Assembly (NCBI GenBank): GCA_041598875.1
Contig: JBFHXP010000002.1
Location: forward strand, 13,716 to 77,715
DNA from: Desulfobulbales bacterium
GTDB lineage: Bacteria > Desulfobacterota > Desulfobulbia > Desulfobulbales > BM004
DNA length: 64,000 nt
Direction: 5' to 3'
Every line of letters begins with the position of its first letter. Position 1 is the stretch's first letter. A model generated the notes under the pieces. It made no database searches. It saw nothing but the letters and a program-made list of their open reading frames with translations, and was not told where the DNA came from. The translations under genes and the position numbers were made by a program. Shown here piece after piece: positions 1 to 64,000 of the stretch.

Positions 1-526
1 CCAGGGCCCCGTCAAGCTTAAGTTGAATCAAGCGAATCGGTCCACCGAACAGGGCTGTTGTCGCAACAACCGGGTCCAGATCACAGATTTCTCCCCGGTC
101 TATGCCCATCTGCACCATCTCGCGCATCATCTCAAAAGGACGGGAAGAACAGACCGGCTTTTCACAGGGAAGAAATTCTCGATGTTTGGCGCAGAGGAGA
201 AAACGCACTGCATCAGGTTCTGAATCAGCCATTTGAAAGAGCGCGGCAACAACCGCGCGGATGCGGTCATGCGCTGTGCCGTACTCTGCCAGCACATCCT
301 GAATCAGCGCCTCCATCCTCTGCACAAGATCAGTATAGAGTGATCCAGCCAACTCTTCCTTTGAGTTGAAATGGTGGTAAATCGACCCGATACTGACATT
401 GGCCTCTTTCCGGATATCCTGCATTGAGGTATTGAAATACCCCTTGGCAGTAAACAAGCGGAGAGCTGTTTCCAGGGTCAGGGACCGGGTGTCAGAAAAC
501 GTATCTTTTACCTGTGCGTTACCCAC
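1..526 (-). CDS. TetR/AcrR-family transcriptional regulator (C-terminus cut by window edge)
   Basis: Absent from the ORF track because it runs off the window. Manual reverse translation from GTG at 524-526 (GGAGGA RBS at 531-536) gives VGNAQVKDTFSDTRSLTLETALRLFTAKGYFNTSMQDIRKEANVSIGSIYHHF, a typical TetR N-terminal HTH. Confidence 0.8.
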   Translation of the reverse strand, partial: MGNAQVKDTFSDTRSLTLETALRLFTAKGYFNTSMQDIRKEANVSIGSIYHHFNSKEELAGSLYTDLVQRMEALIQDVLAEYGTAHDRIRAVVAALFQMADSEPDAVRFLLCAKHREFLPCEKPVCSSRPFEMMREMVQMGIDRGEICDLDPVVATTALFGGPIRLIQLKLDGAL

Positions 527-720
527 GATTTCCTCCAATCAATTTCATGCATATAGTAATAGAACGAACATTCGTTCTTGTCAAGTCATTACTATATTAT
601 TTCCCCTGTCCGAGGATTAAATTTGGGACGCGGCCTACTATCGAGCCCCCTGAACAGAACTCGCAGGCCAGGCACAAAGATGATATTGAAAAACTTTCTC
701 GAAAGGACCCTGGACCAGCA

Positions 721-1617
721 TCAGCAAAGGCTCCGCCTTTGAACCAGAACGGTGTCTCCGACCTGGAAACACCTCTTGTCGCTCGTGACACATTGATCAA
801 GATGAGCTGCCACAACAGCGCATTTGACAGTGAGCAGAAAATAGATCGGCCCGGCCACATGCGACAGGGTCTCGAAATTTCCCTGCCCTTTGCTGATGAT
901 CAGGTCGGCTGCGGAAAAATATTTTTGAAACTCAGGACTGCACGAGCCAACGGGGGTGCCGGGGCAGGAGGTTCCATTGCTGACCAACTGGCAATACCGG
1001 TCAAGGCCGCACGCCCTGGCATCGGCAATCTGGGCATCGTTGATTATCGGCCCGCCCCGCAACCCGAGAATCACCCGCTTGCCCATTTCCGCCAGAAGTT
1101 CAATAACCAGTCCATCAAAAACCAGTTCGCCGCAGTTATCCGCAAGATAAAGAATAAACCCGTTCCGGGGAACATTCTCAATGGCTGCGGCAAGACAGGC
1201 GTACTGATCATGGACGATTCCCCTCTCCAGAATCGCGCTGACAAAAGCCTTGAGCTCGAAATCATGGATCGATCCATAGTCAATGACATTGCCGGCAATC
1301 GCCAGCGAGAGCGCCAGCCTGAGAGGATCCTCAGCCCCGCTGATCACCCCGGCAAGATCCCTCCGCATCAACTGGGCCGCACCACTGCTCTCTTTTTTTA
1401 TGGCAAGGAAGGGGTCACTGCATCCGGAGACCTGAGCGATCCCGGCGTACAACAAAACCGCATTTTCCGGGGGTGAAACCTCCATGTTCAGGTCGGCAAG
1501 AAGGGGCAGCACCTGGTTGACAACCGCCGTCTCATCACCCCGCTCACCCGCGGCAAGGCGGGCGGCATAGCGCACCTGCCTCTCCAGGCAGGGAATACAT
1601 GCAGGAGAGGTTTTCAT
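721..1617 (-). CDS. DUF89 / ARMT1-like damage-control phosphatase family protein
   Basis: 298-aa ORF. Motifs LADNCGELVFD and IISKGQGNFETL are typical of DUF89. Its start overlaps the stop of the upstream gene by 4 nt. Confidence 0.7.
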   Translation of the reverse strand: MKTSPACIPCLERQVRYAARLAAGERGDETAVVNQVLPLLADLNMEVSPPENAVLLYAGIAQVSGCSDPFLAIKKESSGAAQLMRRDLAGVISGAEDPLRLALSLAIAGNVIDYGSIHDFELKAFVSAILERGIVHDQYACLAAAIENVPRNGFILYLADNCGELVFDGLVIELLAEMGKRVILGLRGGPIINDAQIADARACGLDRYCQLVSNGTSCPGTPVGSCSPEFQKYFSAADLIISKGQGNFETLSHVAGPIYFLLTVKCAVVAAHLDQCVTSDKRCFQVGDTVLVQRRSLC

Positions 1618-2360
1618 CTGGATTGGAGATGTCCGGTGCCGGCAGGAAGATAGTCGTGCCGGACATTCCGAAGGGCATTAAACATGTTAGACTTGACCCG
1701 GGAGTCAAGGGATGCGGCATGGGCAAGAATCCGGCGGGCATCCTGCCGCCGTGAGTCGGAATCATGGGCACAGGGGTTCTTGACCGGAAAAACACCAAGG
1801 GTAGACGCCAAGTCAACGATGTCATCTTTCTCAATAAACGCCAAGGGCCTGATGATCGCCAGCCGCCCGGAAAAGAGGTCCTGTCGCGGCATCATGGTGC
1901 TTATGTTGCCGCCGAACATCACATTTATCAAAAAAGTCTCAAGCAGGTCATCCCGGTGGTGACCAAAGGCAATCTTGTTCATGCCAAGCTCCTTGGCCAG
2001 GGAAAACAAACGGGTACGTCGTTGCCTGGAGCAATGATAACAGACGCTCCGTCCATCCTCGGCCGCCTCGGCGCGGGGCCCGAAATCGGTCTGCTCTATT
2101 CGGCAGGGAACACCCAGCCTTTCAAGCTGGGCCGCGACCCTGTCGCCTGTGGGCTCGGCAAACCCATTATCTATATGGACAGCAAGAATCTCGTAGTCAA
2201 TCGGGGCCTTCTTGCGCCAATAAGGAAGAAGCCAGGCAAGAACCAGGCTGTCAACCCCGCCGGAGACGGCAACCATCACCCGGTCCCCGTGGGACAGCAT
2301 GGAAAATTCATGTAGAGCGCGGCCGATCTTTTGATTGACCGGACTGGATAGATGGATCAT
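1614..2360 (-). CDS. ttcA: PP-loop ATPase, TtcA-like tRNA 2-thiolation protein
   Basis: 248 aa. Has the SGGVDS PP-loop, a CYHCSRQRR Cys pair and IAFGHHRDD. The start overlaps the upstream lipoprotein gene by 4 nt. Confidence 0.7.
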   Translation of the reverse strand: MIHLSSPVNQKIGRALHEFSMLSHGDRVMVAVSGGVDSLVLAWLLPYWRKKAPIDYEILAVHIDNGFAEPTGDRVAAQLERLGVPCRIEQTDFGPRAEAAEDGRSVCYHCSRQRRTRLFSLAKELGMNKIAFGHHRDDLLETFLINVMFGGNISTMMPRQDLFSGRLAIIRPLAFIEKDDIVDLASTLGVFPVKNPCAHDSDSRRQDARRILAHAASLDSRVKSNMFNALRNVRHDYLPAGTGHLQSR

Positions 2361-2980
2361 TGGCCCCTGGCAATGTTCCCCTGAAAATAGGGGGTACCGC
2401 CGAGCTTGCTCGCAACCCCCTCGCGGGCCAATTCAGCTGCTGTGACGAATTTGAACCCCCGCCCTGCCGCACGCCCCAGGAGAAATATATTCTCCATCAC
2501 GGTTTTCTGTGTTTCATCATGGGCGCCGAACCACAAGGTTTGGCCGCTGGCAACATCAACCAGCCGGAAATCAAAGGCCACCGAGGCAGTTCTTTCAGCG
2601 GAATAGCGGGACCCGACCCGTTCGACAAACCGGTTGACGGTAGTCATCAGCACCGCATCGGTTCCCAGTTCACGGCCAACGGCCCGGGCCTGGACCAGAA
2701 CATTTCCGGAGGAAAGACGGAGGCCGTCCTGGAGGTCATGATCCACAAGCTTTATCTCCGGCCGGTCCTGGAAATATTCAGCGAGCAGGGAAGAGAGAAC
2801 CTCTGCTCCGGCGGTTAATTCAGGATTCGGCCCACTGCCCTCGGGTGGCAATACCGCTATGGTCTTGATCCGGGAATAGTCCTCACCCTCTCCCTGAACG
2901 GTATTCCTGGAGGCGCAGGCGGAGACAAAAAAAAGCAGGGCAATGGCAATAAACAGACTATTCAGACGATTTTGTTTCAC
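2357..2980 (-). CDS. Putative lipoprotein, family unknown
   Basis: 207 aa. N-terminal signal with a lipobox (LLFFVSAC). Family not recognised from sequence alone. Confidence 0.6.
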   Translation of the reverse strand: MKQNRLNSLFIAIALLFFVSACASRNTVQGEGEDYSRIKTIAVLPPEGSGPNPELTAGAEVLSSLLAEYFQDRPEIKLVDHDLQDGLRLSSGNVLVQARAVGRELGTDAVLMTTVNRFVERVGSRYSAERTASVAFDFRLVDVASGQTLWFGAHDETQKTVMENIFLLGRAAGRGFKFVTAAELAREGVASKLGGTPYFQGNIARGQ

Positions 2981-3102
2981 TTTGACGACCTCCTGTCGGC
3001 TTGATCAAACCAACGTTTCGTTGGGCTCGCTTCTCTACCTCTGTATCTACCCGCACCGTATCAATATATTATCCATCCCGGCTGAAGCCAGGCCCGCCGG
3101 GA

Positions 3103-3702
3103 CTATAGCGTTCCCTTGGACGAAAGCACCCCTGAACCGCGATGGTCAAACTCCACCGCCTGACCCAACGCCCTCCCGAGGGCCTTGAAGACCGACTCGA
3201 TTATATGATGGGCATTTTCCCCATGGAGAAGTTCGACGTGAAGGGCAAGCCCACCGTGAAGCGCCAGGGCACGCAGGAACTCCTTGACCAGGGCAGTGTC
3301 AAAATTCCCGACCTTCTGATCGGGGATGGCGACATCATAATACAAAAAAGGACGGTTGGCGATATCGACCACGACCCTGGCCAGGGCCTCATCCATGGGA
3401 ACGAGACTGGAACCGTACCTTTTAATGCCGGAGAAATCCCCCAGGCTGCCTTTCAGGGCCTGGCCCAGGCAGATTCCCAGATCTTCCACGCTGTGGTGAT
3501 CATCCACATCGGTGTCACCGGTGCATGAAACGGTCAAATCGAAAAACCCGTGCACCGCCAGCAGGGTAAGCATGTGATCCATAAATGGAACACCGGTGGC
3601 AATGCGGTGGACTCCCTGACCAGCCAAATCCAGGGTCAGGGAAATGTCAGTTTCTTTTGTTTTGCGGCGCACCTCTCCGATGCGCGCCGACACTTTTTCC
3701 AT
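3103..3702 (-). CDS. hisB: Imidazoleglycerol-phosphate dehydratase
   Basis: 199 aa. Contains RKTKETDISL, FMDHML, DDHHSVEDLGI and GENAHHIIES, the IGPD signature motifs. Confidence 0.95.
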   Translation of the reverse strand: MEKVSARIGEVRRKTKETDISLTLDLAGQGVHRIATGVPFMDHMLTLLAVHGFFDLTVSCTGDTDVDDHHSVEDLGICLGQALKGSLGDFSGIKRYGSSLVPMDEALARVVVDIANRPFLYYDVAIPDQKVGNFDTALVKEFLRALALHGGLALHVELLHGENAHHIIESVFKALGRALGQAVEFDHRGSGVLSSKGTL

Positions 3703-3988
3703 AGGATCACTCTCCTCGAATTCGTATATGAACAGCGTGTGTCCGCCGGGATCACCTTATTATTCCAGCAAGATCAACCACCAAGACGCACCAAACATTG
3801 TATACTTCCCGCTGTTCAACCACCGGGATTATTCCCTGGTGGGGTTACCGGATGAATCCGGTTATGTTTCCGCACATGATTTGTATCTATACAAGCTGTC
3901 ATATTCAGAGGCAATACCCTTTTGAGGATCTTCTGAAAAAAATCGGCGCACTCCAGGCGCATGAGGTATCGATCGGCAATGTTTTTTG

Positions 3989-4017
3989 TTGACAACCGCC
4001 ACACCCCCCGGTATAGT
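3989..4017 (+). promoter_or_regulatory. Sigma-70-type promoter for tRNA-Gly
   Basis: TTGACA (3989-3994), 17-nt spacer, TATAGT (4012-4017), about 30 nt upstream of the tRNA. Confidence 0.6.
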
Positions 4018-4046
4018 CGCCTCGATTTGGAGCTCAGTATAAATGG

Positions 4047-4121
<75 letters not shown>

Positions 4122-4134
4122 TCTTTAGCGCCCC

Positions 4135-4164
4135 AAAAGGTTCGACTTGGTCGAACCTTTTTTT
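4135..4164 (+). terminator. Rho-independent terminator after tRNA-Gly
   Basis: 12-bp stem aaaaggttcgac/gtcgaacctttt, 3-nt loop, running into a T-tract. Confidence 0.75.
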
Positions 4165-4165
4165 G

Positions 4166-4194
4166 TTGACTCTGCGGCTATTTCAATTTATAAA
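4166..4194 (+). promoter_or_regulatory. Sigma-70-type promoter for rplM-rpsI
   Basis: TTGACT (4166-4171), 17-nt spacer, TATAAA (4189-4194). Confidence 0.5.
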
Positions 4195-4271
4195 GACTCT
4201 TTTGCGATCAAAATGCCCCAAGCAGGGCTCTCTGTTACCTGTTTTTGACTGAATTATTGAGGATATTGACC

Positions 4272-4700
4272 ATGAAGACCCACCTGACTCCGGTCGCTGA
4301 CATTGAAAAAAACTGGTTTATTGTTGATGCTGAAGGCAAGATCCTCGGCCGTCTTGCTTCTGAAATCGCCACCCGGTTGCGGGGCAAGCACAAAGCCAAC
4401 TATTCACCGTTCATGGATGTAGGTGACTTTATTGTTGTGGTCAATGCCGACAAGGTAAAGCTGACAGGGAAAAAACTCACCGACAAGAAATACTATCACC
4501 ATACAGGGTACATGGGCGGCCTGAAAACCCAGAGCGCTCAGGAAGTGCTGGACAGCAAACCGGAAGAACTGATCCGGACGGCTGTAAAGGGCATGCTCCC
4601 CAAGAACACCCTGGGCCGCGCCCAACTGAAAAAACTCAAAGTTTATGCTGGCAGCGCCCATCCCCACGAAGCGCAGCAACCCGTCCAGCTTGACATTTAA
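4272..4700 (+). CDS. rplM: 50S ribosomal protein L13
   Basis: ORF 4245-4700. The conserved L13 N-terminus begins at [30 protein letters not shown] (ATG 4272). Confidence 0.95.
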
Positions 4701-4745
4701 TTATTATCGATGCCCACAGGCAAAAGTATATTGGGAGACACGAGA

Positions 4746-5138
4746 ATGGCTGATCAGAGGCACTACGCGACAGGCAAAAGAAAAACAGCAGTTGCCCGAG
4801 TCTGGGTAAAACCAGGAAAAGGGGAAATTGTTGTCAACAAAAAGTCTGTTGAGGACTACTTCGGTGCAATCTTTGTACGCAACAAGGTGGAAAGCCCGTT
4901 TGTCACCACCGAGACGTCTTCCCAGTTTGACGTAATAGCTACCCTCAGCGGCGGTGGGAAATGCGCCCAGGCCGAGGCCCTGCGCCATGGCATATCCAAG
5001 GCCCTCCTGGAGGTAAACCCCGAATATCGTCTGACCCTGAAAAGAGCAGGTCTGCTGACCCGGGATCCCCGCGCCAAGGAACGGAAAAAATATGGCCAGC
5101 GCAGCGCCAGGGCAAAATTTCAGTTTTCCAAGCGTTAA
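4746..5138 (+). CDS. rpsI: 30S ribosomal protein S9
   Basis: ORF 4710-5138. S9 begins at MADQRHYATGKRKTAVARV (ATG 4746) and ends with the typical ...ARAKFQFSKR. Confidence 0.95.
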   Translation: MADQRHYATGKRKTAVARVWVKPGKGEIVVNKKSVEDYFGAIFVRNKVESPFVTTETSSQFDVIATLSGGGKCAQAEALRHGISKALLEVNPEYRLTLKRAGLLTRDPRAKERKKYGQRSARAKFQFSKR

Positions 5139-5184
5139 CGGGGAAATACGCCATATCCTTTGCTTTGCATGTCCACGAAGCGTT

Positions 5185-5229
5185 CAGGGGAAGACACGGT
5201 ACTCATGTGTCTTCCCCTGTTTTATTTTT
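5185..5229 (+). terminator. Rho-independent terminator after rpsI
   Basis: 13-bp stem caggggaagacac/gtgtcttcccctg, 9-nt loop, then TTTTATTTTT. Confidence 0.8.
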
Positions 5230-5298
5230 AACTGGAGCAACCAGAAAGTAAAGCGGTTTCATGAGAGCCTTTGCCCCAACACCTAAGGAGCGGATACC

Positions 5299-6336
5299 AT
5301 GATAAAAGTCGGAATAATAGGAGCATCCGGCTACACCGGAGTTGAGCTTGCACGCATTCTTGCCAACCATCCAGGGGTGGAAATTACCGTTGTCACATCG
5401 CGCCGCCATCAGGGCCTGCCCCTGAGCGCCCTCTATCCCAGCCTCAAGGGAATCGTCGATCTGGCCTGTGTTGACGCTGAAGCGGGTGCCGTGGCCGGGG
5501 CAGCGGATCTTTTTTTTACAGCAGTACCCCACCAGACGGCCATGGCCATTGTCCCAACCCTGCTTGACGCCGGACGCAAGGTGATTGACCTGAGCGCCGA
5601 TTTTCGAATTCACGACAGTTCGGTCTACGAACAGTGGTATCAGCCCCACACCGCTCCTGAACTTCTCGGCGAAGCGGTTTACGGTCTTCCGGAGCTGCAC
5701 CGCGCGGAAATCAGAAAGGCCCGGCTGATTGCCAACCCGGGATGCTACCCGACCAGCATTATTCTCGGCCTGGCACCTCTGCTCAAGGCAGGAGCGATTG
5801 ATCCCGACACCGTAATCGCCGACTCCAAATCAGGTACTTCCGGCGCCGGCCGGACCGTGCAGCAGTCCACCCTTTTCTGTGAAGTTGCTGACGGATTCAA
5901 GGCATACAAGGTCGCGTCGCACCGGCACACGCCTGAAATTGAGCAGGAACTTGGAAAACTGTGCGGCCGCCCGGTAGCCATCTCGTTTACCCCGCACCTT
6001 GTCCCCATGTCCCGCGGTATCTTCAGCACCATATACGCCTCGCTGAAGAGTTCCCTTTCCAGCGAAGAGGCCACCGCCCTTTTTCTGGAATACTATAAGG
6101 ATGAGCCGTTCGTCAGGATCTGCGATCCCGGTACATTACCCGCCACCCCGCATGTCCGGGGCGGCAATTTCTGTGATCTTGCCTGCAGAGTTGACCACAG
6201 AACGGGAAGAATCATTGTCCTCGCCGCCATTGACAATCTGGTCAAGGGTGCAGCCGGCCAGGCAGTCCAGAACATGAATCTTCTTCTCGGATTACCGGAA
6301 AACCAGGGACTGGGCATTGTCCCGCTTTTTCCGTGA
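5299..6336 (+). CDS. argC: N-acetyl-gamma-glutamyl-phosphate reductase
   Basis: 345 aa. Contains IGASGYTGVELARIL and NPGCYPTS (active-site Cys). Confidence 0.93.
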   Translation: MIKVGIIGASGYTGVELARILANHPGVEITVVTSRRHQGLPLSALYPSLKGIVDLACVDAEAGAVAGAADLFFTAVPHQTAMAIVPTLLDAGRKVIDLSADFRIHDSSVYEQWYQPHTAPELLGEAVYGLPELHRAEIRKARLIANPGCYPTSIILGLAPLLKAGAIDPDTVIADSKSGTSGAGRTVQQSTLFCEVADGFKAYKVASHRHTPEIEQELGKLCGRPVAISFTPHLVPMSRGIFSTIYASLKSSLSSEEATALFLEYYKDEPFVRICDPGTLPATPHVRGGNFCDLACRVDHRTGRIIVLAAIDNLVKGAAGQAVQNMNLLLGLPENQGLGIVPLFP

Positions 6337-7097
6337 GCGGATACCGCAATATCCGGTGTGTCATTGCCTTTGACGGCACCCGCTTTGCCGGATGGCAGAA
6401 GCAGCGCACCGGGCTGACCATCCAGGGGCTTCTTGAGGATGCCGTGGCAACCATGACCGGCGAACAGACCGTGGTCCATGGAGCCGGTCGCACCGATGCC
6501 GGGGTTCACGCCCTGGCAATGACCGCCAACTTCCAGACAGCTTCAAATATCCCTTGCACCGGCTTTATGAAGGGTTTAAACAGCATATTACCCGATGACA
6601 TCCGGGTGCTGGAAACATGCGAGGCGCGGGCGGATTTCCATGCCCGCCGCAGCGCCCGGGCAAAGACATATATCTATACGATTAACACCAGCCCGGTGCA
6701 GATGCCGACCAGCCGGCTCTATGCGGCCCACTTTCCCCGAAAACTTGACGCGCTGGCCATGAAGAATGCGGCGGATCTCCTGGTCGGGGTCCACGATTTT
6801 TCAAGTTTCGAGGCAACCGGCTCCAGGGATCGCACGCAAAAAAAGGGCCGGGGCGCAGTTCGGGAAATCCTCGGTGTTGCCATCAACGTAAGCGAAGATG
6901 GCCACCTCCATTTTGAAATCACCGGCAATGGTTTTCTCCGGCACATGGTTCGCAACATTGTCGGAACCCTGCTTGAAGTGGGCGAACTAAAAAAAACAAA
7001 AAATGATTTTGCGCAGATACTCGCTGCGCAGAATCGTGCCAGGGCAGGTCCCACCGCCCCGGCCTGCGGCCTTTTTCTGAAAGAAGTGCTTTACTGA
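6333..7097 (+). CDS. truA: tRNA pseudouridine(38-40) synthase
   Basis: 254 aa. Has GAGRTDAGVHA (catalytic Asp) and FLRHMVRNIVG. GTG start overlaps the argC stop. Confidence 0.92.
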   Translation: MSGYRNIRCVIAFDGTRFAGWQKQRTGLTIQGLLEDAVATMTGEQTVVHGAGRTDAGVHALAMTANFQTASNIPCTGFMKGLNSILPDDIRVLETCEARADFHARRSARAKTYIYTINTSPVQMPTSRLYAAHFPRKLDALAMKNAADLLVGVHDFSSFEATGSRDRTQKKGRGAVREILGVAINVSEDGHLHFEITGNGFLRHMVRNIVGTLLEVGELKKTKNDFAQILAAQNRARAGPTAPACGLFLKEVLY

Positions 7098-7159
7098 CGG
7101 GCGCCCCGGCGCCCCCGGTAAAGCGAAACTAATAGAATACGATATTCAGGTGAAACCAG

Positions 7160-8368
7160 ATGACCTCTTTTTCTCTCAAAATGGCGCAAAGGGTTGCCCA
7201 GATCAAACCTTCACCCACCCTGGCGGTCAATGCCAAGGCCAAGGCCCTGAAGGCTGCTGGAGCTGATATTCTCAATTTCAGTGTTGGCGAGCCGGACTTT
7301 GACACTCCGCCCCATGTCTGTGAAGCCGGCAAGGCGTCCATTGACGCGGGATTTACCCGATACACCGCTGTCCCAGGCATCCCGGAGCTTCGTCAGGCAG
7401 TTGTCGACCGTCTTGCCGCCGATCGCGGCTGGAGCTACGAGCCCGACCAGGTCCAGGTGTGCTGCGGCGGCAAACATGGCCTCTACAACATGGCCCAGGC
7501 TCTGATCAACCCGGGCGATGAGGTTCTCATTCCCACCCCGTACTGGGTCTCTTACCCGCCCATTGTTCAGCTGGCAGGGGGAATTCCCGTACTGGTACCG
7601 CTGAGCGAGGAGAATAATTTTGACCTTGACCCGCGGGTGCTTGAGCAGCATGCGAGCCCAAAAACCAAGGCCATTATTCTCAACAGTCCCTCCAACCCCA
7701 TTGGATCGGTTTTTTCGGCTTCCGCGCTGGCGGCGGTGGGAAAAATGGCCCTGGAGCGGGGATGGATCATAATCAGCGATGATATCTACGACACCATTGT
7801 CTATTCCGACAATCCACTGCCCCACATTCTTGACGTAGACCCGCGCCTGAAAGATCAGACCCTCATCTTGAACGGGGTTTCGAAATCCTTTGCCATGACC
7901 GGGTGGCGCATCGGCTACACCATCGGCCCCCAGGTGATCATTTCCACCATGAACAGAATCCAGAGTCAGTCAACATCCAACGCGACATCAGTGGCCCAGA
8001 AGGCCGCCCTTGCCGCACTGACCGGCCCTCAGGACTTTCCGGTCATGATGCGGGACGCATTTCTTCCCCGCCGTGATTATTTTGTCCGCGAACTTTCCTC
8101 GATTCCCGGCGTGACCTGTGTCAACCCCCAGGGCGCATTTTATGTCTTCCCCAACATCTCCTCCTATTTTGGCAAAGAATTCAACGGCCGGTCGATCACC
8201 GGGTCACTTGACCTGGCCGACTATCTTCTTGATGAGGCCCTGATCGCCACGGTACCCGGCATCGCCTTTGGCGCCGACCCCTTTATCCGTTTCTCCTTTG
8301 CCACCTCCATGGAAACCATTGAGGAAGGGGTCAGGCGCCTGAAAACCGCCCTGGCCAACCTCAAGTAA
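7160..8368 (+). CDS. Class I PLP-dependent (aspartate-type) aminotransferase
   Basis: 402 aa. Contains SPSNPIGSV and the PLP-lysine motif GVSKSFAMTGWRIGY. Confidence 0.88.
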   Translation: MTSFSLKMAQRVAQIKPSPTLAVNAKAKALKAAGADILNFSVGEPDFDTPPHVCEAGKASIDAGFTRYTAVPGIPELRQAVVDRLAADRGWSYEPDQVQVCCGGKHGLYNMAQALINPGDEVLIPTPYWVSYPPIVQLAGGIPVLVPLSEENNFDLDPRVLEQHASPKTKAIILNSPSNPIGSVFSASALAAVGKMALERGWIIISDDIYDTIVYSDNPLPHILDVDPRLKDQTLILNGVSKSFAMTGWRIGYTIGPQVIISTMNRIQSQSTSNATSVAQKAALAALTGPQDFPVMMRDAFLPRRDYFVRELSSIPGVTCVNPQGAFYVFPNISSYFGKEFNGRSITGSLDLADYLLDEALIATVPGIAFGADPFIRFSFATSMETIEEGVRRLKTALANLK

Positions 8369-8416
8369 TCTTACCCGGGCACATTTTCACAGAAAATCCA
8401 TCACCACCACACATCC

Positions 8417-8462
8417 GGATCTTTCAGTGCGGCACACGCAAACACGCCGCACTGAAAGATCC
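8417..8462 (+). terminator. 17-bp perfect stem-loop after the aminotransferase gene (weak T-tract)
   Basis: ggatctttcagtgcggc (8417-8433) pairs with gccgcactgaaagatcc (8446-8462). Only CCTTTTC follows. Confidence 0.5.
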
Positions 8463-8679
8463 GCGCCTTTTCGCTCCCTCTCTTCTTTTCCTGACAGTGC
8501 CTTGCCAGATCCTGCTATCGAAAAAAGCAGATTTTACCGGCCTTTTTTTCACTGAACTGCCATTCATTTTTTTCATGAATACCCATTCAGTATTTGCTTG
8601 ACATCACTGGACGATTGCAGTAAGACTCACCGCGAATGCTATTTGTTCTCCTGCTACCTTTACCGTAAGGAGCCTGACT

Positions 8680-9096
8680 GTGGAACAACAACCGCTCTTG
8701 GACCACCTCTATGTCGCCGTCTTTTTCCTGGCCGGCCTGGGTTTTGCTATCGGCCCATTCATTATCTCCTTCTTCCTGGCACCCCGCTCCACCCGCAATG
8801 TCAGTAACAGAACCACCCAACTCATCGAGTGCGGTATCGAACCCATCGGAACGGCCTGGGTGCGTTTCGGCATAGTCTATTACCTTTATGCCCTGATGTT
8901 TCTCGCCTTTGATGTTGACGTTCTCTTTCTGTTTCCGGTAGCCGTCGCCTACACCCAGATCGACCCAAGCGTCATCTCGGACACACGCGCCTTTGTCGAG
9001 ATACTGATCTTTGTCGGAATCCTGTCTCTGGCAGTAATTTATGCATGGATTAAGGGAGTGTTTAAGTGGGAAAGGAAAACGTACAACCAGCAATAG
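8680..9096 (+). CDS. nuoA: NADH-quinone oxidoreductase subunit A
   Basis: 138 aa, GTG start. Contains ECGIEPIG...[19 protein letters not shown]. Confidence 0.9.
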
Positions 9097-9563
9097 TCTC
9101 ATTCGCCCTGCTCGATAAACTGCTTGCCCTGGGCAGGGCAAATTCCCTGTGGCCAATGACCTTTGGCCTGGCCTGCTGCGCCATCGAAATGATGGCAGCC
9201 GGCGCCTCACGGTTCGACCTTGCCCGCTTCGGGGCCGAGGTATTTCGCCCATCTCCCCGTCAATGCGACGTGATGATCGTGGCAGGGACCATTTCGCACA
9301 AAATGGCGCCAGCGGTCAAAACCCTCTACGACCAGATGCCGGAACCCAAGTGGGTTATTGCCATGGGCAACTGCGCCATCTCCGGCGGGCCGTTCAAATT
9401 CGAAGGACAGTATGGCATCGTTGAAGGCGCGGACCAGTTTCTCCCGGTTGATGTCTATATACCTGGATGTCCGCCGCGACCAGAGGCCCTGATAGAAGGA
9501 ATCCTGGAACTGGAAGAAAAGATTACCGGGCACCGAAGGTGGCCGAGGGTGGAGGCCGTCTGA
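9066..9563 (+). CDS. nuoB: NADH-quinone oxidoreductase subunit B
   Basis: 165 aa, GTG start. Contains [16 protein letters not shown] and [14 protein letters not shown] (N2 cluster ligands). Confidence 0.92.
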
Positions 9564-9564
9564 G

Positions 9565-10098
9565 ATGATCCTGGAACGAACCAAATCCGCCCTGGCCGCC
9601 ATTGAGACCAACTCCATCACAACCACGGATTTTGCTGCCCGGGGATTTCATCTCGAAATCCAGGTTACTCCGGAGCACCTTGCAGGTGCTGTTGACGTTC
9701 TTGACCGTGAAGGCTTTTTTATAGAGGCGATCACCGGCGTCGACCTCCTCACCTTTGCCCCGCCTCCAAAGCCTGCGCCCAAAAAACCGGCAGCCGAAGG
9801 CGAAGAGAGCCCGCCCGTCGCCCCACCACCCCCGCCCGAGCCTGTGGCGCCGCAGATGGAAGCTGTCTATGACTTCAATCATTTTGACGAGTTGTGCCGG
9901 GTAACGATCCGCGTCCGCGTCCCCCGGGACACACCGGAAATTCCCACCATAAGCTCCATCTTTCCCGGCGCGGACTGGCATGAGCGCGAGACCCATGACT
10001 TCTTTGGGATACAGTTCATCGGCCATCCCTATCTCGAACCGCTGCTGCTTCCTGAAGACGCTGATTTCCATCCTCTACTGAAGGATTTCAAAGCATGA
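9565..10098 (+). CDS. nuoC: NADH-quinone oxidoreductase subunit C, with a Pro/Ala-rich insertion
   Basis: 177 aa. Has the C-terminal NuoC motif ADWHERETHDFFGIQFIGHP. About 30 aa of PPPKPAPKKPAAEGEESPPVAPPPPPEP are inserted. Confidence 0.88.
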   Translation: MILERTKSALAAIETNSITTTDFAARGFHLEIQVTPEHLAGAVDVLDREGFFIEAITGVDLLTFAPPPKPAPKKPAAEGEESPPVAPPPPPEPVAPQMEAVYDFNHFDELCRVTIRVRVPRDTPEIPTISSIFPGADWHERETHDFFGIQFIGHPYLEPLLLPEDADFHPLLKDFKA

Positions 10099-11213
10099 GC
10101 ACCTCAGTCATCAACACCTCCATGGAGACCTTTGAGCTGAACCTCGGCCCGCAGCACCCTGCGACCCACGGCGTGCTCCGGGTGGTGCTCACCATGGACG
10201 GCGAGTATATCGTCAAGGCCGTGCCGGTATTGGGCTACATCCACCGCATGCATGAAAAGATGGGAGAAAACCGCACCTGGGTTCAGTTCTTTCCCAATAC
10301 CGGACGCCTCGACTACCTGGGCGCCCTGTCCTACAACCACGGATACGCCCTTACCGTGGAGCGGGCCGCAGGGATCGAGGTGCCAGAACGCGCTGAGTAT
10401 ATCCGTGTCATCACGGTGGAAATGAACAGGATTGCCAGCCATCTCCTCTGGTTCGGGGCCTTTGTTCTCGACCTGGGCGGCTTTACCCCGCTGCTGTTTG
10501 CCTTTGACGATCGCGAGCAGATCCTTGATCTTCTTGAATCGGTAACCGGCGCCCGGCTTACCTTCTGCTATTTCCGTTTCGGCGGTGTCTATAATGATGT
10601 GGATGACAGCTTTCTCACCGGATGCACTGACTTCATAAAACGGTTGCGATCGCGGATGCCGATGTACCACGATCTGGTCACCGGCAACATCATCCTCCGC
10701 AAACGGCTTGAAGGCATTGGCGTTCTCTCCAAGGAGATGTGCCGAAAATACGGGGCAACCGGCCCGGTACTGCGCGGATCCGGAGTTAACTTTGATGTGC
10801 GCCGGCATGAGCCCTATTCGATCTACCCTGAACTTGATTTCGACATTCCCGTATATCACGAATGCGATTCCATGGCCCGGTACATGGTGCGGATGGATGA
10901 GATGGAGCAGAGCATGCGCATTGTCGAGCAGGCAATTGCCAAAATCCCGGATGGGCCGTTTATGGCAGAAAAGGTGCCGAAAATCATAAAACCGGAACGG
11001 GGGGACTACTACGGTAATGTTGAGGCTGCCCGGGGCTCCTTTGGCATCCGGGTGGTCAGCGATGGAACAAACACCCCCTACCGGCTGAAACTGCGATCGC
11101 CAACATTTTCCAACCTGAGCCTGTTCGGCGAGGCGGCGGAGGGAATGATACTGGCCGATGCCCTCGCCCTGATGGGCAGCCTTGATCTGGTTATCCCTGA
11201 GATTGATCGGTAA
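10095..11213 (+). CDS. nuoD: NADH-quinone oxidoreductase subunit D
   Basis: 372 aa. Contains LNLGPQHPATHGVLR, GFTPLLFAFDDRE and DLVIPEIDR. Confidence 0.93.
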   Translation: MSTSVINTSMETFELNLGPQHPATHGVLRVVLTMDGEYIVKAVPVLGYIHRMHEKMGENRTWVQFFPNTGRLDYLGALSYNHGYALTVERAAGIEVPERAEYIRVITVEMNRIASHLLWFGAFVLDLGGFTPLLFAFDDREQILDLLESVTGARLTFCYFRFGGVYNDVDDSFLTGCTDFIKRLRSRMPMYHDLVTGNIILRKRLEGIGVLSKEMCRKYGATGPVLRGSGVNFDVRRHEPYSIYPELDFDIPVYHECDSMARYMVRMDEMEQSMRIVEQAIAKIPDGPFMAEKVPKIIKPERGDYYGNVEAARGSFGIRVVSDGTNTPYRLKLRSPTFSNLSLFGEAAEGMILADALALMGSLDLVIPEIDR

Positions 11214-11224
11214 GGAGTTTCCAT

Positions 11225-12226
11225 ATGACTGCAAACCCACTCATACACCTGCTCATATCCCTGGCTCTGGTTGTCGGCTTCATTGCCTTCAACGCCGCCT
11301 TTCTTGTCTGGCTCGAGCGCAAAGGGGCGGGTCACTTCCAGCGGCGTATCGGTCCCAAGGAAGTAGGGCCATACGGCCTCCTGCAGACCGTAGTGGACGG
11401 TATCAAACTGATGAGCAAACAGCTCTTTGTCCCGGACCACATCGACCCGATTCTTTTCCGGATGGCGCCGCTGCTCATCCTGATCCCGGCGGTGATGAGC
11501 TTTGTGACCATTCCCTTCAGCGATGTGCTGGTTGCCAGGGAGATCAACACCGGCCTGCTCATGGTCTTTGCCTTTGCCTCGGTCAACGTACTCGGGCTTC
11601 TCATCGGCGGTTGGGGGTCAGCCAATAAATACGCGGTGATCTCCGCGGCCAGGGCCGTGTCCCAGAACGTGGCCTACGAGATCCCGATGCTGATCACGAC
11701 CATCACCATCGTCATGATCACCGGCACCCTGAACCTCAACGAAATAGTGGCCCAGCAGGCAGGTGGCTTCTGGAACTGGAATATCTTTCCGGCAGGAAGA
11801 AATTTCCTCCTGATTTTCATCATGCCGATATCGTTCCTGATCTTCTTTATCTGTTCTCTGGCCGAAACCAATCGCGCGCCCTTTGACATGGCTGAGGCGG
11901 AAAGCGAGCTCATTGCCGGCGCCTATACCGAGTACCCGGGCATGGGCTTCGGGGTCTTCTTCATGGGCGAATACGCCAATATCATTATTGGTTGCGCCCT
12001 GGCCACCATCCTTTTCCTGGGCGGCTGGCATTGCCCGTTCGGGATATTCCCCGGGGTGCACTGGTTCCTGCTTAAACTCTATCTTCTCATCTTCACCGTG
12101 ATCTGGATCCGCTGGACCTACCCGCGGACCACCATTTACGGCCTGTTGAACCTTTCATGGAAGGTGTTGATACCCTTCTCCCTGACAATTTTGCTGCTCA
12201 CCGCCGCATTTATCAAGGTGATGTAA
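11225..12226 (+). CDS. nuoH: NADH-quinone oxidoreductase subunit H
   Basis: 333 aa. Contains ERKGAGHFQRRIGP and LAETNRAPFDMAEAESEL. Starts only 11 nt after the nuoD stop. Confidence 0.93.
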   Translation: MTANPLIHLLISLALVVGFIAFNAAFLVWLERKGAGHFQRRIGPKEVGPYGLLQTVVDGIKLMSKQLFVPDHIDPILFRMAPLLILIPAVMSFVTIPFSDVLVAREINTGLLMVFAFASVNVLGLLIGGWGSANKYAVISAARAVSQNVAYEIPMLITTITIVMITGTLNLNEIVAQQAGGFWNWNIFPAGRNFLLIFIMPISFLIFFICSLAETNRAPFDMAEAESELIAGAYTEYPGMGFGVFFMGEYANIIIGCALATILFLGGWHCPFGIFPGVHWFLLKLYLLIFTVIWIRWTYPRTTIYGLLNLSWKVLIPFSLTILLLTAAFIKVM

Positions 12227-12228
12227 TT

Positions 12229-12669
12229 ATGAGCAAATACTGGAGCGACGTACTTGGCGGGACAAAAAGTCTGGCCGTGGGCATGGGAATTACCATTAAG
12301 GCCTTTTTTCAGCCGGTGGTGACCATGCAGTACCCCCATGAGCACATCCCCATGACCCCGCGATTCCGCGGCCACATTGATCTGGTGGCTGATGAGGAAA
12401 CCGGAGAGCCCAAATGTATTGTCTGCGGCATGTGCCAGAAGGCCTGCCCCTCGGGATGCATCTCCCTTGAAGGGGAAAAGCCGGAAGGCTCCAAGAAAAA
12501 AATACTTACCTCATACGTTCTTGATTTTACAAAGTGCAGTCTCTGCGGGCTCTGTGTCGAAAGCTGCAAGCCGGCCGCCATTGATTTCTCAAGGGAGTAT
12601 AATCTGGCCGGCACCAGCCGCGAAGCCTATGTGTTCGATCTTCTCAAAAGATTAAAGGAAAAAAGCTGA
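12229..12669 (+). CDS. nuoI: NADH-quinone oxidoreductase subunit I (2x[4Fe-4S])
   Basis: ORF 12157-12669. The likely start is MSKYW at 12229, just after the nuoH stop. Has CIVCGMCQKACP and CSLCGLCVESCK. Confidence 0.9.
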   Translation: MSKYWSDVLGGTKSLAVGMGITIKAFFQPVVTMQYPHEHIPMTPRFRGHIDLVADEETGEPKCIVCGMCQKACPSGCISLEGEKPEGSKKKILTSYVLDFTKCSLCGLCVESCKPAAIDFSREYNLAGTSREAYVFDLLKRLKEKS

Positions 12670-13211
12670 TGGTGTCTTTGTATACAGCAGAAGGGCTATC
12701 GGAATTGGTGTTCCTGGTGGTTATAGCGACCACGGTACTCGGCGCGGTAATCGCCACCAACTCGGCGCGATTGATCCGGGCGGTCATGGGGCTAGCCCTC
12801 TGTTTCATCGGAGTGGCCGGACTGTACTATTACCTGAACAGCCCCTTTGTCGCCATGATGGAGATACTCATTTATGTCGGCGCTGTCTGCGTGACCATCG
12901 CCTTTGCCATCATGCTCGCCGACCCGGAAACATCCAGTAAAAGAAACCGCGTCAGCATTCTGACCGGCGGGCTGAGCATGGTGGTCGGCATAGCCTTCTT
13001 CTGGGGACTTTCGACCCTTGGGGCAAAGACCCTGTGGAAGGCGGCACCCGCCAAAATAAACAACGGCTCGGTGCTCGAAATCGGCAAATCGCTGCTCACC
13101 ACCTACAGCATGGTGTTCGAGCTTATCTCCGTGGTTCTGCTGGTGGCGATTATCGGCGCCCTGGTACTGGCGCGCAGCGGCCGCGGTCTGGAGGGGAGGA
13201 AGATACAATGA
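12669..13211 (+). CDS. nuoJ: NADH-quinone oxidoreductase subunit J
   Basis: 180 aa polytopic membrane protein (MEILIYVGAVCVT) at the expected operon position. Confidence 0.85.
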   Translation: MVSLYTAEGLSELVFLVVIATTVLGAVIATNSARLIRAVMGLALCFIGVAGLYYYLNSPFVAMMEILIYVGAVCVTIAFAIMLADPETSSKRNRVSILTGGLSMVVGIAFFWGLSTLGAKTLWKAAPAKINNGSVLEIGKSLLTTYSMVFELISVVLLVAIIGALVLARSGRGLEGRKIQ

Positions 13212-13531
13212 TACTCTCATTAAGCACTTCACTGGATATCTATCTGCTTTTAGGCGCCCTGCTTTTCGCAATCGGGGTCTACGGCCTGGTTCAGCGCCAG
13301 ACCCTGATCGGTATGCTGATCTCAGCGGAGCTCATCATGAGCGGCGCCTCGGTGAACTTCATGGCCTTTAACAAATTTCTGGCCCCGGACCCCACGGTGG
13401 GCCAGATATTCACCCTGTTCATCATGGGTATCGCCGCGGCCGAGGCCGCCATAGCCCTCAGTATCATCATCGCTGTTTACCGCAACTACCGGTCCGTCAA
13501 CGCCGAGGACATGGTGGAACTTAACGGATAG
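13208..13531 (+). CDS. nuoK: NADH-quinone oxidoreductase subunit K
   Basis: Begins at the internal ATG 13208 (ATGA overlap with the nuoJ stop): MILSLSTSLDIYLLLGALLFAIGVYGL...ISAELIMSGASVNF..AAAEAAIALSI. Confidence 0.88.
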   Translation: MILSLSTSLDIYLLLGALLFAIGVYGLVQRQTLIGMLISAELIMSGASVNFMAFNKFLAPDPTVGQIFTLFIMGIAAAEAAIALSIIIAVYRNYRSVNAEDMVELNG

Positions 13532-13550
13532 GCTTGGAAGGATAGGTGAC

Positions 13551-15029
13551 ATGGAAATCGTATCCAGCAAACTAGTGCTCGCCATGCTCATGCCGCTTGC
13601 CGGCGCCATACTCGTGATGTTCTCGGGAAAAAAACCCAATGTGCGCGAGTCCTGGTCGGTAATCGCCGCAGTGCTCATGTTTGGGATCATCGCTTCACTG
13701 GTGCCGGATGTCCTGGCCGGCCATAAAATCAGCTACACCCTGTTTGAGATCCTCCCCGGAGTAACCGTCCGTCTGCGCGCCGATGCCTTTGCGATGATCT
13801 TTGCCCTGGTGGCGTCTTCCCTCTGGATACTTGCAGCCTTCTATTCAATGGGCTATATGCGCGGGCTGCATGAGCATGCCCAGACCCGGTTCAACGCCTG
13901 CTTTGCCCTTGCCCTTTTTGGTGCGGTCGGCGTTGCCTTTGCCGACAATCTTTTCACCCTCTACCTCTTCTACGAGGTGGTCAGCGTCTGCACCTATCCC
14001 CTGGTCGCCCACCACCAGGACGAAGAGGGGTACGAAGGGGCCAAGAAGTACATCATCTATCTGACCACCACGGCCAAAGGCCTGATCCTGCCGGCAATGA
14101 TCCTGATCTATGTCCTGACCGGCACCCTGGATTTTGCCGACAATATCACCACCGGCATCTTTCCCCAGGGAGTCAACTCAACCCTGGTGACCATTCTCTA
14201 CTTCTGCTGCCTCTTCGGTTTTGCCAAGAACGGCGTGATGCCGTTTCATAACTGGCTTCCCGGCGCCATGGTCGCACCGACCCCGGTCAGTGCGCTCCTC
14301 CATGCCGTGGCAGTGGTCAAGGTCGGTGTCTTTTCCACCACCAGGGTAATGCTCTATGTGTTCGGCACCGACACCATGAGCGCCCTCAACCTGGGCATTC
14401 CCACTGCCTACATTGTATCCTTTACCATACTTGCGGCCTCGATTATCGCGCTCTCCAAAGATAACCTCAAGGCCCGGCTCGCCTATTCCACGGTAAGCCA
14501 GCTCTCCTATATCATCCTGGGCGTGGCCCTGCTCACCACCAGCGGCATGCAGGGCGGGATAATCCATATCGCCAACCATGCCTTTTCCAAAATCACCCTG
14601 TTCTTCTGTGCCGGCGCAATCTATGTTGCGACCCACAAGAAGAACATCTCGGAGATGGGCGGACTGGGCAAGACCATGCCCTTCACCTTTGCCGCCTTTG
14701 GTATTGCCTCTCTCTCAATGATCGGCGCGCCGCCGGTGGCGGGTTTTGTCACCAAATGGAAGCTGCTGATCGGCGCCATGGAGATGAACACCCATTATAT
14801 CGGTATCCTGCTGGTGCTTCTGGCCAGCACCCTGTTAAACGTCGGTTATTTCGCCCCAGTGACCTTCAAGGCCTTTTTCGGCAAACGGCCCGAGGGAGAG
14901 GTGTACGAAGGTGTAAGAGAGGCGCCGCTCTCCATGGTTATTCCGCTGACCATTGCCGCGCTGATCTCCATATTCATCGGCATCTTTCCCGACTTCATGA
15001 TGAACTTTGTAAGGATGGTGACAGGATGA
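13551..15029 (+). CDS. Extra NuoL/MrpA/MrpD-type antiporter-like subunit (no lateral helix)
   Basis: 492 aa. Contains FHNWLPGAMVAPTPVSALLHAVAVVKVG and LAYSTVSQLSYI. Sits between nuoK and the helix-bearing NuoL-like gene. Confidence 0.8.
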   Translation: MEIVSSKLVLAMLMPLAGAILVMFSGKKPNVRESWSVIAAVLMFGIIASLVPDVLAGHKISYTLFEILPGVTVRLRADAFAMIFALVASSLWILAAFYSMGYMRGLHEHAQTRFNACFALALFGAVGVAFADNLFTLYLFYEVVSVCTYPLVAHHQDEEGYEGAKKYIIYLTTTAKGLILPAMILIYVLTGTLDFADNITTGIFPQGVNSTLVTILYFCCLFGFAKNGVMPFHNWLPGAMVAPTPVSALLHAVAVVKVGVFSTTRVMLYVFGTDTMSALNLGIPTAYIVSFTILAASIIALSKDNLKARLAYSTVSQLSYIILGVALLTTSGMQGGIIHIANHAFSKITLFFCAGAIYVATHKKNISEMGGLGKTMPFTFAAFGIASLSMIGAPPVAGFVTKWKLLIGAMEMNTHYIGILLVLLASTLLNVGYFAPVTFKAFFGKRPEGEVYEGVREAPLSMVIPLTIAALISIFIGIFPDFMMNFVRMVTG

Positions 15030-15283
15030 TCATAGTAAAACTCATCGACTATCTTCGTGATCGGCTCCCCATGGTCATCAAGATCTGCTACGGGGTGCTT
15101 GGATTCCTGATTCTTCTGGATGCGCTGCCATTTGTCGTGGACAAGCACCACGCCCATACCTGGCCGGAAAAACTCCCCGGTTTCTGGTCGGTTTTCGGAT
15201 TTATCGCCTGCGTACTGATAATCATTGTCTCCAAATGGTTCGGACATCTCGGCATTATGACCCGCGAGGACTACTATGACTAA
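15026..15283 (+). CDS. Small (85-aa) two-TM membrane protein inside the nuo operon
   Basis: ATG 15026 overlaps the upstream stop (ATGA). Sequence MIIVKLIDYLRDRLPMVIKICYGVLGFLILLDALPF...FWSVFGFIACVLIIIVSKWF. Its end overlaps the next gene by 8 nt, which suggests translational coupling. Confidence 0.55.
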   Translation: MIIVKLIDYLRDRLPMVIKICYGVLGFLILLDALPFVVDKHHAHTWPEKLPGFWSVFGFIACVLIIIVSKWFGHLGIMTREDYYD

Positions 15284-17066
15284 CTTCATCCATCCAGCCG
15301 CGATCATGATCATCGGCGCCCTGCTCCTCCCCATGTTCCGGGGGGTGCTCAGGAAGCCGTATCTCATCCTGGTCCCGATTCTGGCATTTCTGTCCGTCCT
15401 CTCCATGGAGCACGGCACATACGGCATTTTCCAGTTCATGGACTGGAAACTGACCTTTGGCCGAGTGGATGCCCTGGCCCAGGTCTTCGGCTACATCATG
15501 ACCCTGATGTGTATCATCGGTTCAATCTATGGCCTCCATGTTGAGGAAGACGCCCAGCACATGGCTGCCTGGCTCTATGTGGCAGGCTCACTCGGGGTTA
15601 TCTACTGCGGAGATTATATTGTCCTTTTCCTCTTCTGGGAGCTGATGGCCTTCGCCTCGGTCTTTCTGGTCTGGTTCAGGAGAAGCGCGCAGTCCCTGTG
15701 GACCGGGTACCGCTATCTTCTGGTCCATACCGCGGGAGGACTGTTACTCCTGGCCGGGCTGGTGCTCCGCTATAAGGCAACCGGCGGGGCCATTGACTTC
15801 AACCTTCTTGACGTCCAGAATCCCGAGCTCTATACCTACCTGATCATGCTCGGGTTCATCCTGAACGCCGCGGTACCGCCGCTCCATGCCTGGCTTCCCG
15901 ATGCCTATGGCGAGGCCACGGTCACCGGCGCGGTCTTCATGTGTGCGTTTACCACCAAAACCGCAGTCTATGCCCTGGCCCGCGGATGCGCCGGCATGGA
16001 TATCCTCATCCCACTTGGGGTGGCCATGGCCCTCTACGGTGTTGTCTATGCCGTACTTGAAAATGACTGCCGCCGACTCCTGGCCTATCATATTATCAGT
16101 CAGGTCGGCTACATGGTCACCGGCGTGGGCATCGGGACTGAAATGGCGATAAACGGGGCCTGCGCCCACGCCTTTGCCCACATCCTTTACAAGGGCCTTC
16201 TCTTCATGGGGTGCGGTTCCGTACTCTACATGACCGGTAAAAGTAAATTTTCCGAACTCGGCGGGTTGTATAAAAAAATGCCCTGGGCCTTTGTCTACAC
16301 CCTGATCGGCGGCCTGTCGATCTCCGCCTTCCCGCTCTTTTCCGGGTTTGTCTCCAAATCAATGATCGTGGCCGCCGGTTTCCAGGAGCATATGCTCTGG
16401 CCGGCATTTCTCCTGACCCTGGCCTCGGCCGGAACCTTTCTCCACACCGGCCTCAAGGTGCCGTATTTCATCTGGTTCGGCAAAAACAACTGCAGTGAGG
16501 AGACCTGGAACAAGGCCGCCGATCCGCCAGTAAACATGCACGTGGCCATGGGTATCGCCTCTTTTCTCTGCATTTTCATCGGCTGCTACACCCCGTATCT
16601 CTATAAGATGCTTCCTTATCAGGACGCGGCCAACCAGTACGCCCAGGTGGTCTACGGCTCCTACCATCTTTCCGAGGCCATGCAGATTCTGCTCTTTACT
16701 GCCCTGGGATTCTTCCTCCTGATCAAGAAACTGGCGCCCGAGCCCACCATCAGCATTGATCTTGACTGGTTCTACCGGATGGGTGGACGGGGTTTCCTCT
16801 GGCTTGCCAAAAAACCGATCCAGGCGGTGGATAACGGCGTGAGCGAGGCGTACAGCACCATCGGACTCTCATCCCTCATGACCACGGCACGGTTCTGGTC
16901 ATGGTTCGACTGGCACGGCATTGACGGGGTGGTTGACGGCATCGCCCGCTCGGTCCGTAATCTCGGCGGCCATGTTCGCCAGCTGCAGAGTGGACAGATA
17001 CAGCATAACATCTATTACGCGGTATCGATCATTGCCGTTGTTTTGGCGGCGTACATACTCGCTTAA
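15276..17066 (+). CDS. nuoL: NuoL-like antiporter subunit with a C-terminal lateral-helix region
   Basis: 596 aa. Contains LHAWLPDAYGEATVTGAVFM and LLAYHIISQVGYM. The C-terminal DWHGIDGVVDGIARSVRNLGGHVRQLQSGQIQHNIYY plus a final TM resemble the NuoL HL helix. Confidence 0.75.
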   Translation: MTNFIHPAAIMIIGALLLPMFRGVLRKPYLILVPILAFLSVLSMEHGTYGIFQFMDWKLTFGRVDALAQVFGYIMTLMCIIGSIYGLHVEEDAQHMAAWLYVAGSLGVIYCGDYIVLFLFWELMAFASVFLVWFRRSAQSLWTGYRYLLVHTAGGLLLLAGLVLRYKATGGAIDFNLLDVQNPELYTYLIMLGFILNAAVPPLHAWLPDAYGEATVTGAVFMCAFTTKTAVYALARGCAGMDILIPLGVAMALYGVVYAVLENDCRRLLAYHIISQVGYMVTGVGIGTEMAINGACAHAFAHILYKGLLFMGCGSVLYMTGKSKFSELGGLYKKMPWAFVYTLIGGLSISAFPLFSGFVSKSMIVAAGFQEHMLWPAFLLTLASAGTFLHTGLKVPYFIWFGKNNCSEETWNKAADPPVNMHVAMGIASFLCIFIGCYTPYLYKMLPYQDAANQYAQVVYGSYHLSEAMQILLFTALGFFLLIKKLAPEPTISIDLDWFYRMGGRGFLWLAKKPIQAVDNGVSEAYSTIGLSSLMTTARFWSWFDWHGIDGVVDGIARSVRNLGGHVRQLQSGQIQHNIYYAVSIIAVVLAAYILA

Positions 17067-17090
17067 ATCATTATTCTAAGGATAAAGGGA

Positions 17091-18620
17091 ATGCACGATT
17101 TTCTGATCTTGAACAGTTTGGGGTTCCCCATTCTCAGTGTGCTGATTTTTCTTCCGCTTGCCGGGAGCCTGCTCCTTCTCGTCCTTCCCAACGACGAAAT
17201 CGCCAAATACTGGACCCTGGCGGTTACACTGGTCACCGCAGGGATCTCGATGATCCTCTATCGTGATTTTGACCTGAGCACGCCTCTCTACCAGTTCGGT
17301 GAGAGCCACCCCTGGATTCCAACCCTGAATATAAACTATCTCCTGGGGGTGGACGGGATCAGCCTGCTCCTCATTCTGATGACCACCCTGCTCATGCCCC
17401 TGTGCGTGCTCGGCTCATGGAAGTATATCACAACCAGGGTCCGGCCATTCATGTTCTGCCTGCTGATCATGGAGACCTCCATGCTCGGCGTTTTCATGGC
17501 CCTTGACTTTGTCCTCTTCTATATCCTCTGGGAGGCAATGCTGATCCCCATGTATCTGCTGATCGCAATATGGGGCGGACCGCGCAAGATCTATGCGTCA
17601 ATCAAGTTCTTCCTCTATACCCTGGCCGGTTCGGTGATGCTGCTTGTTGCAATCATCGCCCTGTATCTCAAGACCGGCTCCTTCATCATCCCGGAGATGA
17701 TGGGGCAATCCTATACATTTACCTTTCAGATCTGGGTATTTCTCGCCTTTTTTCTTGCCTTTGCCATCAAGGTGCCGATGTTTCCATTTCATACATGGCT
17801 TCCGGCTGCCCATGTCGAGGCGCCCACCGCCGGCTCTGTTATCCTGGCCAGCGTACTCCTGAAAATGGGAACCTACGGCATGCTCAGGTTCTGCCTGCCA
17901 ATCACGCCCGAGGCGACGTTTGCCGCCATGCCCTATGTGCTCTGGCTCTCCATCGCCGGTATCATCTACGGAGGGTTCACCGCGCTGTCGCAACAGGATA
18001 TGAAGAAGCTGATTGCCTACTCCAGTGTCGGCCATATGGGCTTTGTGACCCTTGGCATCTTTGTCCTGAACACCCAGGGCATTGAGGGTGCCATCCTCCA
18101 GATGATAAACCACGGCATAACCACCGGGGCGCTCTTCCTCTGTGTCGGCATGATCTACGAACGAACACACACCAGGGATCTGGCACTGTCCGCAGGAGTA
18201 GGCCAGTACATGCCTGTGTATGTCACATTTCTCGGGTTCTTCTCCCTTTCCTCCCTGGCCTTTCCCGGGACCAACAGTTTTGTCGGCGAATTCCTCATCC
18301 TGGCCGGGACCTTTGAACATGAAATAATCATCGCTGCCTGTGCCATACCCGGCGCCATACTGGCTGCGGCATATATGTTCCGGATGCTGCAAAGGGTCGT
18401 CTGGGGGGGGACCAACAACCCGGACCAGAGCTATCTCACCGATCTGAGCGTACGGGAAATACTTACCCTTGCCCCCCTGCTGATCTTTGTCCTGTGGATC
18501 GGGCTCGCTCCTGCGCCATTCATGGAAATCATGCACACCAGTGTCAGCCACCTGCTGTCACAGGTGCATGTGGCTGAAGTCCCGCAAAAAGCATCGCTGA
18601 TGGCGCTATTGATTCCATGA
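17091..18620 (+). CDS. nuoM: NADH-quinone oxidoreductase subunit M
   Basis: 509 aa. Contains FHTWLPAAHVEAPTAGSVILASVLLKMGTYG and LIAYSSVGHMGFV. Confidence 0.9.
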   Translation: MHDFLILNSLGFPILSVLIFLPLAGSLLLLVLPNDEIAKYWTLAVTLVTAGISMILYRDFDLSTPLYQFGESHPWIPTLNINYLLGVDGISLLLILMTTLLMPLCVLGSWKYITTRVRPFMFCLLIMETSMLGVFMALDFVLFYILWEAMLIPMYLLIAIWGGPRKIYASIKFFLYTLAGSVMLLVAIIALYLKTGSFIIPEMMGQSYTFTFQIWVFLAFFLAFAIKVPMFPFHTWLPAAHVEAPTAGSVILASVLLKMGTYGMLRFCLPITPEATFAAMPYVLWLSIAGIIYGGFTALSQQDMKKLIAYSSVGHMGFVTLGIFVLNTQGIEGAILQMINHGITTGALFLCVGMIYERTHTRDLALSAGVGQYMPVYVTFLGFFSLSSLAFPGTNSFVGEFLILAGTFEHEIIIAACAIPGAILAAAYMFRMLQRVVWGGTNNPDQSYLTDLSVREILTLAPLLIFVLWIGLAPAPFMEIMHTSVSHLLSQVHVAEVPQKASLMALLIP

Positions 18621-18682
18621 TACTCTTCTGCTGTCTAAGAGTGAAACAACAACACACTGGAAGGATAAACTAAGGAAAAACA

Positions 18683-20107
18683 ATGAAAACGGCACTGTTC
18701 CTCCCCGAATTATTCCTCCTTTTGAGCGCACTTGTGCTCTTTGTCCTTTCCCTGGGAAAAACCGCGCCCCGGACAGCGCGCTCTATCACCACCAGCCTGG
18801 CGGTGATCAATGCTCTCCTCTGTTTTCTTTCCCTGGGAAATCAGGGAGAACTCTTTTTTGCAGCATACCGGATCGATCAGTTCTCTCAACTTTTCAAACT
18901 CTTGATCATGTCCGCGTTCGCCTTTCTGCTTCTCTTTACCACAGAACTCAAGGGAATCCGGGAAGATGTAAAGACAGAGTATTATCTCTTCATGCAGTTA
19001 AGCGTCCTCGGCCTGGTCATGCTGGTCAGTTCTGTTGAGCTGCTTTCCATTGTTGTTGCCCTCGAACTCTCCTCCTTTGCCCTCTATGTGCTGGTCCCGA
19101 TGCGGACGGAACGGGCAGGGCTGCACATCCAGATGGAAGCGGGGATAAAATACATTCTGTTCGGCGTGGTCGCCACAGGGATCATGCTTTTTGGCATGAG
19201 CTATCTTTTCGGACTCACCGGGACGACCTACCTCCACGAACTTATCCCCTCAATCGCGGCAATCGGAGCAACCCCGGCAGTGATTGTCGGCGTGCTGATG
19301 GTCATGGGTGGCTTCTTTTTCAAACTCGGAATCTTTCCCTTTCACTTCTGGCTCCCCGACGTGTACCAGGGCGCATCCAATGAAACCACCACCTTCATCG
19401 CCTCGGTGCCAAAACTTGGAGCGGTGGCACTCCTTATCCGGGTGGCGATGCTGGCCCCGGCTGACAACGGGCTGAGCACCTTGCTGGCAATACTTGCGAT
19501 ATGTTCGATGTTTTACGGTAACCTCTCCGCCCTGGTCCAGAAAGACATCAAGCGGATGCTCGGATTCTCCGGTATCGCCCACGCCGGTTTTGTTCTGCTC
19601 GGTATCCTGACTCTCCAGGAAACAGGGTATGCCTTTGCCATGTACTACATCACCGGGTATGTGATAATGAACCTGGCCTGTTTCATGGTGATATGCACCG
19701 TCTCTTCTGATGGGGAAAACGTTGAGATCAATGACCTGACCGGGCTCTACAAAAGATCACCGCTTCTTGCAATTACCCTGACCGTGAGCATGTTCGCCCT
19801 GGCCGGGATCCCGCCTTTTGTCGGCTTCATGGGCAAATTCATGCTCCTGACCAATGCCCTGGAAAACGGCTACCTCCCGTTTGTCATTATGGCGGCGCTC
19901 AACACCGCCATCGCCATCTATTACTACCTGTCGGTCGTGCGGATCGCCTACTGCACCCCGGCTGATGACGACACCCGATCCGGGCTCGATGTTTCCCTCT
20001 CAACCAGCATGGCGGGCATAGCCCTGATGGTCCTGATCGTCATGCTCGGGGTGATCCCGGAGCAGATAGTTGATATCGCCCGAACCGCGGTACAGAGCAT
20101 CATGTAG
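18683..20107 (+). CDS. nuoN: NADH-quinone oxidoreductase subunit N
   Basis: 474 aa. Contains FPFHFWLPDVYQGASNETTTFIASVPKLGA and MLGFSGIAHAGF. Confidence 0.9.
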   Translation: MKTALFLPELFLLLSALVLFVLSLGKTAPRTARSITTSLAVINALLCFLSLGNQGELFFAAYRIDQFSQLFKLLIMSAFAFLLLFTTELKGIREDVKTEYYLFMQLSVLGLVMLVSSVELLSIVVALELSSFALYVLVPMRTERAGLHIQMEAGIKYILFGVVATGIMLFGMSYLFGLTGTTYLHELIPSIAAIGATPAVIVGVLMVMGGFFFKLGIFPFHFWLPDVYQGASNETTTFIASVPKLGAVALLIRVAMLAPADNGLSTLLAILAICSMFYGNLSALVQKDIKRMLGFSGIAHAGFVLLGILTLQETGYAFAMYYITGYVIMNLACFMVICTVSSDGENVEINDLTGLYKRSPLLAITLTVSMFALAGIPPFVGFMGKFMLLTNALENGYLPFVIMAALNTAIAIYYYLSVVRIAYCTPADDDTRSGLDVSLSTSMAGIALMVLIVMLGVIPEQIVDIARTAVQSIM

Positions 20108-20566
20108 ATTCCCGGCATCCGGTTTCACTATTCTCCCGCCGGTAACAGCCTTTTTTTCCTAATCGCGGAAAAAAGCCATGTCCTGTGCCCGTGCGAAGGG
20201 GTAGACGAACGCCTGGTGTCGCCACAGCGAGTACCTATAATGTCAAAAATTCCTCCTCCACCAATTTAATGGACCTCTGCCCATCCCGGAAAAAATTTCC
20301 CGGGATGATGCCTGATAATATCACCGACCGTGGTTCCACGGTTTTCTTTGCTACACCCCCACCACCCCCTGCCGAACCGCAAAAAAACGAACACAACAAT
20401 GGAGCTAATACATCAAATTGTAACGACAATTCAGTACTACTGACAGATTCCAGCTACCATTTTCCTATCATTCTTCTAGCATTGATTTTTCCTTCCTCCC
20501 ATAGAACACTATCCGGTAAAAGGCCTTGAAGCCGCACACCTGAAAATTCCACAAAAGGAGGAAACC

Positions 20567-20890
20567 ATGAAAACAGCCCAAACAATTATCACGCTCTGCG
20601 CCGGAATTTCTCTTCTGTTCACCGGTGTTGCCATGGCGAAAAAATCATCAGCGGAATTGGGCGAGACATTGTTCAATGACCATACCCTTGCCGGTTCCAC
20701 CAACGACTCATCGTGCAACTCATGTCACGAAAAAGGGAAAGGACTGGAAAAGGCGGCGGAAAATCCCGAACTGGTCAAGGCGATCAATCGGTGTATTACC
20801 GACCCGCTGGGTGGAGAAAAAATTGACGGCCGCTCCGCCCAGATGCGTTCACTTAAGATGTATGTCCTCTCGCTGCACCCTGAATCATAG
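20567..20890 (+). CDS. Small secreted monoheme c-type cytochrome
   Basis: 107 aa. Signal peptide (…FTGVAMA) and a single CNSCH heme-binding motif. AAGGAGG RBS. Confidence 0.7.
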   Translation: MKTAQTIITLCAGISLLFTGVAMAKKSSAELGETLFNDHTLAGSTNDSSCNSCHEKGKGLEKAAENPELVKAINRCITDPLGGEKIDGRSAQMRSLKMYVLSLHPES

Positions 20891-20896
20891 CCGTAC

Positions 20897-20932
20897 GACT
20901 GGAAGCAGGGCGGCTCTTCTCTGCTTCCAGTC
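20897..20932 (+). terminator. 12-bp stem-loop after the cytochrome gene
   Basis: gactggaagcag (20897-20908) pairs with ctgcttccagtc (20921-20932). The T-run lies about 15 nt downstream. Confidence 0.5.
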
Positions 20933-21350
20933 ATCGTACAGCATCAAAATTTTTTTTCATTCTGCGCCCCGTGCATGCACCCCGGCTGCACCGGAACCAA
21001 GACCTTCCGGAAAATCATACTCGTAACGGATAATTGCAGATTTATGGGATGCAATTATGCCTCGAATATGGTACATCCCTCTCCTCATGATTATTTCTTA
21101 GTGGTTGATAACTCATTCCTTCCGTGGTACAACAAGGCAATTTTTTCGGCTCATTGTCGAAACTATCTGTAATAAGGATCCGAATATGGCCTTGTTCTTG
21201 GTGAAGTTTTGCGGGTGGACGAACGGTTGAGCAAGGAAGGGCCACCACCAAGAAAATTTACAATGTCCATACCCCAGTCCTGATCCTGATCTTAAAGCAC
21301 AACACGGCCCAACAACTTATTTTTACTGAATTTATGAAGGAGTCGCAGTC

Positions 21351-22487
21351 ATGAAAATTGCTGCAATGAAGGAAACCCACCCGGGAGAGAATCGAGTTGC
21401 ACTCATTCCGGCATCAGTTGAGAAACTGGTCTCCATGGGCGCTGAGGTTGAAATCGAAGCCGGCCTGGGCGAGACCTGCAGGTACAGCGATGCGGACTAT
21501 GAAAAGGCCGGCGCCACTGTTAATGGCGACCGTGCAGTTCTGCTCGCTTCCGCTGACATTGTTCTGAGGCTGCGCAAACCACCCGCTGATGAGATCAAAC
21601 TCATGAAGAAAGGGTGCCTCCATGTCAGCTATCTGGACCCGTTTAATGAAAAAGAACTGGTGGCCATGCTTCGGGAGTCCGGTATTTCAGCCGTAAGCCT
21701 TGAAATGCTCCCCCGGACAACCATTGCCCAGAAAATGGATGTTCTCAGTTCCCAGGCCAACCTGGGCGGCTATGTGGCCGTGCTGCTTGCCGCTGAGAAA
21801 CTGGACAAGATCCTGCCGATGATGACCACGCCTGCGGGCACCATAAAACCGTCCCGGGTATTCATCATCGGTGTCGGAGTTGCCGGGCTCCAGGCCATTG
21901 CCACTGCCCGCCGCCTTGGAGCGCGGGTCGAGGCCTTTGATACCCGGCCGGTGGTTGAAGAACAGGTCAAATCACTGGGTGCGAAATTCGTCAAAATCGA
22001 CCTTGGTGAAACCGGTCAGACCAAGGATGGCTATGCCAACGCCCTCACCCCGGAGCAGATCAAAAAACAGAAAGAGGGCATGGCCAAGGCCTGCGTCCAG
22101 GCGGATATCGTCATAACAACGGCCCAGCTCTTTGGTCGTCCGGCTCCGCGGATTGTTGATCGTGCCATGATCGCGCGGATGCAACCCGGCAGCGTCATTG
22201 TTGACATGGCAGTGGAAACCGGAGGCAATGTAGAGGGTTCCGAGGTTGATAAAATCACCGAGGTCGAAGGGGTTTACATCATCGGCCTGGGCAATTTGCC
22301 CGGTCGGGTTGCCGCGACTGCAAGCCAGATGTACTCTTCAAACCTTGCAAATTTTATCGGCCACTTCTGGGACAAGGAGGGTAAAACCTTTAATCTCAAT
22401 CTTGCAGATGACATTATGAAAGGATCGCTGATCACCCATAACGGTGAGATATTCAGTGAAACCTACAAAAGCATCATGAAAATATGA
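21351..22487 (+). CDS. pntAA: NAD(P) transhydrogenase subunit alpha, part 1
   Basis: 378 aa. Has an alanine-dehydrogenase-like fold motif (VFIIGVGVAGLQAIATARRLGA). Confidence 0.9.
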   Translation: MKIAAMKETHPGENRVALIPASVEKLVSMGAEVEIEAGLGETCRYSDADYEKAGATVNGDRAVLLASADIVLRLRKPPADEIKLMKKGCLHVSYLDPFNEKELVAMLRESGISAVSLEMLPRTTIAQKMDVLSSQANLGGYVAVLLAAEKLDKILPMMTTPAGTIKPSRVFIIGVGVAGLQAIATARRLGARVEAFDTRPVVEEQVKSLGAKFVKIDLGETGQTKDGYANALTPEQIKKQKEGMAKACVQADIVITTAQLFGRPAPRIVDRAMIARMQPGSVIVDMAVETGGNVEGSEVDKITEVEGVYIIGLGNLPGRVAATASQMYSSNLANFIGHFWDKEGKTFNLNLADDIMKGSLITHNGEIFSETYKSIMKI

Positions 22488-22497
22488 GGGTACATCC

Positions 22498-22791
22498 ATG
22501 GAAGCCGTTTTTCTGACTTTTGTGTTCGCACTGGCAATTTTTCTCGGGTTTGAGCTCATCTCAAAGGTGCCCTCGACCCTGCACACGCCGCTCATGTCTG
22601 GCTCCAACGCCATTTCCGGCATAACACTCATCGGCGCCATTGCAACGATGATGGCCGATTACGGGACACTCTCCTCCATATTCGGCACGCTTGCCGTGGC
22701 CTTTGCCACCATAAACGTGGTGGGCGGCTACGCGGTGACAGACAGAATGCTTGAGATGTTCAAGAAAAAGGATGCAGGGAGCGCCAAGTAA
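22498..22791 (+). CDS. pntAB: NAD(P) transhydrogenase subunit alpha, part 2 (membrane)
   Basis: 97 aa. Contains HTPLMSGSNAISGI and sits between pntAA and pntB. Confidence 0.88.
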   Translation: MEAVFLTFVFALAIFLGFELISKVPSTLHTPLMSGSNAISGITLIGAIATMMADYGTLSSIFGTLAVAFATINVVGGYAVTDRMLEMFKKKDAGSAK

Positions 22792-24176
22792 TGAATGCCA
22801 CAACAATAGTAATAAATTTTGTTTACGTCATTTCAGCGTCCTTTTTCATCTTTGGCCTGAAGATGCTGAGTTCTCCGGCAACTGCCCGGCGCGGCAACCT
22901 CATCAGCGGGCTCGGCATGCTGCTGGCAATTGTCGCGACCTTGTTCACCAATGGCCTTGATTACAAATGGATCGCCGTGGGCATCGCCGTGGGCACAGTA
23001 ATCGGAATGGTGGCCGCCTATCGGGTCCAGATGACCTCCATGCCGGAAATGGTTGCCGTTTTTAACGGTTTCGGCGGTATCGCCAGCCTGCTGCTGGCCT
23101 GGAGCGAATACCACCAGCATCTCGAGCTTTCCACCTTCATCGCGGTGGTCACCTGCCTTACCGCCTTTGTCGGTGGAGTCACATTCTCCGGCTCCATGAT
23201 CGCCTTCGGCAAACTCAGTGAAACCATTTCCGGCAAGGCAATAGTTTTTGCCGGCCAGCATATTATCAATGGAGCGATTCTCCTTGCCGCTGTTGTTTCA
23301 GGGGTACTCTTCACCATCAATCCCATGGACGGCTACACCTTCTTTCTGGTGGTGATCGTTGTTTCCCTGCTCTTTGGCATCACATCGGTCATCCCCATTG
23401 GTGGGGCTGACATGCCGGTGGTAATATCCCTGTTAAACAGCTACTCCGGCCTTGCTGCCTGCGCCGCCGGCTTTGTTATCCACAACAATATTCTCATTGT
23501 CGCCGGAGCCCTGGTCGGCGCCAGCGGCATTATCCTCACCAAAATCATGTGCAAGGCCATGAACCGCTCACTGGCCAATGTCCTGTTTTCCGGGTTCGGC
23601 TCCTCCACCAGTGCTGCGAGCGCAGGCGCCGCGGATCAGGGCGAAATCCGCCCCGCAACCGCCGAGGATGTGTACTACATCCTTGAGGCAGCAGACTCCG
23701 TTGCCTTTGTCCCTGGATACGGCCTTGCCGTGGCCCAGGCCCAGCATGTCGTCCGCGAACTTGGCGAGCTGCTCGAGGCCAATGGCACCGAAGTCCGTTA
23801 TGCTATTCATCCGGTGGCTGGACGCATGCCCGGCCACATGAACGTGCTTCTGGCCGAGGCCAATGTCTCCTACGATCAGCTGGTGGAAATGGATGAAATA
23901 AATCCGACCATGGATACCGTGGACGTGGCCGTAATCATCGGTGCAAACGACGTGGTCAACCCGGCTGCGCTGGACGACCAGTCAAGCCCGATCTACGGCA
24001 TGCCGATCATCGAGACCCATCGAGCCAAGACGGTTATCGTGCTCAAGCGTTCCATGGCTGCCGGGTTCGCCGGAATCCAGAACGCGCTTTTCTTCTATCC
24101 CAACACCAGAATGTACTTCGGTGATGCCAAGGCCTCCATTCAGGCCCTGGTAGCAGAATTCAAAAGCGCAGAATAA
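22791..24176 (+). CDS. pntB: NAD(P) transhydrogenase subunit beta
   Basis: 461 aa. Contains GGADMPVVISLLNSYSG, HPVAGRMPGHMNVLLAEA and IGANDVVNPAA. Confidence 0.92.
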   Translation: MNATTIVINFVYVISASFFIFGLKMLSSPATARRGNLISGLGMLLAIVATLFTNGLDYKWIAVGIAVGTVIGMVAAYRVQMTSMPEMVAVFNGFGGIASLLLAWSEYHQHLELSTFIAVVTCLTAFVGGVTFSGSMIAFGKLSETISGKAIVFAGQHIINGAILLAAVVSGVLFTINPMDGYTFFLVVIVVSLLFGITSVIPIGGADMPVVISLLNSYSGLAACAAGFVIHNNILIVAGALVGASGIILTKIMCKAMNRSLANVLFSGFGSSTSAASAGAADQGEIRPATAEDVYYILEAADSVAFVPGYGLAVAQAQHVVRELGELLEANGTEVRYAIHPVAGRMPGHMNVLLAEANVSYDQLVEMDEINPTMDTVDVAVIIGANDVVNPAALDDQSSPIYGMPIIETHRAKTVIVLKRSMAAGFAGIQNALFFYPNTRMYFGDAKASIQALVAEFKSAE

Positions 24177-24194
24177 CCCCCCCTTTATATCCCC

Positions 24195-24228
24195 AAAAAC
24201 CGCCGGCAACTCCCGGCGGTTTTTTTTT
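24195..24228 (+). terminator. Rho-independent terminator after pntB
   Basis: aaaaaccgccgg / ccggcggttttt stem with a 6-nt loop and a T9 tract. Confidence 0.8.
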
Positions 24229-24409
24229 GCCTCTTCCCGTCGGGCGGTTCTCTGGATCTTGAGACCATCTTTCCTCAGCTTTTCCAGTATGATATCCCGC
24301 CTTTCCGGCCAATACAATTCTCATCAAAACAACCGGACCCCCATCTTTTCCCGATATCGGAAAAAAAATTCCTTGACTGACCAGGGAAAGTGCCGTACAT
24401 TCCCCTTTA

Positions 24410-24431
24410 ATTGAAAATGAATTTCAATTTC
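24410..24431 (+). promoter_or_regulatory. Fur box 1 (upstream of the diheme cytochrome c gene)
   Basis: ATTGAAAATGAATTTCAATTTC is a palindromic AT-rich operator. It lies just downstream of a candidate TTGACT-17-TACATT promoter (24373-24401). The same 22-mer occurs at 25868. Confidence 0.7.
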
Positions 24432-24481
24432 ACAAAAAGAGACCACAAAAACAGATGCAACCCATACTAAAAGGAACGACC

Positions 24482-25243
24482 ATGAACAAACTGCACCTGC
24501 CCTCTAAAATCCACTCGTTCGTTGCTGCCGCGATCATAACTGCGGCATCGGCATCCATACTCTACCAAACAGGAAGCGCACACGCGGAAACAGATACCGT
24601 GACCGGCATCAAACGCGGCGCTCAACTCTATGACAACTGGACCAAATTCGTCAAAAACGCACCTGAAACAAACCACCCCCTCTACCCGGAAACCTCATCC
24701 AAGAAGGGAATTGCCACCCAACGCTGCAAGGAATGCCATGGATGGGATTATCAGGGCAGAGAAGGGCGCTACAAGTCAGGTTCCCATTACACCGGAATCA
24801 AGGGAATTCTTGACCAGAAAGACCGAAAGGAAAACGACATCGCCGCGACCCTCAACGGGGGGCTGAAGGGTCATGATTTCAGCCCCTACCTCACAGCTGC
24901 TGATCAGGATGCGCTGGTCAGCTTCATCCGGTTCGGGATCTCCCCCTTTGTGGCGCTTTCTGAAAAAGAGTCCAGCGATACAGAGATGCGCGACCTCGGG
25001 AAAAAGGAGTATGCAACCCACTGTGCCTCCTGCCATGGAGATGATGGCCTGGCCATCGACTTTAAACCCAAAGCGGAAGGGGTGCAGGGCATCGGGTATC
25101 TGGCCAGGGAAAACCCTCAGGAATCAATCCACAAAATCCGCTGGGGGCATCCTGGTTCCTCCATGCCGTCAATGGTTGTCGATGCCGGACTCGACGAAGT
25201 GCGGATTCGCTCCCTGCTGATCTACAGCACGACTCTTGAATAG
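24482..25243 (+). CDS. Secreted diheme c-type cytochrome
   Basis: ORF 24455-25243. ATG 24482 is the likely start, preceded by AAGGA. Signal peptide ends ...GSAHA/E. Two heme motifs, CKECH and CASCH. Confidence 0.75.
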   Translation: MNKLHLPSKIHSFVAAAIITAASASILYQTGSAHAETDTVTGIKRGAQLYDNWTKFVKNAPETNHPLYPETSSKKGIATQRCKECHGWDYQGREGRYKSGSHYTGIKGILDQKDRKENDIAATLNGGLKGHDFSPYLTAADQDALVSFIRFGISPFVALSEKESSDTEMRDLGKKEYATHCASCHGDDGLAIDFKPKAEGVQGIGYLARENPQESIHKIRWGHPGSSMPSMVVDAGLDEVRIRSLLIYSTTLE

Positions 25244-25308
25244 TTTTCCACGTGAACAAAGAAACTCGGCCGGTAATCGACTTTTTACACTACCAACAAC
25301 CTTTGGTG

Positions 25309-25325
25309 TTGAAAATGATTTTCAA
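25309..25325 (+). promoter_or_regulatory. Fur box 2 (in front of / overlapping the 5' end of fur)
   Basis: TTGAAAATGATTTTCAA is a perfect 17-bp palindrome. Confidence 0.65.
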
Positions 25326-25332
25326 ACTCAGT

Positions 25333-25836
25333 ATGCTGTCATCTCATGCACGGGAATGCAGTACGGCTGCAAATCGATCCGCCGGGAACACGATATTGAG
25401 TCAGCTCCTCACACAGTTTGAAAACTACCTTGCCGGTCGGGGGCTCCGCCTCACCGGACAGCGCCAGCTCATTGCCGCAACTTTTTTCACGATTACCGAC
25501 CACGTCAGTACAGAGGAGCTTTACCGCTCGGTACAGGCAAAGATGCCCTCCATAGGCTACGTTACGGTCTATCGGACATTAAAACTCCTTGCCGAGGCCG
25601 GTCTTGCCTCGGAGAAAAATTTCAAGGACGGGTTTGCCCGTTTTGAAAAAGCAGGCCGGAAAAATGACCACCACGACCACCTGATATGTACTGCCTGCAA
25701 CCGGATTATTGAATTCAGAAACCCTCGAATCGAGTCCTTGCAGGACGAGGTTGCCCAGGAGCACGGTTTTCTGGTTGCTGACCACAACCTTGAGATCTAT
25801 GGGCTCTGTTCTCACTGCCGGAAAAGCATCAACTAA
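25333..25836 (+). CDS. fur: Fur-family metalloregulator (start ambiguous: 25315, 25333 or TTG 25396)
   Basis: Contains GLRLTGQRQLI...VSTEELY...GYVTVYRTLKLLAEAGL, HHDHLICTACNRIIEF and a C-terminal CSHC. The start at 25252 is unlikely because Fur box 2 would then lie inside the CDS. Confidence 0.85.
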   Translation: MLSSHARECSTAANRSAGNTILSQLLTQFENYLAGRGLRLTGQRQLIAATFFTITDHVSTEELYRSVQAKMPSIGYVTVYRTLKLLAEAGLASEKNFKDGFARFEKAGRKNDHHDHLICTACNRIIEFRNPRIESLQDEVAQEHGFLVADHNLEIYGLCSHCRKSIN

Positions 25837-25867
25837 CTGACACAGGAACAATTTTTTTTACCAACTT

Positions 25868-25889
25868 ATTGAAAATGAATTTCAATTTC
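25868..25889 (+). promoter_or_regulatory. Fur box 3 (upstream of feoAB)
   Basis: ATTGAAAATGAATTTCAATTTC is identical to box 1 and lies 22 nt upstream of the feoA ATG. Confidence 0.75.
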
Positions 25890-25910
25890 TTTTAGCAGAC
25901 GAGGTGCCCC

Positions 25911-26138
25911 ATGTGTCTTTCTGAGATTAAAAAAGGACAGAGCGTTCATATTCTCCGGATTGCTGATCAGGAAATCCGTACCCAGTTTGTCCGTTTCGGA
26001 ATCAGCGAAGGAAGCAGGATTACCTGTCTGGAAAAAATTCCCTTCGGCCCCTTTATGCTCCGTCACAACCGCCAGGAGATCGCCATCGGCCGCGAGGTTG
26101 CCGATAAAATTCAGGTTGAGCAGAGGATGGACACATGA
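25911..26138 (+). CDS. feoA: Ferrous iron transport protein A
   Basis: 75 aa. SH3-like FeoA pattern (LSEIKKGQSVHILRI...RFGISEGSRI). Overlaps the feoB start. Confidence 0.85.
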   Translation: MCLSEIKKGQSVHILRIADQEIRTQFVRFGISEGSRITCLEKIPFGPFMLRHNRQEIAIGREVADKIQVEQRMDT

Positions 26139-27997
26139 ATGGAAATAACTGCCCTCATCATCACCCGCCGCACAGTGATGAACCGATTGCAACCGATGCC
26201 ATGAAGATAGTGCTCGTCGGCAACCCCAATGTCGGCAAGTCGGTTTTCTTCGGCTTTCTTACCGGGATCTATACCGATGTATCCAACTATCCCGGCACCA
26301 CGATTGAAATCTCCAGTGGTTCATGGCAGGGCCACCAGATCATCGATACCCCGGGAATCTATGGCGTCTCCTCTTTTAACGATGAGGAAATAGTGGCCAG
26401 GGATATCATTCTCGGCGCTGATATCATACTGAATGTTGTTGATGCGACCCATCTCGAGAGAGATCTTTTTCTCTCCCGCCAACTCATCGATATGGGTAAG
26501 CCGGTGGTAATTGCCCTGAATTTCTGCGATGAACTCTCCGGGGCAAAGATGGCGGTTGAGACAGATCTTCTTGCCGACCTTCTCGGGGTTCCGGTGATCC
26601 CGACAACTGCTGTTAATGGAGAGGGAATGGACCAGATCGCCGACTCCCTTCTTCTTGCCCGGGCAGGCCTTCAGGATCCGGAACTGCATGGCCGCCTGCA
26701 CGAAATGCTCAAGGTGGTTGGCTCCCAGGCAGAGGCATTGCTCGTCCTGGAAGGGGACCCTCATGTTGCGTCCCGGCACGGCATCGTTCCGGGAGAGGAA
26801 AGGGAGGAGATCTATATCAATCGCCGCAACCGGGTCAATGACATCGTACGGCACGTGCTCACGGTTTCAAGCACCACGGAAAGCCTGCGTGACCGTCTTG
26901 GACGGGCCGTAATCAATCCGGTTACCGGGGTGCCGATTCTCGGCCTGGTTCTCTATGTAATTTATACGGCTATCGGGGTCTGGGTGGCGGGAGACATCGT
27001 CGGGATCACCGAAGAGGTCATCATGCAGGGCCACTATGAACCGTGGATCAGGGGGCTGGCAACACGATTCATCTCCCCGGACTCCATCCCCGGCCTTCTT
27101 CTCATCGGCGAATTCGGCCTGCTGACCATGACCATCACCTATCTTCTCGGGCTTCTCCTTCCCCTGGTGATCGGTTTCTATACCGTGCTTTCAATCATGG
27201 AGGACACGGGATACCTGCCCCGACTTGCCACCCTGGTGGACCGGATGATGACCACTGTGGGCCTGAACGGCAGGGCGGTGATCCCCATCATCCTCGGCTT
27301 CGGCTGCGTCCAGCTGGGCACCATAACCACAAGGCTGCTGGCAACCTCCCGGGAGAAAACCATTGCCACCGTGCTTCTCAACTTTGCGGTGCCCTGTTCC
27401 GCCCAGATCGGGGTAATTGCGGGAATGCTTGCCGCGGTGGGCGGCTCGCTCACCCTTCTTTACGTGGCGGTTATCTTCACTGTTCTTGCCATGGTGGGCA
27501 CCGTTCTCAACCGAACCCTGCCAGGAAAATCTTCAGCCCTGCTCATTGATCTGCCGCCCATGCGCCTGCCCCGGCTGGAAAATGTGGTCCGCAAGACCGC
27601 AACCCGCTCATTTTTCTTTATGAAGGAGGCATACCCCTGGTTCTTTCTCGGATCATTTATCGTTGCCGTGCTGCAGATTTCAGGTGGTCTTGTTCTCTGG
27701 CAGCAACTGCTTGCGCCGGTGACCGAGGGGTGGCTTCAGATCCCGAGGGAAGCGGCCACCGCCTTTGTCATGGGCCTGGTCCGTCGCGATTTCGGCGCCG
27801 CCGGGTTGACCGAACTTGCCATGTCGCCGATGCAGGTGGTGACATCACTCATAGTCATCACCCTTTTCGTGCCCTGTATCGCCTCGCTGATGATCCTGTT
27901 CAAGGAGCGGGGCAGCAGGGAGGCAATGCTGGTCTGGGTCGGTTCCTGGGCAGTGGCTTTTCTTGTCGGCGGAATTTTCTCCCAGGTTCTCATTTAG
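26135..27997 (+). CDS. feoB: Ferrous iron transporter B
   Basis: 620 aa. G-domain motifs GNPNVGKS, DTPG and NFCD, followed by a polytopic membrane domain. Confidence 0.93.
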   Translation: MNGNNCPHHHPPHSDEPIATDAMKIVLVGNPNVGKSVFFGFLTGIYTDVSNYPGTTIEISSGSWQGHQIIDTPGIYGVSSFNDEEIVARDIILGADIILNVVDATHLERDLFLSRQLIDMGKPVVIALNFCDELSGAKMAVETDLLADLLGVPVIPTTAVNGEGMDQIADSLLLARAGLQDPELHGRLHEMLKVVGSQAEALLVLEGDPHVASRHGIVPGEEREEIYINRRNRVNDIVRHVLTVSSTTESLRDRLGRAVINPVTGVPILGLVLYVIYTAIGVWVAGDIVGITEEVIMQGHYEPWIRGLATRFISPDSIPGLLLIGEFGLLTMTITYLLGLLLPLVIGFYTVLSIMEDTGYLPRLATLVDRMMTTVGLNGRAVIPIILGFGCVQLGTITTRLLATSREKTIATVLLNFAVPCSAQIGVIAGMLAAVGGSLTLLYVAVIFTVLAMVGTVLNRTLPGKSSALLIDLPPMRLPRLENVVRKTATRSFFFMKEAYPWFFLGSFIVAVLQISGGLVLWQQLLAPVTEGWLQIPREAATAFVMGLVRRDFGAAGLTELAMSPMQVVTSLIVITLFVPCIASLMILFKERGSREAMLVWVGSWAVAFLVGGIFSQVLI

Positions 27998-28009
27998 GCA
28001 GGTGACAAA

Positions 28010-28189
28010 ATGTTCGCAAAAATATTTACAGGGCAAAGACCTGATCCCAAAAACACAGAAAAAAAAACCCGCTGCCCCAACTGCCACTGCATCCTTGATC
28101 GGCCCCATGTCCTTCACTGCACCCGTTGCATGGCGGAGATCCCCCGGGCCAGAGGGTGCAGCGGCTGCGGCAAGTGCCGGAACTCCTGA
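28010..28189 (+). CDS. Candidate 59-aa Cys-rich small protein downstream of feoB (below the ORF-track size cutoff)
   Basis: Manual translation: MFAKIFTGQRPDPKNTEKKTRCPNCHCILDRPHVLHCTRCMAEIPRARGCSGCGKCRNS. It has 8 Cys in CxxC-type pairs. Starts 13 nt after the feoB stop and is followed by a T-run. Confidence 0.45.
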   Translation: MFAKIFTGQRPDPKNTEKKTRCPNCHCILDRPHVLHCTRCMAEIPRARGCSGCGKCRNS

Positions 28190-28206
28190 TTTTTTTTCTT
28201 CTGTTC

Positions 28207-28243
28207 CCAAAAAAGGGCAGGAGGCGCCCCAGTCTCCTGCCCA
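28207..28243 (-). terminator. Rho-independent terminator for the minus-strand sulfur-carrier operon
   Basis: On the minus strand gggcaggag-N10-ctcctgccc is followed by TTTTTTGGG. Located 110 nt after the tusA-like stop. Confidence 0.65.
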
Positions 28244-28352
28244 CCTTCGTTGTCTGAAAACAGGGGGACGTACACAAGACAGACGACGGCTTTGGGGTAT
28301 CATGACCGGAGGGGGGATCCGGGCCACAATCTCTCGTACATTATGAATTTCC

Positions 28353-28598
28353 TTAAGCCTTGCGGATAAATACCGACCATGCTCCATCTGCAAGCTGCTC
28401 CCTGGCAAGTACCTCGTGACCCTCACGGGCAGCCGAAGGGGGAACATTATTAATGGGCGGCCCGTTATCCAGTATCAGATGCAGAATCTGGCCGGAATCC
28501 ATTTTTGAAAAAGCCACCTTTGTCTTGACCAGGTTCATCGGGCATCCCACCCCGTGCAGATCAAGCGACACATCGGCCTTTATTTCAGCGACCATCAC
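28353..28598 (-). CDS. TusA/SirA-family sulfur-carrier protein
   Basis: 81 aa. Contains LDLHGVGCPMNLVKTK (active-site Cys motif). Confidence 0.8.
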   Translation of the reverse strand: MMVAEIKADVSLDLHGVGCPMNLVKTKVAFSKMDSGQILHLILDNGPPINNVPPSAAREGHEVLAREQLADGAWSVFIRKA

Positions 28599-28606
28599 GC
28601 TTCTCC

Positions 28607-29011
28607 TTATTTTTCTCTAACAATTTCAATCTCCTCTTTCTTGGCAGCTCTTTTCCGGATCACAAAGGACTGGACATCCACTTCATGAGCGGCAAAGGAG
28701 ACAATCACATAACTCAGACTGGGGTCAACCGCCAGACGCAGGTCTTCCTCAGAAGGCCTTGCCGGGGTATGGGGATGGCTGTGATACACGGCCCGGATGG
28801 TATACCCATCGCTTCTGCATTTCCTGTGCGCTGCAAACTGCTCTTCCGGGTCCATGGTGAAATGCTCGGCCGAATGGTCAGTATTGGTCAATGGCAGACA
28901 CAGATCCACGACTCCACCCTTCTCCGCGAGATACCCGCAGCCTTCCGCCGGCAGTTCGTCACGGCAATGGTCAATCATCTGGTCCAGCACCTTCTGCGTA
29001 ATGGCAATCAC
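28607..29011 (-). CDS. JAMM/MPN+ metalloprotease (Mec/HcyD-like)
   Basis: 134 aa. Contains EGCGYL and the JAMM motif HSHPHTPARPSEED. ATGA overlap with the E1 gene. Confidence 0.85.
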   Translation of the reverse strand: MIAITQKVLDQMIDHCRDELPAEGCGYLAEKGGVVDLCLPLTNTDHSAEHFTMDPEEQFAAHRKCRSDGYTIRAVYHSHPHTPARPSEEDLRLAVDPSLSYVIVSFAAHEVDVQSFVIRKRAAKKEEIEIVREK

Positions 29012-29832
29012 AGGGCCGACTCTCTTGCGGCAAGATCACACACGCCCTGCTCAAGGTCATGAAGATCGGTGATAACGGGTGATTCTCCACATAAAGGGCA
29101 GTCGGGCTGGCGCTTCAGGGGAATCTTGCGAAACACCATCTCCTTTGCCTCAAAAGAAAGCAGACAGTTGACAAGCAAGGTGCCGGCCCTGGTAAAATAT
29201 TTCAGGGTTTCCGCGGCCTGGATGGTGCCGAGCATGCCGGCAATGGCCCCAAGCACCCCGGCCTGGGAGCAGGTGGGGACCGCGTCGGGCGGAGGAGGTT
29301 CCCGGAAGGAGCAGCGATAGCAGGCGCTTTCACCGGGCATCACGGTCATGGTCTGGCCGGTGAACCGCAAAATACCGCCATGGGAAAAGGGGATTTTTTC
29401 CAGGTAACAGGCATCATTGATCAAAAACTTCGTCGGGAAGTTATCTGTGCCATCGACCACGAAATCATAGTTCCGGATGATATCGCGGATATTTGCGGCG
29501 CAGAGGTAGTCCTGATAGGTATTGACCGTGATCTCAGGATTAATGGCCCGCATCTTCTCCGCGGCCGACTCTACCTTGGCGATTCCGATATCCCTTGTGA
29601 AATGAACCACCTGTCGCTGGAGATTGGAGACCTCAACCACATCGTTATCAATGATTCCCACGGTGTTGATGCCGGCCGCGGCAAGATAGAGAGAAACCGG
29701 CGCCCCAAGTCCGCCCGCGCCGATGATCAGCACCCTGGCCCCGAACAATCGTTCCTGGCCCTCCACACCCACCTCCTGGAGCAGGATATGCCTGCTGTAG
29801 CGCTCCAGCTGCTCTTCGGTAAAATCATGCAT
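29008..29832 (-). CDS. ThiF/MoeB-family E1-like adenylyltransferase
   Basis: 274 aa. Contains IIGAGGLGAP plus two Cys pairs, CYRC and CPLC. No rhodanese domain. Confidence 0.88.
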   Translation of the reverse strand: MHDFTEEQLERYSRHILLQEVGVEGQERLFGARVLIIGAGGLGAPVSLYLAAAGINTVGIIDNDVVEVSNLQRQVVHFTRDIGIAKVESAAEKMRAINPEITVNTYQDYLCAANIRDIIRNYDFVVDGTDNFPTKFLINDACYLEKIPFSHGGILRFTGQTMTVMPGESACYRCSFREPPPPDAVPTCSQAGVLGAIAGMLGTIQAAETLKYFTRAGTLLVNCLLSFEAKEMVFRKIPLKRQPDCPLCGESPVITDLHDLEQGVCDLAARESAL

Positions 29833-29871
29833 CGTTGTAATTCCTCTTGAATGTACGCACAGTTATTCCAC

Positions 29872-31104
29872 TCATGATCGTGCCAATGATTGAACGAGGT
29901 CATCCTCGATGTCTTCATAATCCTCAATGCCCACCGAAAGACGAAGCATTGCCTCCCCCACTCCCATCCTGCGCCGGTCCTCCTCTGCATACTCTTCAAA
30001 TATGGTGGATGCCGGGTGAAGGACCAGGGTTTTGTTGTCATTAACGTTGGTCGCGCGCCGGATGAGCCTAAAGGCATCCATGACCGCAAAGCACTGGCCG
30101 CGGCTTACCAGCTCAAAAGTCAATATCCCGCCGAATCTCTGTGAGAATTGCCGGGATGCAATGGGATGAAAAGGTGAGTCGGACAGCCCGGGATAGCTTA
30201 CCGACACCACTGCTTCATGTTTTTTGAGAAACCGCGCCAGTTTGAGAGCGTTGTCACAACTTTTTTCAATCCGAAGCCCCATGCTCTCCAGCCCCAGGCT
30301 GTGGAGATAGGCATGGTGCGGGGCCATACAGGCGCCGACATTCCTGAAGACCTCCCGCCGCAGGAAACCGATCAGGGCATGGGGCCCCATCCTGGCGGCC
30401 CACGGCGCAAGGCGCGGGGATTTCCGCCAATCGAAGGTACCAAGGTCAATAATTGCGCCGCCCAGGCAGGGAGCGCCCCCGGAGATATATTTGGTAGTGG
30501 AGAGAACCTCCACCGCAACCCCGAAATCCTTTGCCGGAAAGAGATAGGGGGTGGTCACCGTATTATCGAGTATGACCGGCACCCCGCAGGCTTCAGCAAC
30601 GCGGGCAATCGCTTTGATGTCAGCCACTTCAAGCTGGGGATTGGTAATGCTCTCCAGAAAAACGGCCCTGGTATTCTCATCTATCAGTTGCGCGAGAGTA
30701 TCGGGCGACGTCATGTCGGCCAGCCGGACCTCAAGACCCCAGGGGCCCAGGGTCCGCTCGAAAAGCGACAGGGTGTTGCCAAAGAGGTGACGGGTGGTAA
30801 TGATATTGGTCCCGGCGCCGGCGAGAGAAAGGATAAGGGTGCTGATCGCCGCCATTCCGGAAGAAACAGCCACCACCCCCGCACCGTTGGAGATGAGCTG
30901 CAGCTTCTGCTCAAAATCAGTCACCGTGGGATTGGTGATTCGGGAATAGATATGGGCCGGCCTGCGCCCGGCAAATGCCTGGTGGAGGTCCTCGCTGGTC
31001 TCCTGGGCAAAGGCCACGGAGTCATAGACCGGCACCCGCAAGGAACCGTGGGCGTTCTGAGCGGGGTATGCGCCATGGATAGCGTTGCTGGTGAAGCCGT
31101 TCAT
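29872..31104 (-). CDS. metY: O-acetylhomoserine sulfhydrylase-type PLP enzyme
   Basis: 410 aa. Cys/Met-metabolism PLP family: YSRITNPT, and LSTTKYISGG (PLP lysine). Confidence 0.85.
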   Translation of the reverse strand: MNGFTSNAIHGAYPAQNAHGSLRVPVYDSVAFAQETSEDLHQAFAGRRPAHIYSRITNPTVTDFEQKLQLISNGAGVVAVSSGMAAISTLILSLAGAGTNIITTRHLFGNTLSLFERTLGPWGLEVRLADMTSPDTLAQLIDENTRAVFLESITNPQLEVADIKAIARVAEACGVPVILDNTVTTPYLFPAKDFGVAVEVLSTTKYISGGAPCLGGAIIDLGTFDWRKSPRLAPWAARMGPHALIGFLRREVFRNVGACMAPHHAYLHSLGLESMGLRIEKSCDNALKLARFLKKHEAVVSVSYPGLSDSPFHPIASRQFSQRFGGILTFELVSRGQCFAVMDAFRLIRRATNVNDNKTLVLHPASTIFEEYAEEDRRRMGVGEAMLRLSVGIEDYEDIEDDLVQSLARS

Positions 31105-31319
31105 CTGCCTCCACCCATGAAAAAGAGAAACTCCACATCATCACCCGCAACAAGTGTCGTGGAATCATAGGCATCCCTGGCGACAAAGGTTCCGTTACAC
31201 TGCACCGCCACCATCTCCGGAGACTCCACCTGACACAACTCCAGAAGCCGGGAGATGGTGGTGTCCGCACCATCTACCTCATAATTTTTTCCATTAACCG
31301 TAATTATTATACCATTCAT
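31101..31319 (-). CDS. ThiS/MoaD-like sulfur-carrier protein with C-terminal ...MGGGR
   Basis: 72 aa with a beta-grasp-like pattern (ITVNGKNYEV...GDDVEFLFFMGGGR). The Gly-Gly is followed by extra residues. ATGA overlap with metY. Confidence 0.8.
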   Translation of the reverse strand: MNGIIITVNGKNYEVDGADTTISRLLELCQVESPEMVAVQCNGTFVARDAYDSTTLVAGDDVEFLFFMGGGR

Positions 31320-31378
31320 CTTCCTGCCCTCAAAAAGTGACGCGCCTTAATCTTGACCATTCAGATCAGTTTTATCAA

Positions 31379-31407
31379 GATATAAACGGAAAAGAAAAAC
31401 CCGTCAA
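31379..31407 (-). promoter_or_regulatory. Candidate sigma-70 promoter for the thiS-like/metY operon
   Basis: Minus strand: TTGACG, 17 nt, TATATC, about 60 nt upstream of the thiS-like ATG. Confidence 0.4.
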
Positions 31408-31610
31408 CAAAAAAATGAAAAAAAAGGAAAACCAGGGCCCGCGACAAGGGCGCGGTGGCGGAAAAATCGCTATGGGGAGACGGGACAACTGCGAGGGAGA
31501 AAAGATCAAGGAGATCAAGGAAGTATGCAGAGGCGTACTGGAGTACGGCGAGCACATACTTCCGCGGATCGACACCGAGATTTTTTAAAAGTGGCGTTTC
31601 CGGATGAAAA

Positions 31611-32030
31611 CTAAATATCAAAGACAAGAGTGTCCTGAATCGCCTGCCGCCTTAAAGCCATATCCGCAAGGGATACGGAAAGATTTTTTTTAAGGCATTC
31701 CTGGGCGCGGGTAAATATCTCGGCAACCACATCGGGCTGCGCGCTTTCACCGGGCGGGAAAAGATCAATACCGCCCTCAAGAACCATGACGATATCAAGA
31801 ACCGTAATCGCCTCCGGGTCAGCCGCTAGCTGATACCCGCCATTCTTGCCGCGGACACTTCGGACCAGCCCCGCCTTGCCCAGGCGGTTGAAAATCTGCT
31901 CCAGGTACTGATGCGGGATATTCCCGGAAGAAGATATCTCCTTCAAGGGAAGATACCCCACGCCATGGTTCTCTGCCAGGGCAAGCATGGCGCTGATTCC
32001 GTAGATACTTTTGCTGCTGATGGAAAGCAT
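31611..32030 (-). CDS. Rrf2-family transcriptional regulator (no obvious Cys cluster ligands; CymR-like)
   Basis: 139 aa. Contains SSKSIYGISAMLALA...LKEISSSGNIPHQYLEQIFNRLGKAGLVRSVRGKNGGYQL. Confidence 0.85.
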   Translation of the reverse strand: MLSISSKSIYGISAMLALAENHGVGYLPLKEISSSGNIPHQYLEQIFNRLGKAGLVRSVRGKNGGYQLAADPEAITVLDIVMVLEGGIDLFPPGESAQPDVVAEIFTRAQECLKKNLSVSLADMALRRQAIQDTLVFDI

Positions 32031-32067
32031 TGATTATATTTATTCTTTCAGGACATTACCCGGGAAT

Positions 32068-33543
32068 TCATCCGGTTTGGGACATGGCGGCGGCAAACAA
32101 GTCCAGCAGCCGGACATGAATATTGTCAAACCCGCCGTTGGAAAGAATGGCGATCACATCTCCTGGACGGGAGGTTTCCCGCAGTAAAACAAGAATGGAA
32201 TCAGTGTTTTCACAATAATGGGCGTCAGCACCGCGCTGCACAAGGTCAGCAACCAGCAGCGCGCTGGAGAAACGTTCCTCGGGAGTCACCTTATGCAGGG
32301 CGGGCGGCTCTCTGACAATCACCCGGTCGGCAGCGTCAAAGCACTCCACATAGCGTTTTTGAAATACATTGCGCATGCTGGTATTGGTGCGGGGCTCAAA
32401 GACCGCCACCAGGCGGCGGCCCTGATACGCCTCGCGGAGCGCAGCCAGGGTTTCGGCAACCGCGGTGGGGTGGTGGGCAAAATCATCAATTACCGTGATT
32501 CCGCCGATCTCGCCGCGCACCTCCTGCCGCCTCTTGACCCCCGGAAAAGCGGCAAGGCCACGGGCAGCGGCATCGGCGCCAATCCCGAGCCGGTGAAGCA
32601 CCGCAATAACCGCAAGGGCATTCAGGCCATTGTGACGGCCGGGCATGGTGCTGACAAACCGGCCATACTCGGCGCCATTATGGGTGACGGTGAATGATGT
32701 GGCCCCTGGCTGGACCGAAAGACCAGCAAGCTGCCAGGCGCTGTTTCCGGACACCCCGTACCCCTGCACTTCACAGGGAGCATCGGCAACAAGTTCACGG
32801 ACAACGGGATCATCGAAACAGGCGACAATCAAGCCGCTGGCAGGCATGATCGCCACCAGCCGGGCAAAGGATTTCTTTACCGCCTCAAGGTCGGCATAGA
32901 TATCAGCGTGATCGAATTCGATTGAGGTGATGATGGCGATATCAGGGCGGTAGTGGAGGAACTTCGGGCCCTTGTCAAAAAAAGCGGTATCGTACTCGTC
33001 GCCCTCAAGGACAAAATAGGGGCCGTCATTGAGATTAAAATTTCTGCCGAACGCCTGGACCAGACCGCCGATCATAAACCCGGGCTCATGGCCTGCCTCT
33101 TTCAAAAGGGTAGCGAGCAGGGAAGATGTCGTGGTCTTGCCATGGGTTCCAGTCACCACCAGAGACATTTTGCCTGGCAGAAAAAACCGGTTAACCGCCT
33201 GGGGAAAGGAGACATAGGGAATGGCCAGCTCCGCCAGGGCGATGGCCTCTGCATTTTTTCTGCCAATGACGTTTCCCACCACTACCAGGTCGGGCCTGGG
33301 CTCAAGATTGCCGCCGCCATACCCGCTTGTCACCGGAATGCCGAGATTCTCGAGAAAAACACTCATCGGAGGATAGACATGCTCGTCGGAACCGGTTACC
33401 CGAAACCCCCTCTCATGAAGCATCCCGGCAAGCGCGCCCATCCCGGTGCCGCAGATGCCCATGAAATGAACATGGCGGACCTGGCCGGGGATATGATTCA
33501 AGGAAGGGTCGAGAAGGGGTGGCGGAAGCGACGGAATATCCAT
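32068..33543 (-). CDS. mpl: Mur-ligase family; most like UDP-MurNAc:L-Ala-D-Glu-mDAP ligase (Mpl)
   Basis: 491 aa. HFMGICGTGMGALAGML is the Mpl-type N-terminus. Also has GTHGKTTTSSL and EGDEYDTAFFDK. Confidence 0.7.
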   Translation of the reverse strand: MDIPSLPPPLLDPSLNHIPGQVRHVHFMGICGTGMGALAGMLHERGFRVTGSDEHVYPPMSVFLENLGIPVTSGYGGGNLEPRPDLVVVGNVIGRKNAEAIALAELAIPYVSFPQAVNRFFLPGKMSLVVTGTHGKTTTSSLLATLLKEAGHEPGFMIGGLVQAFGRNFNLNDGPYFVLEGDEYDTAFFDKGPKFLHYRPDIAIITSIEFDHADIYADLEAVKKSFARLVAIMPASGLIVACFDDPVVRELVADAPCEVQGYGVSGNSAWQLAGLSVQPGATSFTVTHNGAEYGRFVSTMPGRHNGLNALAVIAVLHRLGIGADAAARGLAAFPGVKRRQEVRGEIGGITVIDDFAHHPTAVAETLAALREAYQGRRLVAVFEPRTNTSMRNVFQKRYVECFDAADRVIVREPPALHKVTPEERFSSALLVADLVQRGADAHYCENTDSILVLLRETSRPGDVIAILSNGGFDNIHVRLLDLFAAAMSQTG

Positions 33544-33597
33544 TGTTGGTTCAGCGCCCCATTGAAAAGGATCTGCCGCGGAAAGAAGGGAACACGA

Positions 33598-33783
33598 TCA
33601 GGAACGCACGGTATCGCGAATCGATCGATAGATTTCCTTGAAGGTTTCGTCGAAATTACCGGGTGAAAGCCGCCCCACCTCGATGAACTTGACCACGATC
33701 TCCTTGGCAACCTTGAGAATCGCGTCATCGGAAACCGGGACAGGTTGAATGGTGCCATCTTGATTGCTTTTCTGCGCTGCCAT
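33598..33783 (-). CDS. Hypothetical small protein (61 aa from ATG 33783)
   Basis: ORF 33598-33792. AGGTG lies 6 nt before ATG 33783. Codon usage looks ordinary. No family recognised. Confidence 0.35.
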   Translation of the reverse strand: MAAQKSNQDGTIQPVPVSDDAILKVAKEIVVKFIEVGRLSPGNFDETFKEIYRSIRDTVRS

Positions 33784-33795
33784 TGCTTGCACCTG

Positions 33796-33849
33796 AAAAA
33801 AAACCTCTGCTGCCGGAAGAAGGCCGTTTCTTAACCAGGACAGCAGAGG
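33796..33849 (-). terminator. Rho-independent terminator after tRNA-Ala
   Basis: Minus strand: cctctgctg...cagcagagg (9-bp stem) followed by T8. Confidence 0.7.
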
Positions 33850-33929
33850 ATGTTTGCTAATAGGAAAAACCTGCCAGGCCCTCCCTAAAGAAACCTTGAT
33901 AAAACCTCGAGCGAGGTCTTAAATCTGAT

Positions 33930-34005
<76 letters not shown>

Positions 34006-34194
34006 ATTCCATAAAGTGGGGCAGGCGATGACGCGGGCAAAGCCTGCTCCCTTAAAAACAGGCCTTGGATACCATGATCATCGCCGTAGTGTCAAGTTTT
34101 TTTCTTTTCACGCCGGCCGGAATCATGCCATATCACTTGCCAACACCAGGATACTCTGTTAGAGTAACCCCTCTTTTCCGAAATGTAACAGTAG

Positions 34195-35310
<1,116 letters not shown>

Positions 35311-35410
35311 CGCAGACCACGATCTCCTACGCCGCGCCATGTCCTTGCCCTGTTGACACCTCCGGCAGCATTCCTTTTTCAGCCAGCCCTCCATTGGGAG
35401 GAAAAAAACC

Positions 35411-36250
35411 ATGAGGAACAAAAAGGGCGGAAAGAAACAGCACAATTACGCCCTCATCATTTTCGGTCTTGTGCTCTCTATTCTCTTTATCCTGGTTGTC
35501 TCCACGGTGGGCCGGAAAGAATTCGGCTCATCCCATAAATTCCTGCTGGAAATAATCGGGCCGGCCCAATCCGTTATTGCCCGGGCCACCACGTTTTTCA
35601 GCGCGATGACCGACGATTACACCGCCCTGATCAATGTGCGCGAGGAAAACAGACAGCTCAAGGACGAGCTCCAGAAGGCCTGGAAGCAGAATATCGAATA
35701 CCGCGAGGCAGCCGCGACCAACGAGGGCCTGAAAAGGCTTCTTCAGTTCAAGGAAGCGCTTCCCGTGCCGACTCTGTCCGCACAGATCATCGGCAAGGAC
35801 CCCTCCATCTGGTTTCGCACCGTAATCGTTGATCAGGGGAGCAACGACGGCGTACTGAAGGGCATGCCGGTGGCAACCTCAACCGGGATCGTCGGCCAGG
35901 TTCTCGGCACCTCACCCAGTTACGCAAAGATTCTTCTTGCCACCGATCCCAACAGCGCAATCGACGTAATGCTTCAGCGGACCCGGACCAGGGGCATTCT
36001 CAAGGGCCAGGGCAACGGGCTCTACGAGCTTCATTATGTTCTTAAAAATGAAGACGTGGTCCTCGGCGACCTGGTTGTCACCTCCGAGCAGGGCGGGATT
36101 TTCCCCCAGGGGTTGTCCGTTGGAACGGTCTCCCGGATCTACAAGGACCAGCGCGGGATGTTTCGGGAAATCGACGTTGAGCCGACAACTGATTTCTCCA
36201 AGCTGGAAAATGTGCTCATCATCATGAAGAAAAACACTCTGACCCCATAG
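35411..36250 (+). CDS. mreC: Rod-shape-determining protein MreC
   Basis: 279 aa. N-terminal TM, a coiled coil (ENRQLKDELQK), and GMPV..TGIVGQV. Position follows mreB. Confidence 0.85.
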   Translation: MRNKKGGKKQHNYALIIFGLVLSILFILVVSTVGRKEFGSSHKFLLEIIGPAQSVIARATTFFSAMTDDYTALINVREENRQLKDELQKAWKQNIEYREAAATNEGLKRLLQFKEALPVPTLSAQIIGKDPSIWFRTVIVDQGSNDGVLKGMPVATSTGIVGQVLGTSPSYAKILLATDPNSAIDVMLQRTRTRGILKGQGNGLYELHYVLKNEDVVLGDLVVTSEQGGIFPQGLSVGTVSRIYKDQRGMFREIDVEPTTDFSKLENVLIIMKKNTLTP

Positions 36251-36265
36251 GGACTACCTCCAGCC

Positions 36266-36805
36266 ATGCCAGTTGTTGTCTTTCTCATCATCGGAGCCCT
36301 CCTTCTGGTGCTGCAGACGTCACTCATACCGATGCTGCCGGCCTGGCTCGGCAAACCGGAGTTTCTCTTCCTGCTCATCGTCTTTATCCCCTCGCGAATG
36401 GGCGTTATTCCCGGGGCGTCAGTGGCCTTCCTGCTCGGCATTCTGAGTGATGTCTATTCGGGAATATATCTCGGTCTTTTCCCGATCACCTATCTGCTCA
36501 TCTTCTTTGTCCTCAAAGGGATATACCGGTTTGTCGCGGTTAACGAGACGTTCTACCAGGCGCCGATAGTGGCTGTCGCCTATCTGCTGACCTGTGGGGG
36601 TATTTTCATTGCCGCCATGCTCCTGGGCGATGGCAGTCAACCCCAATGGACATGGGACGCGGTGCTGGTAAGAACCTTGCTGGTCGCCATCCTGACCATG
36701 CCCTTTTTCAGCCTCTTTGACCTCTGCTGGGAAAAATCGGCCGTCCATCAGCCCCGATGGCGGCTGTTCAAAAGAAAAAAAAGGGAGAATCGCTTTCGGA
36801 ACTGA
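36266..36805 (+). CDS. mreD: Rod-shape-determining protein MreD
   Basis: 179-aa polytopic membrane protein at the conserved position after mreC. Confidence 0.75.
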   Translation: MPVVVFLIIGALLLVLQTSLIPMLPAWLGKPEFLFLLIVFIPSRMGVIPGASVAFLLGILSDVYSGIYLGLFPITYLLIFFVLKGIYRFVAVNETFYQAPIVAVAYLLTCGGIFIAAMLLGDGSQPQWTWDAVLVRTLLVAILTMPFFSLFDLCWEKSAVHQPRWRLFKRKKRENRFRN

Positions 36806-36822
36806 CCCGAAAACTCTGCGGC

Positions 36823-38784
36823 ATGAAATCTTTCAAACCACACCGGTTCCTGCCGGCCAACATCCATCACAACTCCGGTAAAAAAAACCCGCGGACCGGA
36901 CCGGAATTCAAGAGAAAGCGTCTTGACGCCCGGATTTACCGGGTCGACGAGGATGAGCTTTCGACCCTGAAACGTCGGACCGACATTGCGGCCATGATCG
37001 TCATCACCTTGCTCGCCCTGATCATTGCCCGCCTCTGGTACCTGCAGATTCACCGTGGCTCGAACTATGAACAGTTATCGGAAACCAACCGGGTCCGGGT
37101 CCTCAATATCCCGGCATCCCGTGGCAATATCCTTGACCGCAAGGGCCAGGTCATGGTCACCAGTCGTCCCTCCTTCAACATCGTCTGGAACAAGGATGAC
37201 ACCCCTGACCCGGACTCCATGCTCAAAAACCTTGCCCGGATAACCGGCGAGGACATCACGGTGCTGCTCGACAGGATCCGCAAGGCATCAGACCTGCCCA
37301 GACATATCCCCATAACCCTGATGGAGGATATCCCCTGGCAGACCCTGGCGGTCACGGAAAACAACCACCTCGAACTTCCCGGCATCCGGATCATGGCCCT
37401 GCCCATCCGCGAGTACCTCCACCAGGACCGCTCCGCCCATGTCATCGGCTACCTTGGCAAGATCAACAAGGAAGAACTCAAGGATAAACAGGACGATAAC
37501 TACGACCAGACCGACGAGATCGGCAAGATGGGGATTGAAAAAATCTTTGAAAGCACGTTGCGCGGGGAAAAGGGAAAGCAGTTCATGGAGGTTGACGCCC
37601 AGGGATTTGAACAACGGCGCCTCAAGGGGATAGGAGCCCTTCCCGGATCAGATATCCAGCTGACCCTTGATCTCGATCTCCAGACCGAGGCGGAAAAGGC
37701 GATGGGGGACAAGGCGGGCGCGGTGGTGGTCATGGAAGTAAACACCGGCCGGATCCTGGCCCTGGCCAGCACCCCGACCATGTCCCTGGAACAGTTCATC
37801 GGCGGAATCTCTCAGGAAAACTGGAAGGCGCTGCTGGAAGATCCCCTGCGTCCGTTGATCAACAAACCGATCATGGGCCAGTACCCGCCGGGATCGACCT
37901 TTAAAATGATCTCCGCCCTGGCCGGGCTTACCGAGGGAATAGTGACCCCGGATACCGCTTTCTACTGCTCCGGGTCCCTCCAGTTCGGCAACCGCCGTTA
38001 CGGGTGCTGGAAGAAAAGCGGCCACGGGACCGTGCAGCTGAACAGGGCCCTGGCAGAGTCATGTGACGTCTATTTTTATCAGATTGCCCAGCGAATCAAT
38101 GTCGATGTACTGGCCAAATATTCCGAAAGTTTCGGCATGGGGCGAATTACCGGCATTGAACTTGAGCATGAAAAAAGCGGCCTGATCCCAACCGCCGAGT
38201 GGAAAAAGAGGGTAAAGAAACAGGCCTGGCAGAAAGGTGAAAACCTCTCCATTATCATCGGCCAGGGATTCACCCTGACAACCCCGCTCCAGGTCACCCT
38301 GATGACCGCGGCCCTGGCCAATGGCGGCACCCTCTACCGCCCGCAGTTGATTGAAAAAATACAGGGAGGACCCGCCGGCGCCGAACGGGTCTTCACCCCG
38401 ATCGCCGAGGGCAGAGTCCACGGCAACAGCCAGACGATCAAACTGATCCGCAAGGGAATGGAGGACGCGGTAAACAAACCGCACGGGACCGGACAGGCGG
38501 CGCGGTTCAATGAAATCACGGTTGCCGGCAAGACCGGCACCGCCCAGGTGGTCCGACTCGCCAAATTCAAGGATGTTGATGAAAAAAACATTCCCTTTAA
38601 ATATCGGGACCATGCATGGTTCACCTGTTATGCGCCAGCGGAAAACCCGGAAATAGCAGTAACCGTTCTCGTGGAACACGGGGGCCATGGCGGCTCCGCT
38701 GCCGCGCCGATCGCCCGCAAGATCCTGGCATGGTATTTCAATATCACCCCCCCGCCCGCCCCGGCGACCGTGGTCACAGATTAA
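36823..38784 (+). CDS. mrdA: Penicillin-binding protein 2 (elongasome transpeptidase)
   Basis: ORF 36757-38784. ATG 36823 avoids overlap with mreD. Has SxxK (GSTFKM), SGH (SxN-like) and KTGTAQ motifs. Confidence 0.9.
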   Translation: MKSFKPHRFLPANIHHNSGKKNPRTGPEFKRKRLDARIYRVDEDELSTLKRRTDIAAMIVITLLALIIARLWYLQIHRGSNYEQLSETNRVRVLNIPASRGNILDRKGQVMVTSRPSFNIVWNKDDTPDPDSMLKNLARITGEDITVLLDRIRKASDLPRHIPITLMEDIPWQTLAVTENNHLELPGIRIMALPIREYLHQDRSAHVIGYLGKINKEELKDKQDDNYDQTDEIGKMGIEKIFESTLRGEKGKQFMEVDAQGFEQRRLKGIGALPGSDIQLTLDLDLQTEAEKAMGDKAGAVVVMEVNTGRILALASTPTMSLEQFIGGISQENWKALLEDPLRPLINKPIMGQYPPGSTFKMISALAGLTEGIVTPDTAFYCSGSLQFGNRRYGCWKKSGHGTVQLNRALAESCDVYFYQIAQRINVDVLAKYSESFGMGRITGIELEHEKSGLIPTAEWKKRVKKQAWQKGENLSIIIGQGFTLTTPLQVTLMTAALANGGTLYRPQLIEKIQGGPAGAERVFTPIAEGRVHGNSQTIKLIRKGMEDAVNKPHGTGQAARFNEITVAGKTGTAQVVRLAKFKDVDEKNIPFKYRDHAWFTCYAPAENPEIAVTVLVEHGGHGGSAAAPIARKILAWYFNITPPPAPATVVTD

Positions 38785-38801
38785 CAAAAAAGAGGCTGCC
38801 G

Positions 38802-39911
38802 ATGTTCCGTTTTGACCGACGACTGCTCTTTAATTTCGACTGGATAATGCTTGGCACGGTGCTGACCGTGTCGGCCATGGCCCTGATAAACCTGTACAGT
38901 TCAAGCTCAACCGGCAGCGGTTCGGCATCGGCCGCCTTCTACAAGCAGCTCTACTTCACCATCTTCGGATTCGGTCTCATCCTGGCGATGATCAGTTTTG
39001 ACTACCGGAAGCTGATCCTCTGGAATTATCCACTCTACTTCATTGCCCTTGCCCTTCTCGTCGCCGCCCTGGTGGTCGGGTCAACCATTTCCGGGAGTCA
39101 GCGCTGGATCAATCTCGGTTTTTTCCGCCTCCAGCCCTCGGAACCTGCCAAGCTGGTGCTGGTCATCACCCTTGCCAGCTACTATTACCGCAAGGATACC
39201 GGCAAGGGATTCACCCTCAAGGAGCTGTTCGTACCGGCCGCGCTGACCTTTTTCCCCTTTCTTCTTATCATGAAGCAGCCGGACCTCGGGACCTCCCTGA
39301 TGCTGGTGGCGATTTTTGTCTCCATGACCATCTTTGTCAAGCTGCGCTGGTCGACCCTTGCCACCCTGATCGGCTTCTGCCTTGCCGCGATTCCCATTGG
39401 CTGGAAATTTTTCCTGAAACCATACCAGCGCCTGCGGATCGAGACCTTTCTCAACCCCGAGGCGGATCCGATGAACAGCGGCTACCATATCATGCAATCA
39501 AAAATCGCGGTGGGCAGTGGCCTGAAACTGGGCAAGGGGTATCTCAAGGGAACCCAGGGCCATCTTCATTTCCTGCCGGAACGGCATACCGATTTCGCCT
39601 TTTCCGTCTGGGCCGAGGAGTGGGGATTCGCAGGCTGCCTCCTCTTTCTTGCCATCTACTTTTTCATGATCCTCTGGGGGTTGAACATCGGCCTCAGTTC
39701 ACGGGACAAATTCGGGGTATTGCTCGCCTTTGGCATAGTCTCACTCATCTTCTGGCAGGCGATTGTCAACCTTCTGATGGTCATGGGACTTCTGCCGGTG
39801 GTCGGCATTCCGTTGCCGCTCTTCAGCTACGGAGGATCTTCACTTCTGACCACAATGCTCGGATTAGGCCTGCTGATGAATATCCGGATGCGTCGATTTC
39901 AAGTAAAATAA
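38802..39911 (+). CDS. rodA: SEDS peptidoglycan glycosyltransferase RodA
   Basis: ORF 38616-39911. The real start is MFRFDRRLLFNFDW at 38802. Contains QPSEPAKL, HTDFAFSVWAEEWGF and PLPLFSYGGSS. Confidence 0.9.
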   Translation: MFRFDRRLLFNFDWIMLGTVLTVSAMALINLYSSSSTGSGSASAAFYKQLYFTIFGFGLILAMISFDYRKLILWNYPLYFIALALLVAALVVGSTISGSQRWINLGFFRLQPSEPAKLVLVITLASYYYRKDTGKGFTLKELFVPAALTFFPFLLIMKQPDLGTSLMLVAIFVSMTIFVKLRWSTLATLIGFCLAAIPIGWKFFLKPYQRLRIETFLNPEADPMNSGYHIMQSKIAVGSGLKLGKGYLKGTQGHLHFLPERHTDFAFSVWAEEWGFAGCLLFLAIYFFMILWGLNIGLSSRDKFGVLLAFGIVSLIFWQAIVNLLMVMGLLPVVGIPLPLFSYGGSSLLTTMLGLGLLMNIRMRRFQVK

Positions 39912-40038
39912 TGAGCATTTTTTTAAAAAAACCATTATCTTTTCAGTTTATTAACCCGTGGATGCCCGGAAAATCGATCTTTTCTCGCAAGGCGGAATAC
40001 CCGCGGGTATCTTGAATAATCCGGAATAGGAGCATGAC

Positions 40039-41256
40039 ATGAAGAATAAATCTCTCTTCATATTCCTGATCATGATCTCGGTCACCGCCGCACTTGCCCA
40101 CGTCACCCGGGCTGCCGACGAAAAGTGCACCCATCAGGTGGTCAAGGGCGACACCCTCTGGCACATCAGCGGCTCCTACCTTCAGGACCCCAGGCAATGG
40201 CCCCGGATATGGAAAAATAACCCGGCCATTGACAACCCCAATCTCATCTACCCCAGACAGCTCATCGCCCTGCCCGGCGACAGCGTTTCCTGCAACGAAA
40301 ACCAGTGCATCCATCATGTGGTCAAGGGCGACACCCTCTGGCACATCAGCACCACCTATCTCCGGGACCCGTTGCTCTGGCCGCGGATTTGGAAAAACAA
40401 TCCTGAAATCAAAAACCCCAATCTGATCTATCCAAAGCAGCAGATACGGGTCCCCTGCGCTGAAAAGCAAACAGTTGCCGCCGCTCCTCCTCCCGCACCT
40501 GCGCCGGTTGAAGAGCCCGCGCCCCAGACACCTGAACCGCCCACAATGGATCTCGGAGAATTGTCCGGTGAGCCCGGAGGGCCTAACCAGGTTCTTTTTG
40601 CCGGCGATGCCGGATCAATGACCATGGGAACACCGGTTGCCCCGGGAATCGGGGCAGTGATAGAGAAACCAGCCTTTTACGGCACGGTAACAGGACGGGA
40701 TAACTGGAAATTTGCCGGGTCAGAAGAGATCCTCACCATTTCGCTTCCCGGGGCTGTTGACGGCCAACGCTATGGAGTGTACCGCGACCTGGGCCGGGTC
40801 CGCCACCCCGATGGAGGCTGGCTCTCCTGGACTTCGTACGGCAACCTGATAATGGAAGTGGGGGTAGTGGAAGTCATCTCCACCGGATCCACTGCCCATA
40901 CCGCCCGGGTAGTGGAGACCTTTCACCACATTCAGGCCAGTGACCACCTCGGCCCGGTTCCGGAACGACCAATGCTGCCGCCGGCCGACCAGGGGACTTT
41001 TCACAGCAACCTGAGCGCAACAATCATTGCAATCCACTCCATGCGCAATGTCGCCGCCGGTCGGGATATCGTCTATATCGACCGCGGGGAAGAGGACGGG
41101 GTTGTTTCCGGCGATGCGCTCTATGTTACCGATCAGAAGAGCCGCCAGGCGGTTGTCCGGGTGATCACCGTTACCCCGACCACGGCAACGGCCCTGGTAA
41201 TGCCGACCACCCCCCAGTATATCTTCCCCGGAGAACGGCTGGCCGCGAATCCCTGA
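40039..41256 (+). CDS. Secreted protein with two LysM domains
   Basis: 405 aa. Signal peptide, then two copies of H.VVKGDTLWHIS..YL.DP..WPRIWKNNP.I.NPNLIYP.Q and a Pro/Ala linker. Confidence 0.8.
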   Translation: MKNKSLFIFLIMISVTAALAHVTRAADEKCTHQVVKGDTLWHISGSYLQDPRQWPRIWKNNPAIDNPNLIYPRQLIALPGDSVSCNENQCIHHVVKGDTLWHISTTYLRDPLLWPRIWKNNPEIKNPNLIYPKQQIRVPCAEKQTVAAAPPPAPAPVEEPAPQTPEPPTMDLGELSGEPGGPNQVLFAGDAGSMTMGTPVAPGIGAVIEKPAFYGTVTGRDNWKFAGSEEILTISLPGAVDGQRYGVYRDLGRVRHPDGGWLSWTSYGNLIMEVGVVEVISTGSTAHTARVVETFHHIQASDHLGPVPERPMLPPADQGTFHSNLSATIIAIHSMRNVAAGRDIVYIDRGEEDGVVSGDALYVTDQKSRQAVVRVITVTPTTATALVMPTTPQYIFPGERLAANP

Positions 41257-41273
41257 TCCTCGCGAAACAGTGG

Positions 41274-42254
41274 TTATTGACCCGACCCCGCAAGCCACCG
41301 TGCCTGACGGGCCCGCTCGACAACCAGTTCTCCCAGTGAACGTATAAAGAGAGGATCGCGGTTCAGTGATTCGGTCCGCGCAAGGCGGATACCGAGCATT
41401 TCCGCCTGCTCCCGGTACATGATATCGATTTCGTACAGGGTCTCGACATGGTCGGAAACAAAACTGACCGGCACCATCAGAATAAAACGGCATCCCTCGC
41501 CCGCGAGCCGCTCCATGACCTCGGGAGTGGAGGGGGACAGCCACTCCACCGGGCCGCTTCTGCTCTGAAAACCGACGACCCCGGGCACCTTGGTCTTCGC
41601 TTCCACGGCGGCAATGGTGGCAAGAATCTGGTCAAGATAGGGGTCTCCCTCATCAATAAACTTCTTCGGCAGGCTATGGGCGCTGTACACCACGGTGGCC
41701 TGTTCCGCTGCCAGCCCATCCAATCCTTTACAGATCTTTGCGGCCAGGCAGTCGATATAGCTCGGCTGGACCGGCCAGGATTCGATCTCGGCCAGCTCAA
41801 AACCAGGAAAAACCCGGGCGGCCTGCCGCAGGTCGTCCAGGGAGGAACCGGTGGTGGCCACGGAATAATGAGGATACAGGGGCAGGGCCACGGCCCGATG
41901 CACCCCCTGGGAGCGGAGTTGTTTGATGGCATCCACGGCAGTCGGCTGCCAGTACCGCATCGCCATCACCACCCGGAAATCACCTTGTCCTGACAGATGC
42001 TCAACCAGATCCATTCCCTGATCCGCCGTTATCCGGGCAAGGGGAGAACCGCCGCCGATCATCCCATAGGCGGCACGACTCTTTGGGGCACGCCGCCTGG
42101 CAATGAGCCGGGCCAAGGGCTTCTGCATGAACCAGGGCCCGAGACGGATGATCTTGCGGTCGGAAAAAAGATTATAGAGAAAAGGCTCAACGTCTTCGGG
42201 CTTTTCCGGACCGCCGAGGTTGAGTAGAATGATTCCAATGGGTTCTGAGGCCAT
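41274..42254 (-). CDS. hemH: Ferrochelatase
   Basis: 326 aa. Contains GIILLNLGGPE..DVEPFLYNLFSD, LPLYPHYS and SAHSLP. Confidence 0.9.
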   Translation of the reverse strand: MASEPIGIILLNLGGPEKPEDVEPFLYNLFSDRKIIRLGPWFMQKPLARLIARRRAPKSRAAYGMIGGGSPLARITADQGMDLVEHLSGQGDFRVVMAMRYWQPTAVDAIKQLRSQGVHRAVALPLYPHYSVATTGSSLDDLRQAARVFPGFELAEIESWPVQPSYIDCLAAKICKGLDGLAAEQATVVYSAHSLPKKFIDEGDPYLDQILATIAAVEAKTKVPGVVGFQSRSGPVEWLSPSTPEVMERLAGEGCRFILMVPVSFVSDHVETLYEIDIMYREQAEMLGIRLARTESLNRDPLFIRSLGELVVERARQARWLAGSGQ

Positions 42255-42448
42255 AACACGCTCCGCATTTTTTTAAGTCACACGCCATAATAATTCCGCA
42301 GGCAGAGCCATCGGCTGCTGCCCGCGCACATGAGCCCAACGCCACAGACCGGAAAGGGCTGGACACCAACCTCGTTCCGGGGATACGATCCAAACCTGTC
42401 ACCCGCGCCCCCGGGTGTCATGAAAATTCTAACAGCAGGGACCACACC

Positions 42449-45121
42449 ATGACCGCAGAGCCAGTCTATCTCATCGACGGCAGCGCCTATATCTACCGGG
42501 CCTATCATGCCATCGCCCCTCTCTCCAACAGCAGCGGGCTGCCGACCCATGCGGTTTTCGGTTTTACCAATATTCTGCTCCGGGTGCTGCGGGACAAATC
42601 ACCCAGGTTTATTGCCGTGGCCTGGGATGCCAAGGGACCGACCTTCCGCCATGAGGCCTATGCCGACTACAAGGCCAACCGCCCGCCAATGCCCGACGAC
42701 CTCATCCCGCAGATCTCATACATTAAAAAGGTGGTCGAGGCCTACAACATCCCCTCCATGGAACAACCAGGCCTTGAGGCCGACGACCTGATCGCCTCCG
42801 CCGCCCTGGCCCTTTCCCGGGCCGGCCATCCGGTGGTTATCGTTTCCGGTGACAAAGACCTCTTCCAGTTGGTATCAGACTCCATCACCCTGTGGGAACC
42901 GATGCGGGACATGCTCTATGACACGGATGCCGTCCATGCCAAGTACAATGTCGGCCCGCAACACCTCCTTGACCTCTTTGCCCTGATCGGCGATTCCAGC
43001 GACAATGTGCCCGGAGTTCCGGGGGTGGGCCCCAAGACCGCGGAAAAACTGATTAACGAATTCGGTTCCCTTGAAGGCATCTTCAACAATCTTGACCAAT
43101 TGGGCAAGAAAAAACTCACTGAAAATCTTGCCGCCAACCGCAATGCGGCCTTTCTCTCACGGGAGCTGATCCGGCTGAAAACAGATGCGCCGGTGCCCCG
43201 GGAATCCTCGGCATACAGCCAGGGGGCTCCGAACACCGAACTGCTCAAATCCCTCTATACCGAACTGGAATTCACCCGGCTGCTCAAGTCCGAGGTGCCG
43301 GCGGAGCCCGTCTCCCAGGCCGGTTTTTCCCTGGTCCGGGACATTGACGAACTGAAAAGGATCACCCGCGAGCTCTCGGCAGAAAACTATCTGGTCATTG
43401 ACACCGAGACCTCCTCCCTTGACCCCCTGACCGCCAGGCTTGTCGGCGTCTCCCTCTGCGCCGGCGCCAAAGCGGCCTGGTACATACCGATCGGCCATTG
43501 CGATGATAACAACACCCTTCTGCCCGGCCAGCTCGACGAGGCACAGGCTCTCGCCCTGCTCAAACCCCTGCTGGAAGCCCCGGATCTGCCCAAGGTCGGG
43601 CATAACCTCAAATTTGACCTGAGCGTCTTTTTATCTAAAAATATCCAGGTCAAAGGACCACTCTGGGACACGATGATCGCCTCCTACCTCCTTGATCCAT
43701 CCCGGCGCTCCCACGGCCTCGATGATCTGAGCCGCGAAAACCTCGATCTTTCCCTGACCACATTCAAGGAGGTGACCAAAGGCGATAAGCGGGAGGACAG
43801 TTTTGTCCGGGTGGCCCCTGAAGCGGCAAAAAATTACTCCTGCGAGGATGTCCACGCAACCTGCCTCCTCTGGGAACTCTTTCAGCCGAAACTGGACCGG
43901 GAAAACCTGCTTGAGCTCTTTCTCGAGCTGGAAATGCCGCTGGTGCCGATACTGACCGGGATGGAGCGGGAAGGTATTCTGATTGATCCGGAAATCCTCC
44001 AGGGCCTGTCCGCGGAGTTTGCCCGAGAACTCACTGAACTGGAAAAGGATATTTACCAGCAGGCAGGGACCACCTTTAATATCAATTCGCCGGGTCAGCT
44101 GGGAGAGATTCTTTTTGCAAAAATGGGCCTGCCCCACGGCCGCAAGACCAAGACCGGCTATTCCACTGACGCCAAGGTCCTGGAAAAACTCGGCCATGTG
44201 GAGATTGTCCGCCTGGTCATGTCCTACCGCAATCTGGCCAAACTGCAGAATACCTATGTCGACAGGCTGGCATCACAGATCCACCCGGAAACCGGCCGGA
44301 TCCACACCTCGTTCAACCAGACGGTCACGGCCACCGGGCGGTTGAGCAGCAGCAATCCCAATCTCCAGAATATCCCGATCCGCACCGCTGAGGGGCAGCG
44401 AATCCGCGAGGCCTTTATCGCCCGGCCCGGCCACCTCTTCCTGGCCGGCGACTATTCCCAGATCGATCTCCGGGTGCTGGCGCATTATTCCCAGGATGCG
44501 GCACTGCTCGAGGCCTTCCGCACCGGCGGCGATATCCATGCCCGGACCGCTGCGGAAATATTCATGGTCTCACCCCTTTTAATCACCCCGGATATGCGGC
44601 GAGTGGCCAAAAGCATCAATTTCGGCATCGTCTACGGCATGAGCAGCTTTGGCCTCGCCGGCCAGTTGAATGTGAGCAGGAACTCGGCCCAGACCTTTAT
44701 TGACCGCTATTTTGCCCATTACAGCGGAGTGGAGAAATTCATGACCGATATCGTTGAAAAGGCGCGGGCGGACGGCTACGTCACCACCCTCCTGAACCGC
44801 CGCCGTTTCCTGCCGGATATCAACAGCAGCAACCGCCAGCGCCGGGAGTTTGCCGAACGCACCGCGATCAACACCCCGATTCAGGGCACTGCCGCAGATA
44901 TCATCAAGCTGGCGATGATCAAGGCGGATCAGGCCTTAAAAGAGGCCGGGCTCACCGCCCGAATGCTCCTTCAGATCCATGATGAGCTGGTATTCGAGGT
45001 GGTTGAGAACGAGGTGGATACAACCAGGGAAGTGGTTAAAACGGCGATGGAATCAGTCATGACTCTGGACGTACCGCTCTGTGTGAACCTGGAAACAGGC
45101 AGAAATCTGGCGCAGATTTGA
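42449..45121 (+). CDS. polA: DNA polymerase I
   Basis: 890 aa. 5'-nuclease N-terminus (LIDGSAYIYRAYHA), the 3'-5' exo motif (VIDTETSSLD) and pol motifs (DYSQIDLRVLAH, QIHDELVFE). Confidence 0.96.
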   Translation: MTAEPVYLIDGSAYIYRAYHAIAPLSNSSGLPTHAVFGFTNILLRVLRDKSPRFIAVAWDAKGPTFRHEAYADYKANRPPMPDDLIPQISYIKKVVEAYNIPSMEQPGLEADDLIASAALALSRAGHPVVIVSGDKDLFQLVSDSITLWEPMRDMLYDTDAVHAKYNVGPQHLLDLFALIGDSSDNVPGVPGVGPKTAEKLINEFGSLEGIFNNLDQLGKKKLTENLAANRNAAFLSRELIRLKTDAPVPRESSAYSQGAPNTELLKSLYTELEFTRLLKSEVPAEPVSQAGFSLVRDIDELKRITRELSAENYLVIDTETSSLDPLTARLVGVSLCAGAKAAWYIPIGHCDDNNTLLPGQLDEAQALALLKPLLEAPDLPKVGHNLKFDLSVFLSKNIQVKGPLWDTMIASYLLDPSRRSHGLDDLSRENLDLSLTTFKEVTKGDKREDSFVRVAPEAAKNYSCEDVHATCLLWELFQPKLDRENLLELFLELEMPLVPILTGMEREGILIDPEILQGLSAEFARELTELEKDIYQQAGTTFNINSPGQLGEILFAKMGLPHGRKTKTGYSTDAKVLEKLGHVEIVRLVMSYRNLAKLQNTYVDRLASQIHPETGRIHTSFNQTVTATGRLSSSNPNLQNIPIRTAEGQRIREAFIARPGHLFLAGDYSQIDLRVLAHYSQDAALLEAFRTGGDIHARTAAEIFMVSPLLITPDMRRVAKSINFGIVYGMSSFGLAGQLNVSRNSAQTFIDRYFAHYSGVEKFMTDIVEKARADGYVTTLLNRRRFLPDINSSNRQRREFAERTAINTPIQGTAADIIKLAMIKADQALKEAGLTARMLLQIHDELVFEVVENEVDTTREVVKTAMESVMTLDVPLCVNLETGRNLAQI

Positions 45122-45252
45122 TATCGCGGGAAACACCTGCGCGAAATCAAACGCACCCTGCACCGAGAGGTCCGGTTCCGTCACCTGCGAAAAGATCTCC
45201 GGCCCGTCCGCTGGTGTCCCGGACGGGCACACGAACCCGTTTCCAGCAAAGA

Positions 45253-47331
45253 TCAGGACAAGAGCTTCTCGCCCCCCGGCGATGAGATAAACACCTTGAG
45301 GGCGCCAACAATCGCCGGATCATACCTGGTGCTGTCTTTTGCCAGGATCTCGATGGCCTCCCTGGGAGCCAGGGCGGAGCGGTAGGAGCGCGGCCGGCTC
45401 ATGGCGCAGAAACTGTTGGCCACGGCAAGGACCTTTGCCGTCACCCGAATCTGATCGCCCTTGAGACCTTGGGGATAACCGCTGCCGTCACTGTTTTCAT
45501 TCATCTGGCAGATGGTTTCCGAGACTGGAAGTTCGAACTCGATGTCCCGGAGGATATCCTCGGTATACTGCACGTGTTTCTGCATTTCCAGCTTCTCGGC
45601 ATCGGTCAGCTGGCCCGGTTTTGACAGGATCGCCTGGTCGACAAAGACCTTGCCGACCTGGGAAAGATAGGCTGCCAGTTCCACCGTGGCCTGCTCCTGC
45701 CCGTCAAGGCCAAGCTCCTTGGCCACGGCCTTTGAGACAACGCTCATCATTCTGGAATGGCCGGCGAGATAGGGATCCTTCATCTCTATGGTCTTGACAA
45801 AGGCGTTGATTGTCTGCCTGATGGTGCGCTCATTTTTCTCCTGGGCCTCCACCAGATGGGTAATATCGGTAAAGACCGAAACAATACCGGTGATCTCGCC
45901 GGCAGAATCGACAAAGGGGATCTTGGTGATCATCAGGTAATGGAGTTTGGAAAGAAGATAGATCTTTTCGCTGACCGTGACCGGCTCCTTCTTCTGCCGG
46001 ACCTGTTCATCGCTTACCTGAAGCCTTTTCGCGGTGTCATAGCCGAAAACGGCGCGGTCATCCGAGCCGATGATACTCTCCATCTCGCTGTCTACCGCCC
46101 GGGCAAAGGCCGGATTGACATACTGGTAATTGCCGGCATGATCCTTAAAGCCGATGTAGTCGGTAATAGTCGAATTGATGCTGTCCAGGAACTGGCGCTG
46201 GTTTTCAATCTGACCGGCAAGCTCCTTGAATGTCACGGCAATCTTTTTGTTCTCCACACCGATCAACCGCCACCAGGCAGCACCCAGAAGAAGAACCAGG
46301 GCCACCAGGCCAAGAACCGCGATGGCCACAAAGCTCCGCCGGTATTGCCTGAGCGGCCCGTTTGCGCTCTCATAGTCGGTTTCCTGGACAACCCACCAGT
46401 CAAGCTCCGGGACCTTCTGGCCCAGGGAATAGACCATGGTATCGCCCTGCACCGACCGGCGGACCCCGTAGGCCATCCGCCCCTGGTCATTGAGCTCAAT
46501 CGCCTCTATCTCCAGGAGGCCGGATGGGGCCCAGGGGACAATCTCATGAAAGACCCCGTCATCAACCTGAACCAACCGGGCGCGCTCTCCCTCCTGAAAA
46601 AGCGGGGAGACCGCGAGAAGCTCGTCCATTTTCTGGGCAACGATCTTTGACAGCATGAGTACGGCCACCGGATCCGAGGGATTGTCGGTGGCGCCATGCG
46701 GCGGCAGGATCGGCAGATAGATATCGAGCACCATCCCCTTGCTGGTCGACCGCAGGGGCGCGAAACGGATCTCGCGGGAGCTGAACACCGATTGGGCCAG
46801 ATCTTTCTGCCGGGCAGAAAGGGCGATGGTGGAGCTGTCGGTGGCAATATAAGACTGGCCGTTGCGATTGATGACCCGGCCATCGAGAAAACCGGAGTAC
46901 TGGACAAACTCGCTGAGCAGGTTGGTCATCATCGGCAGCTGCTCGGCAAGGCCATCGCCCACCCCTTCCGCCATTCGCTGCGGGTACAGATGCTGGTTAA
47001 CGATGATCGAGACGTCTTCCTCGTGGAGATCGATTTCCGCGGCATAGAGGCGGAATATCTCGGACTGGATAATCCGGTCGCCCTGGGCGGCAAGACCGGC
47101 GAGCCAGGTGGAAATGACCTCCGCGCGGCTATTGGCCAGCAACTCAACCCGTTTTTCCGTGGCCTTTTCCAGTTCGCGGGTCCGGTCGGCTATGTTCAGC
47201 CTGACCAGGAAAAATGCCGCGGCAGACAGGATGATGAGTAAAGGTATGCCCACCTGAAAGACTCTGGCCTTAAGGCCGGCAGGTGACTCAATTTCGTGGC
47301 CCAGGGCTGCTTTTATGATCTGCTTGTCCAT
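45253..47331 (-). CDS. Transmembrane Cache-like/PAS protein with a degenerate HD-GYP domain
   Basis: ORF 45253-47382. ATG 47331 (MDKQ) has a GAGGGG RBS and lies 23 nt after the BTLCP stop. Two TM segments flank a periplasmic region of about 285 aa ending LDWWVVQETDYE (Cache-like), followed by a PAS-like segment. The C-terminal domain reads GHSRMM...AAYLSQVGK...QKHVQY...QMNENSDGSGYPQGL...VANSFCAM. Confidence 0.8.
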   Translation of the reverse strand: MDKQIIKAALGHEIESPAGLKARVFQVGIPLLIILSAAAFFLVRLNIADRTRELEKATEKRVELLANSRAEVISTWLAGLAAQGDRIIQSEIFRLYAAEIDLHEEDVSIIVNQHLYPQRMAEGVGDGLAEQLPMMTNLLSEFVQYSGFLDGRVINRNGQSYIATDSSTIALSARQKDLAQSVFSSREIRFAPLRSTSKGMVLDIYLPILPPHGATDNPSDPVAVLMLSKIVAQKMDELLAVSPLFQEGERARLVQVDDGVFHEIVPWAPSGLLEIEAIELNDQGRMAYGVRRSVQGDTMVYSLGQKVPELDWWVVQETDYESANGPLRQYRRSFVAIAVLGLVALVLLLGAAWWRLIGVENKKIAVTFKELAGQIENQRQFLDSINSTITDYIGFKDHAGNYQYVNPAFARAVDSEMESIIGSDDRAVFGYDTAKRLQVSDEQVRQKKEPVTVSEKIYLLSKLHYLMITKIPFVDSAGEITGIVSVFTDITHLVEAQEKNERTIRQTINAFVKTIEMKDPYLAGHSRMMSVVSKAVAKELGLDGQEQATVELAAYLSQVGKVFVDQAILSKPGQLTDAEKLEMQKHVQYTEDILRDIEFELPVSETICQMNENSDGSGYPQGLKGDQIRVTAKVLAVANSFCAMSRPRSYRSALAPREAIEILAKDSTRYDPAIVGALKVFISSPGGEKLLS

Positions 47332-47354
47332 TTTCCCCTCGCTCTGCTCTGTCG

Positions 47355-48107
47355 TTATTTCTTCAATGGAATATGTGCCCAACGGCTCAACTCATCGAAT
47401 GAATACTGTGCAACATAATGTTTGTATCTGGTGTGCTCAAAGACGCCATCAGTCAAATTATCAAGGATATAGATAGTCTCATCGAGGTACACCGCCAGCA
47501 CCGCATGGGCAATATTCCTGATGGTGTCCCGGACAATCACCACCCGCAGCTGGCCGGGGGCAAACCCCAGTTCCCTAAAGACAAAATATTTGGTGATGCT
47601 GTAATCCTCGCAATCCCCCGAGAGTTTGAGAAACTCCTGGGGGGTCGCCCAGTAATCACCAACCCCGTAGACATCCATATCAAGCCGGTAGGGCCATTTA
47701 TTCACATAGCGGCTGACGAATTTCAACTGCTCGAACCCTTTCAGGGAACGCGCCTGGGCGATCAACTCCTGCCAGCTGGCCGCGCCGGGAGGACACCCCC
47801 CAGAGGCCGATCCGCAGCTGTTCAGGGCCCGCACCTGCTCCTTGACGCTGCCGAGTATCCGGAGCCATTGGGTCAGAACCTTGTGCGATCCCTTGAATTC
47901 AATGGTATCAAGCAGCAGGATCCGTTTCTCCCCCGCGCCTGCATCCTGTTCACTGCCCTGACCCGGTCCGGGCATGGCAAGACCCGCCAGCAGCAATGAT
48001 AATAAAACCACCCTGACGATCACCAACCGACTCCAGCGGCTGCCATGCAAGAGAGAGTGAGCAATATGAGGCATAGAAGAAAAAGCCCTGGAATCGTTTA
48101 AGAACAT
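47355..48107 (-). CDS. Bacterial transglutaminase-like cysteine protease (BTLCP, LapG family), periplasmic
   Basis: 250 aa. Signal peptide, then GDCEDYSITKYFVFRELGF (Cys), HAVLAVY (His) and ILDN (Asp), which is the LapG-type triad context. Confidence 0.8.
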   Translation of the reverse strand: MFLNDSRAFSSMPHIAHSLLHGSRWSRLVIVRVVLLSLLLAGLAMPGPGQGSEQDAGAGEKRILLLDTIEFKGSHKVLTQWLRILGSVKEQVRALNSCGSASGGCPPGAASWQELIAQARSLKGFEQLKFVSRYVNKWPYRLDMDVYGVGDYWATPQEFLKLSGDCEDYSITKYFVFRELGFAPGQLRVVIVRDTIRNIAHAVLAVYLDETIYILDNLTDGVFEHTRYKHYVAQYSFDELSRWAHIPLKK

Positions 48108-48188
48108 CTTAAAAAATCACCCTCATTCTTCAAAATATCCTTATTTTTGTGCCCCACGGTAGTCCCGGCAAATGGACACTGCCGGGTC

Positions 48189-49508
48189 TCATCGTTCCCT
48201 GAGGGCATTCTGCCTGGCCTTGATGATCGGTTTCAGCAGGTACTCGAGAACCGTTTTTTTCCCGGTCAGGATATCGACGCTTGCGGTCATCCCCGGAATG
48301 ATGGGCAGTTTTTCCCCCCGGTAATTGATCGCATTGGTTGTGGTTCTCAGCTTGACCATGAAAAATTTTTCCCGCCGGTCATCCTCAATAGTATCGGCGC
48401 TGATCTGCTCGACAAACCCTTCCAGGCCGCCATATATGCCATAATCATAGGCAGTGATTTTGACCATGGATTTCTGTCCCGGGTGGAGAAAAGCAATATC
48501 CGCCGGCCGGATTTTCGCCTCGATGAGCAGGGTTTCATCCAGGGGAATGATTTCCAGAATCGACTCCCCGGGCTTGACCACCCCGCCGAGGGTATTGATG
48601 TAGATCTTCTTGACCGTGCCGCGGACCGGCGACCGGACATCCGTTCTGGTTGCCCGGTCCTGCCCGGCAACATTCGCCTCGAGAAGTGATTTCAACTCGC
48701 CCCGCTTCTTGTTCAGTTCAGCCGCTGCCGTTGATTTAAATTCGGCACGGCGCTGCGCCTGGCGGCGCTTGATCTCCTGGGCCGCCTCAACGGCGCGGGG
48801 GATGTTCAATTCCAGGCTTTGTATCTCACCGGTAATGGAATTGATCTCGCGCTCAAGGGAGAGATACTCAACCTTGGGAAATAATTTTTTCTCCACAAGA
48901 GGGGTGGCGATGGCCACCTGCTCCCTGGCCAGTTCGAGGTTCTTTCCCAACTGATCCTTCTTGCTCTCCATCCCGCCTATCTCCTGCATCTTCTGCTGGT
49001 ACTGGGAGTTGAGGATGTTCAGCTCAAGCTGCAGTTGCTCCTTGCGGGCCGCATAGATCTGTTTCTGATCCATGACGATCTGCGGGTCATGTCGGGCAAT
49101 TTCGGCCGGCAGGGAGAGTTCCTGCTCGTTCACCTCCGCCTCCAGCCTGGCAATGGACGCCCGGTGCTCCATTGACTGGGAAAAAGAATCCCGATAATGG
49201 CTGGCAGCCTGTTCATTGCTCAGGCGGACAAGGATATCACCCGGCTGGACAATCTGGTTTTCCCGAACCATGACCTCCTCGAGAATACCCCCCTCAAGAT
49301 GCTGGATGACCTGAACATGACGGGAGGGGATAACCTGTCCGCTGCCCCGGGTCACCTCGTCAAGAACAGCGTAATGGGCCCAGGCGACAAAACAGATAAC
49401 GAGCAGGCAGACCGCAAACGAGAGGAGATAGGCCGCGGAGTTCCCGTGGCGCTGCAGGGCGCTGCTCACCTCGTCCATAAATTCCGCATCCGTTGTTTTT
49501 CTGCTCAC
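48189..49508 (-). CDS. HlyD-family type I secretion membrane-fusion protein
   Basis: 439 aa. N-terminal TM, long coiled coils, and a C-terminal ...PGMTASVDILTGKKTVLEYLLKP typical of HlyD/LapC. Confidence 0.88.
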   Translation of the reverse strand: MSRKTTDAEFMDEVSSALQRHGNSAAYLLSFAVCLLVICFVAWAHYAVLDEVTRGSGQVIPSRHVQVIQHLEGGILEEVMVRENQIVQPGDILVRLSNEQAASHYRDSFSQSMEHRASIARLEAEVNEQELSLPAEIARHDPQIVMDQKQIYAARKEQLQLELNILNSQYQQKMQEIGGMESKKDQLGKNLELAREQVAIATPLVEKKLFPKVEYLSLEREINSITGEIQSLELNIPRAVEAAQEIKRRQAQRRAEFKSTAAAELNKKRGELKSLLEANVAGQDRATRTDVRSPVRGTVKKIYINTLGGVVKPGESILEIIPLDETLLIEAKIRPADIAFLHPGQKSMVKITAYDYGIYGGLEGFVEQISADTIEDDRREKFFMVKLRTTTNAINYRGEKLPIIPGMTASVDILTGKKTVLEYLLKPIIKARQNALRER

Positions 49509-49579
49509 TCTGCTCTCTTCCCGAAATAGCTGGTTTTCATCCAGAACAAAAACCGTTCCGGACAGACACCCGCCTAAAA

Positions 49580-51853
49580 TTACGCCTGGCCCGGAACATG
49601 CTGCTGCCTCTGTTCTTTCAGGAACTCCAAGACCTTATCCCTGGGACCATCCACCAGAACCCGGCCCTTTTCCATCACAATCAACCGATCGACAAGCGTG
49701 AGCATTGACTGGCGGTGCGAGACAACAACCAGGGTCTTCTGTTTGAGAACAGAGGCCAGGCGGGACTTGAAAAGCGCCTCCATCAGTGTATCCATGCTGC
49801 TGGTCGGCTCGTCGAGAAGCACAATATCAGGATCACGGACCAGGGCCCGGGCAACGGCAACCGCCTGACGCTGGCCGCCGGAAAGGTTCATGCCCCGCTC
49901 GCCGACCTGAAGCCCGAACCCGGCCGGGTGATTTCGTACAAAATCAGTGACCCCGGCAACGGTTGCTGCCCAGAGAATGGCCGCATCATCAGCAAAAGGC
50001 GCGCCAAAGGCGATATTCTCCCTGATGCTGCCATAAAAAAGATATTTGTCCTGCGATGCATAGCCGATTTTCTGCCGCAACTCGGCCACATCGAGCTGCC
50101 TGATATCCAGACCGCCGACCATGACGCTGCCCGAGGCAGGGGTGTAGAGCCCGAGAATCAGGCGGCCCAGGGTACTTTTGCCGGATCCCATCGGCCCGAT
50201 GATCCCAACTTTTTCTCCGGCGCTGATGTGCAGGGTAACGGTATCCAGGGCCTTGAGTTCGGAACTGGGATAGGAAAAAGAGACCCGGTCAAATGTGATG
50301 CTGCTGCCGATTTTACCATGATGCACATACTCCCTGCCATCGGGCCTCTCGCTGGGGATCTCCATGACCATGTTGAGCGATTTGAGGGCCATGCGCGACT
50401 GCTGCAGCCGGGTCAGCATTGCCGCCACCGCACCCAGGGGGGCCATTGCCCGGCCGACCAGGATGGTGCAGGCGATGAGCCCGCCCATGGTCAGAACCCC
50501 TTCCTTGATCCGAAATACTCCCCAGACGATGACCGCCACACTGACCAGCTGGGTGGCAAACTGTGAAAAGGTGATGGAAAAGGTTGCCAGTGATTTTGCC
50601 TGGGCCGAAGAGCGGGCATTCATGCCCACCACGCTCTCCCACCGCCCCTGGACTCTGCTCTCGGCAGTGCTGGTCTTGATCGTTTCAAGCCCGTTGATCG
50701 CCTCGACAAGAATGGCATTTTTCTGGGCCGACTCCCTGAAACCCTTTTCTATCGCCCGCTGAAATGGAAACTGAATCAGCACGCCAACCAGAATGACAAC
50801 CGGCACGGCAATGGCAGGGGCATAGGCAACCGGGCCGCCGATAAAGGAGACCAGGAGAATAAAAAGCACAAGAAAAGGGATATCCACCAGGGAAAGAAGG
50901 GTGGTGGAACTGAAGAACTCACGCAGTGATTCGAATTCGCGCAGGTTGTTGACCATGGAGCCGGTGGAATCGGGTTTATGGTCCATCTTGATTGCCATAA
51001 CGTGCTGCAGGAGACGACTGGCAAGGATAACATCGGATTTTTTCCCTGCCATATCAACGAAATACCCGCGCAGCAGACGAAGGAGAAAATCAAAGACATA
51101 GGCAATGCACACCCCCACCGCCAGGACCCAGAGGGTCTCAAGGGCATTGTTGGGCACCACCCGGTCATAGACATTCATCACAAAAAGCGGCCCGGCAACA
51201 CCCAGTATATTGATAACAATACTCGCGAGAAGGACATGCTTATAGAGAGGATAAAAGTGGCCGATCGTGCCCCAGAACCATCTCTTGCCCTTGAGCAGTT
51301 GCAGTTTACTGGCCCGGTCATCCAGACGGCCCCTGGCCTGGACAAAAAGCGCCTTGCCGGTATAGAGCGGCTGCAGGGTTTCCAGGGGAACGCTCTGACT
51401 GGTGTCCGGGGTCTCGGCAAAGATCACATCGGCCATGTCCGAGTGTATCCCGCCCAGAACGCAGCTGTTGCCATCCTTTAACAGAAGGATGCACGGCAGA
51501 GTCAGAGGGTTGATCCGGGCTATGGCCGGCCGCTTGAGAATTCGGGCATTCATCCCAGCCTGTTCCGCGGCCCGGACACAGAGATGGGGTGAAAAATCCT
51601 GACCGCTGAGGGGCAGCGAGGCAAGCAGCGCGCTGATTGAAACACTCCTGCCCTTGAGCCTGAGGAGTGTCTCGAGACAGGTCAGCAGGGGAGGCCGCGG
51701 GTCGGCGCTCTGACCGGACGACGGGGCAGCAGAGAGATCGACCTGGCCGGCCCGCTGGGTTGCATTTCCCTGAGAGTCAACAGGGCGAGTCCCGTGGTCA
51801 CCCTTTTCCGGGCCCATGGGTTCTGTTTCCTGAACTGAAGAGGAGGTCTGCAT
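49580..51853 (-). CDS. Type I secretion ABC permease/ATPase with an N-terminal C39-like domain (LapB/LssB-like)
   Basis: 757 aa. C39-like region (LLTCLETLLRLKG...), six TM segments, Walker A GPMGSGKST, signature LSGGQRQ and Walker B IVLLDEPTS. Confidence 0.9.
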   Translation of the reverse strand: MQTSSSVQETEPMGPEKGDHGTRPVDSQGNATQRAGQVDLSAAPSSGQSADPRPPLLTCLETLLRLKGRSVSISALLASLPLSGQDFSPHLCVRAAEQAGMNARILKRPAIARINPLTLPCILLLKDGNSCVLGGIHSDMADVIFAETPDTSQSVPLETLQPLYTGKALFVQARGRLDDRASKLQLLKGKRWFWGTIGHFYPLYKHVLLASIVINILGVAGPLFVMNVYDRVVPNNALETLWVLAVGVCIAYVFDFLLRLLRGYFVDMAGKKSDVILASRLLQHVMAIKMDHKPDSTGSMVNNLREFESLREFFSSTTLLSLVDIPFLVLFILLVSFIGGPVAYAPAIAVPVVILVGVLIQFPFQRAIEKGFRESAQKNAILVEAINGLETIKTSTAESRVQGRWESVVGMNARSSAQAKSLATFSITFSQFATQLVSVAVIVWGVFRIKEGVLTMGGLIACTILVGRAMAPLGAVAAMLTRLQQSRMALKSLNMVMEIPSERPDGREYVHHGKIGSSITFDRVSFSYPSSELKALDTVTLHISAGEKVGIIGPMGSGKSTLGRLILGLYTPASGSVMVGGLDIRQLDVAELRQKIGYASQDKYLFYGSIRENIAFGAPFADDAAILWAATVAGVTDFVRNHPAGFGLQVGERGMNLSGGQRQAVAVARALVRDPDIVLLDEPTSSMDTLMEALFKSRLASVLKQKTLVVVSHRQSMLTLVDRLIVMEKGRVLVDGPRDKVLEFLKEQRQQHVPGQA

Positions 51854-52315
51854 GGTTCAGTTATTCATCATAGGTGAGCATTGTTATTCTGACCTGACAC
51901 CTGAAGTGATAAAACCATACCCAGCAGAGACCTGTTCTGGCAACCGATATCACGATAACCCCTAACCCTTCAGAGACCCCTGGATGGATGTTTCCGGAAA
52001 AAAGGAAAACCCGACCCCTGCCACCCCAAAAGGGGTTTCCCTGCACCACGCCGCGGAACAAGTCTTGACAGCTTTCCTGATTACCACGAAACAACAAGAA
52101 CTTAAGGCACCATGGCGCCTCCGCGAACAGGGGGGGGACCCGCCAGGTTTACCCCAGGGCATGTTCACCTCTATCAGCCCACTTCCGACAATCCGGACAC
52201 TTTCCGGAAATCCACTCGAAAAAAACGAAAAAAACAGGTTCCGAAGTGACCGAAAAACCCGGCTCAAAAACTGATAACACTGATATTGCTCGAAAAAAAC
52301 AAACCCGGAAAAAGT

Positions 52316-52331
52316 TGGCCCGGAAATTGCT
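52316..52331 (+). promoter_or_regulatory. Candidate sigma-54 (-24/-12) promoter
   Basis: TGGCCCGGAAATTGCT matches TGGCAC-N5-TTGCW spacing exactly. It lies about 425 nt upstream of the PEP-CTERM gene. A TCCGGA-N5-TCCGGA repeat at 52192-52208 could be an activator site. Confidence 0.4.
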
Positions 52332-52755
52332 TTATTCTTATCAACCCTTCATACTCACTCGCCTGCTGCCAGGTCCCCTGAGGAGTATGTGTGCCCGCGG
52401 AGCGCAGATAAACGGTCTCACAAAAAAGCCAGATATGTATTGCACAAAAACGGAAAAAATGATAGTGATTTCTCCAGTCTCCTGATTCCAGGTGAAAATT
52501 AGTACATGCTTACACAACAAGATCACCAAAGAGCTTCTGCCCGATCCAGAGTTTGCTGTGCAGGAGGGGTAGTGCACCGCTTCGAACACACCGGTGGTTT
52601 TTTTCAGCAGAAACTAAAAGTCTAACCCAGCAGCAGAACCGCACGTTCGCGAGGCCGGATACTCCCCTTATGCCTGGAAATCTCTGGCGGGTGATATGAA
52701 CAGTGGCCCGGTGCTGTCTGTGTAGCGGTCCGAAAACTTATTTAGGGTATTTGCA

Positions 52756-53502
52756 ATGAAAACACGAGCACTCTTCCTGTCAGTTGGGCTGTCGATCCTT
52801 CTCCTCTCTTCCCCGGCATTTGGCTCGGCTTATACGTATAATGTATCGAGTGTGCGCGATACTGTCACCGGGGGAATGATGGATGGGCTGGAGGTGACTG
52901 CATACTATGAAAACGGCACATCTTCGAACGCATTCTGGGGATACCTGGGCGCACAACCAGGCGCGACCTCAGGTCGGGCTTATGTCTCTGACGGGTATCA
53001 ATTGTTTCAGGGTGGCAACACCTATCTTTCCAACTGGACGCTCACCAATAGCAGTACGAGCAAACTTATCTCCCTGACCATCCAGGGCATGGGCATGGAT
53101 TCAAATAATGAAAGACCACGGGCAAACGTTGTATTTGATTCATTTTATGGGACAGGAACCGGTGCTGACAAACGAACCCCCGGCTCCGAGTTGGGCAGGT
53201 TCATTGCAGATCCCCTTGGAACCAACCCGGTACCCGTTACCTTCCTCTTCTCGGATCCGGTCGCCCATAAGGGAACAGTCTATGGTGACCTCTATGCCAC
53301 CCTCACCCTGACATTTGGCGGGGGTGGTCTTGCGAAATATGATCGTACAACTGCACCAAATAATAAAATTGTTTTCACGGCTGACACGGACAGCATAACC
53401 CCGGTACCAGTGCCCGCAACCCTCTGGCTCCTGGGCTGTGGCATCCTCTCCCTGATCGGTTCAAGGAGAAAGACCGGCAGCAGCCCGCGCCTGAACGCAT
53501 AA
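52756..53502 (+). CDS. Secreted protein with a PEP-CTERM-like C-terminal sorting signal (VPVP variant)
   Basis: 248 aa. Signal peptide (…SSPAFG/S). The C-terminus has TPVPVPATLWLLGCGILSLIGSRRK, i.e. a Pro-rich motif, a TM segment and a basic cluster. Confidence 0.7.
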   Translation: MKTRALFLSVGLSILLLSSPAFGSAYTYNVSSVRDTVTGGMMDGLEVTAYYENGTSSNAFWGYLGAQPGATSGRAYVSDGYQLFQGGNTYLSNWTLTNSSTSKLISLTIQGMGMDSNNERPRANVVFDSFYGTGTGADKRTPGSELGRFIADPLGTNPVPVTFLFSDPVAHKGTVYGDLYATLTLTFGGGGLAKYDRTTAPNNKIVFTADTDSITPVPVPATLWLLGCGILSLIGSRRKTGSSPRLNA

Positions 53503-53539
53503 TATCCACAACGACCATATTTACGATTTGGAGACCGCC

Positions 53540-54769
53540 ATGCCAGAATTAAATGCTCCTGCCCAACCATCGACAGCCACCCGTGATAACCTGGTGCGGG
53601 TCGGCAAACCCCAGGCCGGCCAATCCTCGGCACTGGTCCTCGCCCCTGGCGCAGCCATAGCCCTTGACTTTGACATAACCGAGGCCGAGGCGATCCTGCA
53701 AAACGGCGCGTTGATCTTCCGCTTTGCCGATGACAGCGAGATCCAGCTGCAGAACTTTGAGGCCGTGCTTGCCAGCACCGAACTTATCCTTCAGGACGGC
53801 ACTGAAATAAGCGGCGACCAGGTGATGGGGGTTATCCAACCGGGCGGCGACGAACCTGCTGCCGGGCCTGGCTCGACAAGCGGCGGCGCCGGTGAATATG
53901 ACGACTATCTTGGCAGTATAACAGGCCCGATTGAGCGGTTGGGCACCCTTGACCCGCGGCAATTGACCGACCCCCAGACCGATCTCGAAGGGGGCGCGGG
54001 CTTGGTACCACCTGATCCGCCTGAGACACCCCTTGTTCTGGCCGATGACACGGATCTTCTGTATTATGACCGGATCTTGTCTGAACAAGGAGAATTTTCT
54101 GAAGTAGGCAAAATACTACCGATTCTCAAGATATATAATGCCGGGCCAGGCCCGGACGACACCCTCTATGACAGCCACACCCGGGGCAATGTACTGAGCA
54201 ACGACATCGGAGACGGCCTGCGGGTAACCGGCTTTACCCACAACGGTACGACATACGTTGCGGACGGATCGACCGTGACCCTGAGTTCCGGGGCCAGGTT
54301 TTCCCTTGGAGCGGACGGCTCCTACCGCTACGCCTATGATACCACCGAGACGGTTGATAGCACGCAGAGACCAAATTTTAGCACCCTGTCTTTCCCAGGA
54401 CTCAATGCCGGTCACGCTCCTGGACAGGACAAACATGCCATTGCCCGCATTGAGTTATCCGATCTGACCGATGATGACTGGCTCCAATTTGACTGGAGCG
54501 ATACTGCTGGCAACAAACATAATGCCGTATACCCTGAATTCGCCATCCAAAACAACACAGTAGAACTCTATGACCTTGACGGCTTTGCCAGCCTGGACAT
54601 CACGGTCCTTGCTGGGTCTGTCACTTTCGAATCACTCAAGGTGGAATACACCGATTCGACATTGACCAAAGAGACAATCCAGTACCAAGTGACAGACGCC
54701 TACGGCGCCAGCGGTTCGGCCAACCTTATCCTCGACTTTGCCGCAACCAACCCACCGCCCGTGGCGTAA
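53540..54769 (+). CDS. Candidate small LapA-like T1SS substrate/adhesin with a PAAG di-alanine site
   Basis: ORF 53528-54769. ATG 53540 has a GGAG RBS. No Sec signal peptide. The N-terminal LIFRFADDSEIQLQNFEAV region is followed by GGDEPAAGPGSTSGGAG. The C-terminus has a cadherin/VCBS-like YQVTDAYGASGSANLILDF. Confidence 0.5.
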   Translation: MPELNAPAQPSTATRDNLVRVGKPQAGQSSALVLAPGAAIALDFDITEAEAILQNGALIFRFADDSEIQLQNFEAVLASTELILQDGTEISGDQVMGVIQPGGDEPAAGPGSTSGGAGEYDDYLGSITGPIERLGTLDPRQLTDPQTDLEGGAGLVPPDPPETPLVLADDTDLLYYDRILSEQGEFSEVGKILPILKIYNAGPGPDDTLYDSHTRGNVLSNDIGDGLRVTGFTHNGTTYVADGSTVTLSSGARFSLGADGSYRYAYDTTETVDSTQRPNFSTLSFPGLNAGHAPGQDKHAIARIELSDLTDDDWLQFDWSDTAGNKHNAVYPEFAIQNNTVELYDLDGFASLDITVLAGSVTFESLKVEYTDSTLTKETIQYQVTDAYGASGSANLILDFAATNPPPVA

Positions 54770-54790
54770 CATCCGGTTTTATCTAAAAAA

Positions 54791-54822
54791 CCACATCCCA
54801 AAAAAACAGGGGTGTGGTTTTT
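54791..54822 (+). terminator. Rho-independent terminator after the 409-aa gene
   Basis: ccacatccc / ggggtgtgg stem (one G-U pair), 9-nt A-rich loop, then TTTTT. Confidence 0.7.
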
Positions 54823-54949
54823 GCGTGCCAGCGCGCATCACTGAATTGACATTCATTCAGCACGTGCAACTGGCGTTTTTTTTAAAAAAACAACTGATTT
54901 TAGAGGTGTACGCAAATAAAGGAGAACTCTCAATAGGGGAGAAGTTGCT

Positions 54950-56311
54950 ATGCATAAAAAAATCGCTCTATTCACCGCAATTGCCGTGGCCCTCATACAC
55001 CTGCCGCAGGTTTCATCTGCCGGAGAAACCGTGACAGTGCAACAAAGTGTGATAGATACCCTCACAACCAGCCCGCGCCTGGAAATGATGAAACATAATC
55101 GGACCGCGATCAACCATGACATGGCCAAGGCCCGGGGCGGCTATTTCCCGCAACTTGACGTTGTGGCCGGCTATGGTTTCGGCGCCCATAAAAGCCTGAC
55201 CACCCGAAATGCAGCGGCCACCGCCCCCTATGATGACGACTGGATGGCCCGCAGTGACGCCGCCCTGATTCTGCAGCAGCTTGTTTTTGACGGAAACGAG
55301 GTGAAAAGCCAGGTTGATATTGACCGATTCAAGATAGACTCGATCAATTACCGGGTATTTGACAATGCCGAGGCCCTGGCCCTTGATGCCGCCCTTGCCG
55401 CCCTTGAGGTCTATCGCCAGCAGGAACTGCTCAAGGTTGCCGAGGCAAATGTGGCGGCCCACGAAAAAATTCTCGAATCCCTCAAGGTTATAGAACAGGC
55501 CGGCGCCGGCAGCAGCGCCGATGTCATCCAGACCCGGGCCCGCCTTTCACGGACCATGGCCACCCGGATAACGGTGATGAGCGACCTGGAAACCGCCCTG
55601 TCCAATTTTGAGCGGTTGGTCGGGTATCGGCCGGATACCGTGCAGTTTCCCGAAAATGCCGATGCGGTCCTGCCGGCTTCCCAGGATGAAATTATCAATA
55701 TGGTGATAGCCTCCAACCCGAAATTCCTGGCAGCGGCCTCTGATATCAAGGTCGCCGGGGCGGTGGTCAATCTGGAGAAATCTAAATATTCCCCCAAAAT
55801 ATACCTGGAGGGGGTTCTGAAATATGAAGATGGTACCGATGGGGTGGAAAGCTGGATCAGAGACGAGGGAGTCATGGTCCGGATGCGCTGGAACCTGTTC
55901 AACGGCATGGCGGACGACGCCGCGGTCAAGGCGGCCAGGGCACGCAAACTGCAGGAGGAATTAAACCGGGAAGATATCATCAGAACCATTGCCAACGACA
56001 CCAGGGCAACCTGGTCCAGATACACTGCAGCGGTGCAAACGGAAAAGGCCTTTGCAGAAAACGTCAGCTTCAACGAAGAGACCCGGACACTGTACAGCGA
56101 CCAGTTCTCCATCGGCCAGCGAAGCCTTCTTGATCTTCTCGATGCTGAAAACGAGGCATTCCAGTCCCGGGGCCTCTACACCTCGGCCAAGGTTGACCGC
56201 GCGGCCACGGCCTATAAGCTTCTCGCCCTGCCCGGAAAACTCATAGATACGTTGGGCATCGATTCAGCTATCTACAAAGATCCCAAATATGAAAAGAGCA
56301 GGAAAAACTGA
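54950..56311 (+). CDS. TolC-family type I secretion outer-membrane channel (LapE-like)
   Basis: 453 aa. Signal peptide, then two tandem OEP-type repeats (…RGGYFPQLDVVAGYG…, …KYSPKIYLEG…). Confidence 0.85.
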   Translation: MHKKIALFTAIAVALIHLPQVSSAGETVTVQQSVIDTLTTSPRLEMMKHNRTAINHDMAKARGGYFPQLDVVAGYGFGAHKSLTTRNAAATAPYDDDWMARSDAALILQQLVFDGNEVKSQVDIDRFKIDSINYRVFDNAEALALDAALAALEVYRQQELLKVAEANVAAHEKILESLKVIEQAGAGSSADVIQTRARLSRTMATRITVMSDLETALSNFERLVGYRPDTVQFPENADAVLPASQDEIINMVIASNPKFLAAASDIKVAGAVVNLEKSKYSPKIYLEGVLKYEDGTDGVESWIRDEGVMVRMRWNLFNGMADDAAVKAARARKLQEELNREDIIRTIANDTRATWSRYTAAVQTEKAFAENVSFNEETRTLYSDQFSIGQRSLLDLLDAENEAFQSRGLYTSAKVDRAATAYKLLALPGKLIDTLGIDSAIYKDPKYEKSRKN

Positions 56312-56554
56312 TACCAAACGTGAAACTCTCGTAAAAAGTCATGGGATAGCTAAGTCAAAAAAACTTGATAACAGGCAAGCGAACCTGTGAGACTCCGAGG
56401 CGAAGTGATTTTTCAGGTGCGAGGCCATACATATAGAGGTCGTGCCTGAAAAATCACGGCAACGCGGGAGATCGGATTTATACGACGCCATCAGTCGATT
56501 CGTTGACTTCATACTTCAGCGGTTCAGCGTTCGATATACGATATTCAAAATGTA

Positions 56555-57331
56555 TTATCCCCTTTTCTCAGCCGCAAAAAGCGCGCCACCGGTATAGGGC
56601 GATGTCCGGAAAGGCGTTGCCCCGATATGCCGGACCCCGACAAACCCTGCCCGCTCCATCAGCATAAGTTGATCCCCCACGGAGACCGTTCCCCCTACTC
56701 ACTGGGCCCAGGCCTCAAGGCTGCCGACGAGGTGTGGGGGCAGTTCCGTTTCCAGTACAATATCCGCAAACTGCAGCCGTGCCGACGGTTTCAGCACCCG
56801 AAAGATCTCCTGAAATATTTTTTCCTTGTCCGGGACCAGGTTGATCACCCCGTTGGAGATGACCACATCAAAGGTCGAGTCGGCAAAGGGAATCGCGCTG
56901 TCGTTGACATGATGGATACGGGCATTTTCAATCAAGGCCGCGGCAAGATTTTTCCGGGCCCGTGCAACCATCTCCTCGGTCAGGTCAATACCATGGACAA
57001 AGCCATCAGGCCCGGCAAGGCGGGCGGCAACAACCACGTCAAAGCCGGCGCCATTGCCAATATCCAGCACCACGCTTCCCGGAGGGATCGTATTAATTGC
57101 AAAGGGATTGCCCACCCCGCAGAATGATGTCAGCAGCTCCGGCGGCAGCGCATCAAGCAGGGCCTTGTCATAGCCCAGGGCCTCTGCCCCCCGCCTGCCG
57201 GTGGGGTATGTGAACCTGCCGTCGGCAGAGACCGCCACCTCGGCATATTTGGCGCGAATCGCCGCCTGTATCCGGCCGATATCAACGGAAGAGATCGGCC
57301 CGCGACCGGCTTGCATATGAACCACGGGCAA
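56555..57331 (-). CDS. ArsM/UbiE-like SAM-dependent methyltransferase, candidate selenoprotein (in-frame TGA at 56699-56701)
   Basis: The 210-aa ORF has the SAM motif VLDIGNGAGFD, plus FCGVGNP. It ends ...LEAWAQ-TGA. The same frame then continues for 47 sense codons (VGGTVSVGDQLMLMERAGFVGV...) to TAA at 56555. TGA sits at the conserved W..C[IV].G position. Confidence 0.55.
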
Positions 57332-57545
57332 GGGGGATGCCGACCCGGCATCAGACCCCGGAGGTCAGCAGGGTGAGTGTACCTTTTTTTCCACTCGATC
57401 ATTCATGGCAACAACCCCTGGCAGTTCGTATTATCATTTCAGCTCCTCCGCCCCCGGGGGCAAACCGATAAGGTGTCTCTTCCATACCATAAACCAGCTA
57501 CCAAAAGGTGCCGGCTCGTTGATATGCAGCGAGCAGTGTAGCGCA

Positions 57546-58910
57546 TTACACCACGGTATCAAACAGAAAACGCATGGGATTTCGCCAGGTGAGAAGATCG
57601 ATAAGTTCGTTGCGGTCCGGAAGTACCTCCCGCCCGGCCCGGGGCACCTCGCAGGAACCTCTGCCATTTAAGGCGCCAATATCCATGGCTGCAACAAAGC
57701 GCGCGAAATACTGGTCATAGGTGGTAATCAATCCCCCATGTCCTGTGCCGAGAATCATGGGAATATCCGAGCCCCAGAGCAGTTTTTCCTTGAGCGTGCA
57801 GACCGGGTTTTCAATATCGAGCCTGTTGTCAAGCTCCCCGGCCTCATCAAGGGCAAGGAGCCAGCCCAACGCGGCCACCGCCCTGTGATCATTATAGTTG
57901 AACGCCGCCAGATCGGCATAGGTATTTTTGTATGTCTTGAGCAGCCGGATCAGAATGGCGGTCCAGGTGGTTTTTTTCAGCTTTGGCCGCGGAACCATCA
58001 TCGATGTTGCCATGGGAAACGGCGTCTCATCGTACTCCTCCTCCACCTGGTTAAAAAACACGGTCTTTTTCAACTCCTCTTCGCCGCCGAAATGGGCAAA
58101 ATTAATCCTGAAATCATCCGCCCTATCGCCCAGGGCATGCAGGACCGCCCGCCAGTTTGCCGGATGGGTAAAGGCATCTGCCTCCTTTTTTGTGATATCC
58201 TGGGCTGAATAGGAACCAGGCTTGGGCTGGCAATGGGTGGTTACCGGAATATTCCGGTCGCAGAACAGGGTATAGAGGGCCCGGTATTTTCTCGCAATGG
58301 CCGGGGAACCATCAGAGACGCTGTAGGGGTTGAAACCAATGGGCGGGTAGAGCTTGATCCCGATCGGCCTGCCGTTGCCAAGGCCACTGATATCAACCCG
58401 ACCCTGGACAGACCGCAGCACCTCCGCCCCGCACCTCTCTGCAAAGGTGTCAAAATCAGCGGCCAGGGTATCAAGCCGCCATGCCTGGACCTTGCGAAGA
58501 TCAAGACCGACAAAGGGGAGAAAAAGGGCGTCCCCGGCAAACTGAGTATCCCCTATCTCCGAGATCAACCTCTTTGCCTGATAATAGACATGGTCCTTCT
58601 GCGCCCCCTCAATTTCATCAAAGTCCATGATCAGGGGAGTAATGACCGGCCGGCGTCCTGTCAGCGGTGAATGGACGGCCAGCGCCTCGCTGATCTGTTG
58701 CGCCAGGATAACGGCATTATCCCGGGGCCTGCGGTCAAAAAAATTGATATAGCTCTCAAAATTCTTCAACTCCTTTTTATGCAGACCACAGAGAAATGCC
58801 AGGGCAAGAAGTGAGTTGGGCAGAAATCGCACGTTGCCCAGGGTGGGATAGAGGGGAATGTCCTCAATATTGAACAGATGACAATGGGAATCAATAAAAC
58901 AGGCGCTCAT
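57546..58910 (-). CDS. Amidohydrolase-superfamily (TIM-barrel metal hydrolase) protein
   Basis: ORF 57546-59024. ATG 58910 is the likely start (GGAGGGGGG RBS). The N-terminal FIDSHCHLF is an HxH metal motif. Function unknown. Confidence 0.55.
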   Translation of the reverse strand: MSACFIDSHCHLFNIEDIPLYPTLGNVRFLPNSLLALAFLCGLHKKELKNFESYINFFDRRPRDNAVILAQQISEALAVHSPLTGRRPVITPLIMDFDEIEGAQKDHVYYQAKRLISEIGDTQFAGDALFLPFVGLDLRKVQAWRLDTLAADFDTFAERCGAEVLRSVQGRVDISGLGNGRPIGIKLYPPIGFNPYSVSDGSPAIARKYRALYTLFCDRNIPVTTHCQPKPGSYSAQDITKKEADAFTHPANWRAVLHALGDRADDFRINFAHFGGEEELKKTVFFNQVEEEYDETPFPMATSMMVPRPKLKKTTWTAILIRLLKTYKNTYADLAAFNYNDHRAVAALGWLLALDEAGELDNRLDIENPVCTLKEKLLWGSDIPMILGTGHGGLITTYDQYFARFVAAMDIGALNGRGSCEVPRAGREVLPDRNELIDLLTWRNPMRFLFDTVV

Positions 58911-59243
58911 TTCCCCCCTCCTTATTCTCTGTTGCACCTTTCCGCCAACCGCTTTGCGGCCATTTGCGGCCAGTAAGGATCCGGAAATCCCCCCTCGCGG
59001 TATGGTTTCCCCGTCAGCCCACACAAACCTATATCCACGGAACTCTTTTCATTTAGCAGGATTAAAGCCTCTTTTCAAGGGATAAACCCGGACGGAGCAA
59101 GGATATCCCCTTATCGCCAAGGCCCCTTAAATCATCCTCCACGGCACGAAAAATCCTGGCTATTTACCAAGGCCAGGGGATAGTTTATAGAGGGTGTGGA
59201 TGGCGCCCCTTGACCATAATAATCTTCAGCAAAAAAACGAACA

Positions 59244-61496
59244 ATGTCTCCGGAATCAAAACAGAACGGAACGCAGCGCAACCGGTTTGGAACATTTACC
59301 GGTGTGTTCACCCCTTCGATCCTGACCATCCTCGGCGTCATTCTCTTTATGCGCGCCAACTTCGTGGTCGGCCAGGCCGGCTTTCTCCACGCCATCTCCA
59401 TCCTCCTGATCGCCAAGGCGATCACCTTTGCCACCGCCCTCTCCATTTCCGCGGTAAGCACCAATATGCAGGTCCGGGGCGGCGGATTCTATTACATGAT
59501 ATCCCGGGTACTTGGCGCTGATTTCGGCGGCACCATCGGGGTGACCCTTTTTCTTGCCCAGGCCCTTTCGGTTCCCTTTTACATCCTGGGTTTCACCGAG
59601 GCCCTTGTCCTTTCCTTTCCCGCCATGGCCAATTACTTCCAGGCCGTCAGCCTGAGCATGGCCCTTGTTCTTTTCATGGTCACCTATTTCGGCGCCGGCT
59701 GGGCCCTGCGGGTCCAGTTTGTCATCATGGCCTTTCTCGGCCTGGCCATTCTTGCGTTTCTCGGTGGCGCCGCCACCCTCTTCTCTACCACCCGGTTCAT
59801 GGAAAACTTCCTCCCGGCCTATACCTCCCACGTCTCGGAGAATACCCTGGCGCCCTACACCTTCTGGGCGATGTTTGCCCTCTACTTCCCGGCAGTAACC
59901 GGGATCGGCACCGGGGTGAACATGTCCGGAGACCTCAAGGAACCGGCCCGCAGCATCCCCAGGGGAACCCTGGCCGCGGTGGGGGTGGGCTTTCTCATCT
60001 ATGCCGCGCAGATCGTGCTTGCAGCCGGGGCGTACAACCGCGATGAGATGATCGCCCGGCCATACCTCCTGCTCCAGGATAACGCCCTTTTCGGACTTGC
60101 CTTTCTGATCCCCCTGGGCATGGTTGCGGCAAGCCTTTCCAGCGCCCTGGGCAGTTATCTCGGCGCCCCGCGGGTGCTTCAGGCCATTTCCCGCGACCGT
60201 ATCCTCCCCCTGCTGGCCATCTTTGCCATGGGGTCATCAAAGGGTGACGAGCCCAGGCGCGGCCTGATCCTTACCATGGTCATCACCCTCGTTGTTCTTT
60301 TATGGGCTGGAAACGGTGAGGGGGGGGCGGCCTTTAACGCGGTTGCCGTCCTGATCACCATGTTCTTCCTTTACAGTTACGGCATGATCAACCTCGCCGC
60401 CTTTATCGAGGGGATAAGCAACAACCCGTCATTTCGCCCCAGGTTTCGTTATTTTCACTGGACCACCGCCCTGTTCGGGGCCGCGGGCTCCGGCGCGGTC
60501 GCCTTTCTCATCAATCCCCTGGCAGCCTTTGCCGCCCTGTGCATCGCCTCGGGATTGCTCTGGTATATCCGCACCAAGGAGCTGAAAATCGCCTTCGGTA
60601 ATGTCAGACGCGGCTTCCTCTTCCACTCAACCAGAAAAAAACTCCTCCAGTTACAGCAACTTGAGCCAGACCCAAAGAACTGGCGACCGACAATCCTGGT
60701 TTTTTCCGGAAATCCGGACAACCGGGAACTGCTGGTCTCCTACGGGGTCTGGCTGGAGGCGGGCCGCGGCATCGTCTACCTGGCCAACAACCTGGTCGGC
60801 GAGTTCTCCGAGCTTGCCGCCCGCCGCCGGGCCGCCATCCGCCAGTTGAAAAAATACTGCGAGGAAAACAGTGTCCAGGCCTTTCCCATAATCTCCATTG
60901 CCAGGGATCGGGAAGACGGGATCATGATGATCCTGCAGATGGCGGCAAGCGGCCTGGTACGCCCCAACCTTGTCCTGCTCGGCTGGTCTGAGGAGGTAGA
61001 CAGCCTGGCCAGCTACTGCCGGATTTTGCGGGCTGCCTCAATGCTCGAGATGAGCCTTGTTCTCTTAAAATCAACCACCCTGCCGGCATCAAATATCACC
61101 AACAGAATCGATGTCTGGTGGCGCGGCCGCAAGAACGGCAGCCTGATGATGCTGCTCGCCTATCTCCTTACCAAGAACTGGGAGTGGCAGAAGTCATCAA
61201 TTCGCCTGCTCCGGGTCATCGAGGATGAGGCCGGGGAAGAACCGGCGAAAAAGGGGCTGGAAATACTCCTTGAAACCGCCCGGATCAGTGCTCAAAGCAA
61301 AATAATCATCAGCACCAAACCCTTTATGGAAATACTCAAAGAGCACTCTGCCGATGCCTCCTGCCTGCTCCTGGGCTTTGAAATTCCTGATGAGGAGGAA
61401 GAACTCCACTGGAGCGCAAACCTTGAAATGCTTGCCGACTCCATGCCCACCACCCTGTTTGTCACCTCCAGCGGCACCGAAGATATGCTTGCCTGA
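59244..61496 (+). CDS. APC-superfamily transporter, cation:chloride cotransporter (SLC12)-like, with a large cytoplasmic C-terminal domain
   Basis: 750 aa. Contains FGTFTGVFTPSILTILGVILFMR. About 12 TM segments, then about 280 soluble residues. Confidence 0.7.
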   Translation: MSPESKQNGTQRNRFGTFTGVFTPSILTILGVILFMRANFVVGQAGFLHAISILLIAKAITFATALSISAVSTNMQVRGGGFYYMISRVLGADFGGTIGVTLFLAQALSVPFYILGFTEALVLSFPAMANYFQAVSLSMALVLFMVTYFGAGWALRVQFVIMAFLGLAILAFLGGAATLFSTTRFMENFLPAYTSHVSENTLAPYTFWAMFALYFPAVTGIGTGVNMSGDLKEPARSIPRGTLAAVGVGFLIYAAQIVLAAGAYNRDEMIARPYLLLQDNALFGLAFLIPLGMVAASLSSALGSYLGAPRVLQAISRDRILPLLAIFAMGSSKGDEPRRGLILTMVITLVVLLWAGNGEGGAAFNAVAVLITMFFLYSYGMINLAAFIEGISNNPSFRPRFRYFHWTTALFGAAGSGAVAFLINPLAAFAALCIASGLLWYIRTKELKIAFGNVRRGFLFHSTRKKLLQLQQLEPDPKNWRPTILVFSGNPDNRELLVSYGVWLEAGRGIVYLANNLVGEFSELAARRRAAIRQLKKYCEENSVQAFPIISIARDREDGIMMILQMAASGLVRPNLVLLGWSEEVDSLASYCRILRAASMLEMSLVLLKSTTLPASNITNRIDVWWRGRKNGSLMMLLAYLLTKNWEWQKSSIRLLRVIEDEAGEEPAKKGLEILLETARISAQSKIIISTKPFMEILKEHSADASCLLLGFEIPDEEEELHWSANLEMLADSMPTTLFVTSSGTEDMLA

Positions 61497-61649
61497 GTAC
61501 TGAGCAAAAATAATACCCTGTGTGTTCCGGGGGAAGGGGTTGTATAATCAACCTTGATGAAAAACCGGGGATACCCCGAGGTCCCGCTGTACGAAGGAAA
61601 AGGAACTCCTGACAGAACCCGTTTCTGTTACCCCGGATATCACCACGAT

Positions 61650-61816
61650 CTAGTGTCCCGTTCGGTTAATTGTGGCAGTCAATGAGTGAGGTATCGTGGT
61701 TCCTCGCAAGGCGCGCGAAACAGGGCATAGCAGCGCTATGTCTCGTTTTGCGCAACACCGCGAGGGGCCGCGAGAACCACTCATTACAAGACGGAATTAA
61801 CCGAACGGGACACTAG
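61650..61816. repeat. 167-bp palindromic MITE-like element / long hairpin
   Basis: Perfect 22-bp terminal inverted repeats: ctagtgtcccgttcggttaatt (61650-61671) and aattaaccgaacgggacactag (61795-61816). The interior also folds back (aatgagtg/cactcatt, gttcctcgc/gcgagaac, and a central stem of about 19 bp with an AGC loop). Confidence 0.7.
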
Positions 61817-61834
61817 TCCGCAAGGGAACCGGCG

Positions 61835-64000
61835 ATGAACGAGAAACACTTGAAGGCCTATTTTGACCACGCGACGGTCGGTATGGCCAGGGTAGGGCTT
61901 GATGAACGCATATTGCAGGCCAACGACGCCCTCTGCCGGACGCTGGGTTATTCGCGGGAAACTTTACTCACCATGTCCGTTGCCGATATTACCCATCCAG
62001 AGGACAGAGAAAGGGAAAAAGAACACAAGCTGAGGCAGCAGAAGGATGCAGAGACGAATTTCCACGTGGAAAAACGCTATCTGCATGCCGATGGCCACAT
62101 TGTCTGGGGTAAGCTCAGTGTTTCACTCATTGAGGACGATGAGGGCAGCCCCCTCTATTATATTGGGCAACTTCAAGACATAACCTCCATCAAGGAAAAT
62201 GAACAGCGACTGCAACTGGCCCTTGAAGAGGCTGAAAGACAACGGGCCAGGGCGGATGCGATTCTCGCGGCAATCGGCGATCCCCTTACCATTCAGGATA
62301 CAAACTTCCGGGTTATTTATCAGAATGCGATCAATCAGGAAATACTTGGCAACCATCAGGGAGAGTACTGTTATGAGGCATATGAAGGAAATCCCGAGGT
62401 CTGCGAGGGCTGCGGCCTGGCAAAGGCCTTTGCCGACGGCAAGGTCCATAGAGCAGAGAGAAGTGTTGTCCGCAACAACACTACCCTGTATTTCGAGGTC
62501 ACCGCATCTCCCTTGCTGGACACCCACGGCCGACCTGTTGCCGGCATAGAGGTCGCCCGTAACATTACTGACCGCAAACAAAAAGAAAAACTGCTGGCCG
62601 AGCAGGTACAACTTCTCTCATTGAGCTCTGATATCGGCGCCATGCTGACCAAGGCCCGTTCCCAGGAAACCATGCTTGCAGAGTGCTGCGAACTGCTGGT
62701 ACACCATCTGGGCGCCGCCTTGGCCAGAATATGGACCGTGAACCCGGAAGGAAAGCTCTTGATTCTTCAGGCCAGCGCCGGCCTGCATGCCAACATCAAC
62801 GGCTCCAACAGCGATATTCCAATTGATGAAAAAACACAGATCGGCACCATCGCCAGCACCAGAATGCCACACACCACCAACTCGGTGATCGATGATCCAA
62901 CGCTCTCCGACCAGGAGTGGGCAAAAAAAGAGGGCATGGTTTCCTTTGCCGGTCATCCCCTGCTCATCGAAGAACACCTGGTGGGCGTAATCGGCATATT
63001 TTTCCGTCACCCGCTTACCGATACCGCCAGCCGGACCATCGTCTCGATTGCCGATGAAATGGCTCTGGGCATCGAAAGGCTGCGCACAGAAGAAAGGCTG
63101 CGTCGCAGCAACCGGGCACTCCGGATATTGTCCCGCTGCAACGAGGCCCTGATCCATACCCATTCAGAAAAGGAATTGCTGGAAAAAATATGCCGGATAA
63201 TCGTTGAGCCTGAGGGGTACCTGATGGCCTGGGTGGGCTACGCGGAGGCGAATACCGAAAAGACCGTCTTTCCCATGGCCCAGGCCGGTTTTGATGAAGG
63301 GTACCTCCATTCTATACACCTGCGCTGGGATGATTCGGAATTTGGCATGGGCCCCATGGGAACCGCGATCCGCACCGGAAAGACACGTATCATAAAAGAC
63401 ATTGATACGGATCCGGATTTTTTGCCCTGGCGCGCCGACGCGGTGCTGCGCGGGTATTCATCAATCATTGCCCTGCCGCTGACCGATTCCAGCTCAAAGC
63501 CATTTGGCGGGCTCTGCATATACTCCTTGGAAAAAGACGCCTTTGATGCCGAGGAAATAAAACTGCTCCGCGAACTGGCAGGGGATCTGTCCTTTGGTAT
63601 CAATACCCTTCGCATGCAAGAAGAGAGTTGGAAAGAACAGAGAGAGAAAAGAAAACTCCAGAATCAACTGCGCCAGGCGCAGAAGCTTGAGGCCATCGGT
63701 ATCTTGGCTGGTGGCATAGCCCATGATTTTAACAATATACTTTCAGCGATTCTTGGTTTCTCGGAATTGGCCATGGATGAAGTCGGGCCACGAAGCAAAG
63801 CGGGAAAGGATCTGCAGGAGATAATTACAGCCGGCAAACGGGCCGCGGACCTGGTCAGACAGATTCTCACCATCAGCCGCCAAAGTGAACACCACAGGAA
63901 ACCTCTTAAAATTCAGAATATTATCAAGGAAGCGCTCAAACTTCTGCGCCCATCGATATCAACCTCGATCGAGATAAAAACCTCTATTGACCAGAACTGT
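61835..64000 (+). CDS. Multi-sensor (PAS-PAS-GAF-GAF) histidine kinase, 3' end beyond the window
   Basis: Absent from the ORF track because there is no stop in the window. Manual translation from ATG 61835 (AAGGGA RBS): MNEKHLKAYFDHATVGMARVGLDERILQANDALCRTLGYS... The frame stays open to 64000. H-box LEAIGILAGGIAHDFNNIL at about 63.68-63.74 kb. Confidence 0.85.
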   Translation, partial: MNEKHLKAYFDHATVGMARVGLDERILQANDALCRTLGYSRETLLTMSVADITHPEDREREKEHKLRQQKDAETNFHVEKRYLHADGHIVWGKLSVSLIEDDEGSPLYYIGQLQDITSIKENEQRLQLALEEAERQRARADAILAAIGDPLTIQDTNFRVIYQNAINQEILGNHQGEYCYEAYEGNPEVCEGCGLAKAFADGKVHRAERSVVRNNTTLYFEVTASPLLDTHGRPVAGIEVARNITDRKQKEKLLAEQVQLLSLSSDIGAMLTKARSQETMLAECCELLVHHLGAALARIWTVNPEGKLLILQASAGLHANINGSNSDIPIDEKTQIGTIASTRMPHTTNSVIDDPTLSDQEWAKKEGMVSFAGHPLLIEEHLVGVIGIFFRHPLTDTASRTIVSIADEMALGIERLRTEERLRRSNRALRILSRCNEALIHTHSEKELLEKICRIIVEPEGYLMAWVGYAEANTEKTVFPMAQAGFDEGYLHSIHLRWDDSEFGMGPMGTAIRTGKTRIIKDIDTDPDFLPWRADAVLRGYSSIIALPLTDSSSKPFGGLCIYSLEKDAFDAEEIKLLRELAGDLSFGINTLRMQEESWKEQREKRKLQNQLRQAQKLEAIGILAGGIAHDFNNILSAILGFSELAMDEVGPRSKAGKDLQEIITAGKRAADLVRQILTISRQSEHHRKPLKIQNIIKEALKLLRPSISTSIEIKTSIDQNC

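Follow-up and report, generated by a model that had tools for sequence, protein, structure and literature searches.

The question raised by this locus is where its protein begins and ends. In the 64,000 nucleotides of Desulfobulbales DNA that were analyzed (the window), an open reading frame of 210 codons related to ArsM-type methyltransferases lies on the minus strand (56699..57331); its C-terminal sequence ...HLVGSLEAWAQ is followed by TGA 56699-56701, which was initially annotated as a candidate selenocysteine (Sec) codon. Past this TGA the frame remains open for 47 codons (VGGTVSVGDQLMLMERAGFVGVRHIGATPFRTSPYTGGALFAAEKRG) and is closed by TAA 56555-56557, and these and the other sequence-level statements of that annotation about the reading frame all hold. 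It placed the start of the gene at 57331, however, and considered a single TGA codon, so that neither the true start nor the other Sec codon was recognized: the coding region reaches ATG 57404-57406 via another in-frame TGA at 57365-57367. Standard ORF calling cuts the resulting gene of 283 residues (Table 1) at both TGAs into pieces of 21, 221 and 47 codons. The outer boundaries recur in a relative that is 94% identical (L082), as the similarity between the two begins at the ATG and stops precisely at the TAA. It is very likely that the 210-residue ORF is part of an ArsM-related selenoprotein of 283 residues with two selenocysteines.

Table 1. Features of the methyltransferase gene and its predicted product (positions within the window)
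Feature	Position	Strand	Basis or remark
Methyltransferase CDS, 283 residues	56555..57406	-	ATG 57404-57406, Sec14, Sec236, TAA 56555-56557; from translation
Predicted Sec14, first in-frame TGA (TGA1); S-P-C-U-P-P-G	57365..57367	-	equivalent in-frame TGA in 59/77 assessable loci
bSECIS-like hairpin 1, GGGG-UCU-GAUGCCG-GGU-CGGCAUC-CCCC	57332..57359	-	apical loop GGU 19 nt past UGA
Pro/Gly/Ser-rich linker Sec14-Met31 (residues 15-31)	57314..57364	-	predicted disordered tether, continues to about residue 38-40
Cys96 in SFCGVGNP	57119..57121	-	invariant in alignments A1 and A4
SAM-binding motif I LDIGNGAGFD, residues 114-123	57038..57067	-	Pfam Methyltransf_31/25/11; aligned to ArsM structures
Gly186 in SNGVINL, second arsenic-binding Cys position (SNCVINL)	56849..56851	-	PDB alignments
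Predicted Sec236, second in-frame TGA (main site); W-A-Q-U-V-G-G, UxxG motif	56699..56701	-	TGA in 80/80 loci; Cys alignment
bSECIS-like hairpin 2, GGUCUCC-GUG-GGGGAUC	56671..56687	-	starts 11 nt past UGA, apical loop at 18 nt
Segment after Sec236, 47 codons, predicted to complete the methyltransferase fold	56558..56698	-	conserved in 80/80 loci

The main-site TGA and the segment beyond it

The main-site codon is TGA in each of the 80 related genomic loci, and the tblastn homology continues past it up to the C-terminus, reaching residues 249-253 of the 253-residue query with the frame maintained. The carriers belong to the Desulfobulbales, Nitrospirota, Brocadia, Methylomirabilia, Eisenbacteria, Uabimicrobium and Bacillus. 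Cultured bacteria with the gene include Desulfopila aestuarii DSM 18488 and Desulfosediminicola flagellatus. The codon aligns to the Cys of the GEC(L)GGA motif in the solved structures 5evj, 8xt7 and 5eg5 (the last a Cys mutant of CmArsM), an arsenic-binding residue, and the close homologues P0186, P0177, P0180 and P0163 have a Cys at this position, which makes it a Sec/Cys pair. The original observation that TGA falls on a conserved ArsM Cys is thereby substantiated, and the proposed comparison of orthologues gave TGA or Cys at this codon.

The gene callers and the RefSeq annotation of the family treat this TGA as a true stop, which would leave a truncated methyltransferase of 205-210 residues or a decaying pseudogene with a fortuitous downstream frame, and in line with such a reading no selA, selB, selD or tRNA-Sec was found in the 64-kb window using ARAGORN, Rfam and Pfam. 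We nevertheless consider a true stop most improbable. Orthologues that end at the TGA or carry frameshifts, named beforehand as evidence against a selenoprotein, were not seen: the 47 codons are kept without frameshifts in 80/80 loci from several phyla, and the similarity to L082 terminates at the TAA and not at the TGA. Furthermore, when homologue P0005 (with Trp at both Sec positions) was modeled with AlphaFold, the segment past Sec236 came out as a helix and two strands at pLDDT 90-99. As the Rossmann-like fold ends with this helix and this pair of strands, the 210-residue product would be incomplete. Public databases routinely truncate this methyltransferase family: the three RefSeq members that were looked up (WP_073614689.1, WP_151970430.1 and WP_184525773.1) are all 'methyltransferase domain-containing protein' entries of about 200 residues, with neither a Sec nor the two final strands of the fold. 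The Deltaproteobacteria have been described as a selenoprotein-rich phylum (PMC1976440).

That the UGA codons are read as a standard amino acid such as Trp or Cys, by reassignment or near-cognate suppression, is hardly conceivable. Although 19 database proteins have a W at both positions, these represent DNA stop codons that gene callers rendered as Trp on short contigs. Considering the fact that TGA closes 17 of the 32 Pfam-supported genes in the window, the codon has not been reassigned. Moreover, SECIS-type hairpins are predicted at both sites, and at the main site the residue found in homologues is Cys rather than Trp. Based on the Sec/Cys alignment, the presence of TGA in 80/80 loci and a covarying bSECIS-type hairpin, the selenoprotein reading of the main-site TGA is strongly supported by sequence comparison, and with it the proposal that a selenoprotein gene had been mis-called as a 210-residue ORF.

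Putative SECIS elements downstream of both UGA codons

At each UGA, SelB and Sec-tRNA(Sec) presumably carry out the recoding, brought in by a separate stem-loop immediately downstream within the coding sequence, i.e. a bacterial SECIS (bSECIS). The limits reported for such elements are an apical loop of 3-9 nt, an upper stem of 4-16 bp, a G in the first two loop positions, a distance from UGA to loop of 16-37 nt and an MFE of -7.5 kcal/mol or lower (PMC13188914, Fig. 2 legend). Compared with these limits by hand, hairpin 2, past the main-site UGA, has a stem (7 bp), a loop (GUG) and a spacing (18 nt) that are all inside the ranges. Its MFE is -8.3 kcal/mol in a segment of 36 nt and -11.7 in one of 45 nt, but only -6.8 for the bare hairpin of 17 nt, which is short of the limit. 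Across 81 sequences 92.1% of the cells are paired, a level reached by none of 500 shuffles, with compensatory changes at 6 of the 7 pairs and an invariant G at loop position 1; the inner 5 pairs were also recovered by RNAalifold. Among the homologues, the 36-nt segments past the main-site TGA are more stable than control segments from the same gene (Mann-Whitney p = 6e-29), whereas in the window alone the stability of hairpin 2 is about average for its gene (in-gene MFE comparison).

The two hairpins that had been suggested earlier for this site can indeed be drawn on the sequence, but neither is conserved. GGGGA-ACGG-UCUCC and CUCC..AUCA-loop-UGAU..GGAG are paired for 61.5% and 59.6%, respectively, over the 81 sequences, no better than shuffles; in addition, the former violates the spacing rule of 16-37 nt and the latter has no G at the start of the loop. 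A lack of any SECIS-like structure, which would have spoken against the initial annotation, was not observed, since the covarying hairpin was found at 56671-56687.

Hairpin 1, which follows the first UGA, has a stem of 7+4 bp, and its loop (GGU) and spacing (19 nt) fit the bSECIS rules as judged by hand. With an MFE of -16 to -17.4 kcal/mol it ranks in the top 2.6% among segments of the same size within the gene, and its codons show no substitution relative to L082. Homologues retain a hairpin past TGA1, often with a GGUC loop, that is paired for 70% and shows covariation above 500/500 shuffles (named-structure count), and their segments past TGA1 are likewise more stable than in-gene controls (Mann-Whitney p = 3e-16). 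RNAalifold returned no single consensus for the N-terminal element, because the register of the hairpin varies by lineage. In the window sequence alone both UGA hairpins are thermodynamically unexceptional compared with shuffles (z = -0.77 and -0.73); as the gene is GC-rich, folding energies of a single sequence are uninformative at such values (z about -0.75). The support for both putative elements comes from the comparison across homologues, and not from thermodynamics in the window.

The first TGA and the N-terminal arm

An arm consisting of Met, 12 residues and Sec could be recognized in 59 of the 77 loci that were assessable, while the remaining 18 lack it and still keep Sec236. The ATG lies exactly 13 codons before TGA1 in 44/60 sequences and is preceded by a Shine-Dalgarno consensus (GGAG-like, at -10 to -7). 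The stretch between TGA1 and the conserved core, which begins at about residue 38-40, varies from 18 to 47 codons among homologues. In the P0005 model, the N-terminal residues 1-40 are at pLDDT below 50. The arm is matched by no NCBIfam model, and no homologue with Cys in place of Sec14 was found among the related loci and close homologues.

Part of these data would also agree with a protein that has a single Sec and starts past TGA1, at Met31 in the window, in which case the upstream ATG-TGA and its hairpin would constitute a leader ORF or a regulatory structure of the 5'-UTR. The window does contain an ATG (Met31) as well as GTG/TTG codons after TGA1, and the arm is predicted to be disordered, is missing in 18/77 assessable loci and has no Cys counterpart. 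Nevertheless, we consider a start past TGA1 improbable. Met31 is replaced by Arg in L082, which retains the upstream ATG and both TGAs, and between TGA1 and the core no ATG occurs in 43 of 57 loci and no possible start codon at all (ATG/GTG/TTG) in 20 of them. The upstream ATG, TGA1 and the core always share one frame without TAA or TAG, with the ATG at its fixed distance and the Shine-Dalgarno consensus ahead of it, and hairpin 1 obeys the spacing and loop rules of bSECIS elements. Finally, U-P-P and the next Gly-rich motif are conserved as protein, with variation being higher at the third codon positions. On these comparative grounds, the N-terminal arm apparently carries a second and uncatalogued Sec position. 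It is absent from the 2026 selenoprotein inventory, and a mention in Haft and Tolstoy 2025 (mSystems 10:e0141724) is possible.

Relation to ArsM and to known selenoproteins

The predicted protein matches the ArsM/AS3MT structures 5evj, 8xt7 and 4fr0 in sequence, with E-values down to 5e-24, and a Foldseek search with the model of homologue P0005 returned ArsM structures as the top matches (TM about 0.65). Its score against NF008823 (ArsM, PRK11873) is 193.8 bits, below the cut-off of 263 bits. The pair of Cys residues that binds As(III) in ArsM is not present, as the GEC(L)GGA position would be occupied by Sec and the SNCVINL position is occupied by Gly186; in CmArsM numbering we take these positions to be Cys224 and Cys174, respectively. 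The Gly, which had been noted from the start (SNGVINL instead of SNCVINL), is invariant in the family alignments A1 and A4, including an alignment of 26 sequences. As to the first Cys context, which had been described as kept, SFCGVGNP is present and its Cys96 is invariant, but in the structure-chain alignment this Cys sits two residues ahead of the Cys in FWGCGNP of CrArsM (5evj). The Cys of the (F/Y)xGCG motif in the N-terminal domain of ArsM is Cys72. Judged from motifs and family scores, the protein is a SAM-dependent methyltransferase of an ArsM-related clade and not a canonical ArsM; the suspicion that it is probably no canonical arsenite methyltransferase agrees with the invariant Gly and the missed NF008823 cut-off.

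The genomic context offers no hint of the substrate. The neighbors of the gene in the window are a type I secretion cluster, a permease and an ORF of unknown kind, and there is no arsenic-resistance context (arsR or other ars genes) around it. When the flanking ORFs of 80 loci were clustered, none was common to more than 6 loci. Within the window as a whole, Rfam detected two tRNAs only.

As substrate, a soft metalloid or chalcogen (As, Sb, Se or Te) is probable. Sec236 would stand where ArsM has its As(III)-binding active-site Cys, the family appears to have lost the second metalloid-binding Cys (Gly186), and Sec14, 13 residues past the initiator Met, would sit on a Pro/Gly-rich tether that is predicted to be disordered. 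From this arrangement we infer that the tethered selenol of Sec14 might swing into the active site. There it could join Sec236 and Cys96 in binding the substrate, as a second soft ligand, or act as the resolving partner with which an Se-Se or Se-S bond is made in the course of turnover, comparable to the Cys44-Cys72 pair of ArsM. We would give even chances to the more comprehensive proposal that the arm carries a real second Sec and defines a widespread ArsM-like subfamily (Desulfobulbales, Nitrospirota) with two Sec residues and without Cys174, in which the selenols cooperate on a non-classical substrate. Cooperation could take the form of a diselenide/selenenylsulfide redox pair or of an Se/Se/S ligand set, and the metalloid or chalcogen acted upon would differ from the classical case of As(III) on three thiols. 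If true, this would constitute a natural family of two-selenol methyltransferases and a clean system to ask why Sec replaces Cys in metalloid-handling enzymes. The 59 N-terminal and 80 internal predicted elements, with their covariation, provide a test set for bacterial SECIS models.

Arsenite methyltransferase selenoproteins of the PRK11873/NF008823 type with one Sec in a UxxG motif are listed in Table 1 of PMC13188914, citing Fomenko et al. (2007, Science 315:387), and an arsenite S-adenosylmethyltransferase was recorded in the GOS selenoproteome (PMC2398784). UxxG selenoproteins of the ArsM type have thus been known since 2007-2008 and the Sec at the main site belongs to an already known family; since it rediscovers this family, the finding matters chiefly for annotation. 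What the analysis adds is a second Sec, predicted on an N-terminal tether that is disordered, in a protein that has lost one canonical arsenic-binding Cys. The known Sec-type ArsM shares the fold, the Sec position, the UxxG motif and an in-CDS SECIS just downstream with the window protein, but is inventoried with one Sec (PMC13188914), to which the window protein would add another on its N-terminal arm. From the ArsM of the NF008823 type it differs by the missed cut-off, the Gly at the SNCVINL Cys and the shift of the first Cys by two residues.

The best three NCBIfam matches are curated models of ArsM-type selenoproteins, which align across the main-site TGA: NF041537 (ArsM/AhpD), NF041536 (ArsM/DUF2284) and NF047649 (methyltransferase/UXPK-star), credited by PMC13188914 to Haft and Tolstoy 2025. 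The scores (292, 264 and 267 bits, respectively) miss the corresponding cut-offs (510, 575 and 460 bits), and the matches are limited to model positions 5 to about 249. Like the window protein as predicted here, these families have more than one Sec and their methyltransferase domain is matched as a whole, across the Sec codon. In contrast, their extra Sec resides in a C-terminal fused domain or tail (AhpD, DUF2284 or UXPK) and the models have no N-terminal arm, whereas the window protein lacks a C-terminal Sec tail, as the TAA comes right after the methyltransferase domain.

With the Cys-type enzymes (CmArsM 4fr0/4fsd/6cx6, CrArsM 5evj and human AS3MT 8xt7) the protein shares the class I SAM core and the ArsM-type substrate domain. 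These enzymes use three or four Cys residues; in the window protein Sec would replace one of these, Gly replaces another and a further one is displaced. Unlike these comparators, the window gene has no ars-operon context.

The Sec14 arm is reminiscent of the selenophosphate synthetase SelD, which has a Sec or Cys in a flexible Gly-rich N-terminal loop, in that a reactive Sec would lie within about 15 residues of the N-terminus; the fold and the chemistry are unrelated and the likeness is architectural only. As in the E. coli fdhF-type/bSECISearch consensus, the two predicted SECIS elements are stem-loops within the coding sequence with the loop 18-19 nt past the UGA and a G as its first letter. 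Both have a 3-nt loop and a 7-bp stem, all within the ranges given above; unlike that consensus, the predicted stems are short. The GGUC loop in many of the N-terminal elements of the homologues is the one that we take to be the loop of the E. coli fdhF SECIS.

The TGA at Sec236 and its hairpin

As called, the methyltransferase ORF contains both an SFCGVGNP and an SNGVINL motif and ends with ...HLVGSLEAWAQ, directly followed by a TGA. That the frame stays open beyond this TGA, for 47 more codons, had been claimed in the initial annotation and was confirmed by re-reading the ORF and the frame up to the TAA. TGA is the usual stop of 17 of the 32 Pfam-supported genes in the window, and therefore the code is not reassigned. 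A one-genome-per-species scan yielded 499 relatives, the best 80 of which were examined; these come from the Desulfobulbales/Desulfocapsaceae, Nitrospirota/Thermodesulfovibrionia, Brocadia, Methylomirabilia, Eisenbacteria, Uabimicrobium and Bacillus benzoevorans. All 80 carry a TGA at the Sec236 codon, within the context W-[SA]-[QDNH]-U-[IV]-G-G, and in all 80 the sequence and frame 3' of it are kept to the end of the protein. Other close homologues have an ordinary Cys at this position (e.g. ...DWFRCIGGAL in the database proteins P0186, P0177 and P0180), and alignment to solved structures places the codon on the Cys of GEC(L)GGA in CrArsM (5evj), human AS3MT (8xt7) and 5eg5, a CmArsM Cys mutant.

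Features of the methyltransferase locus and its surroundings
Feature	Position	Strand	Details
Upstream frame, start ATG	57404-57406	minus	MNDRVEKKVHSPC-TGA-PPGSDAGSASPLPVVHMQAGRG..., in frame with the methyltransferase
First TGA (Sec14)	57365-57367	minus	
N-terminal hairpin	57332-57359	minus	GGGG-UCU-GAUGCCG-GGU-CGGCAUC-CCCC; MFE -16 to -17.4 kcal/mol
ORF as called	56699..57331	minus	210 aa from TTG
Main TGA (Sec236)	56699-56701	minus	
Main-site hairpin	56671-56687	minus	GGUCUCC-GUG-GGGGAUC; 7 bp, columns 15-21/25-31, starts 11 nt past UGA
Terminal TAA	56555-56557	minus	
Upstream neighbour	57546-59024	minus	492-aa ORF, no Pfam match
11.4-kb block	45157-56554		type I secretion cluster
Two ORFs in this cluster	52756-53502; 53528-54769	plus	248 and 413 aa, no Pfam match
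Four consecutive ORFs	13551-20107	plus	492, 596, 509 and 474 aa; Proton_antipo_M

The 66 nt from the main TGA onward align without gaps in 81 sequences. A covariation analysis revealed a conserved, compensatory hairpin in this region, with 92.1% of the cells paired (n=81). Changes on both sides were found in six of the seven pairs (A-U to G-C in 24 sequences, C-G to U-A in 17); the values were matched by none of 500 shuffles and the signal was lost on sliding the partner. The inner five pairs were recovered independently by RNAalifold, the loop opens with an invariant G (n=81), and the hairpin lies within the published limits for a bacterial SECIS with respect to loop, stem, early-loop G and spacing (16-37 nt). 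The two hairpins that had been proposed originally were 61.5% and 59.6% paired, the same as shuffles, and neither is conserved. Judged on the window sequence alone, the main-site fold does not stand out (z = -0.77) and is close to the average for windows in its gene; across the homologues, windows that follow the main TGA clearly surpass in-gene controls in stability (p = 6e-29).

With a Cys put at the TGA, the best three NCBIfam matches were curated models of ArsM-type selenoproteins, NF041537 (ArsM/AhpD, 292 bits), NF047649 (methyltransferase/UXPK-star, 267 bits) and NF041536 (ArsM/DUF2284, 264 bits), each spanning the main TGA (residues 8-251). These families possess additional C-terminal domains that the window protein lacks, and because of this none of the three full-length cut-offs was reached. 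ArsM-type selenoproteins with a UxxG motif were already part of the GOS selenoproteome (PMC2398784), and a 2026 inventory, citing Fomenko et al. 2007, lists them as 'experimentally verified' with one Sec (PMC13188914). Considering the TGA in 80 of 80 loci, the Cys alignment and the covarying hairpin, the earlier claim of a selenoprotein with UGA at the ArsM Cys was right, and on this sequence evidence Sec236 is assigned as the selenocysteine of an already known selenoprotein family. In the AlphaFold model of the homologue P0005, whose nearest solved folds are ArsM structures (TM ~0.65), the 46 residues past Sec form a helix and two strands (pLDDT 90-99), so that the 210-aa product would be missing part of the methyltransferase fold.

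A candidate second selenocysteine in the N-terminal arm

New in this analysis, and missed in the initial annotation, is a second, N-terminal putative Sec (Sec14) with its own predicted SECIS. 'Full-length' database homologues are extended at the N-terminus and carry a second W there, in the context x-W-P-P-x-G-x-x-G-G; the window is arranged in the same way. Among the best 80 of the 499 relatives, an N-terminal in-frame TGA was present in 59 of the 77 assessable loci, three being cut by contig ends. An ATG lies exactly 13 codons 5' of this first TGA in 44 of 60 sequences, and a GGAG-like consensus occupies positions -10 to -7 before it. Between the first TGA and the conserved core, ATG is absent in 43 of 57 loci, and ATG, GTG and TTG are all absent in 20 of 57. 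The 94%-identical relative L082 has an Arg at the window's Met31 and keeps the upstream ATG and both TGAs; its similarity to the window starts at the upstream ATG and stops exactly at the TAA. The U-P-P and Gly-rich motif is conserved in the arms, and variation is highest at third codon positions.

Among in-gene windows the N-terminal hairpin ranks in the top 2.6%, and in homologues it frequently has a GGUC loop. By named-structure count it was 70% paired, with a covariation above that of all 500 shuffles, and in homologues the windows following the first TGA surpass controls in stability (p = 3e-16). RNAalifold gave no single consensus here, because the register of the hairpin relative to the codons varies by lineage; to judge from the sequences, this varying register argues for selection on RNA structure. 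Two weak points for Sec14 are that no Cys counterpart was found among the loci and homologues examined and that disorder is predicted for the arm (pLDDT <50 for residues 1-40 in the P0005 model). Of the 44 aligned arms, 19 have a Cys nine residues past Sec14 (U-P-P-S-G-G-A-G-G-C-R; residue 23), and these are mostly from Nitrospirota; the window and a few relatives have a Cys immediately 5' of Sec14 instead (C-U).

The N-terminal 54 residues matched no NCBIfam model (release June 2026), and the 2026 inventory splits the subfamilies by Sec position, with one Sec for ArsM and two or three for three C-terminal fusion families (PMC13188914). The N-terminal Sec is absent from both; it may have been mentioned earlier elsewhere.

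Relation to ArsM and annotation in databases

The suspicion that this is not a canonical arsenite methyltransferase was borne out: Gly is invariant where ArsM has the Cys of SNCVINL, and the window protein scored 194 bits against NF008823, below the cut-off of 263 bits. The first Cys is invariant but lies two residues before the Cys of FWGCGNP, and in Cys-type relatives of the SNG clade the Cys matching Sec236 is often the only one retained. No ars genes were found near the methyltransferase in the window, and no conserved neighbourhood among the best 80 of 499 loci. The methyltransferase is thus classified as ArsM-related and not as canonical ArsM, and its predicted non-canonical Cys complement is likewise new. 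Loci with the arm mostly have a Q directly before Sec236 (55 of 59), and those lacking it mostly have D, N, E or H there (16 of 18); that this residue tracks the arm suggests two co-evolving subfamilies.

A search of 5.8 billion proteins returned ~100 top matches of 179-220 aa, and all truncated matches that were aligned end with ...EAWSQ or a close variant. Nineteen 'full-length' matches show a W at the main TGA position, and for both of those whose DNA was fetched (2 of 19) the W residues are stop codons in the DNA. These W-containing proteins are gene-caller artefacts on short contigs, which probably stem from the caller choosing a genetic code with TGA as Trp. Both Sec TGAs are rendered Trp by public metagenome gene calls on short contigs in P0002-P0020, L084 and L085. 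Also new is that those family members that were checked are annotated in truncated form: in RefSeq (WP_073614689.1, WP_151970430.1 and WP_184525773.1; loci L051, L068 and L080) and UniProt, the proteins of Desulfopila aestuarii, Uabimicrobium amorphum and Bacillus benzoevorans are cut at the Sec codon to ~200 aa (197-213 aa), under the name 'methyltransferase domain-containing protein' or 'arsenite methyltransferase'.

Genomic surroundings and proposed mechanism

The window represents housekeeping chromosome (nuo, pntAB, feoB, mreBCD, polA, hemH) of a Desulfobacterota-type MAG; its NuoD shares a 90%-identity cluster with a protein labelled 'Desulfobacterales bacterium'. The genes selA, selB, selD and tRNA-Sec were not detected within its 64 kb by ARAGORN, Rfam and Pfam. 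The four Proton_antipo_M ORFs, in a nuo-like cluster, amount to one antiporter-like subunit beyond the usual NuoL/M/N set. The 11.4-kb block is missing from the ~96%-identical relative contig L082, where 361 bp take its place. It encodes an HD/PAS protein, a BTLCP peptidase, HlyD, an ABC exporter, a TolC-like OEP and the two Pfam-less ORFs, which may be secreted substrates; one of its breakpoints is exactly the methyltransferase TAA, and the block has the look of an island that was acquired or lost recently. The close relative L082 also has the 492-aa ORF directly 5' of the methyltransferase as its neighbour; more distant loci do not.

The evidence strongly supports a single product of 283 residues in which two UGAs are recoded, each with its own predicted hairpin on the 3' side. 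Sec236 could provide a substrate-binding or catalytic selenol adjoining SAM, and Sec14 might, on a flexible tether, replace the missing Cys as a ligand; the distance from the first TGA to the core is 18-47 codons among the loci, and thus the tether length varies. Alternatively, Sec14 might act as a resolving partner, akin to the Cys44-Cys72 disulfide step of ArsM. Our best guess for the substrate is a soft metalloid or chalcogen. The arm also resembles the flexible N-terminal loop of SelD, which bears Sec (PMC13188914).
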